This document shows positions 1-64,000 of a DNA stretch of 64,000 nucleotides, in pieces. The notes below the pieces were generated by a model that saw only the letters and a list, made by a program, of their open reading frames with translations, had not been told where the DNA came from and ran no database searches. This DNA is from Microgenomates group bacterium GW2011_GWC1_46_15 (GTDB taxonomy: Bacteria; Patescibacteriota; Microgenomatia; UBA1400; UBA12028): contig LCLX01000001.1 of assembly GCA_001002285.1 (NCBI GenBank), positions 316,895 to 380,894 of the forward strand. The letters are read 5' to 3'. Within the stretch, counting starts at the first letter, position 1, and each line of letters begins with the position of its first letter. Made by a program: the position numbers and the translations under genes.

Positions 1-555
1 AAGAATGAAGTTGGGTTGGCGACGGGTCTTGCGTGGACGCCCGTTGGCGGTGACGTCTTGTTTATTGAAGTTGCATTGATGGATGGCAAAGGGAACGTAA
101 TTTTAACGGGCCAGCTTGGAAAAGTGATGCAGGAGTCCGCGCGCGCGGCACTGACATACGTAAAAGCCAACGCCACAAGCCTTGGTATCTCGAAAAGTAA
201 GCTCACAAAGACCGATATTCACGTTCACGTTCCTGAGGGTGCGGTACCTAAAGACGGACCGTCTGCTGGTGTAACAATGACAACCGCGATGATTTCGGCG
301 TTCACGAACACGCCGATTAAAAAAGATGTTGCGATGACAGGAGAAGTAACGCTCCGTGGCAAAGTGTTGGAAATCGGCGGGCTCAAAGAAAAAGTGATTG
401 CCGCGCACCGTGCCGGCATTACGCACGTGATCGCGCCTGAAGCAAACAAAAAAGACATGCGCGAGATTCCGGAAAAAGTGCAAAAAGATATTACGTTCCA
501 CTTTGCGTCAACGGTGAAAGACGTGCTTTCTTGGGCGCTTGCGAAGAAAAAGTAA
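1..555 (+). CDS. lon: Lon protease, C-terminal proteolytic (S16) domain. The gene is partial: its 5' end lies upstream of the window.
   Basis: ORF 16..555 continues in frame to the window edge. It carries the Lon catalytic Ser motif [11 protein letters not shown] and the downstream conserved [19 protein letters not shown]. Confidence 0.8.
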
Positions 556-558
556 AAA

Positions 559-1656
559 TTATTTTTCCCGCGTGATCACAAACTGTGCAAGCTCAATAAG
601 AAGTGATTTTTGGTGGGATTCTGGCAGTGATGCAAGCGCTGTGACTCCTTTTTGCACACACTCCACCGCGCGTGTTTTACTGTACTCCAGCGATCCCGTT
701 TTTTGCACAATATCCTGCACTTTTTTCAAGTCCTGCTCTGTAAGATTTGATCCAAGCACGTTTTGAAGGAACACTTTATCTTCTTCTGTCGCGGTTTTAT
801 ACGCGTGTTGAATCAACAATGTTTTCTTTCCCTCGCGGACATCGTTTCCAACGGCCTTGCCGGTTTTTTCAGGATTGCCAAATAGTCCAAGAACATCATC
901 ATGGATTTGAAACGCGGTTCCAACCTGCATGCCGTACTCGCGCAGCGGTTTTTCATACTCTTTCCGCTTTCCCGCTAAAATCGTTCCAATCAGTAAGGGT
1001 CCAACAAACGTGTACTGCGCGGTAACTAAGTTCAATCCTTTCACAAACCGTTCTTCCGTTGCGTTTTCTAGAGGTTCCCAGTTTTGCATCATGTGGATTT
1101 TCCACCCCGTCGCGGTATCCTGGAACATTTCCTTGTTCATCACACCAAGGCTTTCCAGGATGCGTTCAGCGGGGAGTCCTGAAGTTCGCATGCACTCGTG
1201 CGCGTATGAGAACAGCAAGGCGCCGGCAATCTCACTAAAGGATCGGGCGTAATGAGGGCGCTGATCTTCCGGCAAGTTTTTCAATACCAATTTGTACTCT
1301 TCCTCGAGCGTTGGACCACCGTGCCGCACTGTATCACGGTCAACCATGTCATCGAGGCTCAATATATAGAAATGAAGCATATCCAGCGCCGTGCACGCCC
1401 GCAAGATATGTTTTTGGTCTTTTCCACCCATCATGGTATATCCAATCCAGCACAAAAACGGCCGGGTTCGTTTCCCCCCACGGAGCATGAGCTCTTCCAA
1501 CACATCAACCATTTCCTCAAGTGTTTTGTCAGTTTTCTGCGCCTCTTTCCGCTTTTCGGCAAAAAACGCGGTCAACTCACCGTTAATTTGTTGAGAAAAA
1601 GCGTGAAGTTCTTCTGCAAGACGGTGCTCAAGAACCTGTGTGCGTTGCGTATTCAT
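559..1656 (-). CDS. Polyprenyl (isoprenyl) diphosphate synthase (trans-IPPS, GGPP/FPP synthase type).
   Basis: 365 aa with two Asp-rich motifs: DDMVDRD (first DDxxD) and FQIHDDVLG (second DDxxD). Convergent with lon, with a 3 nt gap. Confidence 0.85.
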   Translation of the reverse strand: MNTQRTQVLEHRLAEELHAFSQQINGELTAFFAEKRKEAQKTDKTLEEMVDVLEELMLRGGKRTRPFLCWIGYTMMGGKDQKHILRACTALDMLHFYILSLDDMVDRDTVRHGGPTLEEEYKLVLKNLPEDQRPHYARSFSEIAGALLFSYAHECMRTSGLPAERILESLGVMNKEMFQDTATGWKIHMMQNWEPLENATEERFVKGLNLVTAQYTFVGPLLIGTILAGKRKEYEKPLREYGMQVGTAFQIHDDVLGLFGNPEKTGKAVGNDVREGKKTLLIQHAYKTATEEDKVFLQNVLGSNLTEQDLKKVQDIVQKTGSLEYSKTRAVECVQKGVTALASLPESHQKSLLIELAQFVITREK

Positions 1657-1773
1657 AGTATCGGTAGTATACTACCCTCCTAGTATTCGAGTGCGCTTCT
1701 CGTTCTGTGATAGATCTACGTTATCGTGTGAGATCCGTGAGTGTGAAGCATTCAGGAAAGAAGGTGAATATTC

Positions 1774-2142
1774 ATGGATCAAAACAATAAAAAGTTGTTC
1801 GTAGGAAACCTTGATTACACTGTTACATCAGAAGACATCAAGGAATTTTTCTCCCAGTTTGGAACCGTTACAGATGCTATCGTTTTAACCGATAAGTTTT
1901 CTGGACGCTCCAAAGGATTTGGATTTGTCACATTCGAGACGGAAGACATGGCGACAGCAGCGGTTAACGCGGCTAACGAAATGGAGTTCAAGGGAAGAAA
2001 GCTGAACGTTTCTATTGCCAAACCACCCAAACCAAGAGAAGATCGCGGTTTTGGAGGCGGAGGAGGCTATAACAGAGGCGGAGGCGCAGGCGCAGGAGGA
2101 GGAAGTAAGTTCTCAAGAGGCGGTGGAAGAGGCGGATACTAA
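1774..2142 (+). CDS. RNA-binding protein with an RRM domain and a Gly/Arg-rich (RGG) C-terminal tail.
   Basis: RNP-2 motif LFVGNL and RNP-1 motif KGFGFVTF. C-terminal GGGGGYNRGGGAGAGGGSKFSRGGGRGGY. A GAAGGTG Shine-Dalgarno precedes the ATG. Confidence 0.85.
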   Translation: MDQNNKKLFVGNLDYTVTSEDIKEFFSQFGTVTDAIVLTDKFSGRSKGFGFVTFETEDMATAAVNAANEMEFKGRKLNVSIAKPPKPREDRGFGGGGGYNRGGGAGAGGGSKFSRGGGRGGY

Positions 2143-2165
2143 ACTTTATTAGCAACGCAAATAGA

Positions 2166-2188
2166 GCCCCCGCGAAAGCGGGGGTTTT
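2166..2188 (+). terminator. Rho-independent terminator after the RRM gene.
   Basis: Perfect 7-bp GC stem CCCCCGC-GAAA-GCGGGGG followed by TTTT, 24 nt after the stop codon. Confidence 0.7.
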
Positions 2189-2204
2189 GGTATGATAGGG
2201 TGTT

Positions 2205-3224
2205 ATGCGGCAACGACTTCTCTTTCTTAGTGTGTTTCTTTTTTCATTCATCATGAGTTTGGCGTGGTTTGTGTATATTCAACCATTTTTCCGTGTTTCT
2301 CAACTGAACTTGCGCACTGTCGTAGCAGGTGTACAGACAGGACTGAACCAAAACGTTCGTCAATGGAACGGCCGAGTAAACTTTCTCATCCTTGGGACGG
2401 ACGATATTGAGGGAAGAAACGGCTCGGGCATATTAACAGACACAATGATTGTACTTTCGCTGAATGTACATACAGGAAAAGGCGTGTTGATTCCCGTGCC
2501 CCGCGATCTCTGGCTTGCTGATGAGAAAACAAAAATCAACGCAATGTACTACTATGGAAAAACAACCAATCCTGCTCATCCGGAACAGCGGTCGGCCGAG
2601 GCAGTCAGCGTGGTGCTTGGTGTACCAATACAGTACACAGTAGTTACACAACTCCAAACGATCTCAGAAGTGATTGACGCGCTCGGCGGTGTGGACATTC
2701 ATGTTCAAAAAACATTTACCGACGCGATATTCCCACGCGAAGGCGTTGATGTTACTAAAGAGAAAGATCCAAATGTTTTGTATGAAACGGTTACGTTTAC
2801 CGAAGGCGACCACCGCATGTTGGGCAAAGAAGCCTTGCAGTACATGCGTTCCCGCCACAGCACGGACTTAGAAGAAGGAACGGATGACGCGCGTTCCCGC
2901 AGGCAGGAGCAGGTCATGTACGCGGTTATTGGCGCGGTCAAACGTGAAGTTCAACATAAAAACGCACTGGCGCTTGGCAAGCTTTTTGCGATCTATGAGA
3001 AAAACTTTAGTCAAGAGTTGCCCCTTCCCGATCTCGTTGCTCTGGCAAAAACAATGAAAACAAACCTTGTCCACATCGAGTTGAAGCAACACACGATCAT
3101 GCCGCTTTTGGTGCATCCAGCAGTGGCGAAGTACAAACAGTGGGTGTATGAACCCATTGATCCAACCTGGCAAAAGATCCATAAAGATGTTTCTTTGGCC
3201 CTTTTTGGTACAATAGCCGAATGA
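2205..3224 (+). CDS. LytR-CpsA-Psr (LCP) family glycopolymer-to-peptidoglycan phosphotransferase.
   Basis: N-terminal TM segment, then the LCP core VNFLILGTDD...GILTDTMIVLSLN and a conserved R-rich region (RSRRQEQ). Confidence 0.8.
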   Translation: MRQRLLFLSVFLFSFIMSLAWFVYIQPFFRVSQLNLRTVVAGVQTGLNQNVRQWNGRVNFLILGTDDIEGRNGSGILTDTMIVLSLNVHTGKGVLIPVPRDLWLADEKTKINAMYYYGKTTNPAHPEQRSAEAVSVVLGVPIQYTVVTQLQTISEVIDALGGVDIHVQKTFTDAIFPREGVDVTKEKDPNVLYETVTFTEGDHRMLGKEALQYMRSRHSTDLEEGTDDARSRRQEQVMYAVIGAVKREVQHKNALALGKLFAIYEKNFSQELPLPDLVALAKTMKTNLVHIELKQHTIMPLLVHPAVAKYKQWVYEPIDPTWQKIHKDVSLALFGTIAE

Positions 3225-3718
3225 CCGACGTGTATTTCCAGAGTCCAACCAAGGGAAAACAGAGTCTTGCTGGTGTTATCGGCGAGATTGCAGTGTTTTT
3301 GGATGAAGACAGACAAAGCCAATACCGCCTTGTTATTGGTTCTGATTCGCACGAACGCAAACTCGAAGGTAAAAAAGTTTCAAACTTTGTTACAGCAATC
3401 GTGATTCACCGTATTGGCAAGGGCGGGAGGTATTTTTGGCGCAACGGCAGACATGAAAAGATGAACTCGCTGCGGCATAAAATCTATACAGAAACACAGC
3501 TATCTTTGGAGACCGCTGGGATTTTAGTTCCAGAGCTCAACAAACAATTGGTTGGGAATAAGAACTGGGAGTTAGAAATCCACATTGATGTGGGAAACGT
3601 TGGTGATACGCGCGACATGATCAAAGAAGTTGTCAGTATGGTTATTGGCAACGGGTATAAAGCAAAAACAAAACCTGATAGTTTTGGTGCAAGCACGGTG
3701 GCAGATAAGTACACGTAA
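3221..3718 (+). CDS. Hypothetical protein, possibly DUF458/YkuK-like (RNase H-like fold).
   Basis: 165 aa. The motif VIGSDSH...FVTAIVIHRIGKGGRYF resembles the YkuK family as recalled from memory. Overlaps the LCP stop by 4 nt. Confidence 0.45.
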   Translation: MTDVYFQSPTKGKQSLAGVIGEIAVFLDEDRQSQYRLVIGSDSHERKLEGKKVSNFVTAIVIHRIGKGGRYFWRNGRHEKMNSLRHKIYTETQLSLETAGILVPELNKQLVGNKNWELEIHIDVGNVGDTRDMIKEVVSMVIGNGYKAKTKPDSFGASTVADKYT

Positions 3719-3755
3719 AGTATCCAGAGTTTTCAGAATCTTGTACAATATCCAT

Positions 3756-4769
3756 ATGAAACTTCTTGTTACGGGTGGCGCGGGATTTATTGGATCAAAC
3801 TTCGTCTTGTATTGGTTGGCACATCATTCCGAAGATGTTGTTGTAAACTTTGACGCACTTACCTATGCCGGCAACCTTGAAAACCTCAAATCAGTAGAAA
3901 AAAATCCGCAGTACTCTTTTGTGAAAGGCGACATTACCAACCCGCAGGATGTAGAAAAAGCGATGCAAGGAGTTAATATCGTTGTTCATTTTGCCGCTGA
4001 ATCGCACGTTGACCGCTCAATCATGGATCCGTCAACATTCGTCCGCACAAACGTACTCGGAACGCAGGTGTTATTGGAAGCTGCAAAAAAAGTCGGAGTA
4101 AAAAAATTCCACCACGTATCTACTGATGAGGTGTTTGGTTCACTCGAGCTTGGTTCAACGGAAAAATTCAGCGAAACAACCCCCTACAATCCCCATAGTC
4201 CGTACTCCGCATCGAAGGCTGGTTCAGATCATTTGGTGCGTGCGTACCACGACACATACGGTCTTCCAATTACCATTACAAACTGTTCGAACAACTATGG
4301 TCCATATCACTTTCCGGAAAAACTGTTTAGCTTAACCATTACAAACATCTTGGAAGGCAAAAAAGTACCGGTCTATACGCCAGGAAACCATGTTCGCGAC
4401 TGGCTCTATGTTGAAGACCACGTGCGCGCGATTGAGATGGTTTTGCAGAAGGGGAAAGACGGCGAAACATACTGTATTGGTGGCATGACGCAGGATGTGT
4501 CTAATCTTGAAGCGGTAAAGATGATTCTCCGTCTTATGGGGAAAGACGACAGTTCGATAGAGCTTGTAAAAGACCGCCCGGGACACGACGTCCGGTACGC
4601 AATTGACTGGACAAAAATCAATACAGAACTCGGGTGGTCCCCGTCTGTTTCTCTTGAGGAAGGACTGCAAAAAACCATTGCATGGTATACTGAACACCGT
4701 GACTGGTGGATGGACGTAAAAAGCGGTACATACGCCGAGTATTACACAAAACAGTACCAAGAACGGTAA
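3756..4769 (+). CDS. rmlB: dTDP-glucose 4,6-dehydratase.
   Basis: MKLLVTGGAGFIGSNF Rossmann start, YSASKAGSDHL catalytic YxxxK, and near full-length similarity to RfbB. The internal ATG at 3756 was chosen over the ORF-track start at 3630. Confidence 0.9.
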   Translation: MKLLVTGGAGFIGSNFVLYWLAHHSEDVVVNFDALTYAGNLENLKSVEKNPQYSFVKGDITNPQDVEKAMQGVNIVVHFAAESHVDRSIMDPSTFVRTNVLGTQVLLEAAKKVGVKKFHHVSTDEVFGSLELGSTEKFSETTPYNPHSPYSASKAGSDHLVRAYHDTYGLPITITNCSNNYGPYHFPEKLFSLTITNILEGKKVPVYTPGNHVRDWLYVEDHVRAIEMVLQKGKDGETYCIGGMTQDVSNLEAVKMILRLMGKDDSSIELVKDRPGHDVRYAIDWTKINTELGWSPSVSLEEGLQKTIAWYTEHRDWWMDVKSGTYAEYYTKQYQER

Positions 4770-4781
4770 ACGAGGAGGAAC

Positions 4782-5306
4782 ATGACGGTCCGTGAGATTA
4801 CAGCAGATTGGCTCAAGACACAAAAATGGCAGATTCAGAAGCCAAATACGGTAACAATTGACGGCGTGTTGCTCAAAGAATTGACAGTTCATTTGGACGG
4901 CCGTGGCGACGTGATCGAGTTGTGGAGTGAAAAATGGTTAAGCGAAGGAGTTGTTAAGCCTGCACACGTATATCAGTCGGCAACGGATTACGGCGTGGTA
5001 AAGTGCTGGCATTTGCATGAAACGCATACCGATCAGTTCACCGTTACGCGTGGAAAACTCCAGGTGAGCATGGTTGATGTCCGCGAAGGGTCCCCCACTT
5101 TTGGACACGTAAACACGGTTATTCTTGGCACAACCAAGCCGCGGTATCTCAAGATTCCAAACGGCATTATGCACGGATGGAAGTCGCTTGCTGAACCAGA
5201 AACACTTGTCGTCAATTTACAGTCGCACGTCTATGATCCAGCTGACGAACTCAAATTTCCATGGGACACAGTGCTGACCGAAGTGTGGCAGCCATTAAAC
5301 GGATAA
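4782..5306 (+). CDS. rmlC: dTDP-4-dehydrorhamnose 3,5-epimerase (cupin).
   Basis: VDVREGSPTFGHV matches the RmlC VDIRKGSPTFGQW block. DGRGDVIELW and GVVKCWHLH match the RmlC DERGFF and RGLHFQ regions. Confidence 0.8.
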   Translation: MTVREITADWLKTQKWQIQKPNTVTIDGVLLKELTVHLDGRGDVIELWSEKWLSEGVVKPAHVYQSATDYGVVKCWHLHETHTDQFTVTRGKLQVSMVDVREGSPTFGHVNTVILGTTKPRYLKIPNGIMHGWKSLAEPETLVVNLQSHVYDPADELKFPWDTVLTEVWQPLNG

Positions 5307-5310
5307 TCCA

Positions 5311-6195
5311 ATGAAAAAAACACCTCTTCTCCCGCTCGTTGGCACGGGGCTTTCTGGTCTGGTCGGCTCGAAGTTTGTTGAAATGTTTGCCAAAACATAT
5401 GCGTGTACGAATCTTGACCTTACCGTTGGCGTAGATATTACAAACGAGTCGCAGGTGATGAAAGCGGTTGAAAAATCTCCAGCAGATGTTGTGATTCATT
5501 TTGCCGCATTTACCGACGCAACAGCCGCATGGCGGCAAACGGGAGATAAAAACGGTTTGTGCTACAAAGTGAACGTTGACGGAACGCGGAACATTGCAAA
5601 AGCTGCGCATGCATTTGGGAAGCACTTCATTCATCTCTCCACGGCGTTTGTATTTGATGGAGAGAAAGACACGATGTATACAGAAGATGATGCAACAAAT
5701 CCCGTTGAGTGGTATGGGGAAACAAAGGCGATGGCCGAGGATATTGTGCAAAACACCTGTTCCAGTTGGACAATTTTTAGAATTGATCAACCATTCCGCA
5801 GTGATGTATTTGAAAAAAAACCCGATACCGCACATCGGTTGATTACAGGCCTTACACAAGGAACGTTATACCCACAGTTTATTGACCACTGGTTTTCACC
5901 AACCATTTTGGAAGATTTTAGCCGAGTGTTAGACTGGGCGGTGCAGGACAAGCCACAGGGAATATTTCACGCGACCTCCGGGGTAAAAGTGAGCGATTTT
6001 GAGTACGCGACGATGATTAAGGAAGCGTTACATATAGACGGGGAGATCAAGCAAGGAAAGTTAGCTGAATATCTCCACACAATAAACCGGCCGTATCAAA
6101 AAAATACCGCGATGTCCTCAGAAAAACTCAAGTCCGAAACAAATATTGCGTTCACGCCTTTGCATCAGGCGCTTGAGCAGTTGAAGATGGTGTAA
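5311..6195 (+). CDS. rmlD: dTDP-4-dehydrorhamnose reductase-like SDR.
   Basis: RmlD-like layout: Gly-rich N-terminus, VIHFAAFTDA, HLSTAFVFDG, and a YGETK YxxxK motif. No rmlA is adjacent. Confidence 0.7.
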   Translation: MKKTPLLPLVGTGLSGLVGSKFVEMFAKTYACTNLDLTVGVDITNESQVMKAVEKSPADVVIHFAAFTDATAAWRQTGDKNGLCYKVNVDGTRNIAKAAHAFGKHFIHLSTAFVFDGEKDTMYTEDDATNPVEWYGETKAMAEDIVQNTCSSWTIFRIDQPFRSDVFEKKPDTAHRLITGLTQGTLYPQFIDHWFSPTILEDFSRVLDWAVQDKPQGIFHATSGVKVSDFEYATMIKEALHIDGEIKQGKLAEYLHTINRPYQKNTAMSSEKLKSETNIAFTPLHQALEQLKMV

Positions 6196-6203
6196 AACAA
6201 TGA

Positions 6204-6863
6204 TTATTGAATAAGAAGAAGGTTATACACAAAGAATCCACCGATCAACGCATGTGATAGAGAAATAGACACGATATTTCGGTATTTTATAAAGTTAATC
6301 TCCCAGAGAATACCTAAAAGTAAAGCTACAATCGTAATAAAGAAGTTTTGGAGTGGAAGATGAATGAACATGAAGATCAAGGATGTATATGCAATAAGGA
6401 AATATTTATTTTGCGAAACTAATTGTAAACGAGATGTAAGAAATGCTCTGAATAAGAGTTCTTGAAGTGGAGCAGACACAATGAAATAGGTAAAGACCAC
6501 ATGAAGAAAAGGATTTGTGATACTCAATATATTTCTCATGCTATTTAATGTATGAATGTCGAATATTGAAGGGAAATACCTAAATGTTATAAATATGATA
6601 AATATGCATAAGATAGTAGGAAGAATTAAACTCCGCATAGATTGTAGAAAGTTTCGCAAAGACAGTCCTAATTTTTTCTGTGATATTCCAACTGTTTTCA
6701 TGACAAAAACTAGGTAAGGAAGAGCAATAATCATCGCAATTGTTCTAAAACGATACAAAGAAGGATGAACTTTTAGGATGACTAAAGGAAGAATAAAAAG
6801 AAAAATTGTTTCCAAAAAGAGAAATAGTTTATTACCGTATAATCTTGTGAAAGAGTAATGCAT
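6204..6863 (-). CDS. CPBP family intramembrane metalloprotease (CAAX protease/Abi-like).
   Basis: Polytopic protein with QELLFRAF (EExxxR motif), FMFIHL (FxxxH) and SHALIGG (HxxxN/G-like). The gene is markedly low in GC (about 33%) relative to its flanks. Confidence 0.7.
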   Translation of the reverse strand: MHYSFTRLYGNKLFLFLETIFLFILPLVILKVHPSLYRFRTIAMIIALPYLVFVMKTVGISQKKLGLSLRNFLQSMRSLILPTILCIFIIFITFRYFPSIFDIHTLNSMRNILSITNPFLHVVFTYFIVSAPLQELLFRAFLTSRLQLVSQNKYFLIAYTSLIFMFIHLPLQNFFITIVALLLGILWEINFIKYRNIVSISLSHALIGGFFVYNLLLIQ

Positions 6864-6865
6864 AT

Positions 6866-7519
6866 TTATTTTTGGACGAATTCACCCTTTCGCCAAGCAA
6901 GAATGTTTTTGTGGTTTCCAGAAAGTAGCACTTCTGGGACGTTCATACCTTTATACTCTTCCGGCCGCGTGTACTGCGGATACTCAAAATATCCCGGACT
7001 ACTGTGTGATTCTTCTTTTGTACTTTCATCATCGCCGAGCGCGCCGGGAAGTAAACGCACAATCGAGTCCACCATCACCATCGTTGGAATCTCCCCGCCG
7101 GTTAACACATAGTCACCAATCCGCACCTCTTTGTCTACCAAAAGTTGGGCAACGCGCTCATCAACGCCTTCATAGTGGCCGCAGATAAACACAAGCCGCT
7201 TGTACTGTACGTAAGCCTGGGCGGTAGACTGGGTGTAGAGCTCGCCTTTTGCCGATGTAAGAATAATGAGTTCCCCCGGCATTCCTTTTTTTGCTTTAAG
7301 CGCTTTGAGGGCGGTATCAATGGGTTCAATCATCATCACCATACCTGGGCCACCGCCATACGGCCGGTCATCGGTTGTCTTGTGCGCATCCGTTGTCCAC
7401 TGGCGCAAATCATGGACGGCCACGGAAACAAGCCCCTTTTTCTGCGCGCGGGCAAGAATGCTCTCGGTAAGCGGGCCGGTAAACATTGAGGGAAGTGTGG
7501 TAAGAATGTCGATCTGCAT
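6866..7519 (-). CDS. trmD: tRNA (guanine37-N1)-methyltransferase.
   Basis: MQIDILTTLPSMF start and DDRPYGGGPGMVMM SAM-binding knot motif. The start was moved from the ORF-track 7552 to the canonical MQIDIL. Confidence 0.9.
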   Translation of the reverse strand: MQIDILTTLPSMFTGPLTESILARAQKKGLVSVAVHDLRQWTTDAHKTTDDRPYGGGPGMVMMIEPIDTALKALKAKKGMPGELIILTSAKGELYTQSTAQAYVQYKRLVFICGHYEGVDERVAQLLVDKEVRIGDYVLTGGEIPTMVMVDSIVRLLPGALGDDESTKEESHSSPGYFEYPQYTRPEEYKGMNVPEVLLSGNHKNILAWRKGEFVQK

Positions 7520-7552
7520 ACCCTGTATTATACCGTCTACGTTTGATATCAT

Positions 7553-10285
7553 GTGGACATGACTTTAACGATGATCGGCACGGGTTTTGTGGGCGTTGTT
7601 TCCTCGGCGGTGTTTTCTTCTTTTGGAAACACAGTATATGGGCTTGATGTTGTTGAGGAGAAAATTGAGAAGCTCAAACGCGCCGAAATCCCCTTTTATG
7701 AACCAGGACTAAAAGAGTTGGTTGAAGAACAAATAAAAAAGGGCAATCTTCACTTTACAACGTCGTACCAAGAGGCAATTTCAGGTTCTGATGTTGTTAT
7801 TCTCGCTGTTGGAACTCCTTCTGCTGCGGATGGCCAGGCAGACTTAAAGTTTGTGTTTGCCGCGTGTGAAACACTTGCTCCGTTTTTAAAAGAAGGAGCC
7901 ATTGTTGCGATTAAAAGCACCGTACCTCCCGGAACGAATGCAAAAGTTGAACAGATTATTCGTGAAAAGACTCATGTGAAGTTCTTTACTGCGTCGTTGC
8001 CAGAGTTTTTGAAAGAAGGAACCGCGGTACAAGACACATTGCACCCGGATAGAATTCTCATTGGTGCGACAGACGCATCTGTTATTGAAAAATTAAAGAC
8101 GCTTCACGCCTCCTTGGGGGCTCCAGTCCTTGTGATGAAGCCGGAAAGCGCGCAAATGGCCAAGTATGCGGCCAATGCGTATCTCGCTACCCGCATCACG
8201 TTTATTAACCAAATTGCCAATCTTTGTGAGATCAATGGCGCCGATGTTTTGGAAGTGATTCAGGCGATTGGACAAGATAAACGAATTGGGGGCCATTATT
8301 GGTATCCCGGGCTTGGATATGGGGGGAGTTGTTTCAAGGGGAACGAAACAGTTTTTATGCTCAATAGTCCACGCGTGGCTCCTAGACGCTTGGATGAAAT
8401 TTTTCAGAAAGCAAATGAGTCAACTTCGATCGGTCGAGTCGAAGTTCGAGAAGCAAAAGATGCACGCGTACTGGCGTTTGACCTTCACACGGGAAATCCT
8501 ACTATTGCAGATGTACATGCGATAACCCGGCGACCATATCAAGGAGATATGGTGAAGATCACAACAAGTATGGGACGTTTGTTACACATAACTTCAGATC
8601 ATCCAGTTGTTCTTCGCGCCGAAAATACATTTATCATAACGCCTGCCTCACATGTTTCTGAGGGAGATCAGGTTATGGCACTTATGGAACTTCCAAAAAC
8701 TGAACGTACGACGGAACTGAACTTAATCGAGTTACTGCGGGGGACAAAGTTAGAAAAAACTGTGTACGTTTCTTCCATCGACGCATCTTTCGAGCAACAA
8801 TACCCGATATTTGTTCACCATATTCCAAAAAATATGCTCCATTACCCGCTGGAAATAAAGAAACATAACAGAATGTCACTAACACTCTTTCGTTATTTAG
8901 AAGAGCGCGGAGTACTTCACATTTCTTCCAAGAAACTTCAGGTATACACGGCAAAGGGAGCGGCAACAAAAATAAATGCTGTCATTTCCATTGATCAGGA
9001 CTTCATGCGGCTTTGCGGATACTATCTTGCAGAGGGATATATTGGCCTCGATGTAGGAAGGGTTGGCGCCCTGCGCAGCAGAATAGGGTTTTGTTTTAGT
9101 GAACGAGAATATGAATATATTTCCGATACCTGCGGCATTCTTAAACGCTTAGGAATGAAATATATTCAACGACATGCCACACACGCTATAACGACGATCG
9201 TGTCCTCACGAGTTTTTGCATGGGTGTTTCGTGATGTTTTAAAGATGGGGGTGCGTTCTGAGGATAAATCATTACCGCGAATTGCGTTTAATGTGCCGGA
9301 AGAATTACGTTTCGAACTTGTTCGTGGGATGTTTAGCGGGGATGGAGCGGTGACGAAAGTACAAAAAGGCCGCAATATGTTTTTTGAGTATGCAACAGTA
9401 AGTAAGTCACTTGCGGATGGAGCGGCATTTCTCTTGCAAACACTTGGTATCGTATCCTCTATTCGTGTACGCATGATGAACAAGTCTAAACATCAGGCAT
9501 ACATTCTTCGCATCAATGGATATCAACAAATGAAACAACTTATGAATGTGTTTGGAGAAAAACGACGGGATCAAATTCAAACAATACTTGCCGGTTATCA
9601 AAAACATATTAAGCAAAGCGGTTTTACACGATGCGGACCTTATACACTGCTCCGTGTCCAGAAAATCGAACGGGAAAAAGTTGATACCTTTGTGTATAGT
9701 TTGGAAACGAGTACAGGTACACTTATTGGTTCGTCCGGATTAATCGAACATAATTGTTTCCCCAAAGATGTGAAAGAGTTGGCCGCTTATGCCAAAGGAA
9801 TTGGTCAAAATGGCAATCTTATGGTCAAAGTAAGCGAGTTGAACGAAGAGCGGCCTTTAGCACTATTAGAGCGGTACGAGAAGCAAATCGGCGGTTGGGA
9901 AGGAAAAACGGTTGGTATACTCGGCCTTTCCTTTAAACCGAACACAGATGATATGCGGGAAGCTCCGAGTACGAAAGTTATTCCATATTTGTTGACAAAA
10001 AATACTCACATGAAAGCATACGATCCATTGGCGACAAAAACTGCTCAATCGTGGTTTCCCCAGTGGAACATAGAATATACTCAATCAACACAAGAAGCAT
10101 TGAAAGATTCGGATATTGTCATGCTTCTTATTGAGTGTGAAGAGTTTATTTCACTCTCCGTTTCTGACATTGCCGCCGGTATGAAGAAAGGCGGATGGTT
10201 TATTGATGTTCGCGACCAGTTTGCATCCAAGCGGAAAGAGTTCGACCAATACGGTATTCACTACATCGGGGTTGGCATTTCATGA
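7553..10285 (+). CDS. ugd: UDP-glucose 6-dehydrogenase precursor carrying a 475-aa intein. The mature enzyme would be about 435 aa.
   Basis: N-terminal IGTGFVG dinucleotide-binding fold. The catalytic motif GYGGS|C...HN|CFPKDV is split by the intein. The C-terminal UDP-sugar dehydrogenase domain resumes after 9755. The true start may be the internal M at 7559 or 7571. Confidence 0.85.
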   Translation: MDMTLTMIGTGFVGVVSSAVFSSFGNTVYGLDVVEEKIEKLKRAEIPFYEPGLKELVEEQIKKGNLHFTTSYQEAISGSDVVILAVGTPSAADGQADLKFVFAACETLAPFLKEGAIVAIKSTVPPGTNAKVEQIIREKTHVKFFTASLPEFLKEGTAVQDTLHPDRILIGATDASVIEKLKTLHASLGAPVLVMKPESAQMAKYAANAYLATRITFINQIANLCEINGADVLEVIQAIGQDKRIGGHYWYPGLGYGGSCFKGNETVFMLNSPRVAPRRLDEIFQKANESTSIGRVEVREAKDARVLAFDLHTGNPTIADVHAITRRPYQGDMVKITTSMGRLLHITSDHPVVLRAENTFIITPASHVSEGDQVMALMELPKTERTTELNLIELLRGTKLEKTVYVSSIDASFEQQYPIFVHHIPKNMLHYPLEIKKHNRMSLTLFRYLEERGVLHISSKKLQVYTAKGAATKINAVISIDQDFMRLCGYYLAEGYIGLDVGRVGALRSRIGFCFSEREYEYISDTCGILKRLGMKYIQRHATHAITTIVSSRVFAWVFRDVLKMGVRSEDKSLPRIAFNVPEELRFELVRGMFSGDGAVTKVQKGRNMFFEYATVSKSLADGAAFLLQTLGIVSSIRVRMMNKSKHQAYILRINGYQQMKQLMNVFGEKRRDQIQTILAGYQKHIKQSGFTRCGPYTLLRVQKIEREKVDTFVYSLETSTGTLIGSSGLIEHNCFPKDVKELAAYAKGIGQNGNLMVKVSELNEERPLALLERYEKQIGGWEGKTVGILGLSFKPNTDDMREAPSTKVIPYLLTKNTHMKAYDPLATKTAQSWFPQWNIEYTQSTQEALKDSDIVMLLIECEEFISLSVSDIAAGMKKGGWFIDVRDQFASKRKEFDQYGIHYIGVGIS
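8330..9754 (+). other. Intein (Hint splicing domain plus LAGLIDADG homing endonuclease), inserted in frame in ugd at the catalytic Cys.
   Basis: Cys1 (TGT at 8330) and block B LHITSDHPV (TxxH). Two LAGLIDADG-like motifs: LCGYYLAEGYIG and LVRGMFSGDGAV. It ends ...SSGLIEHN at 9754, with the +1 extein Cys at 9755. The extein junction reconstitutes the canonical GGSCFPKD motif. Confidence 0.85.
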
Positions 10286-11223
10286 AAATTCTTGTTACCG
10301 GCGCCTCCGGTTTTGCGGGCTCCCATCTGATTGAAGCATTAAAATCAGCCGGCCAGTCCGATATATACGGGACGGCATATGGAAACTCAAGTTATTTGGC
10401 GACGCTTATCCCCGAAGATCATATTATCAAAGTGAACTTGACGGATGCTGAGGCAACATTCACACTTATCGAAAAAGTCCAACCAGACCAGATTTACCAT
10501 CTCGCAGCATTTGCATTCGTCGGTGAAAGTTTTGACCGCGCTGCCGAACTTATGCAGAACAACATTGCTTTGCAGTTGAACATGTTGGAGGCGGTGCGCA
10601 AGTCTGCGCCCAAAGCGCGGCTTCTCGTCATTGGTTCTGCCGAAGAGTATGGGCTGAGCACAAAAGAGACGGAAAAAATCAATGAAGAACACCCATTTCG
10701 GCCAGTGAATCCATACGCGGTATCTAAAATAGCGCAAGATTTGTTGGGATACTCATACCAGGTTTCATACGGTCTTCAAGTGCTTCGCGTCCGCCCATTC
10801 AATCACATCGGTGAGCGCCAAACACCGGATTTTGCCATTCCCGCATTTGCCAAGCAAATTGTGGAGATAGAACGGGGGAAAAGCAGCAGCCTCAAAGTTG
10901 GCAATCTTGACGGCGTGCGTGATTTTACCGATGTGAAGGATATGGTGCGTGCATACATGACTATCATGGAAAAAGGAACGGTTGGCGAGGTGTATAACAT
11001 CGGAACCGGCATCGGGGTCAAAATGAAAGACGTTGTAGATAAGTTGGTTGCGTTGTCTACAGCAAAAATCCAGATTGAAGTAGATCAAACCCGCATGCGC
11101 CCACTTGATATTCCTTCGATTGTTGCTGATGCGTCTAAAATCATGGCGCTTGGGTGGAAACCAGAAATAGTACTAGATGAGACTCTAAAGAGGGTGGTAG
11201 AATATTGGAGAGTACAGAAATAA
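10282..11223 (+). CDS. NAD-dependent epimerase/dehydratase SDR, likely a GDP-4-keto-6-deoxy-D-mannose reductase (Rmd) or Fcl-like.
   Basis: MKILVTGASGFAGSHL N-terminus and YAVSK YxxxK motif. It lies in an operon with gmd and overlaps the ugd stop by ATGA. Confidence 0.55.
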   Translation: MKILVTGASGFAGSHLIEALKSAGQSDIYGTAYGNSSYLATLIPEDHIIKVNLTDAEATFTLIEKVQPDQIYHLAAFAFVGESFDRAAELMQNNIALQLNMLEAVRKSAPKARLLVIGSAEEYGLSTKETEKINEEHPFRPVNPYAVSKIAQDLLGYSYQVSYGLQVLRVRPFNHIGERQTPDFAIPAFAKQIVEIERGKSSSLKVGNLDGVRDFTDVKDMVRAYMTIMEKGTVGEVYNIGTGIGVKMKDVVDKLVALSTAKIQIEVDQTRMRPLDIPSIVADASKIMALGWKPEIVLDETLKRVVEYWRVQK

Positions 11224-11232
11224 GGAGGATGT

Positions 11233-11676
11233 ATGGTTTCGCTTGTTTCGCCCGAACTTGATGCGCAGATTAATGAACTTCATAAACTCGTTGAACCTTT
11301 ACGCGAAAAAGTTGAGAAATTGAGAGAGTTACGGAAAAATGCTCCCGAAAGCATGAAGCGTGGCGATGGATATGTTCATGAAATTTCAGAGATTATTCAT
11401 GCAAAAGACCTTCGGGTTGAAGAAATTGTTCAACAACTTGAAAAACTGAAAACAGCTATTCGTGGTGATGAAGTGTTGCTGGAGAGTTATCGTGATGCAT
11501 TTTTGGATAGAATTGCAAAAGAGAAACAGAATCTTATTGAGGATGGAAAAAAGATATTGGAAATTCAGCCAGATGAAGCTGCACTTCAGACATTTTTGGA
11601 AAATGAAATTAGGGGATCAAGGTATCCAGTCACGTCAATTGTGGGGTATTTTTCCCCAACAGAAAGCGACGTCTAA
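11233..11676 (+). CDS. Hypothetical coiled-coil protein.
   Basis: 147 aa, charged and helical with heptad-like Leu/Glu/Lys content. A strong AAGGAGG Shine-Dalgarno sits 5 nt before the ATG. It lies between the reductase and gmd. Confidence 0.55.
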   Translation: MVSLVSPELDAQINELHKLVEPLREKVEKLRELRKNAPESMKRGDGYVHEISEIIHAKDLRVEEIVQQLEKLKTAIRGDEVLLESYRDAFLDRIAKEKQNLIEDGKKILEIQPDEAALQTFLENEIRGSRYPVTSIVGYFSPTESDV

Positions 11677-11726
11677 TATAGAAACCCCTAGGAATTTGCA
11701 AAATCTGCTGTAGGAAAAAATAGCAT

Positions 11727-12698
11727 ATGCCTAAAAAAGCACTTATCACTGGCATTACCGGCCAAGACGGCTCCTACCTCGCCGAGTTTCTCCTCGAAAA
11801 AGGATATAGCGTGTACGGCCTTACCCGTCGCACGAGCACGCAGAACTTTGAGCGCATTAAACACATCATTCACGACGTTGAACTTGTTTCCGGTGACCTC
11901 ATTGACCAGCACTCCATCACGAACGCCGTTCACACAATTCAACCGGATGAGGTGTATAACTTAGCCGCGCAGAGCTTTGTTCAGGCATCTTGGGAACAGC
12001 CAGTGTTGACTGGCGAGTTTACCGCACTTGGTGTTACACGTGTCTTGGAAGCCGTGAAGCTTGCCAAACAGGACGCCAAGTTTTACCAAGCCTCGAGCTC
12101 CGAAATGTTCGGCAAAGTGTTAGAAACACCGCAGAAAGAAACGACACCATTCTATCCCCGCTCGCCGTATGGTATTGCCAAAGTATATGGTCACTGGATC
12201 ACGGTGAACTACCGCGAGTCGTTCAACATGTTCGCGTGTTCAGGCATATTGTTTAACCACGAGTCGCCGCGGCGTGGGCTTGAGTTTGTAACGCGTAAAA
12301 TCGCAAACGGTGTTGCGCGGGTAAAGTATGGTATGCAAAAAACCATTAAACTTGGCAATCTCGAATCAAAACGTGACTGGGGATATGCTCCGGACTACGT
12401 CGAGGCAATGTGGCTCATGCTTCAGCAAGATAAACCGGATGATTTTGTGATCGCAACGGGAGAAACACACTCCGGCAGTGAATTTCTCGAGGAAGCGTGC
12501 AAAGTTGTGGGGATTTCGGATTGGAAAGCGGTGTACGAGCATGATGCCAAGTATGATAGGCCGGCGGAGGTTGATTTTCTCATTGGTGACGCGTCAAAAG
12601 CGAAAAAAGTTCTCGGGTGGTCCCCCAAGACGAGTTTCAAAGACCTTGTCCGCATTATGGTTGAGGCAGAGTTAGAATCGGAAAAGAATCAGACCTAA
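11727..12698 (+). CDS. gmd: GDP-mannose 4,6-dehydratase.
   Basis: [23 protein letters not shown] start, [14 protein letters not shown] (YxxxK), and full-length Gmd similarity. Confidence 0.9.
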
Positions 12699-12748
12699 GA
12701 GTCTGCTTGAAAAGTCGCATCTTCACTTGGTCCAAAAGACATGGAATA

Positions 12749-13969
12749 ATGACACCTATGAAGATTTCGCGTGTAGTCATGATCATTCCAACGTACAACG
12801 AAAAAGAGAACATCTCTAAACTTATTCCGGTGCTTCAACAGGTTTTTTCCCGCGTTCCTAAAAAATATGAGATGCACATTCTGATTGTTGATGATAGTTC
12901 TCCCGATGGAACGGGAAATGTTGTTGAAAAGTTTTCACTGTCGAATAAAAACGTTCACTTGTTGACGAATCCAAAAAAAGGCGGATTGGGTGCGGCATAC
13001 ATGCGCGGGATGACCGAGGCGTTTGGTCCACTCAAAGCAGATCTTATTTTTGAGTTTGATGCGGATTTTTCGCACGATCCAGAAAAAATTCCGGAGTTTT
13101 TGCAGAAAATTGATGAAGGGTATGAGTTTGTCCTTGGTTCACGGTATATTCCCGGTGGTTCTATTCCTCCCAACTGGGGGTGGCACCGGAAGTTTCTCAG
13201 TATCTACGGCAACCTGTTTATTAATTTGGTATTGACGACGTTGGCTGTTCACGACTGGACAACAGGATACCGGGCGATTACTAAAAAAGTGTACATTGCC
13301 GTCCGCGATGAAATGAAAGGTGAACGATTTACCGGATATACCTGGCAAATTGGATTTCTGCACAAAGCAATGCGGAAAGGATTCAAAATTACCGAAGTGC
13401 CGTTCAAGTTTGTTGATCGTACAATGGGACACTCAAAACTCGGTGCGGAGTACATTAAAAATACGTTTATGTATATCGTAAAAGTGCGCTTGCAGGAAAT
13501 TTTTGCGATGCGCGTATTTAAGTTCGGCATGGTAGGTGGATTGGGATTTGTCATTAACACGCTTGGTTTGTTTCTTTTTAGCAGACTTCCGGTTGTTGTA
13601 TCGCTCTCAAATGCGTTATATACCACGACGAAACTCAGCATGGTAAATGTTTCGGGATTGGCGGCGGCACTTGGTGCGGAGTGTGCGATTATTTCAAACT
13701 TTACATGGAACAACCTGTGGACATTCCACGACAGAAAGCTTACAAGTGCGTGGAGCATTTTTCCAAAGTTTATTCAGTTTAATCTTGCCTCGTTTGGCGC
13801 AGTTGCCATTCAATTTTTAGTTGTTGGTGCGGGAACCGCGGTAACGGGACAAACAACATTTTGGCGGTTTTTCTGGCTCGTTGTGGCAACGGCAATAGGA
13901 ATGGTGTTGAACTATATTGTCTATAGCACATTTATTTGGAAAGTAAAAAAACCACATCCTGCAGTATGA
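12749..13969 (+). CDS. Polyprenyl-phosphate sugar synthase (GT2, DPM1/GtrB-like) fused to a C-terminal GtrA-like flippase domain.
   Basis: IIPTYNE...VDDSSPDGT...FDADFSHDP GT2 DPM-type motifs. The C-terminal four-helix region has FKFGMVGGLGFVINTLGLFLF and NFTWNNLWTF, the GtrA signature. The ORF-track start is 12707. Confidence 0.75.
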   Translation: MTPMKISRVVMIIPTYNEKENISKLIPVLQQVFSRVPKKYEMHILIVDDSSPDGTGNVVEKFSLSNKNVHLLTNPKKGGLGAAYMRGMTEAFGPLKADLIFEFDADFSHDPEKIPEFLQKIDEGYEFVLGSRYIPGGSIPPNWGWHRKFLSIYGNLFINLVLTTLAVHDWTTGYRAITKKVYIAVRDEMKGERFTGYTWQIGFLHKAMRKGFKITEVPFKFVDRTMGHSKLGAEYIKNTFMYIVKVRLQEIFAMRVFKFGMVGGLGFVINTLGLFLFSRLPVVVSLSNALYTTTKLSMVNVSGLAAALGAECAIISNFTWNNLWTFHDRKLTSAWSIFPKFIQFNLASFGAVAIQFLVVGAGTAVTGQTTFWRFFWLVVATAIGMVLNYIVYSTFIWKVKKPHPAV

Positions 13970-15471
13970 AGAAGTCTTACCTCTTTTTAGTGATTTTAAT
14001 GCTAATTGCTTCTTTTGTCCGATTTTTCCGGTTTACCGATTATCTCGAGTTTTTAGACGATCAAGGACGTGACGCGATTGTGATGAAGCGTATTCTCATA
14101 GATCACGATTTAACATTACTTGGTCCGGGTACGAGCGTTGGAAACATGTATCTTGGCCCACTCTACTACTATGCGATGACGCCGTTTTTGGCGCTCACAT
14201 ATCCCGATCCCACTGGTCCCGCATATGGAATGGCGCTACTCGGGGTTATGACGGTGGCACTCGTCTTTCTTTTGGGTAAGGAAATGGTTGGTGAACGTGC
14301 TGCTGGCATGGCGGCACTGCTGTATGCAACTGCGCCTGTCGTCATGCATCTTTCGCGATTTAGCTGGCAGCCCAATCCCGCGCCGTTTTTTGGTTTACTC
14401 ATGATGTGGTGCACGTACCGCGCGCTTAAAGGAAAAACATGGTATTGGTTGGGAGTTGGACTGAGTTTTGCGGTCATGACACAACTGCACTATGTTGCGA
14501 TGCTGACGCTTTTTCCTTCCGCGATGTTGTTTTTGTATGATGCGTGGAAACATCCAAAGAAACGCACAACGCATATTCAGATTGCCCTGTTGTCATTTTT
14601 CGCTGTTTTTCTTGTGTTTTCTCCTTTGATTGCGTTTGATCTTCGCCATGACCACCTTATTCTTAAAGGTTTCCAAGAGTTTCTTACTTCCCAGCACCAA
14701 ACCTCGCCTCTTTCTGACAGGATCGCACGATTCTTTCTCGATTTGCACGGGCGTGGACTACAAACCATTGTGGAAACACTGGGACTGCCGCACACCACAA
14801 TGACCGACCGCGAAGTAAATACAATACTGCTTGTAGTGTTTATTGTGAGCGCTATTTTTATTGCGTATACAAGAGTGAAAAAGAACAAAAATAGCACGGC
14901 GGAACTCATACTCTATGTATGGATTGGTATGACGATTATCGGGTTGTGTATGTATAGGAACACGGTATATCCACATTATTTTGCATTTCTTTTCCCTGCG
15001 ATATTTCTCGTTACAGGAATGATTTTTGCACACCTTGCATCGTTGCGGAAGTTTTTACTGCCGGTTGTATGGGGTGTTGTTGCGCTCCTTGCATTGTTAA
15101 ACGCTGGACAACTGAGCATTTGGCGCCACAAAGATTCTGACATGAAGCTTTTCCGCACGATTGTCCAGGATATTTCTTCCTCAATTAAGCCAGGAGAACG
15201 ATATAACCTTGCGCTGCTGAACTCGAACAGGGAATATCGTGCGATGAAGTACCGCTACTTTTTTGAGGTAAGCGATAAACAACCGCAGTCACAGTATGAC
15301 TACATGAATTTGGATAAACTTATTGTTGTTGTAGAGAACGGTGAACAGCCATTGAAAGCACCCATTTTTGAAGTGCAACAATTTATGCGCGAAGTCAAAA
15401 AACCAGTTCTACTGACAAAGAAAAGTTATCAGGGTAAGATTATAGAAGTGTACGTTTTTTCGAGAAAGTAA
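13966..15471 (+). CDS. GT-C fold polytopic membrane glycosyltransferase (PMT/ArnT-related, DxD-loop type).
   Basis: About 500 aa and multi-TM, with a first periplasmic loop LDDQGRDAIVMKRIL and PGTSVGNMYLGPLYYY. Its start overlaps the upstream stop as ATGA. It has paralogs at 56521 and 58027(-). Confidence 0.65.
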   Translation: MKKSYLFLVILMLIASFVRFFRFTDYLEFLDDQGRDAIVMKRILIDHDLTLLGPGTSVGNMYLGPLYYYAMTPFLALTYPDPTGPAYGMALLGVMTVALVFLLGKEMVGERAAGMAALLYATAPVVMHLSRFSWQPNPAPFFGLLMMWCTYRALKGKTWYWLGVGLSFAVMTQLHYVAMLTLFPSAMLFLYDAWKHPKKRTTHIQIALLSFFAVFLVFSPLIAFDLRHDHLILKGFQEFLTSQHQTSPLSDRIARFFLDLHGRGLQTIVETLGLPHTTMTDREVNTILLVVFIVSAIFIAYTRVKKNKNSTAELILYVWIGMTIIGLCMYRNTVYPHYFAFLFPAIFLVTGMIFAHLASLRKFLLPVVWGVVALLALLNAGQLSIWRHKDSDMKLFRTIVQDISSSIKPGERYNLALLNSNREYRAMKYRYFFEVSDKQPQSQYDYMNLDKLIVVVENGEQPLKAPIFEVQQFMREVKKPVLLTKKSYQGKIIEVYVFSRK

Positions 15472-15482
15472 CGAGAATAACT

Positions 15483-16265
15483 ATGCAGTCAGCGAAAACA
15501 TCAGTAAGAATTTCAGTCATTTTGCCCTCATACAACGAGATGCAAAATATTTCCCGCGGTGTTCTTGATGAGGTCTATGCCTATCTTGAAAAACAATCAT
15601 ATAGTTGGGAGATTGTTTTGACTGATGATGGTTCAACGGACGGAACGTTGGATGCGTTATACGCGTTTGAAAAAACACACGACCATGTAATGGTGATAAA
15701 CAATCCGCATCAGGGAAAAGGCCCAACTGTTGCGAATGGAATGTTGGCGGCACGTGGGAAACTCCGGCTGTTCTCCGATTTTGACCAAGCAACGCCGATT
15801 CATGAAGTTGAGCGCCTTCTGCCTTTTTTTGATGACAGATACGATATAGTAATCGGTTCACGCGAAGTTCAGGGGGCGCGGCGGGAAAAAGAACCGTTTC
15901 ACCGCCATATTATGGGAAAGGGATTCAACCTTTTTGTGAAGTTGTTTACTGTCCGTGGCATCCAAGACACGCAGTGTGGATTCAAAATGTTTACAGATCA
16001 GGCCGCCAAAACGCTGTTTCCAATGTTATCTGTGTACAAAGCAGGGAATGTCCGCGGCGATGCATTTACCGGCGCGTTTGATGTTGAACTGTTATACATT
16101 GCAAAGAAAAAAAACCTCAAGATCGCTGAGGTCCCTGTGTTTTGGAAACATATTAAAACAAATCGCGTTGACCCGATCAAAGACTCTACGCGCATGCTGA
16201 TTGATCTCGTCAAAATACGCTTTTCAGACATGCTGGGGGCGTACTCCGAAACACGAAAACAATGA
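15483..16265 (+). CDS. GT2 glycosyltransferase, DPM1/Alg5-like polyprenyl-phosphate glycosyltransferase (soluble).
   Basis: ISVILPSYNE, LTDDGSTDGT, and the DxD-like FSDFD. 260 aa with no TM segments. Confidence 0.75.
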   Translation: MQSAKTSVRISVILPSYNEMQNISRGVLDEVYAYLEKQSYSWEIVLTDDGSTDGTLDALYAFEKTHDHVMVINNPHQGKGPTVANGMLAARGKLRLFSDFDQATPIHEVERLLPFFDDRYDIVIGSREVQGARREKEPFHRHIMGKGFNLFVKLFTVRGIQDTQCGFKMFTDQAAKTLFPMLSVYKAGNVRGDAFTGAFDVELLYIAKKKNLKIAEVPVFWKHIKTNRVDPIKDSTRMLIDLVKIRFSDMLGAYSETRKQ

Positions 16266-17461
16266 AAAAACTCTTTCTTCAACTGCTTCTCATCATTCCG
16301 TTTATTTTATTTGGTGTGTATTCGTACGCGCAGACTGATCCCAATTTAGTCATTTCGTCATACCCTCCGTACTGGAAGTTCCAACAACACATGTGGCAGT
16401 TGGGATATCACCAGCGGCCGCAGTCTACCGAGATATACGCAGGGATTATTGTTCTGATGTTTATTGCTTCAGTTGTTGCGGTTCGCAAGTTATCTAAACT
16501 CGCGCTGTTTCCATTTTTTTTGAGTGTTGTACTAATTCTTATCTTTGCATACCCCGCACTTTCGCATGATCTTTTCAACTACATGTTCAATGCAAAAATG
16601 GTCACGGTATACCATGCAAATCCACATCAACACGTTGCGCTGGAGTTCCCGAGCGACGATTGGTTACGGTTTATGCACAACACGCACACACCAGCACCGT
16701 ATGGATATGGATGGACCGTTCTCTCTTTACTCCCGTACGCTTTTGGCATGAATAAGTTCAACCCGACCTACTATTTGTTTAAAACATTTATGGTTGTTGG
16801 ATTATTTGGGCTATTTTATGTGCAAAAACGCATTGCAGTACTGTTGAAAGAAGAAAAACAGTGGAGCATTTCACGATGGTTGTTTTTTCTCAGCCCTTTG
16901 GTGCTCATTGAAACAATTGGAAACGCCCATAATGATGTGTGGATGATTGCGCTGGCACTTGGTTCGATGTGGATGGCGTTTCTTTCACTCAAACAAAAAA
17001 AGATGATGATGTGGATAGCCTACGCCGTATCCTCGCTTGCGTTTCTTGCGGCATCAATCTCGATAAAATTTGCAACGATTGTTCTTCTTCCGGTTGTGGT
17101 TATTCTTATGTTTTCAAGCCGTGTGAAAAATAAGATGATTGCAATAATTACCCGCTACTGGGCAGATATTTCTGCTGTTTTGCTCTTTCTGCCATTGCTT
17201 ACCGAGCGGTCTCAACAGTTTCATCCGTGGTACCTCATCTGGAGTTTAGCGTTTGTCCCATTTATGCAAAAAACATGGCTTAAAGTGTGGATATTGGCGT
17301 TCTCTCTCTCAAGCATGTTCCGGTATGTTCCATTCCTCTACTATGGCGAGTACACACCACGGGAACTACAGCAGGAGTTACTTATTACTTGGGCGGGAGG
17401 TATCGGGGTATTTGTGGTGTGGGGGTTGGTACGCAAATTCAGTGTTGCAAGTCATAAATAA
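16262..17461 (+). CDS. Polytopic membrane protein, GT87/DUF2029-like putative polyprenyl-P-sugar-dependent glycosyltransferase.
   Basis: 399 aa and multi-TM. The first loop HDLFNYMFNAKMVTVYHANPH...EFPSDDW resembles the DUF2029 DLxxY...NPY...YPP pattern. A T8 tract lies in the coding region. Confidence 0.45.
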   Translation: MKKLFLQLLLIIPFILFGVYSYAQTDPNLVISSYPPYWKFQQHMWQLGYHQRPQSTEIYAGIIVLMFIASVVAVRKLSKLALFPFFLSVVLILIFAYPALSHDLFNYMFNAKMVTVYHANPHQHVALEFPSDDWLRFMHNTHTPAPYGYGWTVLSLLPYAFGMNKFNPTYYLFKTFMVVGLFGLFYVQKRIAVLLKEEKQWSISRWLFFLSPLVLIETIGNAHNDVWMIALALGSMWMAFLSLKQKKMMMWIAYAVSSLAFLAASISIKFATIVLLPVVVILMFSSRVKNKMIAIITRYWADISAVLLFLPLLTERSQQFHPWYLIWSLAFVPFMQKTWLKVWILAFSLSSMFRYVPFLYYGEYTPRELQQELLITWAGGIGVFVVWGLVRKFSVASHK

Positions 17462-17473
17462 TGTTCAGAATTA

Positions 17474-18262
17474 TTATTTTATAACTTGATGTATCGAAAA
17501 ATCTACAAATTCATTAACTTTTGATATGGCTAGCCCGACACTTTTCTGTTCGTTGCTCCATTGTACCTTTCTCCATGTTACTGCATTTTGTATCAATGAC
17601 TTCCATTGAGGAAATTCTTCACAAATCCATTCTGCAGCTTGTTTTTTTGATACTTCTTCACCGTGTTTGTAACCATACAATGCTCTGCATAATGTAAATA
17701 CTACATAAGCCAAAGAACCTCGGGAAGACTGAGTATTATATTTTTTTATCCATTCACTCCAAAGAAGCGTATTTTCTTTGACAGCATTAATATACTCATC
17801 TTTAGATATTTTTGTAATAATTGATGCTTGATTAGGACCAAAAAGCACAATCCCGTTTTCCTGAACGATATACCAATTTATTAACCAATCTTTTCCTGCT
17901 TCAATGAAATGAATTGGTTCACCGGGGCTAATATTAACAATCTTACTGGTTTGAACCTTGAATGTTTTTAAACCAGAAAGAGAGACATATTGCACCTCAA
18001 TTCTATCCTTCCACGTTTTATATTTGTGGATTAAATCATCATGCATTTTCTTGAGAGCTTCAAATTCTAGTTCATCAATATCTACCGATGTTACGGTGAG
18101 TAAATCGATATCACTTATATCATGATCAAAATCTCCCGTTACAAGTGATCCGTAGAGATATAAACCCACGAGTTTATCATGAAGAATCGATTGCATTCGT
18201 GTTAATAAAGTATTAAGCAATCTATTGACGTCACTATAAGGCGTTACATTCATAAGAAACAT
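17474..18262 (-). CDS. Aminoglycoside nucleotidyltransferase of the ANT(3'')/ANT(9) (AadA/AadK) family.
   Basis: LYLYGSLVTGDFDHDISDIDLLTVT aligns with the AadA LYGSAVDGGLKPHSDIDLLVTV block. About 262 aa, the same length as AadA, with a DUF4111-like C-terminus. Low GC (about 33%) and on the opposite strand to its neighbours. Confidence 0.7.
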   Translation of the reverse strand: MFLMNVTPYSDVNRLLNTLLTRMQSILHDKLVGLYLYGSLVTGDFDHDISDIDLLTVTSVDIDELEFEALKKMHDDLIHKYKTWKDRIEVQYVSLSGLKTFKVQTSKIVNISPGEPIHFIEAGKDWLINWYIVQENGIVLFGPNQASIITKISKDEYINAVKENTLLWSEWIKKYNTQSSRGSLAYVVFTLCRALYGYKHGEEVSKKQAAEWICEEFPQWKSLIQNAVTWRKVQWSNEQKSVGLAISKVNEFVDFSIHQVIK

Positions 18263-18286
18263 TATATATCGTGTTAGAATAACTGT

Positions 18287-19765
18287 ATGAAGAAATATCT
18301 TCTCCTAGCCCTTTTTCTTCTCACGCACTTTCTTTTTTTAACAAAGCTTCCTGTTTTTTCTGATGAGGCAATTTATATCCGGTGGGCGCAGGTTGCATTC
18401 AATGAACCGCAAAAATATGCGTTTCTTCCCATGCTTGATGGAAAACCCCCACTGCACGTATGGCTGATGATTCCATTTTTACGTATATTTTCTGACCCAC
18501 TATTTGCGGGGCGCGCATTTTCTGTTCTTGCCGGCGCACTCACGATGCTTGTCGTCGGAAAACTTGTGCGGCTGTTAGGCGGAAAAGAACGCGAAGAACT
18601 TTTAGCCATGGCGTTGGTTGTGGTTGTGCCATTTTGGTTTCTCAACCATCGTATGGCGTTAGCAGACGGACTACTTGTGCTGTTTTTTAGTATGGCGCTG
18701 TATTTTGGATTACGGTTGTGTATGAAACCACGGCGTTTCGAGATGATCGCGTTTGCACTGAGTTTTGGTGCTGCGTTGTGGGTCAAAACAACGGCGCTAT
18801 TTTTTATTCCGGTGTATGCGTGTTTACCACTGCTTGCACTGAGTACAGAGAATAAAAAAATCTCATTGAACGCGATAATAAAAACGTACATAAGCAGAGC
18901 CACTCTCAAACTTATCATCGGTGGTCTTCTGGCCGGTGGACTATTTTTACTCCTAAAGTTTTCACCTCTTTTTCCGTATCTTTTCAAGCGAAGCGAAGAC
19001 TACACGTTCACCATTCCTCAGCTTTTGGGCGGGGAATGGAAAGTCGTGCTATTTGATTCGCTTCCGCAAAAACTGTGGTGGATTGTGTGGTATATGACGC
19101 CGTTTGCATTTTTGCTCTCTTTATTTGAACGGAAGAAAAATAGTGTTCTTTTTCTTATGGCAGCAGCCTATGTTCTCCCTTTAATAATAATAGGAAGAGT
19201 TTTATATTCAAGATATTTTTTGCCCACCGCCGTACTATTTACCCTTTCTGCAGTCATTGGATACGGCAGAGCAAGACAACAAAAGTCTTTGCAAAATATC
19301 GCGCACATTTTAATGGCATGTTTTCTCGTGTTTTCAATTGTTTTCTCTGGTATTTCAGTATTTAAGCCGGAAAGCACGCCATATGTCCAGCTCGACCGCA
19401 GCCAATATCTCCTATCTTGGGCTGCCGGCTACGGCATTCCGCAGGTCCGCGACTATCTCACCGAACGCATAAAACACGGTAAAGTAACGGTTGGTGCAGA
19501 GGGATACTTTGGGACGCTTCCCGATGGTCTTCTCATGTACTTTGACCATGTGCCAAATGGCGGAAATATTCGCATAGATGGTGTCGGCGTTTCTCCTGAA
19601 GTGATCCCGCAATGGGTTCTGGACTCCGCAAAAACAAGCGAAACATATCTCCTCCTTAATGATGACCGTTTTCACATGGCGGACAAATCACACCTTCAAT
19701 TGGTTTCGTCTTATCCGCGCCCAGATCACGCGCCCTCGCTTTTGCTCTTGAGAGTCGTGCGATAA
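18287..19765 (+). CDS. GT-C glycosyltransferase, ArnT/PMT_2 (GT83-like) family.
   Basis: Polytopic. The first loop DEAIYIRWAQ (DE catalytic dyad) is typical of ArnT/PMT_2. Confidence 0.65.
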   Translation: MKKYLLLALFLLTHFLFLTKLPVFSDEAIYIRWAQVAFNEPQKYAFLPMLDGKPPLHVWLMIPFLRIFSDPLFAGRAFSVLAGALTMLVVGKLVRLLGGKEREELLAMALVVVVPFWFLNHRMALADGLLVLFFSMALYFGLRLCMKPRRFEMIAFALSFGAALWVKTTALFFIPVYACLPLLALSTENKKISLNAIIKTYISRATLKLIIGGLLAGGLFLLLKFSPLFPYLFKRSEDYTFTIPQLLGGEWKVVLFDSLPQKLWWIVWYMTPFAFLLSLFERKKNSVLFLMAAAYVLPLIIIGRVLYSRYFLPTAVLFTLSAVIGYGRARQQKSLQNIAHILMACFLVFSIVFSGISVFKPESTPYVQLDRSQYLLSWAAGYGIPQVRDYLTERIKHGKVTVGAEGYFGTLPDGLLMYFDHVPNGGNIRIDGVGVSPEVIPQWVLDSAKTSETYLLLNDDRFHMADKSHLQLVSSYPRPDHAPSLLLLRVVR

Positions 19766-19783
19766 CCAGGGTAAAATACTGGT

Positions 19784-21436
19784 ATGCGGCGCATGTTTGT
19801 TTTTCTTATCTGCGTGATCGTTACACTATTCAGCCTCCGCTTCCTTTTTAACACAACATTTTTTCCGATTCATGATTACACGCACGTAACCCGCCTTGTC
19901 GAGATGGATCGGGCGCTCCGCGATGGGCATTTCCCCGTGCGATGGGTGCGCGATCTTGGGTATGGATACGGCGAGCCACTGTTTAGTTTTTATGGACCCG
20001 CACCGTTTTATCTTGCCGAAGTGTTCCACCTTCTTGGTTTATCGTTTCTCGTGAGCATTAAGGCGCTTCTTGTTGTGATGACGCTTGCCGGATTTGCCGG
20101 CATGTATCTTTTGGCGTCAAAACTGTTCGGGCGGACAGGCGGAATACTAGCGGCTTCCGCGTTTTTACTCATTCCATACCGGGCGCTTGACCTTTTTGTC
20201 CGCGGTGCGTTCAACGAGCTGTTTGCCATTACAGTAGTTCCTTGGATTATGTACGGCATGCTGAACATGAAAGAGAAAAAATCGTGGAGATGGGTCGGCG
20301 CCATCACTGGGCTGTTTTTCCTTCTTTTTACGTCGCACAACCTCATGACGATGATGTTTCTTCCGTTTTTATATATTTTTGGAGTTGTTGTATTGTTTGG
20401 AGTAAAAGATAAACGGACGTACGCGCTAAAACTTCATTCAGCGCTTCTCTTGGGGGTTGTCGCGGCGGCGTTTTATCTTTTCCCCTCGTATCTTGAAAAA
20501 GGATTTACGCAGGTGGACAAGTTGATCGGTGGGTATGGTCTGTACGCATATCACTTTTTATATATCCGCCAATTTTTCACGGGTGTATGGGGATACGGTG
20601 GCTCGATTTCCGGAATAGAAGATGGGCTTTCGTTCCATCTTGGACTGGCGCATGTGGTATTGGCGGCGGTTGGCATAGCGGGGTGGTTTTTTCTCAAAAA
20701 GAAACGATCTGAAAAAATGCTCGCAGTTTTTATTGCAGCAGCAGCAGCGCTTGCGCTCTTTCTAACAATTTACAAAAGCCAGTTCATTTGGGATAGAATT
20801 CCGTTTTTTGTGTATTTTCAATTTCCATGGCGGTTTCTTTCGGTCACAACAGTGTTTTTGCCGTTGATGGCGGGTGGGGCGGTACTATGGATTCATAAAA
20901 AGTCGCATCGTATTTTGGCGGTGTGTGTGGTCATCATTGCATTACTCATTCTTAACTTGAAATACTTTGCACCCTCCAAACTTCTTGATAATCCGAACGC
21001 GCTGTACTACTCCGACCCGCAGAGAATTCAGGACTCAATGAGCGACACACTGCCGGACTACATTCCAATTGGCATGAAAGTCATTCAACCGCCGTTCCAA
21101 CAACCGTTTGAGTTGCTTGGAGCTTCCACAAAAGATCAAATCCAAGTTTTTGTAGATCGCACACAAGAAAAATTGTTATCCTTTACTCTGCAAAAACCTA
21201 CGACATTAATCGTTCGCACGGCGTGGTTCCCCGGCTGGACGGTGTACGACTTTGATCAAAAAATCACATATACTGTTGATACCACGACGGATTTTATTTC
21301 GGTTCCGTTACAAGAAGGACAACATTTTATCAGCGTTGTATTTGAAAATACTCCAGTACGTGCGGTATCAAATCTGATATCGATACTTGGGTTGTTGGGT
21401 ATAGCGGGAGCATTGTTTTATGGTAGACATGATTGA
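19784..21436 (+). CDS. Polytopic membrane protein of a GT-C-like family with an HDxxH / FPxRW / GYGYP motif (possibly Pfam PTPS-related membrane domain).
   Basis: IHDYTHVTRLVEMDRALRDGHFPVRWVRDLGYGYGEPLFSFYGPAPFYL. Shares this signature with the genes at 26045 and 51999. About 12 TM segments plus a C-terminal extracytoplasmic domain. Confidence 0.55.
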   Translation: MRRMFVFLICVIVTLFSLRFLFNTTFFPIHDYTHVTRLVEMDRALRDGHFPVRWVRDLGYGYGEPLFSFYGPAPFYLAEVFHLLGLSFLVSIKALLVVMTLAGFAGMYLLASKLFGRTGGILAASAFLLIPYRALDLFVRGAFNELFAITVVPWIMYGMLNMKEKKSWRWVGAITGLFFLLFTSHNLMTMMFLPFLYIFGVVVLFGVKDKRTYALKLHSALLLGVVAAAFYLFPSYLEKGFTQVDKLIGGYGLYAYHFLYIRQFFTGVWGYGGSISGIEDGLSFHLGLAHVVLAAVGIAGWFFLKKKRSEKMLAVFIAAAAALALFLTIYKSQFIWDRIPFFVYFQFPWRFLSVTTVFLPLMAGGAVLWIHKKSHRILAVCVVIIALLILNLKYFAPSKLLDNPNALYYSDPQRIQDSMSDTLPDYIPIGMKVIQPPFQQPFELLGASTKDQIQVFVDRTQEKLLSFTLQKPTTLIVRTAWFPGWTVYDFDQKITYTVDTTTDFISVPLQEGQHFISVVFENTPVRAVSNLISILGLLGIAGALFYGRHD

Positions 21437-22871
21437 TGTAAAGAAAAAATCAGTGCGGGGCGTTGTGAGTTACGCATTCCGAACACTTGCTTTGCAGGCT
21501 ATTGGGTTTGTCGCGACCTTGCTCCTGGGGTATTACTTGTCGCCAGCTGACTTTGGCATTTATTTTATCGTAACTGCAGTCATTGGAGTCTTTACATTCT
21601 TATCTGATATTGGTTTGGCGGCAGCGCTTGTGCAGAAAAAAGAGGAACCAACGCGCGAGGATCTTCAAACAACGTTTACCGTTCAGCAAGGATTGGCGTT
21701 CACGATTTTTGGCGCAACAATTCTGTTGACGCCGTTCTGGAAAACGTATGCCAATCTCGATACCGAGGCGCTGTGGCTTTTATATGCGTTGGGTTTTTCA
21801 TTCGTGTTGGCCTCGCTCAAAACAATCCCATCTATTTTGCTTGAAAGAAAACTTGAGTTTACAAAACTTGTTTTTCCTCAAATCATTGAAAATGTCTTGT
21901 TCTACAGTATCGCGGTTGCCTTGGCCGCCTCAGGCTTTGGCGTGCGTAGTTATACCATCGCGGTATTGGCACGGAGCATTGGTGGAGTAATCGCGATTTA
22001 TTTTATTCAGAGTTGGCCCATTGGTTTTGCATTTTCCAAGAAGGCGCTCCATAACTTATTGCGGTTTGGCGCAAAGTTCCAGTTGAATGATTTTCTTGCC
22101 CGTATCAAAGACGATCTGTTTATTGTCGTGATTGCCAGATTTATTCCCGCGACGCAGATGGGATACTTGAGTTGGGCAAAGCGATGGTCAATGTTCCCGT
22201 ACCAGTTCAGCGTGAACAGCATTATGTCGGTTACGTTTCCAACGTTTTCCCGCCTTCAGGAGCATCCAGATAAACTCAAGCGCGCGATCGAGAAATCTAT
22301 GTACTTCGTTACGCTTGTTATCTTTCCCGTACTCGTGGGGTTGTGTGTGTTGGCGTATCCAATGATCGGCATCATTCCAAAGTATCAAAAATGGCTGCCC
22401 GCACTTCCCGCGCTGTACTTTTTCTGTATAAACATCGCATTCGCGGCGCTTTCAACCCCGCTGACAAATACGCTCAACGCAATCGGAAAAATTAATCAAA
22501 CACTCAAACTCATGCTCATGTGGACGGGGCTAACGTGGACGCTTACCCCGCTCGCCGTGATGATGTTTGGATTTACCGGTGTTGCGGTCGCTTCGGCGGT
22601 TATCGCGTTGAGTTCAGTTGCAACAATTTGGATGGTAAAGAAGTACGTGCGGATTAAAACTCTCGATCAGATTTGGAGGCAAGCGTTTGCCTCACTTGCA
22701 ATGGGTGCTGCAATCCTTCTTGTACAAAATATATTCCACGTAGGATTAGTAGAAGTGTTAGCAGAAATTGTTTTGGGTGGTCTTTTCTACCTCGTGTTGT
22801 TATTAATCACGGGCAAGAAAAAACTCTTTTTTGAGCTCGAGTCCATTAAACCTTTTTTTGTGAAAGGATAG
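21420..22871 (+). CDS. wzx: Wzx-type oligosaccharide flippase (MOP superfamily polysaccharide biosynthesis protein).
   Basis: 483 aa with about 12-14 TM segments. The N-terminal YAFRTLALQAIGFVATLLLGYYLSPADFGIYFIV region is typical of Wzx/RfbX. Confidence 0.65.
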   Translation: MVDMIDVKKKSVRGVVSYAFRTLALQAIGFVATLLLGYYLSPADFGIYFIVTAVIGVFTFLSDIGLAAALVQKKEEPTREDLQTTFTVQQGLAFTIFGATILLTPFWKTYANLDTEALWLLYALGFSFVLASLKTIPSILLERKLEFTKLVFPQIIENVLFYSIAVALAASGFGVRSYTIAVLARSIGGVIAIYFIQSWPIGFAFSKKALHNLLRFGAKFQLNDFLARIKDDLFIVVIARFIPATQMGYLSWAKRWSMFPYQFSVNSIMSVTFPTFSRLQEHPDKLKRAIEKSMYFVTLVIFPVLVGLCVLAYPMIGIIPKYQKWLPALPALYFFCINIAFAALSTPLTNTLNAIGKINQTLKLMLMWTGLTWTLTPLAVMMFGFTGVAVASAVIALSSVATIWMVKKYVRIKTLDQIWRQAFASLAMGAAILLVQNIFHVGLVEVLAEIVLGGLFYLVLLLITGKKKLFFELESIKPFFVKG

Positions 22872-22873
22872 GA

Positions 22874-24919
22874 ATGAACAGCGTGTACTCGTTTCTAAGT
22901 ATTCAGTTTTGGTTTTTTACTCTCGTTTTTGTTCTCGCGACGTATGTTGTATGTTTTCTTGCCGGCAAGCTTGTGTTAAACCACGCACCGGTAAAATCGG
23001 AGGGAGCATTTCACTTTTTTCTTGCGAATGTCATCGGCCTCGTATTGTGGTCTTTGCAGGGGTATGTTTTTGGATACGCGCACCTTCGATGGCTTAGTTA
23101 TGTCTATGTAGTGGGCGTGCTGTATCTTTCGCGCAAAGATATACTTCAGACTATAAAAAGAGGAATCACTCCTGTTTTGCGGAACATTCTCTCATTTGAC
23201 CGTGTCATAGTAGGATGTATTGTTGTTGGCGCTATTCTCCAAGCGCTTCCTGTTTTTGGTTCCGGAGCAATGTATCCGGATGGCATCCGTTTTTACAAAA
23301 ACAACGCATACGATGGTGTGATGCATCTGAGTTATGTCGAATCAATCGTGAGAACATTTCCTCCGCGTGAACCCGGTTCATATATTTTGCCGCTTAAAAA
23401 TTACCACTATTTTGGGGACCTTTTTATTGCAGAACTTACGCGTATTTGGCGCATTCCCATCTCTCATATTTTTTTCCAATACATCACGATATACATTTCG
23501 GTGCTAACGGGCATTGGATTATATCTGCTCGTGAAAGAATGGGGAGGAAAAACTTCGACCATCCGTTGGGCGCTTTTCTTTTTATATGGAGCGGGAGAAC
23601 TCACATATCTTTTTATCCTCTTTTTTCACCGGATTGTAGAGTTTAATACGCCGGCATTAGACAACGGCATTGATCAGTTCTTAAACCTTCCGCATACTTT
23701 TGGGAAACTTATCTTTTTTGCAGGACTTCTCACATTATGGAACTGGAAAAAATCGCGTAAAAACGTATGGCTCATATTAACGATACTGCTTTTTGCTCCA
23801 CTCATCGGTTTCAAAGTATATTTTGGATTATTTGCCGGCATTGGGTTGGGATTGGTTTTACTTGACTATCTTGTGCGGAAGTATCTGCAGATAGTTCGTA
23901 CACACGGTATGTTCGGCGCTATATGGAAGACAATACTGAAAGAAAAAGTTGCTGTGCTTTGTGGACTTGGTTACATTCTCATCACGTTGGCAGTATATCT
24001 TCCAAGTAATGCTACTTCCGGAGGATTCTTTTACGCGCCTATGGAATGGCCCAAAATCTTTCTAGGGGAAGAAAATATTAACTGGACCGCATGGTGGTTA
24101 AGAAGTGCTGTATATCAAGATGCAAAAAATCTCCGCGGGATCATTGCGATGAACACAATCGCGATCGGTATTTTTCTTTTATGCATGCATGGAACACGCT
24201 TGCTTGGTGTATTGGTTGTCCCAAAACTACAGAAAGCGCTGGGGAGAGAAGGAGCGCTGTTTTTTATTCCCGGAACAGTCATTTTTACGATCATCGGTCT
24301 TACAACACTGCAAGTTTCTGGAATGTTTAATGTGTTTAACTTTTTTGTTGTAACAAGTGTACCACTCGCAATTTCTGCCGCGTTTTTGTTGGATGCATTA
24401 TGGAGCTCGAAATGGCGGTTTCTGCGGTTTGTAGTCACACTCATCGTTCTTTTTACCCTCCCGAGAGTGATGAATGACGCATATGAAACAATACTCATGT
24501 ACACAACAAAAGAGTTTTATTACGCTATTCCCCGTGGTGAGTTAGAAGCGTTTCGGTATATTGATCAACATGCACCAAAAGATGCAATCGTTCAGTCACA
24601 CCCCGAAAACCCACTTGATACGTACACGCAATATAGTTCGTTTTTTGTAAACAGGATGACGTATATAACGGGCGCAGGCAATCTAGAAACGCACAATGAG
24701 CCATTCAAAGAACAACAGCGGGAGGTAAATAAAATATTCTATGCTCCATTCACGTCTCAAATGTTTGAACAAATGCGGGAAAAAGGAATTTCGTATATCT
24801 TTTTCCAAAAACACAATCCTGCACAAAAACTTCCTTTTGATGCCAAAGACCTCGACACAAATATGGTGCGGCCATTTTTTGAAAACGACACCATTCTTGT
24901 ATTAGAACGTGTGCGATAA
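22874..24919 (+). CDS. Large polytopic membrane protein of unknown family, putative glycan polymerase or GT-C.
   Basis: 681 aa and highly hydrophobic, sitting immediately after wzx. No catalytic motif was recognised with confidence. Confidence 0.45.
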   Translation: MNSVYSFLSIQFWFFTLVFVLATYVVCFLAGKLVLNHAPVKSEGAFHFFLANVIGLVLWSLQGYVFGYAHLRWLSYVYVVGVLYLSRKDILQTIKRGITPVLRNILSFDRVIVGCIVVGAILQALPVFGSGAMYPDGIRFYKNNAYDGVMHLSYVESIVRTFPPREPGSYILPLKNYHYFGDLFIAELTRIWRIPISHIFFQYITIYISVLTGIGLYLLVKEWGGKTSTIRWALFFLYGAGELTYLFILFFHRIVEFNTPALDNGIDQFLNLPHTFGKLIFFAGLLTLWNWKKSRKNVWLILTILLFAPLIGFKVYFGLFAGIGLGLVLLDYLVRKYLQIVRTHGMFGAIWKTILKEKVAVLCGLGYILITLAVYLPSNATSGGFFYAPMEWPKIFLGEENINWTAWWLRSAVYQDAKNLRGIIAMNTIAIGIFLLCMHGTRLLGVLVVPKLQKALGREGALFFIPGTVIFTIIGLTTLQVSGMFNVFNFFVVTSVPLAISAAFLLDALWSSKWRFLRFVVTLIVLFTLPRVMNDAYETILMYTTKEFYYAIPRGELEAFRYIDQHAPKDAIVQSHPENPLDTYTQYSSFFVNRMTYITGAGNLETHNEPFKEQQREVNKIFYAPFTSQMFEQMREKGISYIFFQKHNPAQKLPFDAKDLDTNMVRPFFENDTILVLERVR

Positions 24920-24927
24920 GGAGACTG

Positions 24928-26061
24928 GTGCATAATAGAAAGATGAAATATCTTGGTTTGTTTCTCGCAGTGTTTATCACTGGATACCATGTGTTTTCGC
25001 AGTGGCAGGTCTTTTCTTCCCCAACGGATATGCGGGCATTTGGCAAGGCATATGCAAACTCACAATATGTAAAAGGAGAAGCGAGCACGCAGAAAGTTGA
25101 TGATGCGGCGGTGTATACATACGCGGCTTCTGCATACATGCGTGGGGAAGACCCAACGACAATTAACTTTGAGCATCCGCCATTAGGAAAGTATCTTTTT
25201 GGAGTGTCGTACCTCCTAACAGGAAATATATTATGGGCGAATGCAGTTGCGCTTTTTCTCGTTTTATTTTTTCTTGATGTACTTATGCGGCGCGTTAGCC
25301 TCATGCCACTATTACGCGCTATCGTACTTCTTCTTTTTGGTCTCCAGGAGATGATTCATGTTCACATGCGGTTGGGATTGATGGATCTCATGGTGTTGTG
25401 CGCGAGTGTGATATTTTTTGTGGCGCTTTTTTCGCAGAGTCCAAAACAAAATCCGAAATGGAAAAAATGGCACGGGGTTGGAGTAGGCCTTGTATTAGGG
25501 TTGCTTGCTTCGCTTAAATATCCTGTACCCTCAATTGGAATGTATGTGGCGATGATGGTGTGGTGGTACGTCCGGCAAAAAACATACCGACAGATTGTTG
25601 TTGCAAGTTTGGTGGCAGTGAGCATGTACATGTTTACGTACGGGGTGTATTTTCTTCATGGTCATTCGCTGATCGATTTTGTGAAGTTCGAATGGTACCG
25701 GTTCCGGTGGTGGACGGGAGATCGGAGTATGCCAAAGTTTTTAATTCTGCAGACTTTATTTACAGGGGGATTTCCCGCTTGGTGGGATAAAGGAGCGCGG
25801 TATGTGGAGACGGAATGGTCGGTGCTATGGCCGGTAGCGTATATTGCACAGTTCATCGGGCTTCCAGTGATGAGGAAAAACAAAGAGCTCCAAATGTATT
25901 TTGTGTATGGTACTGGATTTTTAATGTTATTTGCCGTTGGTGCGGCCTCGTTTGGTCGGTATCTCCAGCAGCTTTTGCCATTTTGGTTGATTATTGCGGC
26001 ATGTGGAGCGCAGTGGGTGTACACGCAAGTCAAAAAGAAAAACTATGCAAAACAAACATAA
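24928..26061 (+). CDS. PMT-like GT-C membrane protein (short form).
   Basis: KVDDAAVYTYAASAYMRGEDP...FEHPPLGKYLFG carries the DDxxxY and HPPLGK motifs of the PMT/ArnT first loop. The ORF-track start is GTG 24928, with an alternative ATG at 24943. Confidence 0.5.
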   Translation: MHNRKMKYLGLFLAVFITGYHVFSQWQVFSSPTDMRAFGKAYANSQYVKGEASTQKVDDAAVYTYAASAYMRGEDPTTINFEHPPLGKYLFGVSYLLTGNILWANAVALFLVLFFLDVLMRRVSLMPLLRAIVLLLFGLQEMIHVHMRLGLMDLMVLCASVIFFVALFSQSPKQNPKWKKWHGVGVGLVLGLLASLKYPVPSIGMYVAMMVWWYVRQKTYRQIVVASLVAVSMYMFTYGVYFLHGHSLIDFVKFEWYRFRWWTGDRSMPKFLILQTLFTGGFPAWWDKGARYVETEWSVLWPVAYIAQFIGLPVMRKNKELQMYFVYGTGFLMLFAVGAASFGRYLQQLLPFWLIIAACGAQWVYTQVKKKNYAKQT

Positions 26062-27760
26062 CATTGTTTTTATGAAATATGTGATGCAGTGGGCAGTATG
26101 TGTAGGAGTTGTATTTTTTGTGTTTCTTCTTGTGATTCGTCCACTTCGGCAGTTCGGCATGATTCGTACATTTGATGATGTGCAGGTGGTTCGGGTGCAA
26201 GCGATGGTAGATGAGTTGAAGAGTGGGCAGTTTCCCGTGCGGCTGGTGAGCAAACTTGGTATTGGTGGTGGATATATGCTGTTCCAGTTTTACCCGCCAT
26301 TGGTGTACTACATTGGTGCTGTTTTTTTTGCGGTTGGATATCCAGTCGTGCATGCGACAAAACTCGTGTTTTTATTGGCGTATGCAGTTGGCGCAAGTGG
26401 AATGATGGTCCTGGGATATACGATGACGCGGAACAAAGTGTTGGCAACACTTGGGGCGATGATGTTGATTACATCGGCGTATTTTAACTTTGATGCCTAC
26501 TCGCGTGGAGCGCTTGCAGAGTTGATGGCATTTGGGTTTGTCCCGTGGGTTTTGTGGGCATATATGCAACTTCGGGGTGCAAACTCATCACTGCGGGATA
26601 CGGTGTGGATTCCGGTTTCCGCTCTTTCATATGCTGCGCTTGTGTATGCACACACGATTATTGGATTTGCGTTAGCGCCTTTTGTTGCACTGATGTGTAT
26701 ATGGCGGCCATTTTCTCGAGGAAGATGGATGAGATTTGGTGTGTCTGCACTTGTGGTGTTTGGACTATGTGCATCATTACTTTTGCCGGTCATGAGTGAA
26801 CGGAAGTATGTGGCATATGACAGCACTGAGTATGCACAGGATGCGTATCGTGGAACGTTTCGCAATTTTTCACAAATATTTGGAAGCGAGAGTCTTTTGA
26901 ATGATTTTCGGGCACCAAGTTTGGGTGTAGGTTTGGCAGTTGGTGGATTGGTAAGCTTGATATATGGATTGTGGTATATACAAAAGCATGTTCAAGGAAA
27001 AAAAGATAAAGTGATGGCGTCGCATATGCAGGCAATTCTTTGGAGCACAATACTTGCTATGTTTTTAATGCACCCTGCAAGTACATGGGTATGGGAGCGC
27101 GTGAGTTACCTCCGATTTATGCAGTATCCATATCGGTTTCTCACGGTGCTAACGGTATACGCGATTCTCTGTGTGTTACTATTTTTAAAACTTTCTCTAA
27201 AATCCAGGGTACATCGTGTAATAAAGATAATAGTTATTCTTGGCATACTTACAGCTCCATGGATATTTCAACGACAAAACTTTCAACCGCTTGGACATGT
27301 GTTTGTAGATACGTTCGAGGCAACGGGGAGTTGTGGGACAACGACCTGGCAAAATGAGTTACTTCCGCGATGGGTTGAAGAGTGTTTAGACGGGGGCGGA
27401 GGAGATGTTGTTCGGGCAAAAAGTAACGTAGTGAAGATTCAATCAATTTCTGTTGACAAAGGAGAACGGAAAATTTCCTTTATAACAAATGGCAAAGCGG
27501 GGGAAGTATTTGTGCGGAAGTATTATTTTCCCGGGTGGATTGTACGAACACCATCAGAGAGTTTTGTTCCGAGCTACACAACGCATAACGGACTCATAAC
27601 TTTTTTTGTGCGCAAAGGGGTAACCGAGTATAGGGTTGTGTTTACAGACACTCCTGTTCGAAAGATTGGAAATAGTGTAACCGTGGGAACTGCAGTAGCT
27701 GTTGCGATATATATAATTGGGTGGGGAGTTCTGCGTGTTTGGAAGCGCAAACAAGCATGA
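26045..27760 (+). CDS. Polytopic membrane protein of the HDxxH / FPxRW / GYGYP GT-C-like family (paralog of 19784).
   Basis: FDDVQVVRVQAMVDELKSGQFPVRLVSKLGIGGGYMLFQFYPPLVYY. The ORF-track start is 25994, and internal Met starts at 26045 or 26072 are more plausible. A T8 tract lies in the coding region. Confidence 0.55.
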   Translation: MQNKHNIVFMKYVMQWAVCVGVVFFVFLLVIRPLRQFGMIRTFDDVQVVRVQAMVDELKSGQFPVRLVSKLGIGGGYMLFQFYPPLVYYIGAVFFAVGYPVVHATKLVFLLAYAVGASGMMVLGYTMTRNKVLATLGAMMLITSAYFNFDAYSRGALAELMAFGFVPWVLWAYMQLRGANSSLRDTVWIPVSALSYAALVYAHTIIGFALAPFVALMCIWRPFSRGRWMRFGVSALVVFGLCASLLLPVMSERKYVAYDSTEYAQDAYRGTFRNFSQIFGSESLLNDFRAPSLGVGLAVGGLVSLIYGLWYIQKHVQGKKDKVMASHMQAILWSTILAMFLMHPASTWVWERVSYLRFMQYPYRFLTVLTVYAILCVLLFLKLSLKSRVHRVIKIIVILGILTAPWIFQRQNFQPLGHVFVDTFEATGSCGTTTWQNELLPRWVEECLDGGGGDVVRAKSNVVKIQSISVDKGERKISFITNGKAGEVFVRKYYFPGWIVRTPSESFVPSYTTHNGLITFFVRKGVTEYRVVFTDTPVRKIGNSVTVGTAVAVAIYIIGWGVLRVWKRKQA

Positions 27761-27764
27761 TGTG

Positions 27765-29462
27765 TTATCTCAATGATCCATATCGCCATACTTCATACGC
27801 AGTACGTTGGTGTTCATCTTGAACTGCTTCAAGAAACGACATATTTGAGTTCATGCGTTTATCATTCGACATCTCTTCTGGTTTGAAAATAAGAATAAGT
27901 GGTTGTAAAGCTGTCCGAGTTGCAAGATCATCCCATTGAATGGTTTCAAAATAAATGTTTCCTATGCGTTTAACGTGCTGGAAATGTTCTGCATCGGTTG
28001 GATACCGTTCAATATTTTTCCAGAGCTTTTGAGGAGCATACTTCGTTTCAAACAGATACCATATATATGGAGAAGATGACGGTGACTGCGTAATCACTTT
28101 AACGTTGCCATTATTATAGTATTCATACTTTGCCAATGCCTTGCCCAACATATGGTCTTTTTCGTGAGTTACAGCGATATTTGGAATAATTGCCAAGTAT
28201 GAAACCATATACCGCGTTATGAAAAAAAGACCAGCGATGATAAAAATAACCGTGCACATTAACCGAATAATTGGTTTTTTGATTGTTGAAAACATCCACG
28301 CAATACCGAAAGCACTGAATATTTCCAGGAGTGGAAAAATTGGCGAAAGGCGCACTGTATGCTGAGGCTGGATGGTAAACGCGGGAACGGCAATTCCAAG
28401 AAAAAACCAGAGTAAATATCGTTTGGCGAGTGGATGTTTCCGTTGTTCCCAGAGCGCAAGAAATCCAAGAAGCATAAATGGCGCGGTAAATAAATGGAAA
28501 TTGGGAGTGTTTCCCGGGTTGTGGTCGCCATGATCCGTTCCATTCACGAAAAGAAAATCTCCTGCAATCACGCGGACATAATTTTGTGCAAAGGCTATAA
28601 AAGCTTGAGATGGAGTGTTTGCGATAAATATATGTAGGAATGAAAGGTGTTTCGGGAGTGCCTGTCGGTAAACAAACACCTGCCTTCGTAAACTATCAAG
28701 ATGAAAAGGAGAGATTCCTTCACTTTTATTTATATTCCCACCCAACACGCCGCCAATAAATAGAAGAAGAACAGTTGTCCCACCAATAAGAAATGAAATA
28801 AGAAGCATTTTGCTAGGGAGTTTACTCAGCGCTTTTCTATCTAAAATTGCGAGTCCCAACACAAAAAGTGGAATCAAGATATGGTAGCTATGATAGGTGA
28901 GCAGAGTGAATGACCACAGCGCTGCGGTCACGATAAAAAACCTCAAGCGTTTTGGTTGAGCAAGAGCATGAATGTATGCTGCAAATCCCCATAAAAAGGC
29001 CGCCATTGCAAGATGTGCTTCGTATGCGGTGCGTGAAAAATGATTTCCCCATGGACTAATCGCCACCAATACCATCGCGATAATGGGAAAAAACTTTTTA
29101 ACACTACTGCGGAGGTTTAACCCTTCCGCAACTTGAAATGAAAGTGTTCCAACGGCAAACAGCACAAGCCAGCCTGCCAAAAGAGAGGGAAGGCGCACGG
29201 CAAAAGGAGTAACTCCAAACGTTTGAATAAATGGAATGAGGGTGTACACATATCCAGGAAGTTTTTGGTCGCCAAACGAAGTAATGCTTATGGGAAAGAG
29301 TTTGCCATACTCGTCACGACCGGTTTTCAAGATGCTAAACGCGTTGTATCCAAGTGCCGCTTCATCGCGGTTCAGTCCTGCAGGAATTTGAGAGAAAAAT
29401 GGCAGGCGCACAATACATGAAAGAATAAATGCGAGAATAAAACCCTTCAACACAACCTTCAT
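27765..29462 (-). CDS. GT-C glycosyltransferase, PMT_2/ArnT-like.
   Basis: NRDEAALGYNAFSILKTGRDEYG...SFGDQKLPGY...AVRLPSLLAG. It is the closest paralog of the gene at 46039. Convergent with the upstream gene, with a 4 nt gap. Confidence 0.7.
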   Translation of the reverse strand: MKVVLKGFILAFILSCIVRLPFFSQIPAGLNRDEAALGYNAFSILKTGRDEYGKLFPISITSFGDQKLPGYVYTLIPFIQTFGVTPFAVRLPSLLAGWLVLFAVGTLSFQVAEGLNLRSSVKKFFPIIAMVLVAISPWGNHFSRTAYEAHLAMAAFLWGFAAYIHALAQPKRLRFFIVTAALWSFTLLTYHSYHILIPLFVLGLAILDRKALSKLPSKMLLISFLIGGTTVLLLFIGGVLGGNINKSEGISPFHLDSLRRQVFVYRQALPKHLSFLHIFIANTPSQAFIAFAQNYVRVIAGDFLFVNGTDHGDHNPGNTPNFHLFTAPFMLLGFLALWEQRKHPLAKRYLLWFFLGIAVPAFTIQPQHTVRLSPIFPLLEIFSAFGIAWMFSTIKKPIIRLMCTVIFIIAGLFFITRYMVSYLAIIPNIAVTHEKDHMLGKALAKYEYYNNGNVKVITQSPSSSPYIWYLFETKYAPQKLWKNIERYPTDAEHFQHVKRIGNIYFETIQWDDLATRTALQPLILIFKPEEMSNDKRMNSNMSFLEAVQDEHQRTAYEVWRYGSLR

Positions 29463-29503
29463 ATCTTGTAGGATACCATGGAACTACACTATACTATAGA
29501 GGC

Positions 29504-30763
29504 ATGCGAGCACAAAAACGCCCGTACCATCTCTTGCGATGGCTGATTCTCTTCTCAGTGTTTTTCTTGACTCGCTTTTGGATTCTTCAACATCCTCCAG
29601 CTTTGTACTCTGATGTAAAACATGACTATGAACGGTACGCAAACATGTGGAGATATGGACTTACTCCATACCGCCAGCATCTCTATGAGTACCCTCCGGC
29701 AACAATTCCAATTCTCTCTGCGCCTTTAGTTGTTGACCAAATAGGCGTAGGGCATTATTACCTGAACTATCGTGTTGAAATTTTCTTGTTTGAAATAGTT
29801 TTGTTCAGCATCCTCGCATATACGGTGTTCCGTTTACCGATGAAAAAATCTATGCAGTGGGGAGCAATAATGTTTTATCTTATTGCCGGAGTGTTGGCAA
29901 AAGATTTTTGGTATGAAGGACTCGATCTTATGTTTTTTGGCATTTTCTCGATACTTTTTTGTCTGATTTTGCTTGTTAAACAGCCCTCACTCTTTTCAAG
30001 AATTGTAACGTGGTCGTTATATTGGTTGACCGTGAGTATAAAAATCATGACCGCACCACTCGCGGTGCCAATCGTACTGCTCGAAATGAAAAACTGGAAA
30101 AGGGAGTTCAAAGCGATTATTGCAGGATTTCTTATTATATGGGGCTTACCACTGGCACTGTATCGCTCATCACTTTCTGTTTTTATATTTTTTCACGCGG
30201 TGAGACAAATGAAGTATGCATCATTTGGTTCATATATTGTCGAAGTTATTAATGAGTTCACAAAATCTGAACATCGTTCTGTTTCACCCCCGGACTTTGA
30301 GTGGATCGGTCCAGTAGCACATCAAGTTACTGAAATATTTAAGGTTCTCTTTCCAGCAGCGATACTCGTGGTTATGTATATTGCCTGGAAAAGATATCGG
30401 CAGCATGTGAAAGAACTCGTGAACCCGTTCACTCAATATACCTATCTCATCGCAGTTTCTTTGGCATATGTATTCGCCATTTTCTTGACGGGAAAAACAT
30501 TTTCCAGTCCATTTCATATTTGGTACATTCCATTACTCACGCTTTTTCCGTACAAAAATTTAAAACAGCAATGGTTTGCCTATGTGTCGGCGCTTCTGAT
30601 GTTGGGCATGGATACATCTTCTTATCTCATCGCGCCCAAGCTCCATATTTGGGGGAGTCCTATCACACTTACGAATGTCCGCGACGCTTTCCGTTTTATT
30701 CCCATGTTCCTCCTGTTAAGTTTTTTCTTGAAAGAAGGTACAATGGGGCTCAAGAAATCATGA
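29504..30763 (+). CDS. GT87/DUF2029-like polytopic membrane glycosyltransferase.
   Basis: YSDVKHDYERYANMWRYGLTPYRQHLYEYPPATIP matches the DUF2029 D..Y...G..PY....YPP first-loop signature. Confidence 0.5.
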   Translation: MRAQKRPYHLLRWLILFSVFFLTRFWILQHPPALYSDVKHDYERYANMWRYGLTPYRQHLYEYPPATIPILSAPLVVDQIGVGHYYLNYRVEIFLFEIVLFSILAYTVFRLPMKKSMQWGAIMFYLIAGVLAKDFWYEGLDLMFFGIFSILFCLILLVKQPSLFSRIVTWSLYWLTVSIKIMTAPLAVPIVLLEMKNWKREFKAIIAGFLIIWGLPLALYRSSLSVFIFFHAVRQMKYASFGSYIVEVINEFTKSEHRSVSPPDFEWIGPVAHQVTEIFKVLFPAAILVVMYIAWKRYRQHVKELVNPFTQYTYLIAVSLAYVFAIFLTGKTFSSPFHIWYIPLLTLFPYKNLKQQWFAYVSALLMLGMDTSSYLIAPKLHIWGSPITLTNVRDAFRFIPMFLLLSFFLKEGTMGLKKS

Positions 30764-31650
30764 ACGCACATTCCATTTCTGTCATCATCCATACAAAAAA
30801 TGCTGAAAAAACGATTGAGAAAGCGATGAACTCGGTGCGGTCGTGGGTAAATGAAGTGCTGGTGATTGATATGAGCAGTACGGACGCGACGGTAAAGTTG
30901 GCGAAAAAACTTGGCGCTGGTGTGCACATCGTGGCCGATCAAGGATACGCTGATCCCGCGAGGAACGAAGCGCTCAAGTTGGCAAAGAGTGCGTGGACTC
31001 TTGTGCTTGACGCAGATGAAGAAATTCCCCCAACTCTTGCGGAGTATCTTCAACAGATAGCTCGAAATGGTGGTGCGGACGCGTACTTTTTGCCCCGCAA
31101 GAACATGATTTTTGGAAAATGGGCAAAAACAGGATGGTGGCCGGACTACATCATCCGCTTTTTCCGCTCTGGCGCAGTGCAATGGTCGCCAGGCGTTCAT
31201 GGTACACCGGTAACAAAAGGGAAAACGGCGTATGTTCCAGTTCAAGAAGAACTAGCCATTCTGCACCATAACTATGGTTCGGTTGAGCAGTTTGTTGACC
31301 GCATGAACGTATATACCTCGTTGCAGGCGAAAGAGCACGCGGAAGAAAAGCCACTCTTGCGTGCAGGAGCGGATGAGTTTTTCAGAAGGTTTTATAAAGA
31401 AAAAGGACACGAACAGGGTGTGTACGGTTTAGCATTATCATTTCTGCAAACCATGTACATGGTAACGTTAGAAATTAAGCGGTGGGAAAAAGCAGGAATA
31501 TTAGACGAGAAAAAATCAGAAGCACTCGAAAAAGAAATGCGGATGATTGGGAAACATTTGCGGTACTGGATTGCGGATATGCACGTACACACAAGCGGTT
31601 CTCTAGTAGGTAAAACATATTGGAGAGCACGAAGAAAGTTTTGTCTATGA
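30760..31650 (+). CDS. GT2 glycosyltransferase (WaaE/KdtX-like small GT2).
   Basis: ISVIIHTKNAEKTIEKAMNSV...LVIDMSSTD...DADEEIPP. Paralogous to the genes at 38533 and 47565. The start is an ATGA overlap with the upstream stop. Confidence 0.7.
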   Translation: MNAHSISVIIHTKNAEKTIEKAMNSVRSWVNEVLVIDMSSTDATVKLAKKLGAGVHIVADQGYADPARNEALKLAKSAWTLVLDADEEIPPTLAEYLQQIARNGGADAYFLPRKNMIFGKWAKTGWWPDYIIRFFRSGAVQWSPGVHGTPVTKGKTAYVPVQEELAILHHNYGSVEQFVDRMNVYTSLQAKEHAEEKPLLRAGADEFFRRFYKEKGHEQGVYGLALSFLQTMYMVTLEIKRWEKAGILDEKKSEALEKEMRMIGKHLRYWIADMHVHTSGSLVGKTYWRARRKFCL

Positions 31651-32342
31651 ATCCTGTAAAAAATGTTAAACTTTCTGTCATTGTTCCCGCGTACAACGAG
31701 GAAAAAACAATCGCACAGATTTTAACAGTACTACTACATCAGAAAAATATCTATGAAATTCTTGTTGTGAACGATGCTTCTAAGGATAAAACAGAGCAGC
31801 GGGCAAAGTCCGTACACGACAAGCGCATTCGAGTATTTTCTCATAAAACAAACAAAGGAAAAGGTGGCGCAATTTTAACCGGTTTAGCCGAAGCAAAAGG
31901 AAACTACATTCTCATTCAAGATGCCGATATGGAGTACAACCCAAGAGAGATTGCAACGTTACTCGCTCCAATACAAGAGGGCAGGGCAGAAGTCGTGTAC
32001 GGGTCCCGCTTTTACGGCGCACACACGAATATGTTTTATTGGCATTACTTGGGAAATAAATTTCTCAACTTTGTCGTAAATATTCTGTACAACACGACGC
32101 TTTCAGACATGGAAACGTGCTATAAAGTGGTTCCAACACAAATGTTGCGAGAGCTTAACCTACAAGAAACGGATTTTCGTATTGAGCCGGAAATGACATG
32201 TAAAATGATCAAACGTGGTGTCCGTATCCTTGAAGTTCCTATTTCTTACATGGGCCGTACATACGAGGAAGGAAAGAAAATTACCTGGGTAGACGGAATT
32301 AAAGCGCTTCAAACAATTCTATACAACCGGGTTATGGGCTAA
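31647..32342 (+). CDS. GT2 polyprenyl-phosphate sugar synthase (DPM1/GtrB-like).
   Basis: LSVIVPAYNEE, VVNDASKDKT, IQDADMEYNP. The start is an ATGA overlap. Confidence 0.75.
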   Translation: MNPVKNVKLSVIVPAYNEEKTIAQILTVLLHQKNIYEILVVNDASKDKTEQRAKSVHDKRIRVFSHKTNKGKGGAILTGLAEAKGNYILIQDADMEYNPREIATLLAPIQEGRAEVVYGSRFYGAHTNMFYWHYLGNKFLNFVVNILYNTTLSDMETCYKVVPTQMLRELNLQETDFRIEPEMTCKMIKRGVRILEVPISYMGRTYEEGKKITWVDGIKALQTILYNRVMG

Positions 32343-32348
32343 ACTACG

Positions 32349-32903
32349 ATGAAACGCCTTACATTTTTTGAGCCGATTTTTCAGGAGTTGCGGATACGAA
32401 AAATTTTGCCATATCTATCCAAAGGAGGAGTACTTGTTGATGTTGGGTGCGACCAACCGCAAGTATTGATTGATCGGGTATGCGAAGAAATGAAGGAATG
32501 TATTGGCCTTGATATCGTGGTTGATCCTCATACACATGGGAACGTGCGAATTCTCCGCCAAGACTTGCAGAAGAAAATTATTTTGCCATCCAATACGGCG
32601 AACGTTATCACACTTCTTGCCGTGCTCGAACACATGAAGCATCCTGCCGACATCATCCGTGAATGTTTTCGCGTATTGAAAAAGGGTGGTGTCTTACTCA
32701 TCACTGTGCCTTCCGCCCAAAGCAAACCCCTGCTCGAACTTTTTGCGATACTTGGTTTTGTGCGTAGAGAAATGATTGAACAGCATGAGAATTATTTCTC
32801 ACACGACAAACTTCATACAATATGTAAAGATGCTGGATTTAAAACGGTGCATGTTGAGTCATTTGAGCTAGGATGCAATACATTTATTCGAGCGGTGAAA
32901 TGA
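32349..32903 (+). CDS. Class I SAM-dependent methyltransferase.
   Basis: VLVDVGCDQ (motif I) and LEHMKHP...LKKGGVLLITVP (post-II/III motifs). Confidence 0.6.
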   Translation: MKRLTFFEPIFQELRIRKILPYLSKGGVLVDVGCDQPQVLIDRVCEEMKECIGLDIVVDPHTHGNVRILRQDLQKKIILPSNTANVITLLAVLEHMKHPADIIRECFRVLKKGGVLLITVPSAQSKPLLELFAILGFVRREMIEQHENYFSHDKLHTICKDAGFKTVHVESFELGCNTFIRAVK

Positions 32904-35158
32904 AAAAAACAGCATTCATTTTGTGTATTGTGCTTTTGATCGTATATTTCCCAGTGTTCTTTTCAGGAAAAACTTGGTATTTCGCAGATAACTACGCGCT
33001 TACAGTTCCACAAAAACTATATGCGGTGGACTCAATCAAACGCGGAGTACTTCCGTTTTGGAATCCTCTTGTTCTTTCAGGATTGCCATTTCTTGCGGAT
33101 ATCAATAACTCAATGGTGTATCCATGGACGGTTTCATTTTTCCTTTTTTCTCCCGCAGTTGCGCTGAATATCACGGTTCTTTCACACCTTTTCCTTACAG
33201 GCCTTGGAATGTATGCGTTGTGCCGAGTATTAAAACAGTCGCCGTGGCAAGCGAGAATTGGTGCAGTGGCGTGGATGCTTTCGGGGCATATGGTTGCGGT
33301 GTCGAATAATGTGGCCTTGCTCCAATCCACAGCTTGGCTACCGTGGATATTTGTGTTGGTGGTTTTGGCATTGCGTGACCGTTCAAAGAAAGCATTAGCG
33401 TTACTCCCACTTGTGTTTGTGTTGGAAATTTTAGGTGGGCATCCACAGCCGCCGCTCTATATAGGAATGGTATTGGCAGTGTATCTTTTATTCGCTCCGT
33501 ACTGGAAGGTGTGGAAACGCGTGGTTATGTTTGTTGTTCCGGCAGTTGTTACCCTTGCGATGACCGCATTTCTTGTATTTCCATTTCTTCAACTTTCTGC
33601 ACGCTCGACACGTGTACACATGACGCTTAATGAGGTAATCAATGGTTCGCTTCATCCAGCACTCCTTGTTCATTGGTTTTTCCCAAATATTTTTGATAAC
33701 GCTGATCTGCGTATGGTATGGGGACCGGAATGGGGAAAACTTAAACAGACGGATGGATACATCACGCTTATTGGTATTATTGCAGTATTACTTTTTACTT
33801 GGAGGGGAAAGAAAACATACGAAGAAAAAGTACTTGTGTACTCTGCGTTGTTTTCGATATTTCTCGCTTTAGGAAAATATGTTCCCGGCATGGAAGCACT
33901 ATATGAGCGAGTTGCTATCCTTCGGCTTGTCCGGAATCCATCGGCAATGATTATCGTGTGGAGTTTTGCAGGAGCTGCGGTAGTTGGAAGATCATTTGAA
34001 TGGTTTTCCCAGCAGAAAAAACTTCTTCTTTGGCTTACTAGATGTATATTGATTTTACCTGTTGTATTGGGCTTACTTCTGGTTACGCGCGAGTGGTGGT
34101 TTGATGCTGGTTGGAACATGTTAAGCACAAGCGCGTTTCACACGTTACCTCGGGACTCTATCATTGTGCACGCGATTCTGCTTTCCATCTTTTTTACCTC
34201 ACTTTTTTTTGTTCTTGTTATGCGCGTGTTGGAAAAAAAGCGTGTGTATTGGCCGCTTGTTTTTGCACTGATTGCATTAGACATGTGGATTGCGATAAAA
34301 CCAACCATTTTTCTTGCCCCATCAAATGTGTATGACACGCGTTCAGAGCAGGCGAAGTTTCTTTCCGCGCAGCCTAAGGGATACCGGTACATCAGTGTAA
34401 ATGATTATCTCCCATACGCTGGACTTTTCTCATACTTTCACGATGTTGTAACAGCTCCACCGTTTACCACAGAAACACGTTTTACAGATATCGAAAAACA
34501 GAGTTTTGAAGAACTTCTTGGGCGTCAGCATAATCTTGTTGCTGATTGGGGAATGGCTCATAATCTTTCAACGATCTATGGATACGAAACGCTCGTGCCT
34601 GCCAATACGGCGGCATATTGGAAAGTGAATGCTGAAGGATCAGGTATTAACGAAGTTGATCGTATTCCTTTCACAGATTCTCGGATGAACGAGCAAGGTG
34701 TCCGGTATATTCTGTTAGATAAGCGTATCTATCCCGAAAACTATCTTTCTAAACAGTATCCTTGGCTAAAGATTGTGAAAAGTACGTCGGAGTTTGCTAT
34801 TTTAGAAAACTCACACGCGCTTCCCATTGTGCATCCCCGTACACCCAACAAAAACGTCCAAGTTTCTGCCATAGATGTGCGGCCAAATACTGTCGCCTTT
34901 GTTGTTTCGGCAAAAATCACGGCAGATCTTTTTATCGCTGAAACCTATTTTCCGGGATGGCGGTGCAGGATAAATGGAAAAGAATGTGTGTTAAAAGAAG
35001 TTAATGGTGGAATGAGTATGACCGCAGAACCAGGCGAATATACTGTTCTCCTCAACTTTGTTCCAGATAATTTCCCCCTGTATGCAAGAATTTCTCTCTT
35101 AGTGACGGCGGGGTACGCAGTATGGGTGTTTTTTGTTTTACGAAAAAAACTGTTATAA
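32900..35158 (+). CDS. yfhO: YfhO family polytopic membrane protein (GT-C-like glycosyltransferase).
   Basis: The N-terminal LPFWNPLVLSGLPFLADINNSMVYP matches the YfhO LPLWNPYIFSGMPLLA signature. 761 aa. The start is an ATGA overlap. A T8 tract lies in the coding region. Confidence 0.65.
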   Translation: MKKTAFILCIVLLIVYFPVFFSGKTWYFADNYALTVPQKLYAVDSIKRGVLPFWNPLVLSGLPFLADINNSMVYPWTVSFFLFSPAVALNITVLSHLFLTGLGMYALCRVLKQSPWQARIGAVAWMLSGHMVAVSNNVALLQSTAWLPWIFVLVVLALRDRSKKALALLPLVFVLEILGGHPQPPLYIGMVLAVYLLFAPYWKVWKRVVMFVVPAVVTLAMTAFLVFPFLQLSARSTRVHMTLNEVINGSLHPALLVHWFFPNIFDNADLRMVWGPEWGKLKQTDGYITLIGIIAVLLFTWRGKKTYEEKVLVYSALFSIFLALGKYVPGMEALYERVAILRLVRNPSAMIIVWSFAGAAVVGRSFEWFSQQKKLLLWLTRCILILPVVLGLLLVTREWWFDAGWNMLSTSAFHTLPRDSIIVHAILLSIFFTSLFFVLVMRVLEKKRVYWPLVFALIALDMWIAIKPTIFLAPSNVYDTRSEQAKFLSAQPKGYRYISVNDYLPYAGLFSYFHDVVTAPPFTTETRFTDIEKQSFEELLGRQHNLVADWGMAHNLSTIYGYETLVPANTAAYWKVNAEGSGINEVDRIPFTDSRMNEQGVRYILLDKRIYPENYLSKQYPWLKIVKSTSEFAILENSHALPIVHPRTPNKNVQVSAIDVRPNTVAFVVSAKITADLFIAETYFPGWRCRINGKECVLKEVNGGMSMTAEPGEYTVLLNFVPDNFPLYARISLLVTAGYAVWVFFVLRKKLL

Positions 35159-36088
35159 AGTACTGAATTTATTTGTATACTCAATCACTTTATCGATAAT
35201 TCCCCGCTCATCTCCTTTGTGTCCTGCATCCTGCACAAAAACGAGTTCTGATTGTGGTAATTTTTTGTGTAACTCCCATGCTGTTAACGGTGGACAACAC
35301 ACGTCATATCGTCCCTGAATAATTGCCGTTGGAATGTTTTGCAAAACTGTAGCCTTATCTAACAATTGACCTTCTTTAAGAAATCCATTGTTTTGAACAT
35401 AATGAAACATAATCTGTGCAGAATATATTTCGGATTCTGAGATGGGGGTTATCCGATCAACAACGGGAAAAAGTTTCATGAGATGAGCACTCCATATGGT
35501 ATATACCTTTACCGCCTTAGTAATTGCTGTTTTGTTTCCCGAGAGCAGAATCTTTTTCATTTTCTCCCCAAAGTTGTCTCCTTCAGAAAAATTTAAAACC
35601 TTACATACTTCATCCCAGACATCAGGATAAAAAAGTCGAGCATTCTTATATACCCAATCTATTTCCCATTTTCGAAAAGTAAAAACACCACGAACAATAA
35701 GTGCTTTTACATGCTGGGAATATTTTTCTGCATATGCCAAAGCAAGGGCGCTTCCCCAACTTCCACCATGAACAATCCAAGTATCAATACTAAGACGTCT
35801 GCGAATTTTCTCAATGTCTTCAACGAGCTGATCTGTTGTGTTCTCCCGCAATTCTCCAGCTGGGGTACTTTTTCCACACCCCCGTTGATCAAATAGAATA
35901 ATGTGATATTTTTTTGGATCAAACAAACAACGATGATCGGGTTTGGAATGGCTGCCTGGTCCGCCATGAAGAGCAATAATAGGTTTACCCTGGGGGTTTC
36001 CTGATTGTTCAAGATATAATGTGTGGATATTTGAAACAGGAAATTGTTCAATTTTGTATGGTTCAAAAGGGGGGAATAACGTATTCAT
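35153..36088 (-). CDS. pip: Proline iminopeptidase (S33 alpha/beta hydrolase).
   Basis: HGGPGS oxyanion region, GGSWGSALAL nucleophile elbow, and a C-terminal DAGH. Overlaps the yfhO 3' end by 6 nt, convergent. Confidence 0.8.
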   Translation of the reverse strand: MNTLFPPFEPYKIEQFPVSNIHTLYLEQSGNPQGKPIIALHGGPGSHSKPDHRCLFDPKKYHIILFDQRGCGKSTPAGELRENTTDQLVEDIEKIRRRLSIDTWIVHGGSWGSALALAYAEKYSQHVKALIVRGVFTFRKWEIDWVYKNARLFYPDVWDEVCKVLNFSEGDNFGEKMKKILLSGNKTAITKAVKVYTIWSAHLMKLFPVVDRITPISESEIYSAQIMFHYVQNNGFLKEGQLLDKATVLQNIPTAIIQGRYDVCCPPLTAWELHKKLPQSELVFVQDAGHKGDERGIIDKVIEYTNKFSTL

Positions 36089-36205
36089 GTAAGAAAATTA
36101 TACTCCATCTCTGGGGTATGCAGTGTGGGTGTATCGGGCTTTACACAAAACAGTGTAAGATGAGTAGTTGGATGTGGAAGCCTAATTAGGTCCTTTTCAG
36201 TTTAA

Positions 36206-37009
36206 CTATGAGTGAATTATTTCTTGTAACTTTTTATGAATACTGGGAGCTCCAGCGCAAATTGTAAAATTCTCTTGAAATCTTTGTAGTGGATTGGAAT
36301 AATCAATGGGTTTACCCCAAAAATCTGTTACTATTCCACCAGCTTCCTCAATAATGGATTGAATTGCAATATTATCCCAAATTTTTGTTGTTTGATTGAG
36401 AAATACGCCATATTTTCCGTCAGCCACATGCGCCATATCATAAGCACTGTTTGTTGTGCGCAAATTGCGAATGTTCAAGATAATTTTTCCAAGTACTTGT
36501 GTTTCTTCGATTGTCTTTTGTGGATTTTCCTGATGTCCATCGATTCCGTAAGCAACAAGTACGGCAAGCGGATCAGTTTTTTCGGTAACATGAATGAGAA
36601 CGCCATTGCATGTGGTACCACTTCCTTTTTCTGCCATAAATAATTGATTGAAAGCGGGAAGAACAACTCCTCCTGCTATCGGAGTCGCATTGTCGAGTAA
36701 ACCGACCATGATGCCATATGTTGGAAGTCCTGCGGCAAAATTACTTGTTCCATCGATGGGATCTACCACCCAAGTGAAACGACTTTTGTGATCAATGACA
36801 CCAACTTCTTCATCAATAATATTATAATCGGGAAAAACTTTTTGAATTTGCTGAATAATATATTTGCCGATAGCAAGGTCTGTCTCAGTCAAAACTTGAT
36901 TATTATCTCCTTGTTTTGTTGTCTCGGCGATTTTCCCAAAGTTATCATTGGCAATTCGGGAAGCCTCCGCGAGAGTTTGAGAAATAAAATCAAGATATTG
37001 TGTAGACAT
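36206..37009 (-). CDS. Inositol monophosphatase family protein (SuhB/CysQ-like).
   Basis: The WVVDPIDGTSNF motif is the IMPase metal-binding signature. 267 aa. Confidence 0.8.
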   Translation of the reverse strand: MSTQYLDFISQTLAEASRIANDNFGKIAETTKQGDNNQVLTETDLAIGKYIIQQIQKVFPDYNIIDEEVGVIDHKSRFTWVVDPIDGTSNFAAGLPTYGIMVGLLDNATPIAGGVVLPAFNQLFMAEKGSGTTCNGVLIHVTEKTDPLAVLVAYGIDGHQENPQKTIEETQVLGKIILNIRNLRTTNSAYDMAHVADGKYGVFLNQTTKIWDNIAIQSIIEEAGGIVTDFWGKPIDYSNPLQRFQENFTICAGAPSIHKKLQEIIHS

Positions 37010-37142
37010 AAATAGAGTATATCACTGTACTTCTACATTTAGGAAAATTTAGAACGATTTGAATTTCCAGAGGAAAACAGTATAGATAGTAACTAGGTGT
37101 AGAGTGTGGAACATGGATAGTGTTTTTCAAAAAAAATTGCTG

Positions 37143-37148
37143 TATAAT
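37143..37148 (+). promoter_or_regulatory. Putative -10 box (TATAAT) with an upstream A-tract for the 37168 operon.
   Basis: TATAAT lies 20 nt upstream of the ATG and is preceded by AAAAAAAATTGCTG. An AAAGGAG Shine-Dalgarno is at 37156..37162. Confidence 0.3.
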
Positions 37149-37167
37149 CTTCCGAAAAGGAGACTTT

Positions 37168-37539
37168 ATGCCATCAGAATTACAACCCAAACTTACAGTT
37201 GAATCTATCTATACTATTCGCAACATCTTGATAGATAATGGAGCAGATAGAGTAGAGGTTCCTATAGCGACGATTTACAGAGAACTTTCTGCTATTACTT
37301 CTGAAATGACAGCATTGCGAATGCTTCAAGAAGTGGCAGCTTTTGCGAAGGAAGTTGAAAGAGAAAAAGCACAAGGAGTCGCTCTTGGTTCGTCGGATTT
37401 ACGAATTGCGATAGATTCTATTTTTTACGAGCAAGGAAAAAGTGATCCTACACAATATGGACTTAAGACACAAATTGAGTTAAGGGCATGCGCAAAACTG
37501 ATTTCAATGCTCACTACGCATCCAAAAATCACTGAATAA
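37168..37539 (+). CDS. Hypothetical protein.
   Basis: 123 aa with a good Shine-Dalgarno. It is the first gene after a divergent intergenic region. No recognisable domain. Confidence 0.5.
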   Translation: MPSELQPKLTVESIYTIRNILIDNGADRVEVPIATIYRELSAITSEMTALRMLQEVAAFAKEVEREKAQGVALGSSDLRIAIDSIFYEQGKSDPTQYGLKTQIELRACAKLISMLTTHPKITE

Positions 37540-37586
37540 AATTCTTCAAGTTTCCCTTTCCCCCTCTTGATTGATACAATAGGAGC

Positions 37587-38522
37587 ATGCCAGAGGTAGA
37601 GCGCGTTTCTGTTATCCTTTTGAACTATCATGCGTATCAAGACACCACCGAGTGTCTGCTTTCGATCAAAAAGGCGAGAAAACATGGTCTTGCGATCCAA
37701 ACGATTGTGGTTGATGTGCGTAATAAGGAAGATGTTGAAGATCAAGACGCGCAGAAACTTTCAAAAAACTTCCCCGAAGTTACCGTTCTTCCAAGTGAAA
37801 ATAAAGGATACACCGGGGGAAATAACGTAGGAATACAACATGCGCTTGAGCATACAAATCCTGACTATATTCTTCTGTTAAACAACGATACGCGTATTCA
37901 TCCCAATCTATTTGAAGAGTTGATAAAAACAGCGCATACGCATAAAAACCAAGGTTTTTTTGTCCCCAAGATCTACTTTGAAAAAGGGAAAGAGTTTCAC
38001 TCTGGTGACTATACCGAAGAAGAACGCGGAAAAGTGTTGTGGTATGCCGGCGGATTTGTTGACTGGAAGAACATGTACGCCTGGCACCGTGGCGTTGATG
38101 AGGTAGACCATGGGCAGTTTGATACGGAAGAAACAACGCAGTTTGCTACTGGGTGCTGCCTTTTGATTCCTGTGCAAACACTGCGCTCCGTAGGCCTCTT
38201 CAACAAAAAATACTTCTTATATCTGGAAGATTTGGAACTTTCACAGCGCCTACATAAAAAAGGTGGAAAGATTTGGTATGTTCCAACCGCGGTTGTTTGG
38301 CACAAAAACGCTGGGTCAACGGGCGGAAGCGGTTCTCAAACGCATGTATACTACTCCACAAGAAACAGGTTGCTCTTTGGGATGACATACGCACCACTCC
38401 GAGTTAAATTCGCGCTTCTTAAAGAGGCAATGGGAAAGCTTTTTCATGGAAAATCGGAGGAAAAAGAAGCAGTGCGTGATTTTTTGATCGGCAAGTTCGG
38501 AGCGCGGACACATACAATATAA
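37587..38522 (+). CDS. GT2 glycosyltransferase, WbbL-like (putative rhamnosyltransferase family).
   Basis: VSVILLNYH, the DxD region LLNNDT, and YLEDLELSQR (the ED motif typical of GT2 rhamnosyltransferases). Confidence 0.7.
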   Translation: MPEVERVSVILLNYHAYQDTTECLLSIKKARKHGLAIQTIVVDVRNKEDVEDQDAQKLSKNFPEVTVLPSENKGYTGGNNVGIQHALEHTNPDYILLLNNDTRIHPNLFEELIKTAHTHKNQGFFVPKIYFEKGKEFHSGDYTEEERGKVLWYAGGFVDWKNMYAWHRGVDEVDHGQFDTEETTQFATGCCLLIPVQTLRSVGLFNKKYFLYLEDLELSQRLHKKGGKIWYVPTAVVWHKNAGSTGGSGSQTHVYYSTRNRLLFGMTYAPLRVKFALLKEAMGKLFHGKSEEKEAVRDFLIGKFGARTHTI

Positions 38523-38532
38523 AGGAGCATCT

Positions 38533-39348
38533 ATGCCAACAATTTCTGCTGTCATTATCGCAAAAAACGAAGAAAAAATGATTGCAAACTGCCTTGATAC
38601 GCTCCAATGGTGTGATGAATGCATCGTCATTGATAATGGCTCTACGGATAGCACTCCAATGCTGGCAGAACAAGCCGGCGCACACGTTATTGAACTCAAA
38701 AACGCTGGTTTTGCCGAAGCGCGCACAAAAGGGAAAGATGAAGCAAAAAGCGATTGGATTCTATATATTGACGCTGATGAACGCGTTACTCCAAAGTTAA
38801 AATCAGAAGTACAGAGAGTGATATCGTCTCCTGGATATCAGGCATACTCAGTGCCGCGGAACAACATTCACTATGGAAAATGGATGCAGTATGGAGGATG
38901 GGAAAAAGATCGCGTTGTCCGTCTTTTTCAAAAGAAGCACCTCAGCGCATGGGAAGGGAAAGTACATGAACACGCTATTGTTGATGGTGTGACTGGAGAA
39001 CTCCGTGAGCCACTTGTGCACCTCACGCATCGGAACATGAAAGAGGGGCTTGAAAAGTCAATTGTATGGACGGACATCGAAGCGCATTTATTTCTCGCGG
39101 CGGGCCATCCAAACATGACGACACTTCGATTAATAAAAGTGACACTGTGGGAGTTTTTCAGCAGAGTTTTCAAAAAGAAAGCATATAAAGACGGAACTGA
39201 GGGGATGATTGAGGCGATGGTGCAGGCGATGAATCGTTTCTTGGTATATGAACGCGTGTGGGAGCTTCAACGGAAACCATCGTTGGATGAAACATATCAA
39301 AAGATAGAAAAGGAAATCGCATCGCTATGGCGCAAACAAAACGGATAG
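38533..39348 (+). CDS. GT2 glycosyltransferase (WaaE/KdtX-like).
   Basis: ISAVIIAKNEEKMI, VIDNGSTDST, DADERVTPKL. Confidence 0.7.
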   Translation: MPTISAVIIAKNEEKMIANCLDTLQWCDECIVIDNGSTDSTPMLAEQAGAHVIELKNAGFAEARTKGKDEAKSDWILYIDADERVTPKLKSEVQRVISSPGYQAYSVPRNNIHYGKWMQYGGWEKDRVVRLFQKKHLSAWEGKVHEHAIVDGVTGELREPLVHLTHRNMKEGLEKSIVWTDIEAHLFLAAGHPNMTTLRLIKVTLWEFFSRVFKKKAYKDGTEGMIEAMVQAMNRFLVYERVWELQRKPSLDETYQKIEKEIASLWRKQNG

Positions 39349-40430
39349 GACTGTACTCACCATACGTTCCCGAACACGCTGGAGGCGGGGAACGGTACTT
39401 TATGTCGGTTACCGAAATTCTTTCGGAGTCGCACGACGTTACGATGCTTCTCGCGCGCGGCGGAGACGAGCAAGCGGTGCGGGAAAAATATGAACAGGCG
39501 TTTCATCTCGATCTTTCGCGCGTTCACTTTAAACAAACGGCGATTGGAACACGGGCCTCTTTCTTAACCAAGGTATTGGAAACCGCACAGTACGACGTGT
39601 TGTACTATCTTACCGACGGAAGCCTCTTTTTTAGCCTGGCTAAACGCAATATCTTACATATCCAATTTCCGTTTGCGTTTGTGCAGTCAGGCCTCATAAA
39701 CAGAGTAAAGTTGTGGAACTGGCATATCTGTAACACAAACTCCGCGTTCACAAAAAAAATTATTGAGCAGTGGTGGAAAATTTCGGTTCCTTTTGTCCAC
39801 TATCCGTATGTTGATTCAGCGCTTTATGTGCCGGCAACAAAAGAACAGATTATTCTTTCTGTTGGTCGGTTTTTTTCCGGTGAAAAATCAGTCATGCACT
39901 GCAAGCGTCAAGATATCATGGTAAAGGTATTCCGCTCGATGGTTAATCATGGATTAAAAGGATGGAAACTTGTGCTGATTGGGAGCATTGACCCCGGTGA
40001 GGACAACGCGGCATACGCGGCGCGTGTAGCAACGGCTGCAAAAGGATATCCCATCAAAATTTTGCACAATGCATCGTTCGATATGCTTAAACAATACTAT
40101 GCCGTTTCATCGGTATACTGGCACGCGGCGGGTTTTAGCATTGATGAAGAAAAAGAGCCTACAAAAGTCGAACATTTTGGTATTTCTCCACTGGAAGCGA
40201 TGTCTTCGGAAGCAGTACCCGTTGTTGTTGGAAAAGGCGGATTAAAAGAAATTGTTGAACATGGTGTTTCCGGTTTTCTTTGGCAGACCGAGGAAGAACT
40301 TACGCGCAATACCGCGCAGCTGATTGAGAATCACGATATGATGGAAACAATGGGACAGAAAGCCCGTGAACGCGCCAAGTTTTTTAGCAAAGAGCAGTTC
40401 CGTAAAACACTTGAGGAAATGATAGGATGA
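39327..40430 (+). CDS. GT4 (GT-B) glycosyltransferase.
   Basis: C-terminal EHFGISPLEAM (Ex7E motif) and GGLKEIVEHG. Confidence 0.75.
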   Translation: MAQTKRIGLYSPYVPEHAGGGERYFMSVTEILSESHDVTMLLARGGDEQAVREKYEQAFHLDLSRVHFKQTAIGTRASFLTKVLETAQYDVLYYLTDGSLFFSLAKRNILHIQFPFAFVQSGLINRVKLWNWHICNTNSAFTKKIIEQWWKISVPFVHYPYVDSALYVPATKEQIILSVGRFFSGEKSVMHCKRQDIMVKVFRSMVNHGLKGWKLVLIGSIDPGEDNAAYAARVATAAKGYPIKILHNASFDMLKQYYAVSSVYWHAAGFSIDEEKEPTKVEHFGISPLEAMSSEAVPVVVGKGGLKEIVEHGVSGFLWQTEEELTRNTAQLIENHDMMETMGQKARERAKFFSKEQFRKTLEEMIG

Positions 40431-41335
40431 ACGTTTCGTTTGTCATTCCGAACTACAACGGAAAACATCTTCTGCAAAAACACCTGCCCGCGGTGCTTGC
40501 TTCTGCCCGCGGTGGTGATGAAGTTATTGTGGTGGACGATGCCTCAACTGATGGCTCTGCAGAGTTTATAAAAGCAACTTTCCCGCAGGTACGCGTTCTC
40601 GTTCAGCAAAAAAATATGCGGTTTGCTGAAGCGTGCAACGCTGGAGTTCATGCGGCAAAACATCCGCTTGTTTTTCTTTTGAATACCGATGTTTCTCCAG
40701 AAAAAGATGCGCTTTCATATCTCGTTCCTCATTTTGAGGATAAAAATGTATTTGCGGTTGGATGTTTGGAACTCGATGATACGGGAAAACAAAGCGGGAG
40801 AAGTTCCGGAAGTTTTCAACGCGGATTTTTGATTCATAAAAGAGCAGAAAATCAGAATGCGCCGCAAACGCTTTGGGCTGCGGGTGGAAGTATGATGGTA
40901 AAAAAAGAGCTGTGGGAATCACTCGGAGGGATGGATCATCTTTTCCGGCCGGCATACTATGAGGACATTGATTTGAGTTACCGCGCACAAAAACTTGGAT
41001 ACACCGTTGCTTTTGAGCCGCGCGCAAAAGTACACCATCACCATGAATCAACAAATCCATCGGCGTTAGGAAAAAACCAGATGCACATCTACGCATTTAA
41101 AAACTCTTTCTTATTTATCTGGAAAAACGTGACGGATACACAACTTCTTATTCAACATCTTCTTTGGTTGCCGTATCACTTTGTTATAACGGGATGGAGA
41201 AGTTCCGGATTTTTCGTTCTTGGATTTTTTATGGCACTGTTCCAACTACCCGAAGCGTTGCATAAACGGTGGTTGCTTCAAAAAAGATGGAAACGTACCG
41301 ATAAAGAAGTTATAAACAGGGTAAACGCTATATGA
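40427..41335 (+). CDS. GT2 glycosyltransferase, WbbL-like.
   Basis: VSFVIPNYN, VVDDASTDGS, and YYEDIDLSYR. The C-terminus has a TM segment. Confidence 0.7.
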   Translation: MNVSFVIPNYNGKHLLQKHLPAVLASARGGDEVIVVDDASTDGSAEFIKATFPQVRVLVQQKNMRFAEACNAGVHAAKHPLVFLLNTDVSPEKDALSYLVPHFEDKNVFAVGCLELDDTGKQSGRSSGSFQRGFLIHKRAENQNAPQTLWAAGGSMMVKKELWESLGGMDHLFRPAYYEDIDLSYRAQKLGYTVAFEPRAKVHHHHESTNPSALGKNQMHIYAFKNSFLFIWKNVTDTQLLIQHLLWLPYHFVITGWRSSGFFVLGFFMALFQLPEALHKRWLLQKRWKRTDKEVINRVNAI

Positions 41336-42834
41336 ACCGCAGAGATATGATGATTTTTGTGTTGATTCTCATTCTTGCAGTGTTTTTGCGTTTTTTCCAC
41401 TTAGGTAGTTTGCCAATTGGCCTCACTTGGGATGAGGCGGCGATCGGATACAGCGGATTTGGCATTATGTCGGTTCACCGCGATGAGTGGTTGAATAAAA
41501 TGCCGATCGTGTTCAAATCTTTTGGTGACTACAAGGCGGCGGTGGCAATATACGCTGATGCAATCACCACGTGGATGTTTGGTCTCGACACGTTTGGTAT
41601 CCGCTTTCCGATGGCGGTAGCGGGTGTGATAACCACCGCAACTTCGTATTGGCTGGGATTATTTCTGTTTAAAGAGAAAAAATATGCGTTTCTCCTCATG
41701 GGACTTTTGGCTGTTTCTCCGCTGAATATTCATTACTCAAGAATGGCGTTTGAATCCGGCATTGCGGTCATGCTCGTAACGATTGGGTTTACATTGTTGT
41801 TCTATGCGCAAAAAAAGACAGCACTTTATTTCCCAGCTGCTTTTTCTCTCGTTCTTTCGCTCTACGCGTATCACAGCACAAAGATTGGTGTCCCGCTTTT
41901 TCTTTTTGTGTATGTTTTGGTATTTTGGAACATCATAAAGAAACAGATTGGTATTATTGGTTTAGCAGGTTTGTTCGGTGCAGTTTTACTCTTTCCTTTA
42001 GCAAAAGAAATGATGTACGGCAACGCTGCAGCGCGGTTTGCGATGACTTCGGTTATTTCTACGCCGGCGGAACTAAAACCTTTGCCGGAAGTAGTGAGTA
42101 TTATTGGTGAAAACTATGCAAAACATTTTAATTTCTCCTTTTTACTACAAGGAAAAACGCCGATTTACCGGCACGGAAACAATGTGTTTGGAATTCTTTC
42201 GCTTGTTGAGTTTGTGTTGATGTGCGCGAGCATAATTTCATGTATGCAGAAAGAAACACGGAAAAAGTTTTGGTGGATCCCCATCTTCATTCTTGTAGCA
42301 ATATTTCCGGCCGCAATAAGTGATGATGCTCCGCACAGCAATCGTGCGCACATTATTATTCCATGGATTCAAATGCTGGCGGTTATGGGATACATCTATG
42401 TTGAAAAATTCTTTCCCAAAAAAGCTTTTTTCTTTGGAGTTGTAACACTTCTTCTCATTCAAACAGCTTGGTACGCGCGGATTTACCAGCGCGTGTATAC
42501 ATATGACAGCGCCCGTGATTTTCAATATGGATATAAAGAAGCAGTGTTGTACGCGAAGTCGCAGGAGGGCAAAGTAGACAAAGTATTGCTCACAAGCGCG
42601 TATGGTCAGCCGTATATTTATGTTCTGCTCTATAAAAAACTTACTCCAATTGAGTATCAGCAGGGGGCGCTCGCGAACTATGAAATACGTGATCTCAAAT
42701 GGGACCAGGATAAAAATAGAAAAAATGCGTTGATTATTGGAACACCTTGGGAAATTCCAGCAAACGCAGACCATATTGTAAAAGAAATTCACTATCCCGA
42801 CGGGGAAGTTGCATTTAGGATTGTCAAACAATGA
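41332..42834 (+). CDS. GT-C glycosyltransferase, PMT_2/ArnT-like. First of a tandem array of four.
   Basis: TWDEAAIGYSGFGIM...SFGDYKAA...IRFPMAVAG. Overlaps neighbouring genes by 4 nt. Confidence 0.7.
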   Translation: MNRRDMMIFVLILILAVFLRFFHLGSLPIGLTWDEAAIGYSGFGIMSVHRDEWLNKMPIVFKSFGDYKAAVAIYADAITTWMFGLDTFGIRFPMAVAGVITTATSYWLGLFLFKEKKYAFLLMGLLAVSPLNIHYSRMAFESGIAVMLVTIGFTLLFYAQKKTALYFPAAFSLVLSLYAYHSTKIGVPLFLFVYVLVFWNIIKKQIGIIGLAGLFGAVLLFPLAKEMMYGNAAARFAMTSVISTPAELKPLPEVVSIIGENYAKHFNFSFLLQGKTPIYRHGNNVFGILSLVEFVLMCASIISCMQKETRKKFWWIPIFILVAIFPAAISDDAPHSNRAHIIIPWIQMLAVMGYIYVEKFFPKKAFFFGVVTLLLIQTAWYARIYQRVYTYDSARDFQYGYKEAVLYAKSQEGKVDKVLLTSAYGQPYIYVLLYKKLTPIEYQQGALANYEIRDLKWDQDKNRKNALIIGTPWEIPANADHIVKEIHYPDGEVAFRIVKQ

Positions 42835-44441
42835 AGTACTGGAAACTCTTTTTGATATTCATTTTGCTTCTGGCAGCGTTTTTACGGCTATATAAGATAA
42901 CTTCCATTCCTCCTTCGTTGTATTGGGAAGAGACTGCGCTTGGATATGACGCGTACTCCATTATGCAAACTGGCAAAGATTATCATGGGAATATTCTGCC
43001 CATACTTGCCCTCTCATCATTTGGCGACTACAAACCCTCAGGATATTTTTACGCGATTGTTCCTTTTATGCGTGTGTTCGGTCTGAGTGAACTCGCCGTG
43101 CGCTTGCCTTCGGCGTTTGCGGGAATAGCAACGGTGTTTGTCGTGTATGCGATTGGTTCCGCGTTGTATAACAAGAAAATTGGTTTGTTTGCCGCGCTTT
43201 TTTATACGATTCAACCGTGGAGCATTCAGCTTTCGCGTGTTGGGTTTGAAACAAACCTTGCGACGTTTTTATTGGCAATGGGAGTACTTTTGTCAATAAA
43301 AGCGGAGAAAAAAACATGGTTGTACGTGGTGTCAGCTTTATTTTTCGGATTATCGGCGTATACATATCACTCGGAACGCATTGTTGCCCCATTATTCGGC
43401 CTCGTCGTAGGTGTACGTTTTCTTTTTTCATATCTACGTAGTCCAAAAAAGGGAAAACCATCACTTGGTTGGGCAGTTGCAACGCTTTTCATTGGTATCG
43501 CAATGCTTTTTCCGATCCTTAGCAACTTGAAAAATCCAATCATTGCTCACCGCGCGGAAGAAACGAGTATTTTCTCTGACCCAACTCCCGTACTTGAGAG
43601 CAACGCTTTGCGTGCTGAGGATGGAAATACTGTAGTGAGCAGAGTTCTCCATCACCGGTATGTTTTATTTGGCGGGTTGATGCTCCAGCAGTATGTAAAA
43701 AACTTTTCCCCAACATTTCTTTTTCTTACAGGAGATGAAAACAATAGACATGGAACGCACGAGTTTGGTTTGTTGTACCATGTGGAATTTTTTCTCGTTG
43801 CCGCCGGGTTATATATAGTATGCGTGCGAAGAACGTTCCGTCATATGCTACCAGTGATGTGGGTAGCATTTTCCGCGCTTCCAGTTGCGCTTACTGTAAC
43901 TTCACCGCATACGCTTCGATTTGCTTCTGCCGCGCCGGCGTTTGCGTTACTTTCCGCGCTTGGAATAGTTTTTCTTTCAGAAGTTTTTGGGAAAATATGG
44001 CGCAAAAAACTTATCTTAGGTATTCTGGCGATCCTTTGTATTGAATCTGTCGTGTATCTGCACTTCTACTTCACCCACTATCCTGTTTTATCCGCCACAG
44101 ATTGGCAGTATGGATATAAAGATCTTTTTTCATCACTCGAACAACTAAAAAAACCAAATCAGAAGGTTTTTGTCACGCGTGAGCAAGGAAGACCGTCAAT
44201 CTACTACATGTTTTATACCAAACAGGATCCGCGGTATGTTCAATCGCAGGATGCGGTTGTAAAAAAAGATCAACAAGAATTTCTGGAACTCGGTCGATAT
44301 GTATTTGTAGATAATATTCCTCCAGAAAAAGGAACACTCGTCGCGTCCTCACCTTCAAAAATGCCGAAAAACGTACAACCAATACAAACGATTTTAAATC
44401 CTGATGGATCAGTGAGCTGGGTGATTTGGGAGCAACAATGA
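42831..44441 (+). CDS. GT-C glycosyltransferase, PMT_2/ArnT-like. Second of the tandem array.
   Basis: YWEETALGYDAYSIMQTGKDYHG...SFGDYKPSGY...AVRLPSAFAG. Confidence 0.7.
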   Translation: MKYWKLFLIFILLLAAFLRLYKITSIPPSLYWEETALGYDAYSIMQTGKDYHGNILPILALSSFGDYKPSGYFYAIVPFMRVFGLSELAVRLPSAFAGIATVFVVYAIGSALYNKKIGLFAALFYTIQPWSIQLSRVGFETNLATFLLAMGVLLSIKAEKKTWLYVVSALFFGLSAYTYHSERIVAPLFGLVVGVRFLFSYLRSPKKGKPSLGWAVATLFIGIAMLFPILSNLKNPIIAHRAEETSIFSDPTPVLESNALRAEDGNTVVSRVLHHRYVLFGGLMLQQYVKNFSPTFLFLTGDENNRHGTHEFGLLYHVEFFLVAAGLYIVCVRRTFRHMLPVMWVAFSALPVALTVTSPHTLRFASAAPAFALLSALGIVFLSEVFGKIWRKKLILGILAILCIESVVYLHFYFTHYPVLSATDWQYGYKDLFSSLEQLKKPNQKVFVTREQGRPSIYYMFYTKQDPRYVQSQDAVVKKDQQEFLELGRYVFVDNIPPEKGTLVASSPSKMPKNVQPIQTILNPDGSVSWVIWEQQ

Positions 44442-46042
44442 AAAAACTACACGTACTCATATTTTGCATGATTTTGCTGATTGCTGCTGTGCTTCGATTG
44501 TACAAACTCGGAAGTATCCCGGTGAGTATGTACATTGATGAGATTGCGATTGGCGTTGATGCAAAATCTATCGCGCAAACGGGCAGGGATATGCACGGTC
44601 ATTCCTGGCTTACTCCAATGTTTTTGTCGTATGGTGACTACAAACTTCCAGTCTATATATGGATAGCCACCGCTTCGGTCAAAATATTTGGCGCTACAGA
44701 GTTCGCGGTCCGCCTGCCCTCAGCAGTTGCGGGAGTATTGACGGTTTTTCTTATCTATTTTATTTCCGTTGAGTTGTTTGAGAAAAGAAAAGACCGCATA
44801 TGGATTGGTTTGGCCTCTGCTGTGGTAACGGCGGTTCTTCCGTGGAGCGTACTTTTCTCGCGGACAGGATTTGAGGGACACGTCGGCCAAATGTTTCTCC
44901 TTCTTTCAATTCTTTTTGCCTTGTATGCAAGAAAACGGCCATGGTTTATTGTGTGTTCTGCTGTTACTGGAGCTCTCGCGGTGTATACGTACTTCAGCAT
45001 CCGGTTTGTTTTCCCAGTTGTTCTTTTGGCATCATTTATAGTATCCGCAAAGAAGTTTGAATCAAAACATATATTTCGTGGCGTTTTAGGACTTGTGGTA
45101 TTTGGCCTACTTTTAATTCCATTAGTGAGGTCTCCATATTACGCTCCAAGCAACGCCTTTCGTTTATCGGCTTCTAGCATTCTGGATAACACGCAGCGGG
45201 TGCTGTATTCCAATGTATTACGGGCGCAGGATCGTGAAGCGTGGTACTCAAGAGTACTTCATCACCGCGAACTCTACTTTTTGAAGGATTTAATCACGCA
45301 CTATGCGGCACACTTTGATCTCTCTTATCTTTTTATAAGTGGTGACGTGAATCTACGGCATAGTACGGGAAAAACAGGCATTATGTTCTTAACATTTGCT
45401 CCCCTGTTTTTTGTAGGACTCTATGTTTGCACGCGTAAAGAACAAAAAGTTGGCATATTTCTAGCGGTATGGTATTTGATTGCCCTTCTTCCCGCGTCGG
45501 TGCCAAACGAAGTTCCGCACGCATTGCGGTCAATAAACGGAGTCGGAGTTGCTGCTCTATTGTGCGGGCTAGGAGCTGTTGAACTCTATTCATTTCTTTA
45601 CAAAAAACGATTTGGGAAAGTGGTGATCGGTGTATTTGCATGTGCGATACTTTTTAACATTTTTTCATTTCTTCACGACTACACCATACATTATCCAACC
45701 CGATCAAAAAAGGCGTGGTCATACGGGAAAAAACAGATCGCACAGTTTATTGAAGAAGAAAAAACATCATACGATCATGTTATTGTCGCAACTGATGATT
45801 CAATGTATTTATGGGTGCTTTTTTATGGGAACTATGATTTTACCAAAGTTCAGCGCATGCCATTTATCGATAATAAGTTGCAAAACATCAATACGATCAA
45901 TTTCCGTAGGCTTATAGAAAGCGATAGTGAATCAAAACATACATTAACTGTCGGACTTTCTGATGAGGTATACAAAAAAGACGGATTTTATCCCATTCCA
46001 ACAGCACATTCGCAAGACTATATATACAGGAGCCAGCCATGA
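44438..46042 (+). CDS. GT-C glycosyltransferase, PMT_2/ArnT-like. Third of the tandem array.
   Basis: YIDEIAIGVDAKSIAQTGRDMHG...SYGDYKLPVY...AVRLPSAVAG. The start is an ATGA overlap (ORF-track start 44426). Confidence 0.7.
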   Translation: MKKLHVLIFCMILLIAAVLRLYKLGSIPVSMYIDEIAIGVDAKSIAQTGRDMHGHSWLTPMFLSYGDYKLPVYIWIATASVKIFGATEFAVRLPSAVAGVLTVFLIYFISVELFEKRKDRIWIGLASAVVTAVLPWSVLFSRTGFEGHVGQMFLLLSILFALYARKRPWFIVCSAVTGALAVYTYFSIRFVFPVVLLASFIVSAKKFESKHIFRGVLGLVVFGLLLIPLVRSPYYAPSNAFRLSASSILDNTQRVLYSNVLRAQDREAWYSRVLHHRELYFLKDLITHYAAHFDLSYLFISGDVNLRHSTGKTGIMFLTFAPLFFVGLYVCTRKEQKVGIFLAVWYLIALLPASVPNEVPHALRSINGVGVAALLCGLGAVELYSFLYKKRFGKVVIGVFACAILFNIFSFLHDYTIHYPTRSKKAWSYGKKQIAQFIEEEKTSYDHVIVATDDSMYLWVLFYGNYDFTKVQRMPFIDNKLQNINTINFRRLIESDSESKHTLTVGLSDEVYKKDGFYPIPTAHSQDYIYRSQP

Positions 46043-47568
46043 AGTTCACAAAAACAACATACATTCTGATCTTTTGCATCATTATTGGTCTTGTTGCGCG
46101 GGTTGCGTTGTTTCCGTCAATTCCTCCTGAATTAAATAGAGATGAGGCGGCGCTTGGATACAATGCCTACAGTATTCTAAAAACAGGAAGTGACGAGTGG
46201 GGCGTACGGTTCCCAGTAACATTCCGCTCGTTTGGCGACTACAAACTTCCTGGATATATCTATACGCTTGTCCCATTTATTGCGGCGTTCGGACTCACAC
46301 CATTGGCAGTTCGGCTTCCTTCGTTACTCGCGGGAGTTGTGCTTATTCCTCTTGCATATTTTTTTGCTGTTCGGCTCACAAAGAACAAAAACATTGGGTA
46401 TGCTACAGCATTTCTTCTCGCAATTTCTCCATGGGCAATTCATTATAGTAGAGTTGGTTTTGAAGCAAATCTTGCACTCACACTTCTTATTGGTGGAATC
46501 ATTCCATTTTTATCAAAAGAAGTCCCGTGGAAATTGTTTTTATTTTCACTCGTTTGTCTTTTTGTTTCATTTATGACGTACAATACTCCACTTATTCTTT
46601 TTCCATTCATACTTGGCGTTTTATGTATGTGGAAATTTTTGTCTTATCGTCAATCTTTTCTATTACTTCTTGTTGGAATCATTTCTTTTGCACTGATTCT
46701 TCCCGCTACACGAGGCAAGGGAACAATTACAGTGTTTTCTGATCAAAATTTAGGAGAGCTAAGAAGAGCGGGGCGCATGCAGGATAGTAGCATCATCGGA
46801 AGAATCCAATACAGCCCATTTATATTTTATCTCCCAACAGTGACGAAGAACTACCTCGCGACATTCTCACCATCATTTTTGGTCACTCAGGGAGGAAGAA
46901 ATCCATGGCATCAACCATCTGGTGTCTCACATATGACGTGGCCACTCTATGTTTTATCACTTTTGGGCATGGTTGTGCTTATGCGCGATGCGGTAAAAGG
47001 AAAAGGAGTTGTTCTAGGATTACTTCTATCGGCTCCAATTGCTTCGGCAATCACAACAGATGCGCCCCACGCCACCCGAAGCCTTTTATTTTTCTTCATG
47101 CTTGTCGTATGTGCAGGAGTTGGTCTGGAAAAAATATTTCGATACAAGAAAATACTCGGCATAGTAACGTTAGGAGCGCTTCTCACTGGATTTTTCACCT
47201 ACATGCGCACGTATCTTGTATATTTTCCTGCCCACCCACAACAAGAATGGAGTACTGGAATATCATCGGCAATCCGGCAGGCAGAGAACATGCGAAAAAA
47301 TGATGAAGTGATTACGATTGTCGGCGATACACATTACTCGTACATCTACCCATTATTTGCTTTGCGTCAAGATCCGGGGGAATTAAGAAAAACAGAAAAA
47401 ACATATGGTAAAGATGTTCTAGGTTTTACTCCGGTTCAAAGTTTTTCACACTATCGTTTTGTTGAATCATTAGACAAGGTTCCAGTAAACAGTATTGTGA
47501 TTTTTCAAAAAGACCCGCTCACATTCACTATTGCACGCACGGATAGCTATGGGAAAATAAGCCAATGA
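46039..47568 (+). CDS. GT-C glycosyltransferase, PMT_2/ArnT-like. Fourth of the tandem array.
   Basis: NRDEAALGYNAYSILKTGSDEWG...SFGDYKLPGY...AVRLPSLLAG. Confidence 0.7.
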   Translation: MKFTKTTYILIFCIIIGLVARVALFPSIPPELNRDEAALGYNAYSILKTGSDEWGVRFPVTFRSFGDYKLPGYIYTLVPFIAAFGLTPLAVRLPSLLAGVVLIPLAYFFAVRLTKNKNIGYATAFLLAISPWAIHYSRVGFEANLALTLLIGGIIPFLSKEVPWKLFLFSLVCLFVSFMTYNTPLILFPFILGVLCMWKFLSYRQSFLLLLVGIISFALILPATRGKGTITVFSDQNLGELRRAGRMQDSSIIGRIQYSPFIFYLPTVTKNYLATFSPSFLVTQGGRNPWHQPSGVSHMTWPLYVLSLLGMVVLMRDAVKGKGVVLGLLLSAPIASAITTDAPHATRSLLFFFMLVVCAGVGLEKIFRYKKILGIVTLGALLTGFFTYMRTYLVYFPAHPQQEWSTGISSAIRQAENMRKNDEVITIVGDTHYSYIYPLFALRQDPGELRKTEKTYGKDVLGFTPVQSFSHYRFVESLDKVPVNSIVIFQKDPLTFTIARTDSYGKISQ

Positions 47569-48419
47569 AACTTTCAATCGTTTTAGCGGTGTATAACGAA
47601 GAAAAAAATCTCGCAGAGTGCTTGAAGTCTATAGAACATATTGCTGATGAAATCGTCATTGTTGATGGTGGAAGTACGGATAACACTGTTGAGATCGCGC
47701 AAAAGTTTGGCGCGCGAGTTATAAAAACAACTAATCCACCAATGTTTCACATCAATAAACAAAAAGCGCTGGAAGCCGCAAAAGGCGACTGGATTCTTCA
47801 CCTTGATGCAGATGAGCGGGTAGCACCGGCGTTGGCTAAACAGATTCAGGAGGCAGTCAAGGGATATCCCATAGAAATTGTTGATGCGAAAAAACAGAAT
47901 CTTTTTATCCGCCACCAACAAAATATTGAAGCAAGAGATGGAAAAATTGGAACAGATAAAAGTGAAATCACTGCATATTTCATACCACGATTGAATTTTT
48001 TCTTAGGGGGGTATCTCAAACATGGCGGTGTATATCCAGACGGTGAGATCCGTTTGGTCAAAAAAGGGAAAGCGTACTTTCCATGTAAAAACGTGCATGA
48101 GCAGATGCATATTGATGGCAGAGTTGCGTGGCTTTCTGAAGATCTCATTCACATGGCCGATCCAACGTTCAGCAGATATCTCATGCGCGCAAACCGGTAT
48201 ACAAGCCTTACCGCGAAGGAGTTTGAAAAACAGCACATACCAAAGTTCGGCATATCAGTATTCATGTATATGTTTGTAAAGCCGTTCACCACATTTTTAT
48301 CGCTCTATTTTCGACATAAAGGATTTCTTGATGGATTCCCAGGATTTGTGTGGGCAGTGTTTTCTGGTCTTCATTTTCCACTTGCGTACATGAAATATTG
48401 GGAAAACCATGATGCATAA
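47565..48419 (+). CDS. GT2 glycosyltransferase (WaaE/KdtX-like).
   Basis: LSIVLAVYNEEKNL, VDGGSTDNT, DADERVAPAL. Confidence 0.7.
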   Translation: MKLSIVLAVYNEEKNLAECLKSIEHIADEIVIVDGGSTDNTVEIAQKFGARVIKTTNPPMFHINKQKALEAAKGDWILHLDADERVAPALAKQIQEAVKGYPIEIVDAKKQNLFIRHQQNIEARDGKIGTDKSEITAYFIPRLNFFLGGYLKHGGVYPDGEIRLVKKGKAYFPCKNVHEQMHIDGRVAWLSEDLIHMADPTFSRYLMRANRYTSLTAKEFEKQHIPKFGISVFMYMFVKPFTTFLSLYFRHKGFLDGFPGFVWAVFSGLHFPLAYMKYWENHDA

Positions 48420-48927
48420 ACTTGCCGCGCTTGTCCCATTGCTTGGATGGTTTTATTTTACTATTGGTGGATATGCGATATTTTCATGGATCACAAAAGA
48501 TAAATTTTCTTTCATGAAACGCGTATTTTTCGTAGTATTCGGCCTATACGCGACGATGCTTTCATTTCAATCATTGCGATCTGAAGTAATGTTATATAAG
48601 GAAACGCGGAAAACACTTTTTGATACGTTTTATCAGAAAATCTCATACGAAGCCGGCACATACTACGATATGTACTATCATGCGTTCCGTTTAGCAATGC
48701 CAAACGGCAAGTACGTTATACATCTAGAGGACGTCCCAACACGCGAACTGCACTACGCGCGCATGTACCTGTATCCCGACTCTGTATTTATTGTTGACCA
48801 TGTACCGGCTGTCGCGGGCAATTTTGGTATTGTGCGAGAAAGCACAAAGTCTGCGATCGTAAAACAGTCTGACACAATTTTAATATATGGGGGAAAACAG
48901 CTTATCCGTGTAAAAGGAGCACAATAA
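48409..48927 (+). CDS. Hypothetical membrane-anchored protein.
   Basis: 172 aa with two N-terminal TM helices and a soluble domain. No recognisable family. Confidence 0.45.
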   Translation: MMHKLAALVPLLGWFYFTIGGYAIFSWITKDKFSFMKRVFFVVFGLYATMLSFQSLRSEVMLYKETRKTLFDTFYQKISYEAGTYYDMYYHAFRLAMPNGKYVIHLEDVPTRELHYARMYLYPDSVFIVDHVPAVAGNFGIVRESTKSAIVKQSDTILIYGGKQLIRVKGAQ

Positions 48928-50246
48928 TGTTTGAAGTATTTTTCCCTATCGCAATCATGTGGCTGATGTATATCGGTGTTGGTGTTTTAGCGTTTCAGTT
49001 TCTTCAAACACGCGAAAAAATAAAAGTAGTATCAGAGTCTCCAGCATACATATGGAGCGTGTCATTTTTGATTGGAGCAGGCATCGTAACGCTCGGAGAG
49101 TTTGTGCTTTCATTAATAAAAGTACCGTTTTGGATTTCATTATGTGGATTTGGTGCAATCACTCTCTATAGCCTTTTTCTTTACCGCCACACACTATGTT
49201 CACCAACACGAAAACCTCAAACGATCTTTACCACTCTTTTTTGGGTCGGCACAGCAATCATGATGTTTTTCTTTTTTACACGGTCAATGTCCCGCGTTAC
49301 GTACACATGGGACTCGATCGCGTTTTGGACGCCAAAAATGTTTGCACTGTGGTCCGACCAGACCGTACATCTTGAGGGATTGCGCAACTTCAATCATCCT
49401 GAGTATCCGTTACTCCTACCATTAACGGGCGCCAACGCGTTTACCGTTGTTGGCGAGTACAACGAAGTTTCGGCAAAAGCGGTGATTTTTGGTTTTTCAC
49501 TCGCACTTTTCCTTCTTATCGGCAACGCGCTTCTCACGCAAAAATCGTCAAAACTTAAAAAAGTTTTCTGGATGGTTCTTTTTCTTTCAATATTCATTGT
49601 CCGTGAACACGTCGCGGGAGAGTATGTCGGAACGGCCGATATTTTTGTGGGAACGTATTTCGTCGCAGGAACGATTGCATTACTAAAAAAACATCGGCTT
49701 ATTGCCTTAGTTCTCTGGCTTTTTGCCGCGTGGAGCAAGAGTGAGGGACTAGTATTTGCCGGCGTTACAACGTTTTTACTTTTCCTCAGTTATCCAAGCC
49801 TTCGGAAGTGGATTGTCCTTAGTTTTGCTGCGATTGCGGTTCCGTGGCAGCTTTTCACAAAATTAAGCGGATTGGGAAGTCAGTACTTTGCGTTTGGCTC
49901 GTTGTATGCCCGGCCATGGATTGAGTACGCGGTGTACAGTGTTCACGCATTCCGCGAAGAGTTCCGCAATCTGCAAAAATGGAATCTCGTGTTCTTTTTC
50001 TTTCTCGCGCAGTCATTTGCCACAATCAAACGCATTGCACAACACAAAGAACTGCGGATTATTTACGCTGGCTTAACTGTTCAACTTCTTTCATATATGG
50101 TAATCTTCACGATAGCTCCGGAAGAGCAGGCGAGTTTTATCGCGGCAGCTATCTCGCGGTTAACGCTTCACCTTGCTCCAACGGCTCTAGTTATAACGGC
50201 GTACCTTTTTTCGCAGGAGTTTCATGCAAAACACCAAAAAACATAG
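48927..50246 (+). CDS. Polytopic membrane protein of unknown family (candidate polymerase/ligase-type).
   Basis: 439 aa with about 10-12 TM segments. It sits between GT2 genes. Confidence 0.45.
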   Translation: MFEVFFPIAIMWLMYIGVGVLAFQFLQTREKIKVVSESPAYIWSVSFLIGAGIVTLGEFVLSLIKVPFWISLCGFGAITLYSLFLYRHTLCSPTRKPQTIFTTLFWVGTAIMMFFFFTRSMSRVTYTWDSIAFWTPKMFALWSDQTVHLEGLRNFNHPEYPLLLPLTGANAFTVVGEYNEVSAKAVIFGFSLALFLLIGNALLTQKSSKLKKVFWMVLFLSIFIVREHVAGEYVGTADIFVGTYFVAGTIALLKKHRLIALVLWLFAAWSKSEGLVFAGVTTFLLFLSYPSLRKWIVLSFAAIAVPWQLFTKLSGLGSQYFAFGSLYARPWIEYAVYSVHAFREEFRNLQKWNLVFFFFLAQSFATIKRIAQHKELRIIYAGLTVQLLSYMVIFTIAPEEQASFIAAAISRLTLHLAPTALVITAYLFSQEFHAKHQKT

Positions 50247-50934
50247 CATTTCAGTCGTTCTTCCGTGTTTAAACGAGGAGGAAACACTGAGGGCGTCTAT
50301 TGCGAAGGCAAAAGAAGGTATTACAAGAGCTGGGCTTGATGGAGAAGTGATTATCGCGGATAACGGTTCACACGATCATTCGGTTGAAGTGGCAAAGAAA
50401 GCAGGCGCGCGCGTCGTTGAGGTAACACGCCGCGGGTATGGAGCCGCGCTTATGGGCGGATTTGCAGAAGCAAAAGGTGATCTCCTTGTGATGGGGGATG
50501 CCGATGATACGTATGACTTCCGTGAAATTCCGTTGTTGTATAAAAAATATCTTGAGGGATATGACTTCGTGAGTGGAAATCGACTCAAGGGGAATATTGA
50601 TCCCAAAGCGATGCCATTTATTCACCGATATATTGGCGTTCCGGCGCTTACACTTGCGCTTAACCTCTTTTTTTGGACCGGCATTTGGGATGGACACTGC
50701 GGTTTGCGCCTTTTTTCGAAAAAAGCATATTTGCTTATGCGGTTAAACTCACCAGGGATGGAGTTTGCATCCGAAATGCTGATGAAGGCTAAAAAAGCGG
50801 GGTTAAAAATGGCAGAAGTGCCCGTAAGTTATGGATCCCGCCACACAAAGTCATACTCAAAGCTCAATACATTCCGCGATGGGTTCCGTCATCTTGGTCT
50901 TATTCTCGCCTATGCGTTTGGCATAAAAACTTGA
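50224..50934 (+). CDS. GT2 polyprenyl-phosphate sugar synthase (DPM1/GtrB/ArnC-like).
   Basis: ISVVLPCLNEE, ADNGSHDHS, and GDADDTYD (DxD). Confidence 0.75.
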   Translation: MQNTKKHSISVVLPCLNEEETLRASIAKAKEGITRAGLDGEVIIADNGSHDHSVEVAKKAGARVVEVTRRGYGAALMGGFAEAKGDLLVMGDADDTYDFREIPLLYKKYLEGYDFVSGNRLKGNIDPKAMPFIHRYIGVPALTLALNLFFWTGIWDGHCGLRLFSKKAYLLMRLNSPGMEFASEMLMKAKKAGLKMAEVPVSYGSRHTKSYSKLNTFRDGFRHLGLILAYAFGIKT

Positions 50935-50952
50935 GTAAGGTATGATGGGAAC

Positions 50953-52002
50953 ATGCGAGTCCAGATTGATGTCTCTCAGCTCAATGCGATGAATGCGTAT
51001 CGTGGCGTTGGCGTGTACACCGATCTTTTGTTCCAACACTTGCGCCACCTTAAAACTTTAGACACATTTTCTTTAACAACAGAAAAAACAAAAGAACATC
51101 CCGATCTCATCCATTATCCGTATTTCGATTTGTTTTTCCACACTCTCCCTATCAAAAAGCGGGCAAAAACAGTTGTAACAATCCACGATGTTATTCCGTT
51201 GGTTTTTCCCGAGCACTATAGATCTGGTATCAAAGGATCGATCCGTTTTTTACAACAGCTTCTCGCGCTCAACACAGTTGATGCTGTGATTACTGATTCG
51301 ATGTGCTCAAAAAAAGATATTATTCAACATCTTAAGTTTCCTGCTGAAAAAGTATACGTTGTGCATTTGGCGGGAAACCCACTCCTTCATGCCACACCAA
51401 AGACTGATGTTGATGCGGTGCTAAAAAAATATAATATTCCAGAAAAATATCTCTTGTATGTCGGCGATATTAACTACAACAAAAATCTTCCAGCATTGTT
51501 GCGCGCGTTCTCAACACTTTCGCAAAATCTTCATCTTGTTATGGTCGGGCGGTCGCTGAACAATATAGAAATTCCAGAAGGCAGGTGGATTCACGATACT
51601 ATTCAGGAAAAGGGAATCGCGCAAAGAGTTCATCTCCTTACAGATATTCCAAAACATCCTGCGACTGAACTTGCTGCGTTATTTACTGGTGCATCGGCAT
51701 ATGTTCAACCCTCTCTGTATGAGGGGTTTGGCCTTTCTGTGCTTGATGCAATGCAGTGCGGAGCACTCGTCATTTCTTCAACTGGTGGGTCGCTTCCAGA
51801 GGTTGTGGGTGATGCGGCATTATTTTTTGATCCCCGAAATGAACATGAAATGGCAGATACGATGAATCAAGCCCTTTCTCTCTCTATGACAAAGAAGAAA
51901 GTTTTCCTTTCGTTGGCTCAGCACAACCTCAAACGGTTTTCTTGGGAGAAAACGGCACAGAAAACATACGCCATCTATAAAAAAGTACTTGAAACAGTAT
52001 GA
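50953..52002 (+). CDS. GT4 (GT-B) glycosyltransferase.
   Basis: SLYEGFGLSVLDAM (Ex7E) and GGSLPEVVGDAALFFDP. Confidence 0.75.
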   Translation: MRVQIDVSQLNAMNAYRGVGVYTDLLFQHLRHLKTLDTFSLTTEKTKEHPDLIHYPYFDLFFHTLPIKKRAKTVVTIHDVIPLVFPEHYRSGIKGSIRFLQQLLALNTVDAVITDSMCSKKDIIQHLKFPAEKVYVVHLAGNPLLHATPKTDVDAVLKKYNIPEKYLLYVGDINYNKNLPALLRAFSTLSQNLHLVMVGRSLNNIEIPEGRWIHDTIQEKGIAQRVHLLTDIPKHPATELAALFTGASAYVQPSLYEGFGLSVLDAMQCGALVISSTGGSLPEVVGDAALFFDPRNEHEMADTMNQALSLSMTKKKVFLSLAQHNLKRFSWEKTAQKTYAIYKKVLETV

Positions 52003-54749
52003 AACGGTTTTTATCTATCATTTTGATTCTCGCTTTTGCATTACTCGCACTTCCTATGTTTCATTCAGGATTTCCTTTTACGCACGACGGGGAAAATCAT
52101 CTGGCACGGATTGCAAACTATGCTGTCGCGCTTAAACAGGGCCAGTTTCCACCGCGGTGGGCGCCAACATTCTGGGGCGGATATGGCTATCCCGTGTTCA
52201 ACTTCAACTATCCACTAGCCAACATTGCAGCACTTCCATTTTTAGCGGTTGGACTTCATGTTGAAACAACACTCAAACTTCTTTTTCTCCTTGGTATAGC
52301 GCTTGGAACGGTGGGCACGTATTTCTATTGCCGAACGTTTATTCCAAAGAGTGCCTCACTTTTCGCAACATGTGTATACCTCCTATCCCCATTTCTTTTT
52401 TCTAATGTATATTTGCGTGGAGCAATCGGCGAAGTCTTGGGGTACGCTCTTTTACCCATAACACTATGGATGGTTGAGCGCACGCGTCAGCACCCCTCAA
52501 TGCAGAATAAACTTTTTCTTTTTATATCAATACTTTCTTTGGCACTGGCGCATAACATTGTCGCGATGTTTGTCATCCCGCCTCTTCTTATCTATATTGC
52601 ACTACGGGCCAGAACTTGGCATGTTATCCTGCCATCATTTTTTGGACTGTCCGCATCATCCTTTTTCTGGATCCCCGCATTGGTTGAGAAAAAATTTGTT
52701 ACGTTAGATCTTGTGAGCGTGTCAAACCAGTACTATCTTCATTTCCCAACACTACAACAGCTTCTCTTTTCCGTGTTTGAACATGGATTTTCATATCCTG
52801 GACCGATTGACACAATGTCGTTCCAAATAGGGGGACTCATTCTTATATCACTCTTTTTTGGTATCCTTCACGTTGTTTTCCGCACAAAACACGCAAAACA
52901 AATTTTTGGATTAGTATGCGGAGTTCTTACACTTTTTTTTATGATGCTTTCTTCCTCGCTTTTTATATGGAAACTCATTCCAATGCTTTCGTATGTGCAG
53001 TTTCCATGGAGACTATTAGGTCCAGTCGTATTTGTTGGCTCGTTACTTGCGGGATACGTGTATCTTGATGCTTCCCGTGCGGTGCGCGCAGTATTGATTG
53101 GAGTATTGATGTTTTCATTGATTTCAACCGCAAAAAAACCAGTAACGGATTTTATTCATCATGATGATCTGTATTACAAGACATTCACGCAAACGTCCAC
53201 AATTCTTGATGAAAACCGTCCAAGAACGCTCGGTATTCAACCTGGAACACTGAGTAGCCAGAAGCCAGTTCTGGAAAGCAAAGCGGATATTCAGATTCAG
53301 TCATGGAGTGGTACGCAACATGTCTACGCGATCAATACCGAAAAAGAACAAACAATAACGGAAGAAACGGCATACTTTCCTGGATGGGAGACAAGGATTG
53401 ATGGCAAACTGGCCACAGTAACATTTGAAAAAACACAAGGCCGTATCAGTTATAGTATCCCCGCAGGAAAACACACCGTTCAAACACGGTTTACACAGAA
53501 CACACCGCCAAGGTTGGTTGGAAATGGCATCACAATAGCGTCATTTCTCGGGATGGGCAGTCTTATAGTGATACAGAAGAAAAAGAAAAAAAATATGACA
53601 CCATTAGCAAAACGCACTTTTTTTCTCATTAGTGCTGCTTTTGTGATTTGGCGAGTACTCCTTCAAGTTTTTGCATTGCTAAGTCCCCGGTTTTTGTCTT
53701 TCCAGCCGAGTTATCCGTACTACGATGCTCTTCTTGTTCCGCTTGGCCCATGGTGGCTTGTGCGGTGGGCTGGGTTTGACGGGGTACACTACCTCACAAT
53801 TGCGATGAAAGGATATCTTGGAACGGGTCTTATTCAAGCATTTTTCCCCATGTATCCATTTGCGATGTATTTCTTTAACCTCTTTCGTAATCTTTTAATG
53901 TCGGGATTACTTGTTTCTCATCTGAGTTTCATAGCAGCACTTTTCTTGTTGTATAAACTTTTTCGTTTGGATGAGAGAAGAAACGTTTCTGTATTAGCAG
54001 TTCTTTGCATGCTTATTTACCCCGTCTCATTTTTCTTTGCTTCGTTGTACACAGAATCATTATTTTTACTATGCATTGTTGGAGCATTCTATGCTGTGCG
54101 GAAAAAACAATGGTGGTTTGCGGCGCTGTGTGCTGCCGTAGCAAGTGCGACTCGGATTACAGGAATTTTTATTGTTCCAGCAGTCATCATAGAAGCAATC
54201 ATGCTTTCAAAAGAAAAAAATGAAAAAGTTCCATGGCAAACAATCGCGATTCTTTTAACAGGAGTACTGGGTCTTCTTTTTTACATGGGATATTTGGCTG
54301 TTACTTTCCGCGACCCATTATATTTTTTGCACGTACAAACTGCATTTGGAGGAGGAAGGCAGGAAACACCAGTGTTGATTCCACAGGTATTTTACCGGTA
54401 CATTAAAATTTTCATGACAGCGCGCACAACATCACCATTGTTAATGTACGCGTATGCTCAAGAGTTTTTAATGACATTGTCGGTTGGCCTCGTTCTTTTC
54501 TTCGCAACACTCAAAAAATGGTTAAGGCCGTCGTATCTTCTCTATGCGTGGGGGGCATACTTGCTTCCACCGCTCACAGGAACGTTTCAAAGCATGCCAA
54601 GATACATGATGGTAATTTTCCCGCTGTTTTTACTACAAGCAAAATTGTGGAAACATAAACCAATACTTTTTATTTTGTTAGCGATTGTGCTAGTCATTCA
54701 CCTTGCGGTGAACACAATGCTGTTTTTTCAAGGATATTGGGTGTCGTAA
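51999..54749 (+). CDS. Apparent fusion of two GT-C-like proteins. The N-terminal about 532 aa belongs to the HDxxH / FPxRW / GYGYP family. The C-terminal about 385 aa is PIG-V/DUF2029-like (WxGxDGxHYLxIAxxGY). The two are joined across an A8 tract.
   Basis: N-terminus: HDGENHLARIANYAVALKQGQFPPRWAPTFWGGYGYPVFNFNYPL. C-terminus: WLVRWAGFDGVHYLTIAMKGYLGTG. The junction reads ...VIQKKKKKN-MTPLAKR, with AAAAAAAATATGA at 53586..53598. Confidence 0.55.
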   Translation: MKRFLSIILILAFALLALPMFHSGFPFTHDGENHLARIANYAVALKQGQFPPRWAPTFWGGYGYPVFNFNYPLANIAALPFLAVGLHVETTLKLLFLLGIALGTVGTYFYCRTFIPKSASLFATCVYLLSPFLFSNVYLRGAIGEVLGYALLPITLWMVERTRQHPSMQNKLFLFISILSLALAHNIVAMFVIPPLLIYIALRARTWHVILPSFFGLSASSFFWIPALVEKKFVTLDLVSVSNQYYLHFPTLQQLLFSVFEHGFSYPGPIDTMSFQIGGLILISLFFGILHVVFRTKHAKQIFGLVCGVLTLFFMMLSSSLFIWKLIPMLSYVQFPWRLLGPVVFVGSLLAGYVYLDASRAVRAVLIGVLMFSLISTAKKPVTDFIHHDDLYYKTFTQTSTILDENRPRTLGIQPGTLSSQKPVLESKADIQIQSWSGTQHVYAINTEKEQTITEETAYFPGWETRIDGKLATVTFEKTQGRISYSIPAGKHTVQTRFTQNTPPRLVGNGITIASFLGMGSLIVIQKKKKKNMTPLAKRTFFLISAAFVIWRVLLQVFALLSPRFLSFQPSYPYYDALLVPLGPWWLVRWAGFDGVHYLTIAMKGYLGTGLIQAFFPMYPFAMYFFNLFRNLLMSGLLVSHLSFIAALFLLYKLFRLDERRNVSVLAVLCMLIYPVSFFFASLYTESLFLLCIVGAFYAVRKKQWWFAALCAAVASATRITGIFIVPAVIIEAIMLSKEKNEKVPWQTIAILLTGVLGLLFYMGYLAVTFRDPLYFLHVQTAFGGGRQETPVLIPQVFYRYIKIFMTARTTSPLLMYAYAQEFLMTLSVGLVLFFATLKKWLRPSYLLYAWGAYLLPPLTGTFQSMPRYMMVIFPLFLLQAKLWKHKPILFILLAIVLVIHLAVNTMLFFQGYWVS

Positions 54750-54751
54750 CA

Positions 54752-55138
54752 CTACTCCCTGTGAAGGAGGTGTGCCTCAACTTTTTTTGCGCCAAAGAAC
54801 GTTTTACAGAACCTTTCTGTCTTCTTTGCGTCAAACCACGCACACGAAAAAATATTCAAGTAAATGCTTTTCTTGTACTCAGAAAAATGTGCGGTTACGG
54901 AACTCGTTTCAATCAGTTGGACAAGTGAGTATCCTGAAGTAATTGGATTGTCGTGTCCGAAATGCGGGATAAGTGGTTCACCATACCGCTTCATCTTGAT
55001 AACGTCGTCGCACAAGGTGATCACAAACTCCTTGATTTTTTCTCCAGAAGAGATTGTTGCGAGGTCGCACTCATACAAATTAAGAATGAGTTCTTGCCCA
55101 AATGACTCTTTATCACTGAGTTTTGAAGAGTTTAGCAT
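54752..55138 (-). CDS. speH: S-adenosylmethionine decarboxylase proenzyme, pyruvoyl-dependent (SpeH/SpeD class 1).
   Basis: GQELILNLYECD matches the B. subtilis SpeD GRHVIAELWDCD block. The self-cleavage/active region LIETSSVTAHFSEY...NIFSC matches VIISESHLTIHSFPEHGY...DVYTCG. The ORF-track start is GTG 55165. Confidence 0.65.
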   Translation of the reverse strand: MLNSSKLSDKESFGQELILNLYECDLATISSGEKIKEFVITLCDDVIKMKRYGEPLIPHFGHDNPITSGYSLVQLIETSSVTAHFSEYKKSIYLNIFSCAWFDAKKTERFCKTFFGAKKVEAHLLHRE

Positions 55139-55165
55139 TGGTTCAGTATACGATATACTATGCAC

Positions 55166-56065
55166 ATGAACATCCTCGTTACGGGCGGGTCTGGGTTTTT
55201 AGGAAAACATCTTTGCCGTGTGCTGGTTTCTGCCGGTCACAGCGTGTTGAACATTGATAAAAAACCATTTTCAGAAGTTGAAACAATTCAAACAGACGTA
55301 CTGGATCAGGCAAAAATCGAACAGTATTTTGCAGGAAAAGATGCGGTGTTTCACTTGGCAAGCTATATTGAGGCGGGTGAGTCGGTTGAGCAGCCGGAAA
55401 AATACCTGCAGAACAACGTTATGGGAACCCTTTCTGTTTTGGAGGCAATGCGGAAACACGATGTAAAGCGTTTTTTGTTCAGTAGCAGCGCCGCTATCTA
55501 TGGCAACCCACTTCACACACCGATTAAAGAAGATGAGCGTACTATCCCAATCAATCCGTACGGTGTAACAAAGATGGCGATGGAAGGGTTAGTATCTTCG
55601 TATGTTGAGTCGTACGGGTTTACTGGTGTCGCACTGCGATACTTCAACTTGTACGGCCCTGGAGAAGACCACGTTCCGGAAACACACGCAATTCCCCGGT
55701 TCATCCAACAAATCAATAAAGGAGAAGACGTTACAATCTGGGGCGACGGAAGCCACAAAAGAGACTTCGTATACATTGATGACATTGTCCGCGCACACCT
55801 TTTAGCGCTCGAACTTCCGCAGGGCTATCACTATATGAATCTCTCCGGGAAAAACGCAACATCGGTCATTGATGTGATTCATATGCTTGAAACGATACTT
55901 GGAAAACAGGCAAACGTGAAACATTTTGAGTTTCGGCCTGGTGATCCGCTTGAGCTTTTTGCCGATGCGTCAAAAGCAAAAGAAGTTTTGAAGTGGGAAC
56001 CACAGGTAGGATTAGAAGAAGGCCTTCAGAAAACCGTAGAGTGGTTCCGTTCACACACGGCGTGA
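55166..56065 (+). CDS. NAD-dependent sugar epimerase (GalE-like UDP-hexose 4-epimerase family).
   Basis: ILVTGGSGFLGKHL start, YGVTKMAMEG (YxxxK), and a length of about 300 aa. Confidence 0.75.
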   Translation: MNILVTGGSGFLGKHLCRVLVSAGHSVLNIDKKPFSEVETIQTDVLDQAKIEQYFAGKDAVFHLASYIEAGESVEQPEKYLQNNVMGTLSVLEAMRKHDVKRFLFSSSAAIYGNPLHTPIKEDERTIPINPYGVTKMAMEGLVSSYVESYGFTGVALRYFNLYGPGEDHVPETHAIPRFIQQINKGEDVTIWGDGSHKRDFVYIDDIVRAHLLALELPQGYHYMNLSGKNATSVIDVIHMLETILGKQANVKHFEFRPGDPLELFADASKAKEVLKWEPQVGLEEGLQKTVEWFRSHTA

Positions 56066-56122
56066 TCTACAAAAATACACAAAGATCTAGTTGATTCTTT
56101 TCCGCATTTTTTATACACTTAT

Positions 56123-56270
56123 GATCCATTCGCCGCATCGCGCGGTGACCGGCACTTCCTATCCGTTGCTTGTGAACAAAGAGCATACACTCTTTTCACA
56201 AGTATCCACGCCGAACGGATAACCTTTACACACCAAGAGTCCCTCTTCGTGGGGACAAGAAAGGCATACT
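56123..56270 (+). promoter_or_regulatory. Structured 5' leader A. It has a nested inverted repeat plus a GTCCC/GGGAC hairpin ahead of the Shine-Dalgarno, and is conserved with leader B.
   Basis: TATCCGTT(56160-67)/AACGGATA(56214-21) enclosing CTTGTGAA(56169-76)/TTCACAAG(56195-202). Hairpin GTCCC(56239-43)-8 nt-GGGAC(56252-56), then AAGAAAGG and the ATG at 56271. It shares GATCCATT, CACACCAA, GGGACAAGAAAGG and ATGCTTAC with 59562..59771. Confidence 0.4.
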
Positions 56271-56516
56271 ATGCTTACACCTGGAGATAAAAAGTGGATC
56301 AAAGGAAATTTTAAGGAAGAGTTTCCTATAGCTTTTAAAACGGCTTTCAAAGCGGCCTTTAAACCAGCATTTGATGAAGCCTTTGACGAATCATTTGGGA
56401 GAGTGTATCTGTTTCTCCGCAATGATATTGCTCAATTTAAGGACGAAATCTTGGCGGTTCTTAATCCTCGTATCCAAAACAGGGGCTCCAGAAAACCGTG
56501 GAGTGGTTTAGAATAA
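56271..56516 (+). CDS. Small protein with Phe-every-4th tetrad repeats (paralog A).
   Basis: 81 aa: MLTPGDKKWIK...AFKTAFKAAFKPAFDEAFDESFG...LRNDIAQFKDEIL. It ends 4 nt before the GT-C gene at 56521. It is paralogous to the gene at 59772. Confidence 0.55.
   Translation: MLTPGDKKWIKGNFKEEFPIAFKTAFKAAFKPAFDEAFDESFGRVYLFLRNDIAQFKDEILAVLNPRIQNRGSRKPWSGLE
56331..56396 (+). repeat. In-frame 12-bp tandem repeat (about 5.5 units) encoding (A/S)F(K/D)x tetrads.
   Basis: The units are GCTTTTAAAACG, GCTTTCAAAGCG, GCCTTTAAACCA, GCATTTGATGAA, GCCTTTGACGAA, and TCATTTGGG. Confidence 0.6.
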
Positions 56517-56520
56517 AGTA

Positions 56521-58026
56521 ATGCGGTTTTTTATTCTGCTTTTTTGTATTGGCTTAGCCCTTCGTATCTACCCGAGCTTTCATCATATTGTATTTCCGTA
56601 TGACCAAGCGCGCGACGCGCTTATGTTCCAGGACATGGTAAATCGCACACACCTGCCGCTTCTCGGTCCTGTGACCGATATTCCCGGGGTTCACCATGGC
56701 CCGCTTTTCTATCTTCTTATGATTCCGCTGTACGCACTGAGTAACAGTGATCCATGGCTTCCGGTGTTTTTTCTTATGCTGGTAAATCTTTCAACGATGA
56801 TTCCGCTCTATTTTTTCACAAAAGAAGTTTTTCATGACAAAAGAGTGACCATAATCACACTGGTATTGTTTATAGTTTCGTATGAGATGATTTCGTACTC
56901 AAAATGGATCAGCAATCCCGTACTGGCGGTTCCACTCTTTGCAACGTTTCTCCTCCTTTTATGGAGGGTATGGAAAACACAGAAAAAACAGGTGTTTTGG
57001 CTGGGGCTTGTTTTTGGACTTCTTGTGCAGAGTGAAATTGTGCTGGCTTACCTGCTTTTTCCTTGCTATATCATTTTATCTAAAGGGCGCGTACATATAA
57101 AACAGTGGCTGCTTTTTCATTTGGGCGTTGGTGTAGGAATTCTTCCGTATCTCGTTGCAGAATTAAAGTATCATTTCCAAGCAACAAACGCCCTCATCCA
57201 TTTCCTGGGAAGTACTGCACAAAAAAATCCCCTCGTTTTTCTCACAACATTTCGGCATGGTATCAGCATATTGAGTACATTGGTAAGAAATAATCTTTTT
57301 GGACTTCCCCCCATTTCTGCTTTATTAACGTTTGTGATTATCACCGTGTTGTGCTTTTTCGCGGTACGGAAAACGATACCCTCATGGAAGCCGGCTCTAC
57401 ACTTTCTATATGGCATGTTAGCGTGTGGCGTTGGTGTCCTCATGTTCGGTAAGTCTCCGGAGATATTCTTTTTTGCAGGATTCGGTTCAATTCTACTCAT
57501 CATCGCCGCGGTCTTTCTTGTCGTTATGATGAAAGAGAAGCAGTGGGAGTTTGCCGCTTTTATCACGTGTATTATTCTCGCAAGCCAGATAGCGTTGACT
57601 GTTGAACAGGCGCGTGCTGGCAACGCATATATTCAGGCGCAAAAAGGAGTGTTGTTTGACCAGCGGTTGCAGGTTCTTGATGCGATATATACGCGTGTTT
57701 CCAGTGATACACCATTTACTATTAGTGTTTTTGGGACGCCATACGGGGTACGTACATCATGGGCCTACTATTTTTCGTACTACAGTTCTCGCCAAGCGGT
57801 GATACTGCCGAAGTGGTATGGGTACACCGTGAATGGTTTTATTGGAGATGATATTCTTCCGCACGTTGATGCGCCAGCGCGAGTTCACATTGCGGTGTAT
57901 GAACCGGAGTTTTCCATTGCGCCACAATATAAGGATGAGTTTACGGCGTACCAAAACGCGCACACCACGATTGTTGAAAGATTTACACTCAATAATCACA
58001 GTATTGAAATACGAAAACCGAAATAA
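56521..58026 (+). CDS. GT-C fold membrane glycosyltransferase (paralog of 13966).
   Basis: FPYDQARDALMFQDMVNRTHLPLLGPVTDIPGVHHGPLFYLLMIPL aligns with the first loop of the 13966 gene. 501 aa, polytopic. Confidence 0.65.
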   Translation: MRFFILLFCIGLALRIYPSFHHIVFPYDQARDALMFQDMVNRTHLPLLGPVTDIPGVHHGPLFYLLMIPLYALSNSDPWLPVFFLMLVNLSTMIPLYFFTKEVFHDKRVTIITLVLFIVSYEMISYSKWISNPVLAVPLFATFLLLLWRVWKTQKKQVFWLGLVFGLLVQSEIVLAYLLFPCYIILSKGRVHIKQWLLFHLGVGVGILPYLVAELKYHFQATNALIHFLGSTAQKNPLVFLTTFRHGISILSTLVRNNLFGLPPISALLTFVIITVLCFFAVRKTIPSWKPALHFLYGMLACGVGVLMFGKSPEIFFFAGFGSILLIIAAVFLVVMMKEKQWEFAAFITCIILASQIALTVEQARAGNAYIQAQKGVLFDQRLQVLDAIYTRVSSDTPFTISVFGTPYGVRTSWAYYFSYYSSRQAVILPKWYGYTVNGFIGDDILPHVDAPARVHIAVYEPEFSIAPQYKDEFTAYQNAHTTIVERFTLNNHSIEIRKPK

Positions 58027-59505
58027 TTATTTCGCGACTTGTTTTGTTTTATACACCGTAATTGCATCGTTGATTTTCACCGTTTCTAGAATAGTAAGGT
58101 GTTTTGCGACACGGTCCCACCACGGATCAAAAAACTGTTTGTGGTCGAACTTTTCAACAATCAAGATAATAAACTCCGGCTTTTGTGTGTTTGCTGGAAC
58201 GTGCTTCTGTGGGATATATGTGATCTCCCCCGGAGCGTAACTAAACTCAGTAGGAAGCGGTTTCCCTTTTAGATTTTCTGTTAGGTACAGCAGTTGGTAT
58301 GTGTAGTCATAAATCTCAGGAACGAATTGGTATGAAGAAAATGGTTTGCCATCACTCATTGCATACGCGGTTTCAATAGCTTTGAGCTTTGGAGCCAGTA
58401 GAATACGATCGGTTTGTGCGAGAGAACGATAGTTCTGCCAAGATCCATACATACTCCCCACGCTCAAAATAAGAAATGCTATCACGATGTGAGGTTTATA
58501 CTTTGGAATAACAGACTCAACTGCTTTTGAGAAAAGATAAATCCAAAGAGGGGTAAGCGCGACTAGATAATATGGTTTGATTGGAAGGTCTAAATAGAGA
58601 AGAAATGTTCCAGCAAGAATGAGAAGAAGAACGCGGTACTCATATACTTTGCGATTTTTATAGAGAAAGAATAATACAAGCAAAACGCTTGCAACGGACA
58701 ACGCCATATTTGCTAAAGGAAGCGTGCTTAAGTGGATGTTGTCATAAAAGTACCGCGCAACCTCGACAATTCTGGCAGGTCCATCACTATTCGGTTGAAT
58801 GATTGCTGATTGTTCACGGTAGCGTGTTACAAAGTTCATAACGGCGCGGGTCTGCAGAAAATCATGACGGAGTTCAAACATCGCGGAAGGGGCGAGTGTT
58901 ATAAAGAAAGCAACGCACATCAAAACGAATTGTTTGAGTTGCATCTTCATTTTTGAAAGGAAGAGCAAAACGATCACAAGCGGGAGAAACACAATCGCAA
59001 ACGCCACTTCAAAATGGAACATAAGAGAAGAAAAAAACGCGATGCCCATAAGAACCCAAGTGTTGGCATATTTTCCAGATTTCAACTTTTTCAAAAGCAA
59101 AAAAACCGGCAAAGTACAAAAGGAAGTCATATACGGAGTCCACGCGGTTTGTTGACTCGCTATGACGCTAATAGATACAGCATACAAAAAAGCGGAAAAC
59201 CTTCCGACGTACCGGTAAAACACATACAGCGTAATAAGTGAGAGGAACAAGACACCAACAACGCTTGCAAGCGGGTGAAAACCGCCGAGGATATTAAACG
59301 GAAGGGCAATGTAGTACCACGCGGGGCCGTAAAAAAGACCGCTGATGCTTGTCGTCGGGCCAACCAATGCCGGTTTGTGCTGAAGATACATCTCCAACAT
59401 GACTAATGAGTCTTTTGCGCCGTCAAACATAAAGGGAAAGTTTCCACCAAGAATAGGAACAATACGGAGAGCAAGTGCAAAAAGAGCGAGAAGGATAAAC
59501 ACCAT
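58027..59505 (-). CDS. GT-C fold membrane glycosyltransferase (paralog of 13966 and 56521).
   Basis: FPFMFDGAKDSLVMLEMYLQHKPALVGPTTSISGLFYGPAWYYIALPF. Convergent with 56521; the two stop codons form TAATTA. Confidence 0.65.
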   Translation of the reverse strand: MVFILLALFALALRIVPILGGNFPFMFDGAKDSLVMLEMYLQHKPALVGPTTSISGLFYGPAWYYIALPFNILGGFHPLASVVGVLFLSLITLYVFYRYVGRFSAFLYAVSISVIASQQTAWTPYMTSFCTLPVFLLLKKLKSGKYANTWVLMGIAFFSSLMFHFEVAFAIVFLPLVIVLLFLSKMKMQLKQFVLMCVAFFITLAPSAMFELRHDFLQTRAVMNFVTRYREQSAIIQPNSDGPARIVEVARYFYDNIHLSTLPLANMALSVASVLLVLFFLYKNRKVYEYRVLLLILAGTFLLYLDLPIKPYYLVALTPLWIYLFSKAVESVIPKYKPHIVIAFLILSVGSMYGSWQNYRSLAQTDRILLAPKLKAIETAYAMSDGKPFSSYQFVPEIYDYTYQLLYLTENLKGKPLPTEFSYAPGEITYIPQKHVPANTQKPEFIILIVEKFDHKQFFDPWWDRVAKHLTILETVKINDAITVYKTKQVAK

Positions 59506-59561
59506 ACGTCAAGAGTATCTCACGTGTTTTCCTTTGCTACAAGCCATCGGAAGAACAGATT

Positions 59562-59771
59562 GATCCATTAAGATCATGTTGATTTTTCCACGCACACTGC
59601 GTATGCTCATCTTCCGTTCACTTCAGTGCACAGTGGACATCTCCCCTATTCGTCACTTGCGCGCAAACAAGCATGCGACAAGTGTCCACACCAACGAATA
59701 CGCACATCGTACACACGAACTGTCCCCTTGGGGACACCAATCGTCCCCCTCTGGGACAAGAAAGGAACGTC
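59562..59771 (+). promoter_or_regulatory. Structured 5' leader B, homologous to leader A. It lies in the divergent region between the minus-strand GT-C gene and small gene B.
   Basis: GTGGACA(59633-39)...CACTTG(59654-59)...CAAGTG(59689-94)/TGTCCAC(59693-99) nested inverted repeat. Hairpins GTCCCC-TT-GGGGAC (59722-35) and GTCCC-CCTCT-GGGAC (59743-57), then AAGAAAGG and the ATG at 59772. Confidence 0.4.
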
Positions 59772-60137
59772 ATGCTTACTTTAGGAGATAAAAAGTGGAT
59801 TAAGGCATATTTTGATGGGTCGTTTGACCGCAAATTTCCCTCAGCCTTCGATAAATCTTTCGATAAATCCTTCGATAAAGCCTTTAAACCAGCCTTTAAA
59901 GAAGCCTTTGGAGAAGTCCATATCTTGCTCCGCAATGATATCGCTCAGTTTAAAGATGATATTCTCACAGAACTTCATCCCCTGCGGGAAGATCATGATG
60001 TTCTCTCATATCATTCATCCGAGCACTCAGATCAACTGGAGAACCATGACCGCCGTATTACCGCGTTGGAGCGCCACAATCCCCGTTCGCCAGTAGCCGC
60101 TGTTTCAGAAAAAGTACGGTTGAAGTACAAAGCGTAA
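59772..60137 (+). CDS. Small protein with Phe-every-4th tetrad repeats (paralog B, with a C-terminal extension).
   Basis: 122 aa: MLTLGDKKWIK...FDRKFPSAFDKSFDKSFDKAFKPAFKEAFGE...LRNDIAQFKDDIL, then an acidic/His-rich tail. The ORF-track start is 59673, and the start at 59772 is supported by paralogy. Confidence 0.55.
   Translation: MLTLGDKKWIKAYFDGSFDRKFPSAFDKSFDKSFDKAFKPAFKEAFGEVHILLRNDIAQFKDDILTELHPLREDHDVLSYHSSEHSDQLENHDRRITALERHNPRSPVAAVSEKVRLKYKA
59835..59918 (+). repeat. In-frame 12-bp tandem repeat (about 7 units) encoding F(D/K)(K/P)(S/A) tetrads.
   Basis: The units are TTTCCCTCAGCC, TTCGATAAATCT, TTCGATAAATCC, TTCGATAAAGCC, TTTAAACCAGCC, TTTAAAGAAGCC, and TTTGGAGAAGTC. Confidence 0.6.
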
Positions 60138-60152
60138 GACAAAACATAATCC

Positions 60153-60167
60153 ATCAGATGCTACAAT
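60153..60167 (+). promoter_or_regulatory. Promoter-like 15-mer ATCAGATGCTACAAT (extended -10 TGnTACAAT), copy 1.
   Basis: An identical 15-mer recurs at 60849..60863. This copy lies 19 nt upstream of the ATG at 60186. Confidence 0.35.
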
Positions 60168-60185
60168 GGCAGTATACTAAGAAGT

Positions 60186-60845
60186 ATGTACCGCAAAGTG
60201 ATATCCCGGATAAATAAGAGTTACTATCTTCACAAACTAAGTGAACCGATTCGCACATTCACCGTGCGGGGGAAACTGTATCGTTATTTTTGTCACCGGT
60301 ACAACACAACATGGTTAAATGAGCGCGCAGTTGAGGTGCCGCTCATATGGTCTGAAGTGCAGCGTTACCCAAACGATCAAGTTCTTGAAGTTGGGAATGT
60401 TTTGTCACATTATTTCCCGACTACTCATCAAGTCGTTGATAAATACGAAACTGCTCCAAAAGTTATGAATCAAGACATTGTTAAATTTCATTCCAAGAAA
60501 AAATTTATGCTTATTGTAAGCATTTCGACCCTAGAACATGTTGGTTGGGACGAATCGCCCCGCGATAAACAGAAAATACTTACTGCCATAAAGGTATTAA
60601 TGCGTTTGTTGCGTCCGGGAGGCACATTGATTATGACATTACCATTAGGATACAATCCTCATTTGGATCAATATCTTCGAACAAATACATTACATTTTGA
60701 TACATCACTCTTTTTAAAACGTACTTCCGCTTTTAACACTTGGCGTGAAGTGAGTAAGCATGTTTTGGAAGAGCATCCTCAGTATAATCACCCTTTTCAA
60801 AATGCCAACGTCATTGTCATCGGTACGTATCGAAAAGAACTATAG
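60186..60845 (+). CDS. Putative SAM-dependent methyltransferase-like protein.
   Basis: VLEVGNVLSHY (degenerate motif I) and ISTLEHVGWDE...LLRPGGTLIMTLP (motif II/III-like). 219 aa. Confidence 0.4.
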   Translation: MYRKVISRINKSYYLHKLSEPIRTFTVRGKLYRYFCHRYNTTWLNERAVEVPLIWSEVQRYPNDQVLEVGNVLSHYFPTTHQVVDKYETAPKVMNQDIVKFHSKKKFMLIVSISTLEHVGWDESPRDKQKILTAIKVLMRLLRPGGTLIMTLPLGYNPHLDQYLRTNTLHFDTSLFLKRTSAFNTWREVSKHVLEEHPQYNHPFQNANVIVIGTYRKEL

Positions 60846-60848
60846 TTG

Positions 60849-60863
60849 ATCAGATGCTACAAT
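60849..60863 (+). promoter_or_regulatory. Promoter-like 15-mer ATCAGATGCTACAAT, copy 2, positioned for a leaderless transcript.
   Basis: TACAAT ends 6 nt before the ATG at 60870. The same -10-to-ATG spacing occurs at TGATACAAT (37572..37580) and the ATG at 37587. Confidence 0.35.
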
Positions 60864-60869
60864 ACGCGC

Positions 60870-61529
60870 ATGCGGATTGTTGTTATTATCCCTGGCTACA
60901 ACGAGGAAAAATACCTTGAAGAAACACTGAGGGGGGTGTTAAAGGTAACTAAAGACGTTATCTATGTTGATGATGGTTCTTCGGACTCTTCTGTGTCTAT
61001 CGCGAAAAAATATCTTACACATGTGTTGGTACACGAAACAAATCTTGGCAAAGGAGCGGCGCTCAAAACGGGATGCGAGTACGCGTTTTCACACCTCAAA
61101 GCAGATGCGGTAGTGTTTATGGACTCGGATAATCAACACAGAGCATCAGATCTTCCCCGCTTTTTTTCAGAGTTAAAAAAGGGAACTCCCGTCGTGTTTG
61201 GTGTGCGTAAGTTTGGTTCCGCGACACCGTTGATGCGTTTTCTCGGCAATAAGTTTGCGTCGGTGCTCATGAGTTTCCTTTATAGGCGATACATTCCAGA
61301 CATTCCGTCTGGCTATAAAGCGATGAATAAATCCGCATATAAAGAATTAGTGTGGAATTCCGCTGGGTATGAGGTAGAAATGGAGATTGCGGTCCGTGTG
61401 GTTCAAAAAAAAATAAAGTACACAGAAATTGAGATTGAGGCGATCTATCACGATAATGACAAAGGGATGACGGCGATTGATGCCCTGCACATCGCAAAAT
61501 GTTTGCTACAATGGAGAATAGGTCTATAA
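60870..61529 (+). CDS. GT2 polyprenyl-phosphate sugar synthase (DPM1/GtrB-like).
   Basis: IVVIIPGYNEE, VDDGSSDSS, MDSDNQH. The ORF-track start is 60846. Confidence 0.7.
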   Translation: MRIVVIIPGYNEEKYLEETLRGVLKVTKDVIYVDDGSSDSSVSIAKKYLTHVLVHETNLGKGAALKTGCEYAFSHLKADAVVFMDSDNQHRASDLPRFFSELKKGTPVVFGVRKFGSATPLMRFLGNKFASVLMSFLYRRYIPDIPSGYKAMNKSAYKELVWNSAGYEVEMEIAVRVVQKKIKYTEIEIEAIYHDNDKGMTAIDALHIAKCLLQWRIGL

Positions 61530-61537
61530 GGAGAGTT

Positions 61538-61861
61538 ATGATTCCACTTCAGGCAATTTCCGTCATTTTCGCTCTTTTCATGTTATATATCGCGCGGATT
61601 CATCACAAAAAAGAACATATTGAAACATTTGAGTATGTGTTATGGGCATTTATCTGGGTTGCATTTATGTTTGCCGCGATTTTTCCACAGACGTTCCAGG
61701 GAATTGCTGAAACACTCAATATTTCACGCGTCTTTGATTTGCTTGTCATTATTGGCATGATGATTCTTACATTCCTCACATTTCAAAACAGAATTTACTT
61801 CAAAAGATTAGAAAAAAAGTTAGAGAATGTAATAAGAAAAAGGGCGATTGATGAAGGGTAA
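61538..61861 (+). CDS. Small membrane protein, DUF2304-like (typical partner of DPM-type GT2 enzymes).
   Basis: About 108 aa with three TM helices: IFPQTFQGIAETLNISRVFDLLVIIG. It lies immediately downstream of a GT2 gene, as in known GT2-DUF2304 pairs. Confidence 0.45.
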   Translation: MIPLQAISVIFALFMLYIARIHHKKEHIETFEYVLWAFIWVAFMFAAIFPQTFQGIAETLNISRVFDLLVIIGMMILTFLTFQNRIYFKRLEKKLENVIRKRAIDEG

Positions 61862-62858
61862 GATTCTTATTACAGGTGCGGCAGGTTTTATCGGAAGCAA
61901 TCTCGTTGATCTTCTTCTTCAAGAAAAAGTCCCAGTGAACGAACTACGATTGTTTGTGTACAACGATGAGTCGCTAGAGAATTTACCCGATTTGCCATTC
62001 GATATTGTGCGTGGGGACATCCGCGACAAACAAACGGTAAACCGTGCGATGGATGGAGTTAAAACGGTATACCATTTAGCAGCGCGGATAGATTTTGATG
62101 GAAAAACATACGAAGAATATGAAGATGTGAACGTGGAAGGAACGCAGAATCTTCTTGATGCATGCCGTGGTAAAAAGATTCAAAAGTTTGTTTTTTTTAG
62201 TAGTATCGGAGTGTTTGGTATGCCGGCAGATACTGGAGATATTCTTGGCTGGGACGAAACACATCCAAAAACGTATACAAACTTTTATGGTAGATCAAAG
62301 TGGGAGGGTGAACAGCGCGTGATGAAGGCGCACAAGCAATGGGGGCTTCCATATGTGATTGTGCGTCCCGCGAGCGTGTATGGTCCCAGAGAAAAAGGTC
62401 CAACATTAGCGCTATATAAGGCGATAAAACATCATGCGTTTGCAATGATCGGAGGCGGAAAAAACGTGATGCATTATGTGTATGTTAAAGATCTCGTAAG
62501 AGGGGTTCGGCAAGCCCAGTTGAGCAAAAAAACATTGGGAAATTATATTCTTGCCGGCGCCGAACCAACACAATTTCGCGATGTTGTCCGTTATGTTGCC
62601 GAAAGTATCAACGAACACGTTCCTCCGTGGCACATTCCCGTGCCAGCTGCGCTCGTGTTGGGATACGGTTTGGGAGCAGTAGGCCGCGCTACAGGAATAA
62701 AACCTCCGCTGTTTCCCTCAAGGGTAAGAACGATGACGACAAGCTATTACTACTCAATCGAAAAAGCAAAAAGGGAGATCCATTATCACCCCGAAACATC
62801 ATTTCAGCAGGGGACACGCGTAACTGGAGCATGGTATCTTGAGCACCACTCTCTATAA
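61848..62858 (+). CDS. NAD-dependent epimerase/dehydratase (SDR).
   Basis: ILITGAAGFIGSNL, YGRSKWEGE (YxxxK). 336 aa. Confidence 0.75.
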   Translation: MMKGKILITGAAGFIGSNLVDLLLQEKVPVNELRLFVYNDESLENLPDLPFDIVRGDIRDKQTVNRAMDGVKTVYHLAARIDFDGKTYEEYEDVNVEGTQNLLDACRGKKIQKFVFFSSIGVFGMPADTGDILGWDETHPKTYTNFYGRSKWEGEQRVMKAHKQWGLPYVIVRPASVYGPREKGPTLALYKAIKHHAFAMIGGGKNVMHYVYVKDLVRGVRQAQLSKKTLGNYILAGAEPTQFRDVVRYVAESINEHVPPWHIPVPAALVLGYGLGAVGRATGIKPPLFPSRVRTMTTSYYYSIEKAKREIHYHPETSFQQGTRVTGAWYLEHHSL

Positions 62859-62869
62859 CGATCATCACT

Positions 62870-63904
62870 ATGAAACATCCTAAAATTTCCGTTATTATCG
62901 TTACACATAACTCTGAGGCATACATTCGGCAATGTTTGGACGCTTTACTTCGTGTAACATACAAACCAATTGACATCTACGTGATTGACAACGTTTCAAC
63001 AGATAACACAACGCGCATACTAAACACATATAAACGAATTCATGCAACGTATCTCACAAAAAATATCGGGTTTGCAGAAGCCAACAATCAAGTGTGGAAC
63101 ACTATTCATGATGAGTATGTGTGCTTACTAAATCCAGACACAGTTGTAGAAAAATCATTTTTCGAATCTCCTCTTGCTGAAATGGAAAAAAATCCGCGTG
63201 TAGGAGCATGCCAGCCAATTGTGTATCTTCTTAAAGATAAAAATACCATCAATCTTACGGGAAAGAAAACACACTTTTTAGGATTTGATTGGATCGCGGG
63301 GTACAAAACAACTCGTGTTCCAATGCAACAGGAAATCACATCGTTTTCCGGATCAGGAGTGCTTTTGCGGTCGTCCGCGCTTCGTGATGTTGGATTTTTC
63401 GACCCATCGTACTTTATGTATTACGAAGATAGTGATTTGGCGTGGAGGATGCGTATGCGTGGATGGAGCATTATGTTTATCCCGCAAAGCAAAATGTTCC
63501 ACGACTACAAATACATGCCGGAGAAAGGAGGACTACATTTTTCAGAAAAGATCTTTTTCAACGAAAGAAATCGACTGATGACCGTGCTGAAAAATTATTC
63601 GTTGTGGACATTGATCTTAATACTTCCCGCTTTTCTTGCAACAGAACTTGGCCTTTTGGTGGTCGCTCTTTTGCAGGGATGGTTTCGTGCAAAGATCCGC
63701 AGTTACTTTTCTCTTTTCATTATGCTTCCTTCTATTTTGAAAAAACGTTCTCTGGCGCAAAAACAAAGAACAGCGCAAGATCGTGATATTGGTCAAGGAT
63801 TTGAAACTGCTATTACGTTTGAAAAGTTCCAGCACCCCCTCGTGCGGTATATCGCAAACCCAATACTCAAGTGGTATTGGGGAATAATTCGACATATCAT
63901 ATAA
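62870..63904 (+). CDS. GT2 glycosyltransferase, WbbL-like.
   Basis: ISVIIVTHNSE, VIDNVSTDNT, YYEDSDLAWR. C-terminal TM segment. Confidence 0.7.
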   Translation: MKHPKISVIIVTHNSEAYIRQCLDALLRVTYKPIDIYVIDNVSTDNTTRILNTYKRIHATYLTKNIGFAEANNQVWNTIHDEYVCLLNPDTVVEKSFFESPLAEMEKNPRVGACQPIVYLLKDKNTINLTGKKTHFLGFDWIAGYKTTRVPMQQEITSFSGSGVLLRSSALRDVGFFDPSYFMYYEDSDLAWRMRMRGWSIMFIPQSKMFHDYKYMPEKGGLHFSEKIFFNERNRLMTVLKNYSLWTLILILPAFLATELGLLVVALLQGWFRAKIRSYFSLFIMLPSILKKRSLAQKQRTAQDRDIGQGFETAITFEKFQHPLVRYIANPILKWYWGIIRHII

Positions 63905-63906
63905 CT

Positions 63907-64000
63907 ATGAACATCGCCGTAACAGGTTTTTCCGGCTTATTGGGTCGCACGTTGCAAGATTGTTGGCATGGAGACGACATTTTTGTTGATATGTACCATC
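63907..64000 (+). CDS. SDR/RmlD-like NAD(P)-binding protein, N-terminal fragment. It continues past the window end.
   Basis: MNIAVTGFSGLLGRTL is a Rossmann GxxGxxG start. Confidence 0.45.
   Translation, partial: MNIAVTGFSGLLGRTLQDCWHGDDIFVDMYH

Follow-up and report, generated by a model that had tools for sequence, protein, structure and literature searches.

A predicted LAGLIDADG homing endonuclease intein at the active-site cysteine motif of UDP-glucose 6-dehydrogenase in a CPR-type bacterium

Results

The 64-kb stretch of DNA analyzed here (the window) contains a gene of the UDP-glucose 6-dehydrogenase (Ugd) family whose reading frame is interrupted by a long insert, followed on the same strand by genes of nucleotide-sugar metabolism. 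The features of the locus are as follows, where the extein is the host part of the protein and residue numbers are those of the insert.

7553..10285, + strand: ugd precursor open reading frame (ORF), UDP-glucose 6-dehydrogenase interrupted by the putative intein; 910 aa from GTG 7553, TIGR03026
7553..8329, + strand: N-extein, NAD-binding domain and most of the central domain; last residues GLGYGGS
8209..8329, + strand: upstream half of a patch where differences from intein-free contig L079, most of them synonymous, are concentrated
8330..9754, + strand: putative intein, 475 aa, Cys1 to Asn475 (Pfam, NCBIfam, AF2 model, Foldseek)
8330..8704, + strand: Hint-N subdomain, residues 1-125; matches PolII and TFIIB mini-inteins
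8330..8332, + strand: block A Cys1, first intein residue
8591..8602, + strand: block B TSDH, residues 88-91 (T88-x-x-H91)
8705..8974, + strand: linker or DNA-recognition-like region, residues 126-215 (AF2 secondary structure; approximate boundaries)
8975..9619, + strand: LAGLIDADG homing endonuclease domain, residues ~216-430 (Pfam, sequence matches, AF2, Foldseek)
9011..9037, + strand: motif 1 LCGYYLAEG, residues 228-236, acidic E235
9317..9346, + strand: motif 2 LVRGMFSGDG, residues 330-339, acidic D338
9620..9754, + strand: Hint-C subdomain, residues 431-475; block F VYSLETSTGT, block G SSGLIEHN
9749..9754, + strand: His474-Asn475, intein C-terminus, followed by Cys+1
9755..10285, + strand: C-extein, rest of the central domain and UDP-binding domain; stop codon 10283..10285
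9755..9757, + strand: +1 Cys codon TGT, splice-junction nucleophile and presumed active-site Cys of GGSCFPKD
9755..9922, + strand: downstream half of this L079 difference patch
10282..11223, + strand: SDR of the NDP-sugar epimerase/dehydratase family, 313 aa; start codon shares nucleotides with the ugd stop codon

Three Pfam domains flank the insert, PF03721 (UDPG_MGDP_dh_N), PF00984 (central) and PF03720 (C), and the host protein scores 402 bits against NCBIfam TIGR03026 (cutoff 189.8). It scores under the cutoffs of the equivalog models TuaD and AglM, and homology points to UDP-glucose, as against other NDP-sugars, as its substrate. The closest Ugd homologues are 433 aa long and begin at an ATG equivalent to window position 7559; GTG 7553 is likewise conserved in a relative. 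Because of where these homologues begin, we favor a precursor that is probably 908 aa long from ATG 7559 and a spliced product of 433 aa, two residues shorter than the 435-aa product proposed in the earlier note. The ugd stop and the SDR start share 4 nt (ATGA), an overlap that makes co-transcription and translational coupling of the two genes probable. Further downstream on the same strand lie bona fide gmd, GT2 and PMT_2 genes, and the description of the region as a UDP-GlcA/GDP-6-deoxyhexose operon is therefore roughly right. Neither a second copy of ugd nor a further intein was detected in the 64-kb window by tblastn, by a family HMM run on all six-frame ORFs or by a Pfam search of the ten longest remaining ORFs. 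No tRNA genes that might act as integration sites were found.

The insert consists of 475 stop-free codons in frame with the host gene (CFKGNETVF...SSGLIEHN), and the boundaries first proposed for it at 8330 and 9754 proved exact to the base. The junctions read GLGYGGS/CFKGNE...LIEHN/CFPKDVKEL (slashes mark the junctions), and excision brings GYGGS and CFPKD together, re-forming the GGSCFPKD motif as had been predicted. When the spliced 435-aa sequence was aligned with the Ugd structure 4a7p, residues 4-433 were covered with no gap at the junction across GYGGSCFPKD (E 1.3e-95), indicating that the two exteins form one contiguous enzyme. The +1 residue is the Cys of this motif, which is treated in the literature as the catalytic nucleophile of Ugd and which we take to have that role here, in line with the earlier assignment. 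Cys-to-Ala variants are reported to lose activity in vivo (PMC9927302, with Campbell et al. 2000 in its references).

The Hint features that had been recognized from the sequence alone are borne out by profile comparison of the excised translation, which scores 39.1-41.3 bits against Pfam PF14890 Intein_splicing (cutoff 35.8) and 27.7-28.4 bits against NCBIfam TIGR01445 intein_Nterm (cutoff 24.5). Chance does not account for these profile matches. Cys1, T88 and H91 of block B, and the terminal H474 and N475 are all in place ahead of Cys+1, and in an alignment of 13 family sequences C1, T88, H91, E235, G236, D338, G339, H474 and N475 are invariant. Block F has a Ser (VYSLET) where many inteins have Asp; since this Ser is also invariant in the family, it is probably tolerated. 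An AlphaFold (AF2) model of the intein was obtained with a pLDDT of 90.3 and a pTM of 0.89, and a Foldseek search of the PDB with this model placed PI-PkoII first (E 4e-33), followed by TliVMA, PI-PfuI and PI-SceI. At the sequence level the matches are likewise to PI-PkoII and to PolII and TFIIB inteins. We conclude, with a probability of about 90%, that the insert is a canonical class-1 intein carrying a LAGLIDADG homing endonuclease, located between the Ser of GGS and the Cys of CFPKD.

Both of the LAGLIDADG motifs noted previously are present, LCGYYLAEG with E235 and GMFSGDG with D338, and the two acidic residues each close a predicted helix (residues 223-235 and 324-338) and are each followed by a Gly. 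Pfam PF14528 LAGLIDADG_3 matches the insert at 63-65 bits (cutoff 22.5), and Foldseek matches take in I-DmoI and I-OnuI beside the endonucleases of inteins. Column conservation in the family is highest in the endonuclease domain (0.78, versus 0.71 for Hint-N) and lowest in the linker region of residues 126-215. A dN/dS of ~0.04-0.16 for the endonuclease domain was obtained from 12 of the 14 closest family pairs, those with computable dS; this value describes the family and not the window copy alone, and it shows that the endonuclease is under purifying selection in the family. The window copy is a candidate active enzyme.

A syntenic contig of ~90% nucleotide identity, L079, encodes a Ugd (P0080) that is 98% identical to the spliced window product, and in its ugd gene the intein site is exactly empty. 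Nucleotide identity between L079 and the window is 94% over trmD and the N-extein, 90% over the C-extein and the downstream gene, and 96% over ugd. The differences within ugd are far from evenly spread: a stretch of 289 nt at the junction holds 34 of them and the remaining 1013 nt hold 22 (Fisher p 2e-10). Of the 34 near-junction differences, 31 are synonymous. This patch, centered on the insertion point, is the scar of a recent gain or loss of the intein. The 56 differing sites were polarized with contig L001 and four intein-free relatives, at 68-75% protein identity, where synonymous sites are saturated. For Ser(-1), the window and each of these five outgroups use AGT and only L079 uses TCC, a pattern compatible with either a gain in the window lineage or a loss in that of L079. 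An L001-like donor for the junction flanks is not supported, as L001 agrees near the junction with the window at 8 sites and with L079 at 15. Away from the junction, ugd is only 0-3% diverged from L079, versus ~9-10% for the surrounding genome; because a single homing event leaves this low distal divergence unexplained, additional recombination beyond one such event is implied.

A complete intein of 401-495 aa occupies the same GGS/C site in at least 63 species-representative genomes, mostly Chloroflexota, and Methanothermococcus carries a related intein at the same ugd site. An independent Paceibacterota genome has the same architecture as the window, with a 908-aa ORF and the same gene order. 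In a neighbor-joining (NJ) tree the window intein falls within a bacterial clade whose members are mainly from Chloroflexota. Mean identity to the window across phyla is 57% for the intein versus 41% for the extein, and the intein is therefore more conserved than its host gene across phyla. Distribution among close relatives is sporadic: all 120 of the 120 closest Ugd homologues among the matches listed are without the intein, as judged from lengths of 366-488 aa (nearly all 426-451) that fall far short of the ~908-aa precursor. Many family members are mini-inteins of 178-278 aa that have lost the endonuclease, some others are apparently broken or have been called as two separate proteins, and the penultimate His is missing from a few. 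The best match to the window intein is 65% identical, and neither a protein scan nor a degenerate junction pattern scan of metagenome contigs uncovered a closer relative or donor.

Discussion

The arrangement of the locus suggests how the host enzyme would be made. Translation would yield a precursor of ~908 aa that could not be active, because 475 residues part the catalytic Cys from the first half of the active-site motif. Splicing would open with an N-S acyl shift at Cys1, followed by attack of the +1 Cys to give a branched thioester; cyclization of Asn475, aided by His474, would then release the intein, and an S-N shift would ligate the exteins, yielding a Ugd of 433 aa in which GGSCFPKD is intact. 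Ugd activity is thereby expected to be strictly dependent on splicing. The freed intein would act as a site-specific DNase that cuts intein-free ugd alleles at the sequence encoding GYGGS/CFPKD, and when the break is repaired off an intein-bearing copy, the cut allele would acquire the intein along with part of the DNA that flanks it. The target site reconstituted from the window is GGATAYGGNGGNAGY/TGYTTYCCNAARGAY, or in a longer form GGATATGGGGGGAGT/TGTTTCCCCAAAGAT, and the intein-free site of L079 is GGATACGGAGGTTCC/TGCTTCCCCAAAGAC. Both the splicing of the precursor and the cleavage of DNA by the intein are predicted from these conserved features.

It is conceivable, though we consider it unlikely, that the intein splices and its endonuclease no longer homes, so that the element is immobile, or the domain is kept for example to stabilize the splicing fold, with vertical descent only. 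That no near-identical copy was found in other hosts supports this; as the best match is only 65% identical and no donor-like close relative was found, ongoing homing in this lineage is putative. Chloroflexota are generally of higher GC, and the GC content of the intein (42%, with a GC3 of 0.36) is near the host values, which would fit a long residence in low-GC genomes; furthermore, many relatives have already become endonuclease-less mini-inteins. However, both catalytic acidic residues and the motifs that surround them are invariant, and the endonuclease is the most conserved domain and has a low dN/dS. In addition, the sporadic occurrence among close relatives, the exactly empty site and the junction-centered recombination patch are what mobility predicts.

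A different proposal is that splicing is conditional, with a Cys1/Cys+1 disulfide or another redox-sensitive state gating the supply of UDP-glucuronate. Redox-gated splicing exists in other Cys1/Cys+1 inteins, both junction nucleophiles are Cys here, the one at +1 doubles as the nucleophile of the enzyme, and the intein is highly conserved, above the level of its host across phyla. Nevertheless, selection for splicing and homing accounts equally well for that conservation, and a needed regulatory role is disfavored by the 120 intein-free homologues, making this proposal quite improbable. A version in which the intein is a conditional switch and not only a parasite, and oxidized Cys1/Cys+1 thiols or a disulfide would keep the precursor unspliced, we regard as a long shot; if true, a CPR bacterium with a reduced genome would couple its production of envelope UDP-glucuronate to redox state. 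Finally, although some relatives are broken or split and a few have lost the penultimate His, the idea of a defunct remnant or an artefact of assembly at this locus (a ugd pseudogene or a chimeric contig with no functional Ugd) is very improbable and was rejected, given the intact 2.7-kb frame with the insert in frame exactly at codon boundaries, the presence of every splicing residue, the parallel architecture in Paceibacterota, and exteins that match L079 on both sides.

Reading the insert as a mobile class-1 intein has some practical consequences. The 910-aa ORF should be annotated as an ordinary Ugd with a removable element inside it, and neither as a fusion nor as a pseudogene. The locus is an unusually clean case of an intein placed at a metabolic enzyme's catalytic nucleophile and not in a replication protein. 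The window and L079 provide, among uncultivated CPR-type bacteria, a natural pair of alleles with and without the intein, by which homing or loss could be measured in environmental populations. As its target lies within a near-universal coding motif, the endonuclease would be a candidate meganuclease. The current understanding of inteins is unchanged by this case.

Inteins in this host enzyme family have been described before, as the 'udp' allele (InBase 'UDP GD') of archaeal UDP-glucose dehydrogenases (Soucy et al. 2014, PMC4071816). Its archaeal hosts include Methanocaldococcus jannaschii (NP_248048), other Methanococcales, Thermococcus gammatolerans and seven Halobacteria, and there are two bacterial hosts, Dictyoglomus and Fervidibacteria (PMC4071816). 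Our comparison of the archaeal 'udp' site is based on one member, protein P0202 (901 aa) of Methanothermococcus sp. Ax23, in which IGYGGS/CFHP...IHN/CFPKD, with the intein starting at residue 259, places the insertion at the same site as in the window. The P0202 intein is homologous to that of the window (36% identity over 411 residues, E 7e-89; profile E 7e-109), and its LIGYYLAEG is a motif common with the window-type motif 1. The window intein therefore belongs to a type known in archaea since the 1990s, although its host is of CPR/Patescibacteria type and it lies in the mainly Chloroflexota bacterial clade, with only ~36% identity to the archaeal intein.

The best match by sequence (E 3.7e-19) as well as by fold (TM 0.62-0.69) is PI-PkoII, the DNA polymerase intein of Thermococcus kodakarensis (PDB 2cw7), which has the same architecture, with a linker and an endonuclease with two LAGLIDADG motifs interrupting the Hint domain. 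However, PI-PkoII is 537 aa long, resides in a family B DNA polymerase with another target site, and has only 20% structure-aligned identity. The yeast VMA1 intein PI-SceI resembles the window intein in being bifunctional with a LAGLIDADG homing endonuclease and in its Cys1, HN and Cys+1, but it is eukaryotic, interrupts another host protein and, despite a Foldseek E of ~1e-13, shows only 11-14% identity and poor global superposition. Inteins of the paralogous UDP-ManNAc/UDP-GlcNAc-type dehydrogenases are found at the equivalent site (GGH/C...HN/CIPVDP), also directly before the catalytic Cys and in precursors of ~900 aa as here, and profile search assigns them to the same family (E 1e-90 to 1e-33). 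The host subfamily and flanking motif differ from those of the window, and for this reason the endonuclease target DNA must differ too. Together with conservation of the intein above that of its host, these paralogous sites are an example of such elements following active-site codons that do not vary.

An intein at the catalytic cysteine of UDP-glucose 6-dehydrogenase

The ugd gene of the window is interrupted by an in-frame insert, as the earlier note had proposed from the sequence, and the position and length that it gave are exact to the base:

7553..10285, + strand: ugd precursor ORF, 910 codons
8330..9754, + strand: intein, 475 residues, stop-free; first CFKGNETVF, last SSGLIEHN

Translation places GLGYGGS on the upstream side and CFPKDVKEL on the downstream side, and the junction GYGGS/insert/CFPKD can be read directly, with the Cys of GGSCFPKD as the +1 residue of the intein. 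The identity of the host gene is borne out by three Pfam domains of the UDP-glucose/GDP-mannose dehydrogenase family around the insert (residues 3-182 and 198-264 before it, 788-889 after it) and by NCBIfam model TIGR03026, nucleotide-sugar dehydrogenase (402 bits, cutoff 189.8); the precursor also gave long partial NCBIfam matches to intein-containing archaeal proteins. Removal of the insert restores GGSCFPKD, and the insert-free protein aligns contiguously with the Ugd structure 4a7p (residues 4-433, E 1.3e-95), gapless across GYGGSCFPKD. Only the length of the spliced product, given previously as 435 residues, needs revision: the nearest Ugd homologues are 433 residues long and start at the ATG equivalent to window position 7559, therefore the mature enzyme is probably 433 residues.

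Within the insert, Pfam Intein_splicing (39 bits, cutoff 35.8) and LAGLIDADG_3 (63 bits, cutoff 22.5) as well as NCBIfam TIGR01445 (intein_Nterm) pass their cutoffs, in keeping with the Hint blocks and two LAGLIDADG motifs originally recognized. The full set of class-1 intein residues is in place: Cys1, block B T88-S-D-H91, H474-N475 and the Cys at +1. Block F/G reads VYSLETSTGTLIGSSGLIEH474-N475, and the LAGLIDADG motifs, LCGYYLAE235G and GMFSGD338G, lie mid-insert. AlphaFold2, given an alignment of 13 family sequences, produced a confident model (mean pLDDT 90.3, pTM 0.89). Its N- and C-terminal parts (residues 1-118 and 432-474) are beta-rich and enclose an alpha/beta core, whose helices 223-235 and 324-338 stop exactly at E235 and D338. 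The top Foldseek matches in the PDB are intein homing endonucleases, namely PI-PkoII (2cw7, E 4e-33), TliVMA, PI-PfuI, PhoVMA and PI-SceI, followed by mini-inteins, which match the splicing part, and by I-DmoI and I-OnuI, which match the nuclease part; a PDB sequence search agreed. The splicing residues, the LAGLIDADG motifs and the matches in fold and sequence make the insert a bifunctional intein like PI-SceI and PI-PkoII. The earlier observation and its interpretation were both correct, and the element is a textbook case of an intein with a homing endonuclease.

The Cys of GGSCFPKD is regarded in the literature as the catalytic nucleophile of UDP-glucose dehydrogenases, which forms the thiohemiacetal and thioester intermediates. 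Campbell et al. (2000) and Rocha et al. (2011) are cited in PMC9927302, where Cys-to-Ala variants are reported to lose activity in vivo. Because 475 residues interrupt the active-site loop of the unspliced precursor, Ugd activity should depend on splicing. No second copy of ugd is found within the 64-kb window.

A member of the 'udp' intein allele

UDP-glucose dehydrogenase is named among intein hosts in reviews (PMC2874743), and Soucy et al. (2014) described an intein allele of UDP-glucose 6-dehydrogenase, 'udp', carried by seven Halobacteria, two bacteria and six further Euryarchaeota, one of them M. jannaschii (NP_248048). They noted that the diversity of this allele points to old age and to infrequent transfer over long distances (PMC4071816). 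A profile search run exhaustively over 1.84 billion cluster representatives returned 166 at E<=1e-30, among them P0202, which carries the name of a nucleotide sugar dehydrogenase from Methanothermococcus sp. Ax23. Its 460-residue intein occupies the same site as in the window (IGYGGS/C...IHN/CFPKD) and is 36% identical to the window intein over 411 residues (E 7e-89). Through shared site and homology, the window intein and the archaeal 'udp' intein belong to one allele family. The window intein is a new bacterial (CPR-type) member of a long-known allele and known in kind; its merit lies in the insertion at the host's catalytic nucleophile, in a near-identical empty-site relative with a junction-centered recombination scar, and in cross-phylum spread evidenced at the family level.

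The intein alone, used as query in a word-indexed search of 5.8 billion proteins, gave 79 matches, the best at ~60% identity, and 78 of these are UDP-glucose dehydrogenases or fragments thereof. Every visible junction among them is identical (GGS/C...HN/CFPKD). Full-length versions have 475-490 residues, and in versions of 178-358 residues the endonuclease is partly or wholly lost. A scan of species-representative genomes, one per prokaryotic species, found 219 loci; among the best 78, a complete in-frame intein (401-495 residues) sits at the GGS/C site in 63. The hosts of these species-representative loci are mostly Chloroflexota (Ktedonobacteria, Anaerolineae, Thermoflexales), with sporadic hosts labeled Planctomycetota, Proteobacteria, Acidobacteriota and Abditibacteriota.

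The top match overall, L001, comes from a groundwater Candidatus Paceibacterota MAG and is 65% identical in the intein and 70% in the extein. Its gene order resembles that of the window, with a minus-strand ORF of ~220 residues, a candidate trmD, at the position of trmD, then a 908-residue ugd precursor and an SDR gene. The nearest Ugd homologues of the window among the matches listed are from Patescibacteria, and these and L001 together place the window in a CPR/Patescibacteria-type bacterium. Across all other hosts, mean identity to the window is 57% for the intein versus 41% for the extein, and an intein more similar than its host enzyme is the signature expected of horizontal intein movement. 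A neighbor-joining tree groups the two CPR inteins together within the bacterial clade, but as it lacks support values this is no more than an indication. The window intein has a GC content of 42% and a GC3 of 0.36, near host values, and Chloroflexota genomes are generally higher in GC. If this holds for the relatives, the cross-phylum step would not be recent.

In at least 72 of the 146 new representatives from the profile search, the intein immediately precedes the catalytic Cys of a nucleotide-sugar dehydrogenase, of either the Ugd type (GGS/CFPKD) or the UDP-ManNAc/GlcNAc-dehydrogenase type (GGH/CIPVDP); in eight further ones it lies in a PurL-like protein. A single intein lineage has colonized several hosts. 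Among its close relatives (P0207-P0292 and similar proteins, P0216-P0239), some lie at the equivalent GGH/C...HN/CIPVDP position of paralogous UDP-ManNAc/GlcNAc-type dehydrogenases, and others at a YGN/C.GVPT site in a protein named phosphoribosylformylglycinamidine synthase by the source.

An empty site with a recombination patch

The best 120 matches to spliced Ugd (58-98% identity) are all 366-488 residues long, nearly all 426-451, too short to hold the intein, and are intein-free. The top match, P0080 (98% identity), is encoded on the ENA metagenome contig L079. This contig and window 1..13041 are collinear, with ~90% nucleotide identity, and the sole break in their alignment falls at the intein (window 8325/9755), so L079 has an exactly empty site.

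The differences between the two ugd genes are concentrated at the junction: 34 of 56 fall within 289 nt around it (-121 to +167), against 22 in the 1013 nt of the rest of the gene (Fisher p 2e-10). Of the 34 in this patch 31 are synonymous, of the 22 outside it 13, and the Ser codon at position -1 is fully switched, AGT in the window versus TCC in L079. This patch looks like the gene-conversion tract of a homing gain, or like precise loss through recombination with an intein-free allele. AGT is common to the window, L001 and four intein-free relatives, with TCC in L079 alone, which fits gain or loss, and the outgroups are too diverged at silent sites to polarize the patch. Alternatively, the patch could reflect a cleavage-resistant target in L079.

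Outside the patch, ugd (7601..8200 and 9923..10225) is 0-3% diverged from L079 and the neighboring genes ~9-10%; the whole gene seems to have been recently exchanged between the two lineages, independent of the junction patch. Divergence is also low in short stretches at 1801..2200, 3801..4000 and 4601..4800, a mosaic that suggests frequent recombination between the two populations.

Gene neighborhood

The earlier label of a sugar-nucleotide operon is reasonable in view of the genes around ugd:

upstream of ugd, + strand: rmlB, an rmlC-like gene and an rmlD-like gene, with trmD next
between the rmlD-like gene and ugd, - strand: trmD
directly after ugd with a 4-nt overlap, + strand: NDP-sugar SDR
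11233..11676 (segment 11226..11700), + strand, after the SDR: 147-aa ORF, no family match
after the 147-aa ORF: gmd (TIGR01472, 442 bits, cutoff 415)
after gmd: GT2/GtrA and several PMT_2-type glycosyltransferase genes

The SDR reaches the cutoff of no NCBIfam equivalog model. The 147-aa ORF differs from its 144-aa L079 counterpart at ~43-45% of nucleotides, with flanking genes at ~10%, and would be either a fast-evolving or a replaced gene within a conserved cluster. A segment of ~700 bp between the rmlD-like gene and trmD (6192..6892), with ORF 6204..6863 (-) for a 219-aa Rce1-like/CPBP intramembrane protease (PF02517, E 5e-11), is missing in L079 (~5 nt there), apparently through recent insertion in the window or recent deletion in L079. 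From 12707 to 54749, glycosylation genes form a long series on one strand, with GT2-GtrA fusions, PTPS_related membrane proteins and no fewer than five membrane glycosyltransferases of the PMT_2 type. Several large ORFs in this series (500-760 aa) match no family. The 64 kb as a whole contain no tRNA gene.

Conservation of the endonuclease

E235-G236, D338-G339 and many other nuclease-domain residues are invariant in the family alignment. At the family level the nuclease domain is the most conserved domain of the intein overall, and its dN/dS of ~0.04-0.16 in the closest family pairs is as low as that of the splicing domain. The window intein has all residues conserved across the family. The endonuclease is probably alive; the selection was measured on the family, from which we infer the activity of the window copy. 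Decay at every stage is seen among family members (L062, L065, L066, L069; P0045 and P0064, on one 597-kb contig; L043, L048; P0050-P0058), in the form of ORFs broken across the intein or called as two proteins, a terminal Asp-Asn versus the His-Asn of other members, and mini-inteins of 178-278 residues with the endonuclease deleted.

Follow-up and report, generated by a model that had tools for sequence, protein, structure and literature searches.

A predicted DPMS-type lipid-sugar synthase with a GtrA-like domain and its adjoining GT-C glycosyltransferase gene in a candidate envelope glycan locus of a Microgenomates bacterium

Results

The stretch of DNA analyzed here (64,000 nucleotides; the window) comes from Microgenomates group bacterium GW2011_GWC1_46_15, a small-genome groundwater bacterium of the CPR. 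The focal open reading frame lies on the plus strand, ends at 13969 and has three candidate starts (TTG 12707, ATG 12749 and ATG 12758); public gene calls place the start at 12758, giving a protein of 403 aa (12758..13969) that public records label just "glycosyltransferase". A Pfam scan of this protein detected a GT2 catalytic domain (~12782..13447, plus strand), where PF00535 Glycos_transf_2 matched aa 12-177 (E 1.2e-26; 94.1 bits, above the gathering threshold of 23.3 bits), and a GtrA/DPMS four-helix transmembrane (TM) domain (~13520..13939, plus strand), where PF04138 GtrA_DPMS_TM matched aa 258-397 over the full length of the model (positions 1-117 of 117; E 8e-12; 45.8 bits, above the threshold of 26.1 bits). 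The domain scan that an earlier note on this DNA had proposed for the 12749..13969 product thus returned a GtrA-like C-terminal domain (PF04138), and the claim that a DPM1/GtrB-like GT2 and a GtrA-like domain are joined in one gene holds in that both domains exceed their Pfam thresholds; the NFTWNNLWTF motif cited in that note is present at aa 317-326. The AF2 model of the protein (pLDDT 85.1) places TM helices at residues 255-277, 301-325, 334-366 and 370-396, and a Foldseek search with the model returned the entries 5mlz, 9ep0 and 5mm1 of the Pyrococcus furiosus dolichylphosphate mannose synthase (PfDPMS) at the top (E ~1e-20), then ArnC and GtrB. The Pfam matches, the homology to PfDPMS and the predicted fold support a DPM1/DPMS-type polyprenyl-phosphate glycosyltransferase, probably a hexose synthase, joined to a GtrA-like four-helix domain.

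In a single-sequence phmmer comparison, the focal protein matched PfDPMS (5mlz) with an E value of 1.6e-36 over aa 8-359, compared to 6.5e-9 for GtrB (5ekp), and the focal profile matched PfDPMS with an E value of 3.6e-53 over chain residues 23-372 of 374, a homology that takes in each of the four TM helices. The fusion described in the earlier note is therefore real, but its assignment to the GtrB type was not borne out, since the protein is much closer to PfDPMS. A GtrB-type polyprenyl-P glucosyltransferase was rejected because the focal motif is DADFSH rather than DADLQD and the C-terminus is a four-helix domain rather than a two-helix hairpin. At least 7,008 database proteins resembled the focal synthase at E<=1e-10, and its architecture is common to all of the best 120 of these at least 7,008 matches. 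Fusion of a GT2 to a GtrA/DPMS domain is already known, and Pfam itself names the domain "GtrA/DPMS". The notion of a special "GtrB-GtrA fusion" was also rejected, since this single-chain layout is the norm across a very large family, of which PfDPMS is the prototype with a solved structure.

The definition of type-III DPMS was taken from Gandini et al. 2026 (PMC12992685) and the roles of PfDPMS residues from PMC5526996 and PMC12992685, and conservation was counted in 119 homologues of the focal protein (PfDPMS numbering in brackets). Like type-III DPMS, and like the PfDPMS structures (5mlz, 5mm0, 5mm1 and 9ep0), the focal protein is a single PfDPMS-homologous chain, which unites interface helices with a catalytic domain of the GT2 type and a GtrA-like TM domain of four helices. 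Of the PfDPMS residues that act in catalysis or substrate binding, those invariant in the 119 homologues include D49 (D39), D104/D106 (D89/D91), H109 (H94, which in PfDPMS contacts mannose O3; PMC5526996, PMC12992685), R224 (R202) and K230 (K208). The residues S131-R132-Y133 (SRY, Arg117), R147 (R131) and S151 (S135), whose counterparts Arg117, Arg131 and Ser135 bind the Dol-P phosphate in PfDPMS (PMC12992685), are invariant in 119/119, in agreement with the type-III definition. In the polar pocket, N317 (N277) and N388 (R341) are kept in 119/119 and N270 (N248) is N in 88/119 and Q in 23/119, so that the focal protein has the Asn248 and Asn277 of the definition together with one of its two options, Arg or Asn, at Arg341; this position is Asn in archaea outside Thermococcales as well (PMC12992685). 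Within the membrane, six polar or charged residues (E311, N317, N322, K340, N345 and N388) are invariant in the 119 homologues.

Three motifs of the strict definition, which limited type-III DPMS to hyperthermophilic archaea (PMC12992685), differ in the focal protein. The 89-DADxQHPP-96 motif, DADLQHPP in PfDPMS, reads D104-A-D-F-S-H-D-P111, with Gln93 replaced by Ser in 112/119 homologues and Pro95 by Asp in 117/119; Lys178 of the KIL motif aligns with T198 (Thr in 118/119); and the Phe338 gate (Phe/Tyr) aligns with position 385, where 104 of the 119 have Met, 13 Leu and 2 Ile. Donor binding or gating may therefore not be the same in every detail. The focal protein further differs from PfDPMS in coming from a bacterium (CPR) rather than a hyperthermophilic archaeon, in a helix-containing insert of ~20 residues between TMH1 and TMH2 (aa 281-300), in probably using bacterial polyprenyl phosphate instead of dolichyl phosphate, and in sharing an operon with a GT-C, its likely consumer.

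The next gene (13966..15471, plus strand) encodes a predicted GT-C glycosyltransferase, PMT_2/GT39-like and with an ArnT-like predicted fold, which is a "hypothetical protein" in public records and whose relatives are annotated "glycosyltransferase family 39". Its ATG at 13966 overlaps the TGA of the synthase as ATGA, supporting translational coupling of the two genes. The product matched PMT_2 (Pfam, E 1.7e-13), and ArnT (5f15) was the top structural match of its AF2 model (pLDDT 91.7, pTM 0.91) with TM scores of 0.62/0.58, AglB, STT3, ALG12, ALG9 and PglB being also among the fold matches. A D32-Q-G-R-D36 motif is located in the first outer loop right after TM1, with D32 and D36 invariant in 30 sequences; a polytopic fold and a first extracytoplasmic loop with a conserved acidic motif, the features that define the GT-C superfamily, are thus both present. 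The PMT_2 and ArnT matches bear out the GT-C transferase that the earlier note had placed after the synthase.

The two genes belong to an eight-gene block conserved in ~13 distinct Microgenomates genomes, in the order Ugd, Rmd-like, Gmd, GT2-GtrA, GT-C, ALG5-like GT2, MptA/B-like GT-C and PMT-like GT-C. The block begins on the plus strand with a UDP-glucose dehydrogenase gene containing a LAGLIDADG intein (7553..10285; Pfam UDPG_MGDP_dh N, central and C, Intein_splicing and LAGLIDADG_3), followed by a gene for an Rmd-like GDP-6-deoxy-D-lyxo-4-hexulose reductase of the GDP-D-rhamnose pathway (10282..11223, plus strand; best PDB match 2pk3, E 1.2e-66, full length, next 6x3b) and, immediately upstream of the synthase, by that for a GDP-mannose 4,6-dehydratase (Gmd; 11727..12698, plus strand), which scored 442.1 bits against TIGR01472, above the equivalog cutoff of 415. 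Most Microgenomates relatives have Rmd, Gmd and the synthase in the same order, and Gmd is absent beside the synthase in loci L011 and L014. The last member is a PMT/PMT_2 GT-C (18287..19765, plus strand; Pfam PMT_2 1.6e-14, PMT 5.4e-12) with orthologues at the same position in loci L001-L014. The block holds two nucleotide-sugar pathways (GDP-D-Rha and UDP-GlcA), two lipid-sugar synthases and no cytoplasmic GT-B. Downstream lies a MOP/Wzx-type flippase candidate (21420..22871, plus strand; Polysacc_synt_3 6.7e-53, MurJ 8.2e-8); apart from it and the GtrA-like domain, the window offers no flippase candidate. Pathways for dTDP-Rha, GDP-D-Rha and UDP-GlcA are encoded in the window as well, along with an LCP ligase and numerous GT2, GT4 and GT-C proteins. 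When polytopic ORFs of ~430-540 aa were counted as directly downstream if they started within -7..+207 nt of the synthase stop, one was found in 15/16 loci at >=43% identity. Among full-length homologues at 36-43% identity, a more distant set, 1/10 had a GT-C neighbor; the pairing of synthase and GT-C is a property of the lineage and not of the family.

According to the earlier note, the same module is repeated across the locus. Five DPM1-like GT2s (12749, 15483, 31620/31647, 50224 and 60846/60870) did form one cluster, to which the window's six remaining GT2s do not belong, with ArnC, PgfS, AglJ, Dol-P-hexose transferase and PpgS as best NCBIfam matches, all below the equivalog cutoffs. However, gene calls covering ~2.7-64 kb contained no second GtrA and no SMR or EamA gene; since the GtrA domain occurs solely in the focal GT2 and the other four lack it, the module is not repeated. 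The pairing of 15483 with 16262 is well supported, the genes overlapping as ATGA within the same conserved block: the GT2 (15483..16265, plus strand; 260 aa, no TM helix, TQCGFK motif), a candidate polyprenyl-P-hexose synthase by its Pfam GT2 and NCBIfam matches (best PgfS and ArnC), groups with the focal GT2 (76 bits) and keeps its position in the block, and for the GT-C (16262..17461, plus strand) PF26314 MptA_B_family is recorded for the exact protein and its orthologues, while our local Pfam copy gave none.

The pairings 31647+32900 and 50224+51999 are loose, as a methyltransferase and a GT4, respectively, lie between GT2 and GT-C. The AglJ-like GT2 at 31647..32342 (plus strand; NCBIfam AglJ 136 bits, cutoff 325) is no more than a possible lipid-sugar synthase, and its homologues elsewhere lie beside a polytopic membrane protein in 12/42 loci; the divergent GT-C near it (32873..35158, plus strand; 761 aa, PTPS_related-like) had no Pfam match and aligned by hhalign with the 19784 orthologue profile (probability 92%, E 6.6e-7, 311 columns). 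In the other pairing, the GT2 of the DPM1 cluster (50224..50934, plus strand) is AglJ-/Dol-P-hexose-transferase-like (AglJ 110 bits, DPhHxTase 84 bits), and the GT-C (51999..54749, plus strand; 916 aa) has two modules, PTPS_related N-terminal and PMT_2 C-terminal (Pfam), and is paralogous to 19784 and 25994. The GacI/PpgS-like GT2 at 60870..61529 (plus strand; NCBIfam PpgS E 4.2e-26, 91.8 bits, cutoff 370) overlaps a gene for a small DUF2304 membrane protein (61499..61861, plus strand; PF10066 E 7.6e-20, 71.6 bits against a threshold of 25.5). The DUF2304 protein named in the earlier note is thus present, but instead of repeating the module it would be an activator of the GacJ/Rv3632 type, a subunit that stimulates the synthase (bioRxiv 10.1101/180810), and neither a flippase nor a GT-C. 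Since most homologues of 31620 lack a polytopic neighbor, "at least five" lipid-linked donors is a plausible upper reading of the five clustered GT2s and not a result.

The number of GT-C acceptors, previously put at about 20, came out lower. Thirteen genes of the window are supported as GT-Cs by Pfam, paralogy or orthology (13936, the ORF of the focal GT-C; 16262; 18287; 19784; 25994; 27765; 41332; 42831; 44426; 46039; 51999, with its two GT-C modules; 56521; and 58027), and profile comparison added 32873 (92%, E 6.6e-7) as the fourteenth. With a probable candidate, 24928 (68%), and a weak one, 29504 (19%), the range is 14-16; 22874 and 48927 received no assignment.

Discussion

We propose, with a probability of about 0.75, that the focal pair both makes and uses one lipid-linked sugar, within a large cell-envelope glycan locus of Microgenomates/Pacebacteria (CPR). 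As full-length homology suggests, the cytoplasmic GT-A domain would move a manno-configured hexose from a GDP-sugar, most likely GDP-mannose, to polyprenyl phosphate by the chemistry of Pyrococcus DPMS. The product could then reach the outer leaflet through the GtrA-like domain of the synthase itself, the Wzx-like protein of 21420 or another scramblase, and the coupled ArnT-like GT-C would, judging from its fold and linkage, glycosylate an extracytoplasmic acceptor from the flipped polyprenyl-P-sugar, most likely a wall-linked glycopolymer built by this locus. A second putative synthase/GT-C pair (15483/16262; ALG5-like GT2 and MptA/B-like GT-C) follows directly in the same conserved block. 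By the three-component criteria of Mann & Whitfield, a GT2 synthase is present by homology and a linked GT-C is present, and the flippase candidates are the GtrA-like domain with its conserved polar residues and, as an alternative in the locus, the Wzx gene. Since GT2 and GtrA-like domain are fused and coupled to the GT-C, all three parts are found in two genes by domain content; to that extent the complete module described earlier stands, but its flippase part is only putative. That the TM domain flips the product has been put forward in print for PfDPMS as a hypothesis, and the stand-alone GtrA flippase is likewise still termed "putative".

The GtrA-like domain might instead serve as a mere membrane anchor and docking site for polyprenyl phosphate, with flipping by the Wzx/MOP protein (21420..22871) or another scramblase, and the pair would then comprise two of the three components. 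We give this slightly less than even odds. Six intramembrane polar or charged residues invariant in 119 homologues, with the pocket kept, exceed the needs of an anchor, and lipid-sugar flipping in Listeria needed the GtrA-family protein GtcA and not the Wzx homologue (PMC7389260). However, GacK, a member of the Wzx family, is the proposed GlcNAc-P-Und flippase of Streptococcus pyogenes (bioRxiv 10.1101/180810), the PfDPMS F338 gate is not kept in the focal clade (M/L/I), and a Wzx-type gene lies in the conserved neighborhood, although the Wzx of this window more plausibly exports a PP-linked repeat unit. We regard it as rather doubtful that the clade is a counterpart of type-III DPMS in mesophilic bacteria, with a single chain that makes the polyprenyl-P-sugar, flips it and hands it to the translationally coupled GT-C, the Asn triad (N270/N317/N388) being the proposed path of the headgroup.

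Type-III DPMS is also defined by its reaction, GDP-Man + Dol-P -> Dol-P-Man; the sugar handled by the focal make-and-use pair could be mannose or, from gene context, D-rhamnose. Since Gmd and the Rmd-like reductase encoded upstream make GDP-D-rhamnose, this or another GDP-6-deoxyhexose might be the donor and polyprenyl-P-D-rhamnose the product, which we consider unlikely; we know of no description of this compound as a lipid-linked donor. Both upstream genes are matched (Gmd above its equivalog cutoff, the reductase to 2pk3 at E 1.2e-66), their order with the synthase is kept in most Microgenomates relatives, and the block has two sugar pathways and two lipid-sugar synthases with no cytoplasmic GT-B, but gene adjacency does not show substrate use, Gmd is not beside the synthase in L011 and L014, and the GT4s at 39327 and 50953 are possible direct consumers of GDP-D-Rha. 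Thr takes the place of K178, which in PfDPMS is one of two residues close to mannose O6/O4; this position, however, probably varies in mannose-specific eukaryotic DPM1 too, and R132 (R117), the other O6/O4 ligand, is invariant along with the remaining sugar-contacting residues. It also seems improbable that the pair performs protein O-mannosylation of the actinobacterial Ppm1/Pmt type, the GT-C mannosylating secreted or surface proteins and not a glycopolymer or lipid. The PMT_2 match, the family 39 annotation of relatives and PMT structures among the fold matches are consistent with it, but PMT aligned over ~265 columns with a TM score of 0.35, and the best match (0.62) was ArnT, a lipid-A glycosyltransferase. 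In addition, a MIR domain appears to be absent, since beyond PMT_2 the Pfam scan gave just a DUF6057 match below threshold, the AF2 model has a small periplasmic domain (~100 aa), and the context (LCP ligase, Wzx, rhamnose pathways) points to glycopolymer assembly.

For now, what the focal pair yields is the correct naming of an architecture that is already known. The whole PfDPMS architecture is found throughout a very large clade of bacteria (CPR), including conserved intramembrane asparagines of the kind that the 2026 structural paper linked to possible self-flipping of Dol-P-Man (PMC12992685), and these proteins are natural variants that would allow tests of the flipping hypothesis at ordinary temperatures. 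If one chain does make and flip its product, they would offer an easily expressed model for the long-standing question of membrane crossing by Dol-P-Man and other polyprenyl-P-sugars, and the product might additionally be polyprenyl-P-D-rhamnose. Our literature search found no paper on GT-C-rich extracytoplasmic glycan assembly in CPR. A 64-kb CPR locus with 14-16 GT-Cs and up to five lipid-sugar synthases suggests that assembly of the envelope glycan takes place mostly outside the membrane, as it does in mycobacteria.

In mycobacteria and corynebacteria, Ppm1 feeds polyprenyl-P-mannose to many GT-Cs including MptA/MptB (lipomannan/LAM), and the window, with an MptA/B-family GT-C (16262) and 14-16 GT-C genes, relies comparably on extracytoplasmic GT-Cs, although Ppm1 has another architecture, without a GtrA-like domain, and phylum and envelope differ. 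The logic and gene clustering of GtrA/GtrB/Gtr(type) (Shigella phages; O-antigen glucosylation) and CsbB-GtcA-YfhO (Bacillus, Listeria, Staphylococcus) are also alike, with a GT2 making polyprenyl-P-sugar, a presumed flippase of the GtrA family and a GT-C transferring outside the membrane; here, in contrast, synthase and GtrA-like part form one covalent chain, and the catalytic domain is DPMS-like (DADxSH), unlike GtrB (DADLQD, two-helix C-terminus, tetramer). The ArnC/ArnE-ArnF/ArnT pathway (lipid A aminoarabinose) likewise combines a GT2 lipid-sugar synthase with an ArnT-fold GT-C, and the place of Ugd at the head of the block recalls PmrE/Ugd, which supplies the Arn pathway, but ArnA, ArnB and ArnD homologues are lacking here and the flippase candidate is GtrA-like, not an ArnE/F pair. 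In the general view of CPR envelopes, lipid A is probably absent from this organism, so the acceptor must differ from that of the Arn pathway. Although no GT-C or Wzx adjoins 60870/DUF2304 in the window and the PpgS score lies far below its cutoff (91.8 against 370), these two genes match the arrangement of GacI-GacJ in the GacI/GacJ/GacK/GacL system (Streptococcus pyogenes) and of PpgS-Rv3632 in PpgS/Rv3632/Rv3779 (M. tuberculosis), in which a TM-less GT2 lipid-HexNAc synthase is accompanied by a small DUF2304 activator subunit.

The focal synthase and its family

The open reading frame ending at position 13969 has three possible starts (TTG 12707, ATG 12749 and ATG 12758); public gene calls use 12758, giving a protein of 403 aa, the same length as its homologues, and residues are numbered here from ATG 12749, the start chosen in the earlier note. 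In Pfam searches, Glycos_transf_2 matched aa 12-177 (E 1.2e-26, 94.1 bits) and GtrA_DPMS_TM (PF04138) matched aa 258-397 over the whole 117-position model (E 8e-12, 45.8 bits, cutoff 26.1). The GtrA-like C-terminal domain proposed in that note, for which a profile search had been set as the refuting test, therefore stands. In the AF2 model of the protein (pLDDT 85.1, pTM 0.70), the GT-A domain, the interface helices and the four long TM helices were present as expected, and the loop from TMH1 to TMH2 contained an additional short helix (aa 281-294). When the model was compared with the PDB using Foldseek, entries of the Pyrococcus furiosus dolichylphosphate mannose synthase (PfDPMS) ranked best (E ~1e-20), followed by ArnC and GtrB. 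PfDPMS (5mlz) was also the best solved relative in sequence searches, a single-sequence search matching aa 8-359 (E 1.6e-36) and a 28-homologue profile covering chain residues 23-372 of 374, all four TM helices included (E 3.6e-53), whereas the matches to ArnC (~1e-14 to 1e-17) and GtrB (~1e-9 to 1e-14) were confined to the catalytic part.

At least 7,008 of the 8,000 candidate database proteins scored matched the focal synthase at E<=1e-10. All of the 120 best matches combine PF00535 and PF04138 in ~400 aa, and several already carry the label 'dolichol-phosphate mannosyltransferase'. Records of the identical protein exist for two Microgenomates group bacteria, GW2011_GWA1_46_15 and GWB1_45_17, and for Candidatus Pacebacteria MAGs, and further full-length relatives lie on contigs labelled Proteobacteria and in one Methanomassiliicoccales archaeon. 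The GT2-GtrA fusion belongs to a known family in which it is the usual form, with an architecture that is known, solved and extremely common; our literature search found no specific description of fused GT2-GtrA proteins.

The single-chain type-III DPMS class is defined through motifs by Gandini et al. 2026 (PMC12992685). The PfDPMS motifs were located through HMMER alignments, where the chain number equals the native number + 22, and then tallied in 119 homologues (PfDPMS native numbers in brackets). D104/D106 (DAD), H109 (H94), S131-R132-Y133 (SRY), R147 (R131), S151 (S135), R224 (R202) and K230 (K208) were invariant. In the polar pocket, N317 (N277) and N388 (R341, a position that is Asn outside Thermococcales) were conserved in 119/119, and at N270 (N248) 88 of the 119 have Asn and 23 have Gln. 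The focal synthase departs from the definition at three motifs, with DADFSHDP in place of DADxQHPP, T198 in place of K178, and Met/Leu/Ile in place of the F338 gate. Because these motifs differ while the polar pocket and the architecture are kept, the protein is a PfDPMS homologue outside the strict type-III definition. E311, N322, K340 and N345 of the TM region were invariant too, and this degree of invariance exceeds the constraint expected of a simple anchor. In Listeria GtcA, a GtrA-family protein, the essential residues are R95, N132, K121, F74 and F91 (PMC7389260). Of interest here is a large bacterial clade in which the polar pocket of PfDPMS is kept and the synthase is apparently operon-coupled to a GT-C.

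The adjacent GT-C and the conserved gene block

The focal GT-C (13966..15471, ORF label 13936; bare numbers are gene labels) matched PMT_2 (E 1.7e-13, Pfam), and a database search returned 429 relatives at E<=1e-5, whose annotations read 'glycosyltransferase family 39' or 'ArnT-like'. Directly past TM1, D32-Q-G-R-D36 (numbered from 13966) was invariant in a 30-sequence alignment. Its AF2 model was confident (pLDDT 91.7, pTM 0.91), with ~13 TM helices and, at the C-terminus, an alpha/beta domain of ~100 residues, and Foldseek placed ArnT at the top (5f15, E 4e-7, TM 0.62/0.58), followed by AglB, STT3, ALG12, ALG9 and PglB, and by PMT1/2/4 over a shorter span. Single-sequence and profile searches of PDB sequences with 13936, 16262, 22874 and alignment A2 gave no match.

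The ATG of this gene overlaps the synthase TGA (ATGA at 13966), which suggests that the two are translationally coupled; the second pair, 15483/16262, has an ATGA overlap as well. In ~13 distinct Microgenomates genomes, where identity to the focal synthase is 43-63%, the gene order is Ugd, Rmd-like SDR, Gmd, GT2-GtrA, GT-C (13936 type), GT2 (15483 type), GT-C (16262 type, PF26314 MptA_B) and GT-C (18287 type). A polytopic ORF (~430-540 aa) starts -7 to +207 nt from the synthase stop at 15 of 16 loci within this identity range, but at only 1 of 10 loci with more distant full-length homologues.

The UDP-glucose dehydrogenase (Ugd; 7553..10285, +) is split by a LAGLIDADG-type intein (Pfam Intein_splicing and LAGLIDADG_3); a 96%-identical sister strain (L087/L088) has a Ugd of 433 aa that is intein-free, which marks the insertion as recent and polymorphic. 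Between the Rmd-like gene and Gmd lies a 147-aa ORF (11233..11676, +) without a family match; its counterpart in the sister strain has 144 aa, and at locus L001 a 1,175-aa protein containing SecA_DEAD fills the slot. An AadA/ANT-like nucleotidyltransferase (17474..18262, -; NTP_transf_2 and AadA_C), at 59 bits far below resistance-gene cutoffs, occupies a variable slot on the opposite strand, flanked by two conserved GT-C genes; YecM and a 132-aa ORF take its place in the sister strain.

Proposed pathway

From the full-length homology and the invariant catalytic residues, we infer that the focal synthase would use a GDP-sugar to make polyprenyl-P-hexose at the cytoplasmic side of the membrane. 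The sugar is most likely mannose. D-rhamnose is a possible minority reading, because a predicted GDP-D-rhamnose pathway lies directly upstream of this GDP-sugar-type synthase: Gmd (11727..12698) scored above the equivalog cutoff (442 vs 415 bits), and among solved structures the Rmd-like protein (10282..11223) comes closest to Rmd, a GDP-6-deoxy-D-lyxo-4-hexulose reductase (2pk3, E 1.2e-66). The replacement of K178 by Thr was weighed as evidence of a 6-deoxy sugar but set aside, because Arg as the other O6/O4 ligand is invariant and mannose-specific eukaryotic DPM1 probably has no Lys at this position either.

The lipid-linked product would then be translocated, hypothetically by the TM domain of the synthase itself or alternatively by the Wzx protein of the locus or another scramblase; the 'flippase' label on the GtrA-like domain should be read as putative. 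The fold, motif and linkage of the focal GT-C suggest that this ArnT-like enzyme would then move the sugar onto an extracytoplasmic acceptor. This acceptor is most likely a wall-linked heteropolysaccharide, since RmlB/C/D, an LCP ligase, Wzx and numerous enzymes of the GT2 and GT4 families are also encoded in the locus. Flanking its start are a trans-type polyprenyl synthetase (PF00348; 559..1656, -) and the LytR-CpsA-Psr ligase (2205..3224, +), and the latter suggests that the glycan is joined to peptidoglycan.

Other GT2 and GT-C genes of the window

Overall, the observation made in the earlier note is real and its functional logic largely sound, but the module does not recur as such and the counts were somewhat inflated. 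The 11 GT2s of the window fell into three clusters by local all-against-all scoring. The five which that note had named as parts of a repeated module do form one cluster (23-80 bits between members), and their best NCBIfam matches are lipid-phosphate sugar synthases, all under equivalog cutoffs. The GtrA domain, however, occurs in the focal gene only, and two of the proposed pairs are interrupted, by a methyltransferase between 31620 and 32873 and by a GT4 between 50224 and 51999. Among gene calls with recorded Pfam matches (~2.7-64 kb of the window), no second GtrA and no SMR/EamA protein was found, the sole other flippase candidate being a Wzx/MOP gene (21420..22871).

A general linkage of the GT2 31620 to a GT-C found no synteny support: of 42 metagenomic loci with its relatives, only 12 have a polytopic ORF of any kind at a distance of up to 4 kb, and a homologue of 32873 was detectable in none, a weak test because GT-C proteins diverge fast. 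Ugd and SDR genes were commoner neighbours in these loci. They repeatedly precede 31620 relatives (L094, L096, L097, L100, L113, L140 and L151) as well as distant full-length homologues of the focal synthase (L019, L021, L022 and L027), an Arn-like arrangement that hints at lipid-linked sugars from UDP-glucuronate. The GT2 60870 adjoins a DUF2304 gene (E 7.6e-20), an arrangement that resembles GacI/GacJ and PpgS/Rv3632, where the DUF2304 partner binds to the synthase and raises its activity (bioRxiv 10.1101/180810).

The ~20 GT-Cs counted earlier come down to 14 supported genes, or 15-16 when probable and weak candidates are included. Pfam supports 13936, 18287, 19784, 25994, 41332, 42831, 44426, 46039, 51999 and 56521. 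Our Pfam search at E up to 5 gave no match for 16262, 22874, 24928, 27765, 29504, 32873, 48927 and 58027; of these, 27765 and 58027 were added through paralogy (hhalign 95.5% and 99.8%), 16262 through a PF26314 match on record, and 32873 by profile comparison (92%, E 6.6e-7). Thin hhalign profiles of 3-5 sequences were barely informative; deeper orthologue profiles settled 32873 and, less firmly, 24928 (68%), and left 22874, 29504 (weak, 19%) and 48927 unsettled. A literature search found no specific description of GT-C expansions in CPR/Patescibacteria.

Four polytopic membrane proteins without a Pfam match are encoded on the + strand at 22874..24919, 48927..50246, 29504..30763 and 24928..26061. 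By eye, 'EHPPLGKYL' in 24928 and 'YEYPPATIP' in 29504 are reminiscent of GT-C first-loop motifs. Gene 22874 lies directly 3' of the Wzx gene, and 22874 and 48927 could be polymerase- or ligase-like. Gene 51999..54749 (+) encodes a 916-aa GT-C/GT-C fusion, with a PTPS_related-like module at aa 78-374 and a PMT_2 module at aa 621-761. At 41332..47568 (+), four paralogous PMT-like GT-C genes stand in tandem and overlap one another by a few bases; with a fifth paralogue on the opposite strand (27765..29462, -; mutual phmmer E 1e-20 to 1e-77), they represent a local GT-C gene expansion.

Follow-up and report, generated by a model that had tools for sequence, protein, structure and literature searches.

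Three PF10131 membrane proteins of a Microgenomates bacterium that most likely glycosylate a cell-wall polymer on the outer side of the membrane

The window analysed here is the whole 64,000-nucleotide stretch of contig LCLX01000001.1 from Microgenomates group bacterium GW2011_GWC1_46_15, one of the Pacebacteria (CPR). It contains three open reading frames that the initial annotation had grouped as a GT-C-like membrane family. All three were found (19784-21436, 26045-27760 and 51999-54749), the ATG of gene 2 at 26045 lying inside a longer frame that begins with TTG at 25994. The family modules that they encode are as follows:

19784-21436, forward strand: gene 1, 550 aa, predicted type-1 PF10131 GT-C enzyme, 'HDxTHVxR' subtype
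26045-27760, forward strand: gene 2, 571 aa, type-2 PF10131 paralog, 'FDDV[HQ]VxR' subtype
51999-53594, forward strand: gene 3 N-module, aa 1-532, type-3 PF10131 paralog, 'THDGxNHLxR' subtype

True paralogy joins gene 1, gene 2 and the first 532 aa of 51999-54749. In an all-against-all blastp of the 55 window proteins, gene 1 matches gene 3 (E 4e-43, 26.6% over 527 aa) and gene 2 (E 2e-33), and gene 2 matches gene 3 (E 2e-29), with pairwise identities of 25-27% over about 530 aa; the alignments extend beyond the first loop and span each whole module of about 530-550 aa. The first-loop signature by which the genes had been grouped is roughly correct as a consensus: it reads IHDYTHV...GHFPVRW...GYGYGEPLFSFYGPAPFY in gene 1, TFDDVQV...GQFPVRL...GIGGGYMLFQFYPPLVYY in gene 2 and THDGENHL...GQFPPRW...GGYGYPVFNFNYPLANI in gene 3. 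However, its 'FYxPLxYY' element is literal in gene 2 only, and gene 2 has replaced both signature His and the Trp while retaining D44, R50, R66, R154/E159, H203, E252 and QYPYR364. The first-loop Asp is kept in all three paralogs (D31 in gene 1, D44 in gene 2, D30 in gene 3).

The architecture of the gene 1 protein was taken from an AF2 model of high confidence (pLDDT 92.4, pTM 0.93):

aa 2-22: TM1
aa 23-87 (nt 19850-20044): first outside loop, with the signature
nt 19874-19876: codon of D31
TM2 to TM11, ending at aa 394
aa 346-350 (nt 20819-20833): QFPWR motif
aa 397-523 (nt 20972-21352): extracytoplasmic beta-sandwich of about 125 aa
aa 524-549: C-terminal TM anchor

The topology first described, about 12 TM segments after the signature and then a large C-terminal domain, thus holds for a polytopic protein with an extracytoplasmic C-terminal domain but not in its details, as TM1 precedes the signature, ten TM helices follow it, the domain is modest in size and a TM anchor closes the protein. 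The polytopic core superposes at fold level on solved GT-C enzymes, the structural-similarity search giving STT3 (STT3B), AglB and PglB as best matches. Nine residues past TM1, in the first extracytoplasmic loop, D31 provides the conserved acidic residue of GT-C enzymes and, judged by position only, would be the counterpart of their catalytic Asp. The C-terminal beta-sandwich matches glycoside-hydrolase sandwich domains and not the periplasmic domain of oligosaccharyltransferases (OST), and none of the three window proteins contains a WWD or WW[DE][YWF]G motif. A sequence/profile search of the PDB with the family alignment returned nothing significant.

The match to the Pfam family called PTPS-related, proposed in the initial annotation, was borne out by the profile search: gene 1 (34.6 bits) and gene 2 (37.7 bits) score above the curated PF10131 gathering cut-off of 26.4 bits as whole proteins, and gene 3, under the cut-off at 22.3 bits, is the unambiguous homologue of gene 1 described above. 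PF10131 is also matched by 35 of 39 aligned family members, and many database relatives bear the NCBI name '6-pyruvoyl-tetrahydropterin synthase-related protein'. This name is historical, and a genuine pterin-synthase relationship is ruled out for polytopic membrane proteins with a GT-C fold. The match covers only the first half of the model (aa 67-390 or 80-408 against positions 1-301 or 1-305 of 621), the C-terminal half having no counterpart, and nearly all of the gene 1 signature (aa 27-72) precedes the matched segment (aa 67-390). Because of this half-model match, the signature outside it and the score of gene 3, the CPR proteins are a divergent, short PF10131 subgroup whose C-terminal beta-sandwich and TM anchor are its own. 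An NCBIfam search of the three proteins gave no meaningful family except AZOBR_p60025 on the C-terminal module of gene 3. Haloferax AglS, a Dol-P-Man mannosyltransferase, might be a PF10131 member, but the papers that we found do not decide the matter and we make no such claim. PF10131 is listed in the Pfam GT-C clan CL0111 with its function given as unknown, in the only paper that we found on the family (PMC7801869). The earlier statement that no biochemical function is known for it agrees with that paper; the proposal of an uncharacterised GT-C clade is supported as to GT-C, but the clade is not new, since Pfam had already placed the family there.

An HMM alignment covering 474 family members shows D31 to be invariant (469/469 non-gap residues), and R37 (468), P51 (468), G63 (466) and P65 (467) to be nearly so. 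Further invariant positions, absent from the signature as first drawn, are R140/G141/E145, H185, P234/E238, H257, Q263, D280 and Q346-F-P-W-R350. Altogether about 20 charged or polar residues are near-invariant, and each of them sits in a predicted outside loop or at the end of a helix.

The neighbourhood contains the following genes:

2205-3224, forward strand: LytR-CpsA-Psr (LCP) ligase of glycopolymer to peptidoglycan
3630-6195, forward strand: dTDP-rhamnose genes (rmlB 3630-4769, rmlC 4782-5306, rmlD 5311-6195)
21420-22871, forward strand: Wzx/MOP-family flippase (Pfam Polysacc_synt_3, 180 bits; NCBIfam MOP flippase, 151 bits)
24928-26061, forward strand: 377-aa membrane protein directly upstream of gene 2 and overlapping it
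30520-31650, forward strand: GT2 of the type found directly after Wzx in relatives, real start probably later
37587-41335, forward strand: GT2 (37587), GT2 (38533), GT4 (39327) and GT2 (40427), in the types and order of consensus-operon positions 3-6 in relatives

The flippase gene begins within gene 1, sharing its last 17 nt, and a Wzx gene lies immediately downstream of the gene-1 orthologue, co-directional and mostly overlapping, in 59 of 76 loci over an identity range of 34-61%. The LCP gene is the divergent immediate neighbour of the orthologue in 37 of the 76 related genomes. The consensus operon of relatives consists of LCP, divergent from PF10131-Wzx-GT2-GT2-GT2-GT4-GT2, and is flanked by rmlB/rmlC/rmlD-type rhamnose synthesis genes. 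It contains no DPM1-like GT2, and within ±6 kb no polytopic membrane protein that would be another candidate polymerase. No DPM1-like GT2 occurs within 6 kb at 46 of the 59 Wzx-linked loci, and such a gene stands immediately upstream of the family member at 7 of the 76 CPR loci. The triple presence next to polyprenyl-phosphate-sugar synthases that had been described holds for gene 3 only, near the synthase-like GT2 at 50224; the conserved partners of gene 1 and gene 2 are Wzx and the 24928 membrane protein, respectively. In L066, a gene 2 orthologue with the same variant motif is likewise preceded by a 24928-type gene. Among the other large membrane proteins of the window, hhalign marks the one at 32873-35158 as remotely related (93% over TM3-7), and a C-terminal sandwich is common to both; the one at 22874-24919 is not related to the family, and its sequence/profile search against the PDB gave nothing significant. 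PMT and PMT_2 genes are numerous in the window.

Gene 3 combines two modules, the first including its own beta-sandwich and TM anchor. The two genes before it, the junction and the second module are:

50224-50934, forward strand: DPM1/AglJ-like GT2, second gene upstream of gene 3, candidate polyprenyl-phosphate-sugar synthase
50953-52002, forward strand: GT4 glycosyltransferase directly upstream of gene 3, 4-nt overlap
53586-53593, forward strand: A8 homopolymer at the junction of the modules
53595-54749, forward strand: gene 3 C-module, aa 533-916, a second GT-C module, of compact type, whose first loop bears the motif W-A-G-F-D-G-V-H-Y

The C-module resembles the ALG12, PIG-M, PimE and PIG-V mannosyltransferases and, as a PIG-V/ALG12-like compact GT-C, has both a fold match and a family-model match; a sequence/profile search of the PDB gave nothing significant for it. 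The order GT2-GT4-PF10131-PIGV-like is kept in L011 and L086. In a 91%-identical sister genome the junction has A7 and reads ...KKI followed by a TGA stop that overlaps the ATG (ATGA) of a separate 384-aa gene; as read from these two sequences, one extra A in the poly-A run fuses what are two overlapping genes in the sister. The fusion may be an assembly artefact (homopolymer miscount), but at 35-46% identity there are genuine fusions that have no poly-A run.

In cultured bacteria, distant family members stand directly after an overlapping GT2 in Roseomonas and Monoglobus (E 1e-49 and 4e-53 against the family HMM), and one (E 2e-34) adjoins such a GT2 in divergent orientation in Sphingobium. 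These GtrB-like partner GT2s have two C-terminal TM helices and match best the DPM1-like group of the window, and no Wzx is annotated in the neighbourhoods of these pairs outside CPR.

We conclude that the products of the three genes, members of a large catalogued family, most likely attach sugars to a polymer of the cell wall on the far side of the membrane. The analysis shows family membership, fold, conserved residues and gene linkage; as to catalysis, donor type and acceptor, we infer from context a more specific scheme, which we consider on balance probable as a whole: GT-C transferases that depend on polyprenyl-phosphate-sugars and decorate a wall glycan exported by Wzx and anchored by LCP. 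The proteins, which belong to PF10131 and have the GT-C(A) fold, would be integral-membrane glycosyltransferases with a putative active site in which first-loop Asp31 acts as catalytic base together with H30/H34, R37 and R53, completed by R140/E145, H185, E238 and the QFPWR350 loop. The donor, a polyprenyl-monophosphate-sugar, would be built on the cytoplasmic side by a DPM1/GtrB-like GT2 and then flipped, and a single sugar would be moved from it to an acceptor glycan that the C-terminal beta-sandwich would hold. Gene 1 would be the conserved core copy, its product taking the step right after the Wzx flippase, on the rhamnose-containing wall glycan of Microgenomates/Pacebacteria that Wzx exports and LCP anchors. 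As accessory paralogs, genes 2 and 3 would have other specificities, and gene 3 is linked, in this sequence by fusion, to a further GT-C module of mannosyltransferase-like type that would add the next sugar. A monophosphate-sugar donor is suggested by the DPM1-like GT2 pairs (Roseomonas, Monoglobus, Sphingobium and the seven CPR loci), by the position of gene 3 after a DPM1/AglJ-like GT2 and its fusion to an ALG12/PIG-M-like module, and by the cross-match of 9 of 39 family members to YfhO (PF09586; best E 1.9e-9), a match that none of the three window proteins gives at E<=1.

Two observations stand against this donor. The best fold matches, STT3, AglB and PglB, use pyrophosphate-linked oligosaccharide donors, and a consensus operon with neither a DPM1-like GT2 nor another polymerase fits a Wzy-like role at least as well. 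It is possible, if rather unlikely, that gene-1-type proteins are the equivalent of Wzy and polymerise the Wzx-flipped UndPP-linked repeat unit, or transfer it en bloc to an acceptor from a PP-oligosaccharide donor as STT3, PglB and Wzy do. The overlapping Wzx at most loci, an operon otherwise made of LCP, Wzx and five cytoplasmic glycosyltransferases, and a loop pattern shared with GT-C3 Wzy proteins all speak for this; yet outside CPR the family pairs with GtrB-like GT2 where no Wzx is annotated, gene 3 is fused to a Dol-P-Man-type module after a DPM1-like GT2, and the cross-matched YfhO is a monophosphate-sugar user. Moreover, since the operon survey spans ±6 kb, a conventional Wzy could sit elsewhere, and the window itself has other polytopic proteins without assignment (22874, 29504, 48927). 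An hhalign comparison with E. coli K-12 WbbH, which may not be a GT-C3 member, showed no similarity (probability 0.1%). That type-1 PF10131 forms a previously unrecognised Wzx-coupled GT-C(A) class, polymerising or ligating en bloc the flipped UndPP-linked repeat unit, appears doubtful; if true, it would supply Microgenomates/Pacebacteria with their 'missing Wzy' and be the enzyme on which CPR wall-glycopolymer assembly centres.

Transfer to S-layer, pilin or other surface proteins instead of wall polysaccharide, by oligosaccharyltransferase-like or PMT-like activity, is improbable. It would agree with STT3 and AglB as best structural matches, with the plentiful PMT and PMT_2 genes and with a secondary NCBIfam similarity of the window Wzx to an O-glycosylation flippase (125 bits, far under cut-off), but the WWDYG-type motif is missing from all three proteins, the 125-aa sandwich is of glycoside-hydrolase and not OST type, and the conserved LCP and rhamnose synthesis neighbours point to a peptidoglycan-linked glycopolymer. 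Non-catalytic roles are known for the GT-C fold, as in PIG-U of the GPI transamidase, and the literature that we found shows no activity so far for any PF10131 member; nevertheless, it is very improbable that these proteins serve Wzx or other enzymes as scaffolds or as subunits that bind lipid, as the near-invariant charged and polar residues, including the canonical first-loop Asp, form the pattern of an active site and not of a scaffold.

For the window alone this is an annotation-level result, the three genes being ordinary members of a catalogued family. New here are the Wzx linkage, the consensus operon, the GT2 pairings and the poly-A fusion of gene 3. PF10131 is among the largest GT-C families without an assayed member (the family profile finds 25,308 cluster-50 representatives at E<=1e-3) and is particularly common in CPR/Patescibacteria, a group in which, to our knowledge, envelope biosynthesis is essentially unstudied. 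The operon of LCP, PF10131-Wzx and five glycosyltransferases with rhamnose genes offers a definite pathway, open to test, by which these ultrasmall bacteria would make a rhamnose-containing polymer linked to peptidoglycan, and the GT2 and PF10131 pairs of the culturable Roseomonas, Sphingobium and Monoglobus are tractable systems for finding donor and acceptor.

Several known systems resemble the one proposed. The solved GT-C(A) enzymes (STT3/AglB/PglB of GT66, AftD, ArnT of GT83 and Pmt of GT39) share 9-16% sequence identity with the window proteins, which differ from them in having no WWDYG and a different, much smaller soluble domain; the GT66 model PF02516 is matched by just one of 39 relatives. 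Wzy polymerases of CAZy clan GT-C3 (GT122-124), which adjoin Wzx in polysaccharide loci, are described as having a long outside loop near the N-terminus in which an Asp, a His and two Arg are conserved (PMC10920833). Compared by description, H30, D31, R37 and R53 of gene 1 follow the same pattern, but the Wzy donor is a pyrophosphate-linked repeat unit and a C-terminal beta-sandwich is not reported for them. In the three-component side-chain system of Citrobacter youngae O1, the GT136 enzyme ORF12 is an UndP-ribofuranose:O-antigen ribofuranosyltransferase whose activity is abolished by D31A, E34A, H106A or R349A; as described, it resembles the gene 1 protein in architecture, with 11 TM helices, TM1 being followed by a small helical domain, and at the C-terminus a beta-rich domain that binds carbohydrate (PMC11127046). 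Unlike the window proteins, it is placed by CDD in the EpsG family and not in PF10131, and its donor synthase is of UbiA type. Finally, YfhO supplies the GT-C component in the CsbB/GtcA/YfhO UndP-GlcNAc system (PMC8035078; PMC11898649). It is larger, and its system has a GtrA-type flippase where gene 1 has Wzx, but it is likewise a polytopic GT-C encoded beside a membrane-anchored GT2 that makes the UndP-sugar, for teichoic-acid GlcNAc in Bacillus, Listeria and Staphylococcus, and the same GT2-then-GT-C gene pair recurs in Roseomonas, Monoglobus and the seven CPR loci.

Three open reading frames, singled out by the initial annotation as a three-member GT-C-like family, were all found where it had described them:

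19784-21436 (+), gene 1, 550 aa
26045-27760 (+), gene 2, 571 aa
51999-54749 (+), gene 3, 916 aa, divided into an N-module (aa 1-532) and a C-module (aa 533-916)

An all-against-all blastp of the 55 window proteins linked gene 1 to gene 3 (E 4e-43, 26.6% identity over 527 aa), gene 1 to gene 2 (E 2e-33) and gene 2 to gene 3 (E 2e-29), and none of the three matched any other window protein with comparable strength. The similarity covers the full module of about 530-550 aa and extends beyond the first loop. The common first-loop signature on which the family had been proposed is real in all three genes, in a looser form than the one originally worded: IHDYTHV...GHFPVRW...GYGYGEPLFSFYGPAPFY in gene 1, TFDDVQV...GQFPVRL...GIGGGYMLFQFYPPLVYY in gene 2 and THDGENHL...GQFPPRW...GGYGYPVFNFNYPLANI in gene 3. 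Conservation was counted on 474 family members (drawn from two homologue searches, one representative search and 80 genome loci) aligned to an HMM derived from 39 aligned sequences. The signature Asp is invariant (469 of 469 non-gap residues), and R37, P51, G63 and P65 (gene 1 numbering, as throughout) are each conserved in at least 466 of the 474 members. Equally fixed positions, absent from the initial list, are R140-G141-x-x-x-E145, H185, P234/E238, H257, Q263, D280 and Q346-F-P-W-R350.

Genes 1-3 belong to the catalogued family PF10131, in the catalogued superfamily GT-C. Genes 1 and 2 score 34.6 and 37.7 bits against the Pfam cut-off of 26.4, and the N-terminal half of gene 3 scores 22.3 bits; the proposed PF10131/GT-C reading is supported, and was already implied by the Pfam clan assignment. 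The match is limited to model positions 1-301 of 621 and begins only at aa 67, so that the signature lies largely outside the Pfam-defined region. PF10131 is listed within the GT-C clan CL0111 with unknown function (PMC7801869), and we found no assayed member. At E<=1e-3 the family profile matches 25,308 representatives, and at 1e-30 it matches 8,891. Relatives of gene 1 are essentially all Patescibacteria/CPR (Pacebacteria, Microgenomates, Beckwithbacteria, Woesebacteria), the closest database match being a Candidatus Pacebacteria MAG (94% identity).

A sequence search of the PDB detected no entry for the family. The AlphaFold2 model of gene 1, computed from the same 39 aligned sequences, has high confidence scores (pLDDT 92.4, pTM 0.93) and contains the following elements:

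aa 2-22, TM1
aa 23-87, first outside loop, with short helices at 34-46, 66-69 and 73-83
up to aa 394, ten more TM helices
about aa 440-520, eight-stranded beta-sandwich
aa 524-549, last TM helix

Since no SEDS or WaaL-type (GT-C_B) structure appears in its top-ranked fold matches, the predicted fold is of the GT-C_A kind. D31 is positioned nine residues past TM1, and the Asp proposed to be catalytic in solved GT-C enzymes follows TM1. The activity of ORF12, a GT136 enzyme with biochemical characterisation, is abolished by D31A, E34A, H106A and R349A (PMC11127046). From their position, we infer that D31 and R350 may correspond to these residues of ORF12 and of the solved GT-C enzymes.

The main new information of this analysis comes from the neighbourhood across genomes. 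We collected 80 loci from species-representative genomes with gene-1 orthologues (34-61% identity), of which 76 were usable, and assigned labels to the ORFs from blastp matches to the annotated proteins of the window. In 59 of the 76 loci, the PF10131 gene is immediately followed on its own strand by a Wzx flippase gene (21420 type), which usually overlaps its stop codon (a modal gap of -4, the ATGA type); the same arrangement is present in the window (17-nt overlap) and in the related contigs L001 and L003. The divergent upstream neighbour is, in 37 of the 76, an LCP (LytR-CpsA-Psr) glycopolymer-to-peptidoglycan ligase (window 2205 type; Pfam LytR_cpsA_psr), with rmlB, rmlC and rmlD located beyond it. 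The modal order after Wzx is GT2 (30520 type), GT2 (37587), GT2 (38533), GT4 (39327) and GT2 (40427). None of these five glycosyltransferases falls in the DPM1-like group, and the consensus operon contains no other polytopic membrane protein. In seven loci without adjacent Wzx, the PF10131 gene is instead directly preceded by a co-directional DPM1-like GT2 gene. The window holds all the consensus genes in scattered positions: in this genome the insertion of numerous additional GT-C and GT2 genes has split up the ancestral operon.

Envelope glycosylation genes are extraordinarily abundant here, and GT-C genes reach an exceptional density, with 14 genes (15 modules) within 64 kb, located at 13936-59505. 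By gene start, these are:

GT-C: 13936, 16262 (its orthologue in L001 has PF26314 MptA_B), 18287, 19784, 26045, 32873, 41332, 42831, 44426, 46039, 51999 (two modules), 56521
further GT-C, on the minus strand: 27765, 58027
DPM1/AglJ/ArnC-like GT2, five genes: 12707 (fused to GtrA), 15483, 31620, 50224, 60846

Four PMT-like paralogs lie in tandem at 41332-47568, and each of the five DPM1/AglJ-like GT2 genes sits just upstream of a GT-C gene. The glycan set is completed by seven other GT2, two GT4, Wzx, the LCP ligase, rmlBCD and several sugar epimerases/dehydratases. Other features of the region are:

559-1656 (-), polyprenyl synthetase (143 bits), on the left border of the glycan region
3221-3718 (+), RNase H-like ORF (170 bits), overlapping the annotated rmlB start at 3630, which is therefore probably too early
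7553-10285 (+), UDP-glucose/GDP-mannose dehydrogenase gene (host domains aa 3-264 and 788-889) interrupted by an intein with LAGLIDADG homing endonuclease (aa ~297-734; Intein_splicing 39 bits, LAGLIDADG_3 63 bits)
17474-18262 (-), AadA-like nucleotidyltransferase (AadA_C 54 bits, NTP_transf_2 29 bits), a lone minus-strand gene amid the glycosyltransferase run
22874-24919 (+), 681-aa protein of about 12 TM with 'AYDGVMHLSYVESIVRTFPPREP' near aa 145, loosely like the HD..H...FPxRW loop
32873-35158 (+), 761-aa membrane protein, a remote relative of the PF10131 family
35153-36088 (-), alpha/beta hydrolase (106 bits to Abhydrolase_1), in convergent orientation to the GT-C gene 32873

The 22874 protein has no family match and its profile comparison was not significant; its type is found near PF10131-Wzx in 4 of 76 loci, and it could be another GT-C or the real polymerase. 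The 32873 protein has no Pfam match; it aligns with the family over TM3-7 (hhalign, 93% probability) and with the gene 3 beta-sandwich (blastp, 1e-4), and the genes before it encode a DPM1-like GT2 (31620) and a methyltransferase (32349). In B. subtilis, the alpha/beta hydrolase UshA releases UndP from UndP-sugars (PMC11898649); that the 35153 hydrolase might recycle a carrier likewise is pure speculation.

The three genes represent distinct types. The core copy, linked to Wzx, is type 1 (gene 1, 'HDxTHVxR'). Type 2 (gene 2, 'FDDV[HQ]VxR') retains the Asp, Arg, Glu, His and QxPxR positions, with both His and the Trp of the signature replaced; because an orthologue in the related contig L066 shares the variant motif and the preceding 24928-type membrane protein gene, it is a stable subfamily rather than a copy in decay. 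Type 3 (gene 3, 'THDGxNHLxR') is preceded by a DPM1/AglJ-like GT2 and a GT4, an order repeated in L011 and L086, where a PIG-V-like gene follows.

Residues 533-916 of gene 3 are a second GT-C module (PMT_2, 28.8 bits, Pfam; AZOBR_p60025 family, NCBIfam; AlphaFold2 pLDDT 83.4). In L086, the 91%-identical relative P0121 consists of two genes, one for a 532-aa protein ending ...KKKKKI-TGA and one for a 384-aa protein whose ATG overlaps that stop. As the sole junction difference is A8 in the window (53586-53593) versus A7 in L086, the fused form in the window could reflect either a genuine +1 change or a miscounted homopolymer. Fusions that lack a poly-A run occur in more distant relatives (35-46% identity, 925-1033 aa), so that coupling of these modules is biologically recurrent. 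The topology is consistent with fusion: the last TM of module 1 would return the chain to the cytoplasm, followed by a Lys-rich linker, and the first loop of module 2 (WAGFDGVHY) would again be outside. Several tandem PF10131 modules per polypeptide (2, 3 or 6) were observed in the database relatives P0241, P0242, P0243 and P0274 (1093, 1116, 1670 and 3329 aa), so that GT-C module fusion recurs well beyond gene 3.

Beyond CPR, distant family members were recovered in Roseomonas, Sphingobium and Monoglobus by tblastn of plasmid records (family HMM E-values 1e-49, 2e-34 and 4e-53). The PF10131 member directly follows an overlapping GT2 in Roseomonas and Monoglobus, and the two genes are adjacent and divergent in Sphingobium. 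Each of the three GT2s carries two TM helices at its C-terminus, and their best matches are to the DPM1-like group of the window.

It is a well-supported prediction that the PF10131 proteins are outward-facing GT-C glycosyltransferases using a polyprenyl-phosphate-linked donor. The scheme that fits most evidence, which we consider somewhat probable, resembles the ER N-glycan pathway: a lipid-linked glycan would be assembled by cytoplasmic glycosyltransferases and flipped by Wzx, the PF10131 enzyme would then extend or decorate it outside with a sugar from a polyprenyl-P-sugar, and the product would be attached to peptidoglycan by LCP. Such monophosphate-monosaccharide donors are used by most GT-C_A families (Table 1 of PMC10920833), and we counted in their favour the GtrB-like partners found outside CPR as well as in 7 CPR loci, the DPM1-like GT2 ahead of gene 3 and the Dol-P-Man-type module fused within it, and the YfhO cross-matches (9 of 39 family members). 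Against these stand the tight coupling to Wzx, a minimal operon without other polymerase candidate or DPM1-like GT2, fold matches to STT3, AglB and PglB, and an Asp/His/2-Arg N-terminal loop pattern as reported for GT-C3 Wzy families, all of which would suit a polymerase or en-bloc transferase (Wzy-like or OST-like) using a pyrophosphate-oligosaccharide donor, a reading we hold to be rather unlikely. A role in protein glycosylation appears improbable, and a non-catalytic one very improbable.

The GT2 and PF10131 genes outside CPR form the same type of gene pair as csbB-yfhO and gtrB-gtrC (PMC8035078; PMC11898649), and such pairs in culturable organisms would make the function of the family testable. 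By the tests applied, genes 1-3 are not members of the YfhO family (no PF09586 match at E<=1), and CDD assigns GT136 ORF12 to the EpsG family; in working mode, these two would be the nearest, as three-component side-chain GT-C systems with a C-terminal carbohydrate-binding-like domain.
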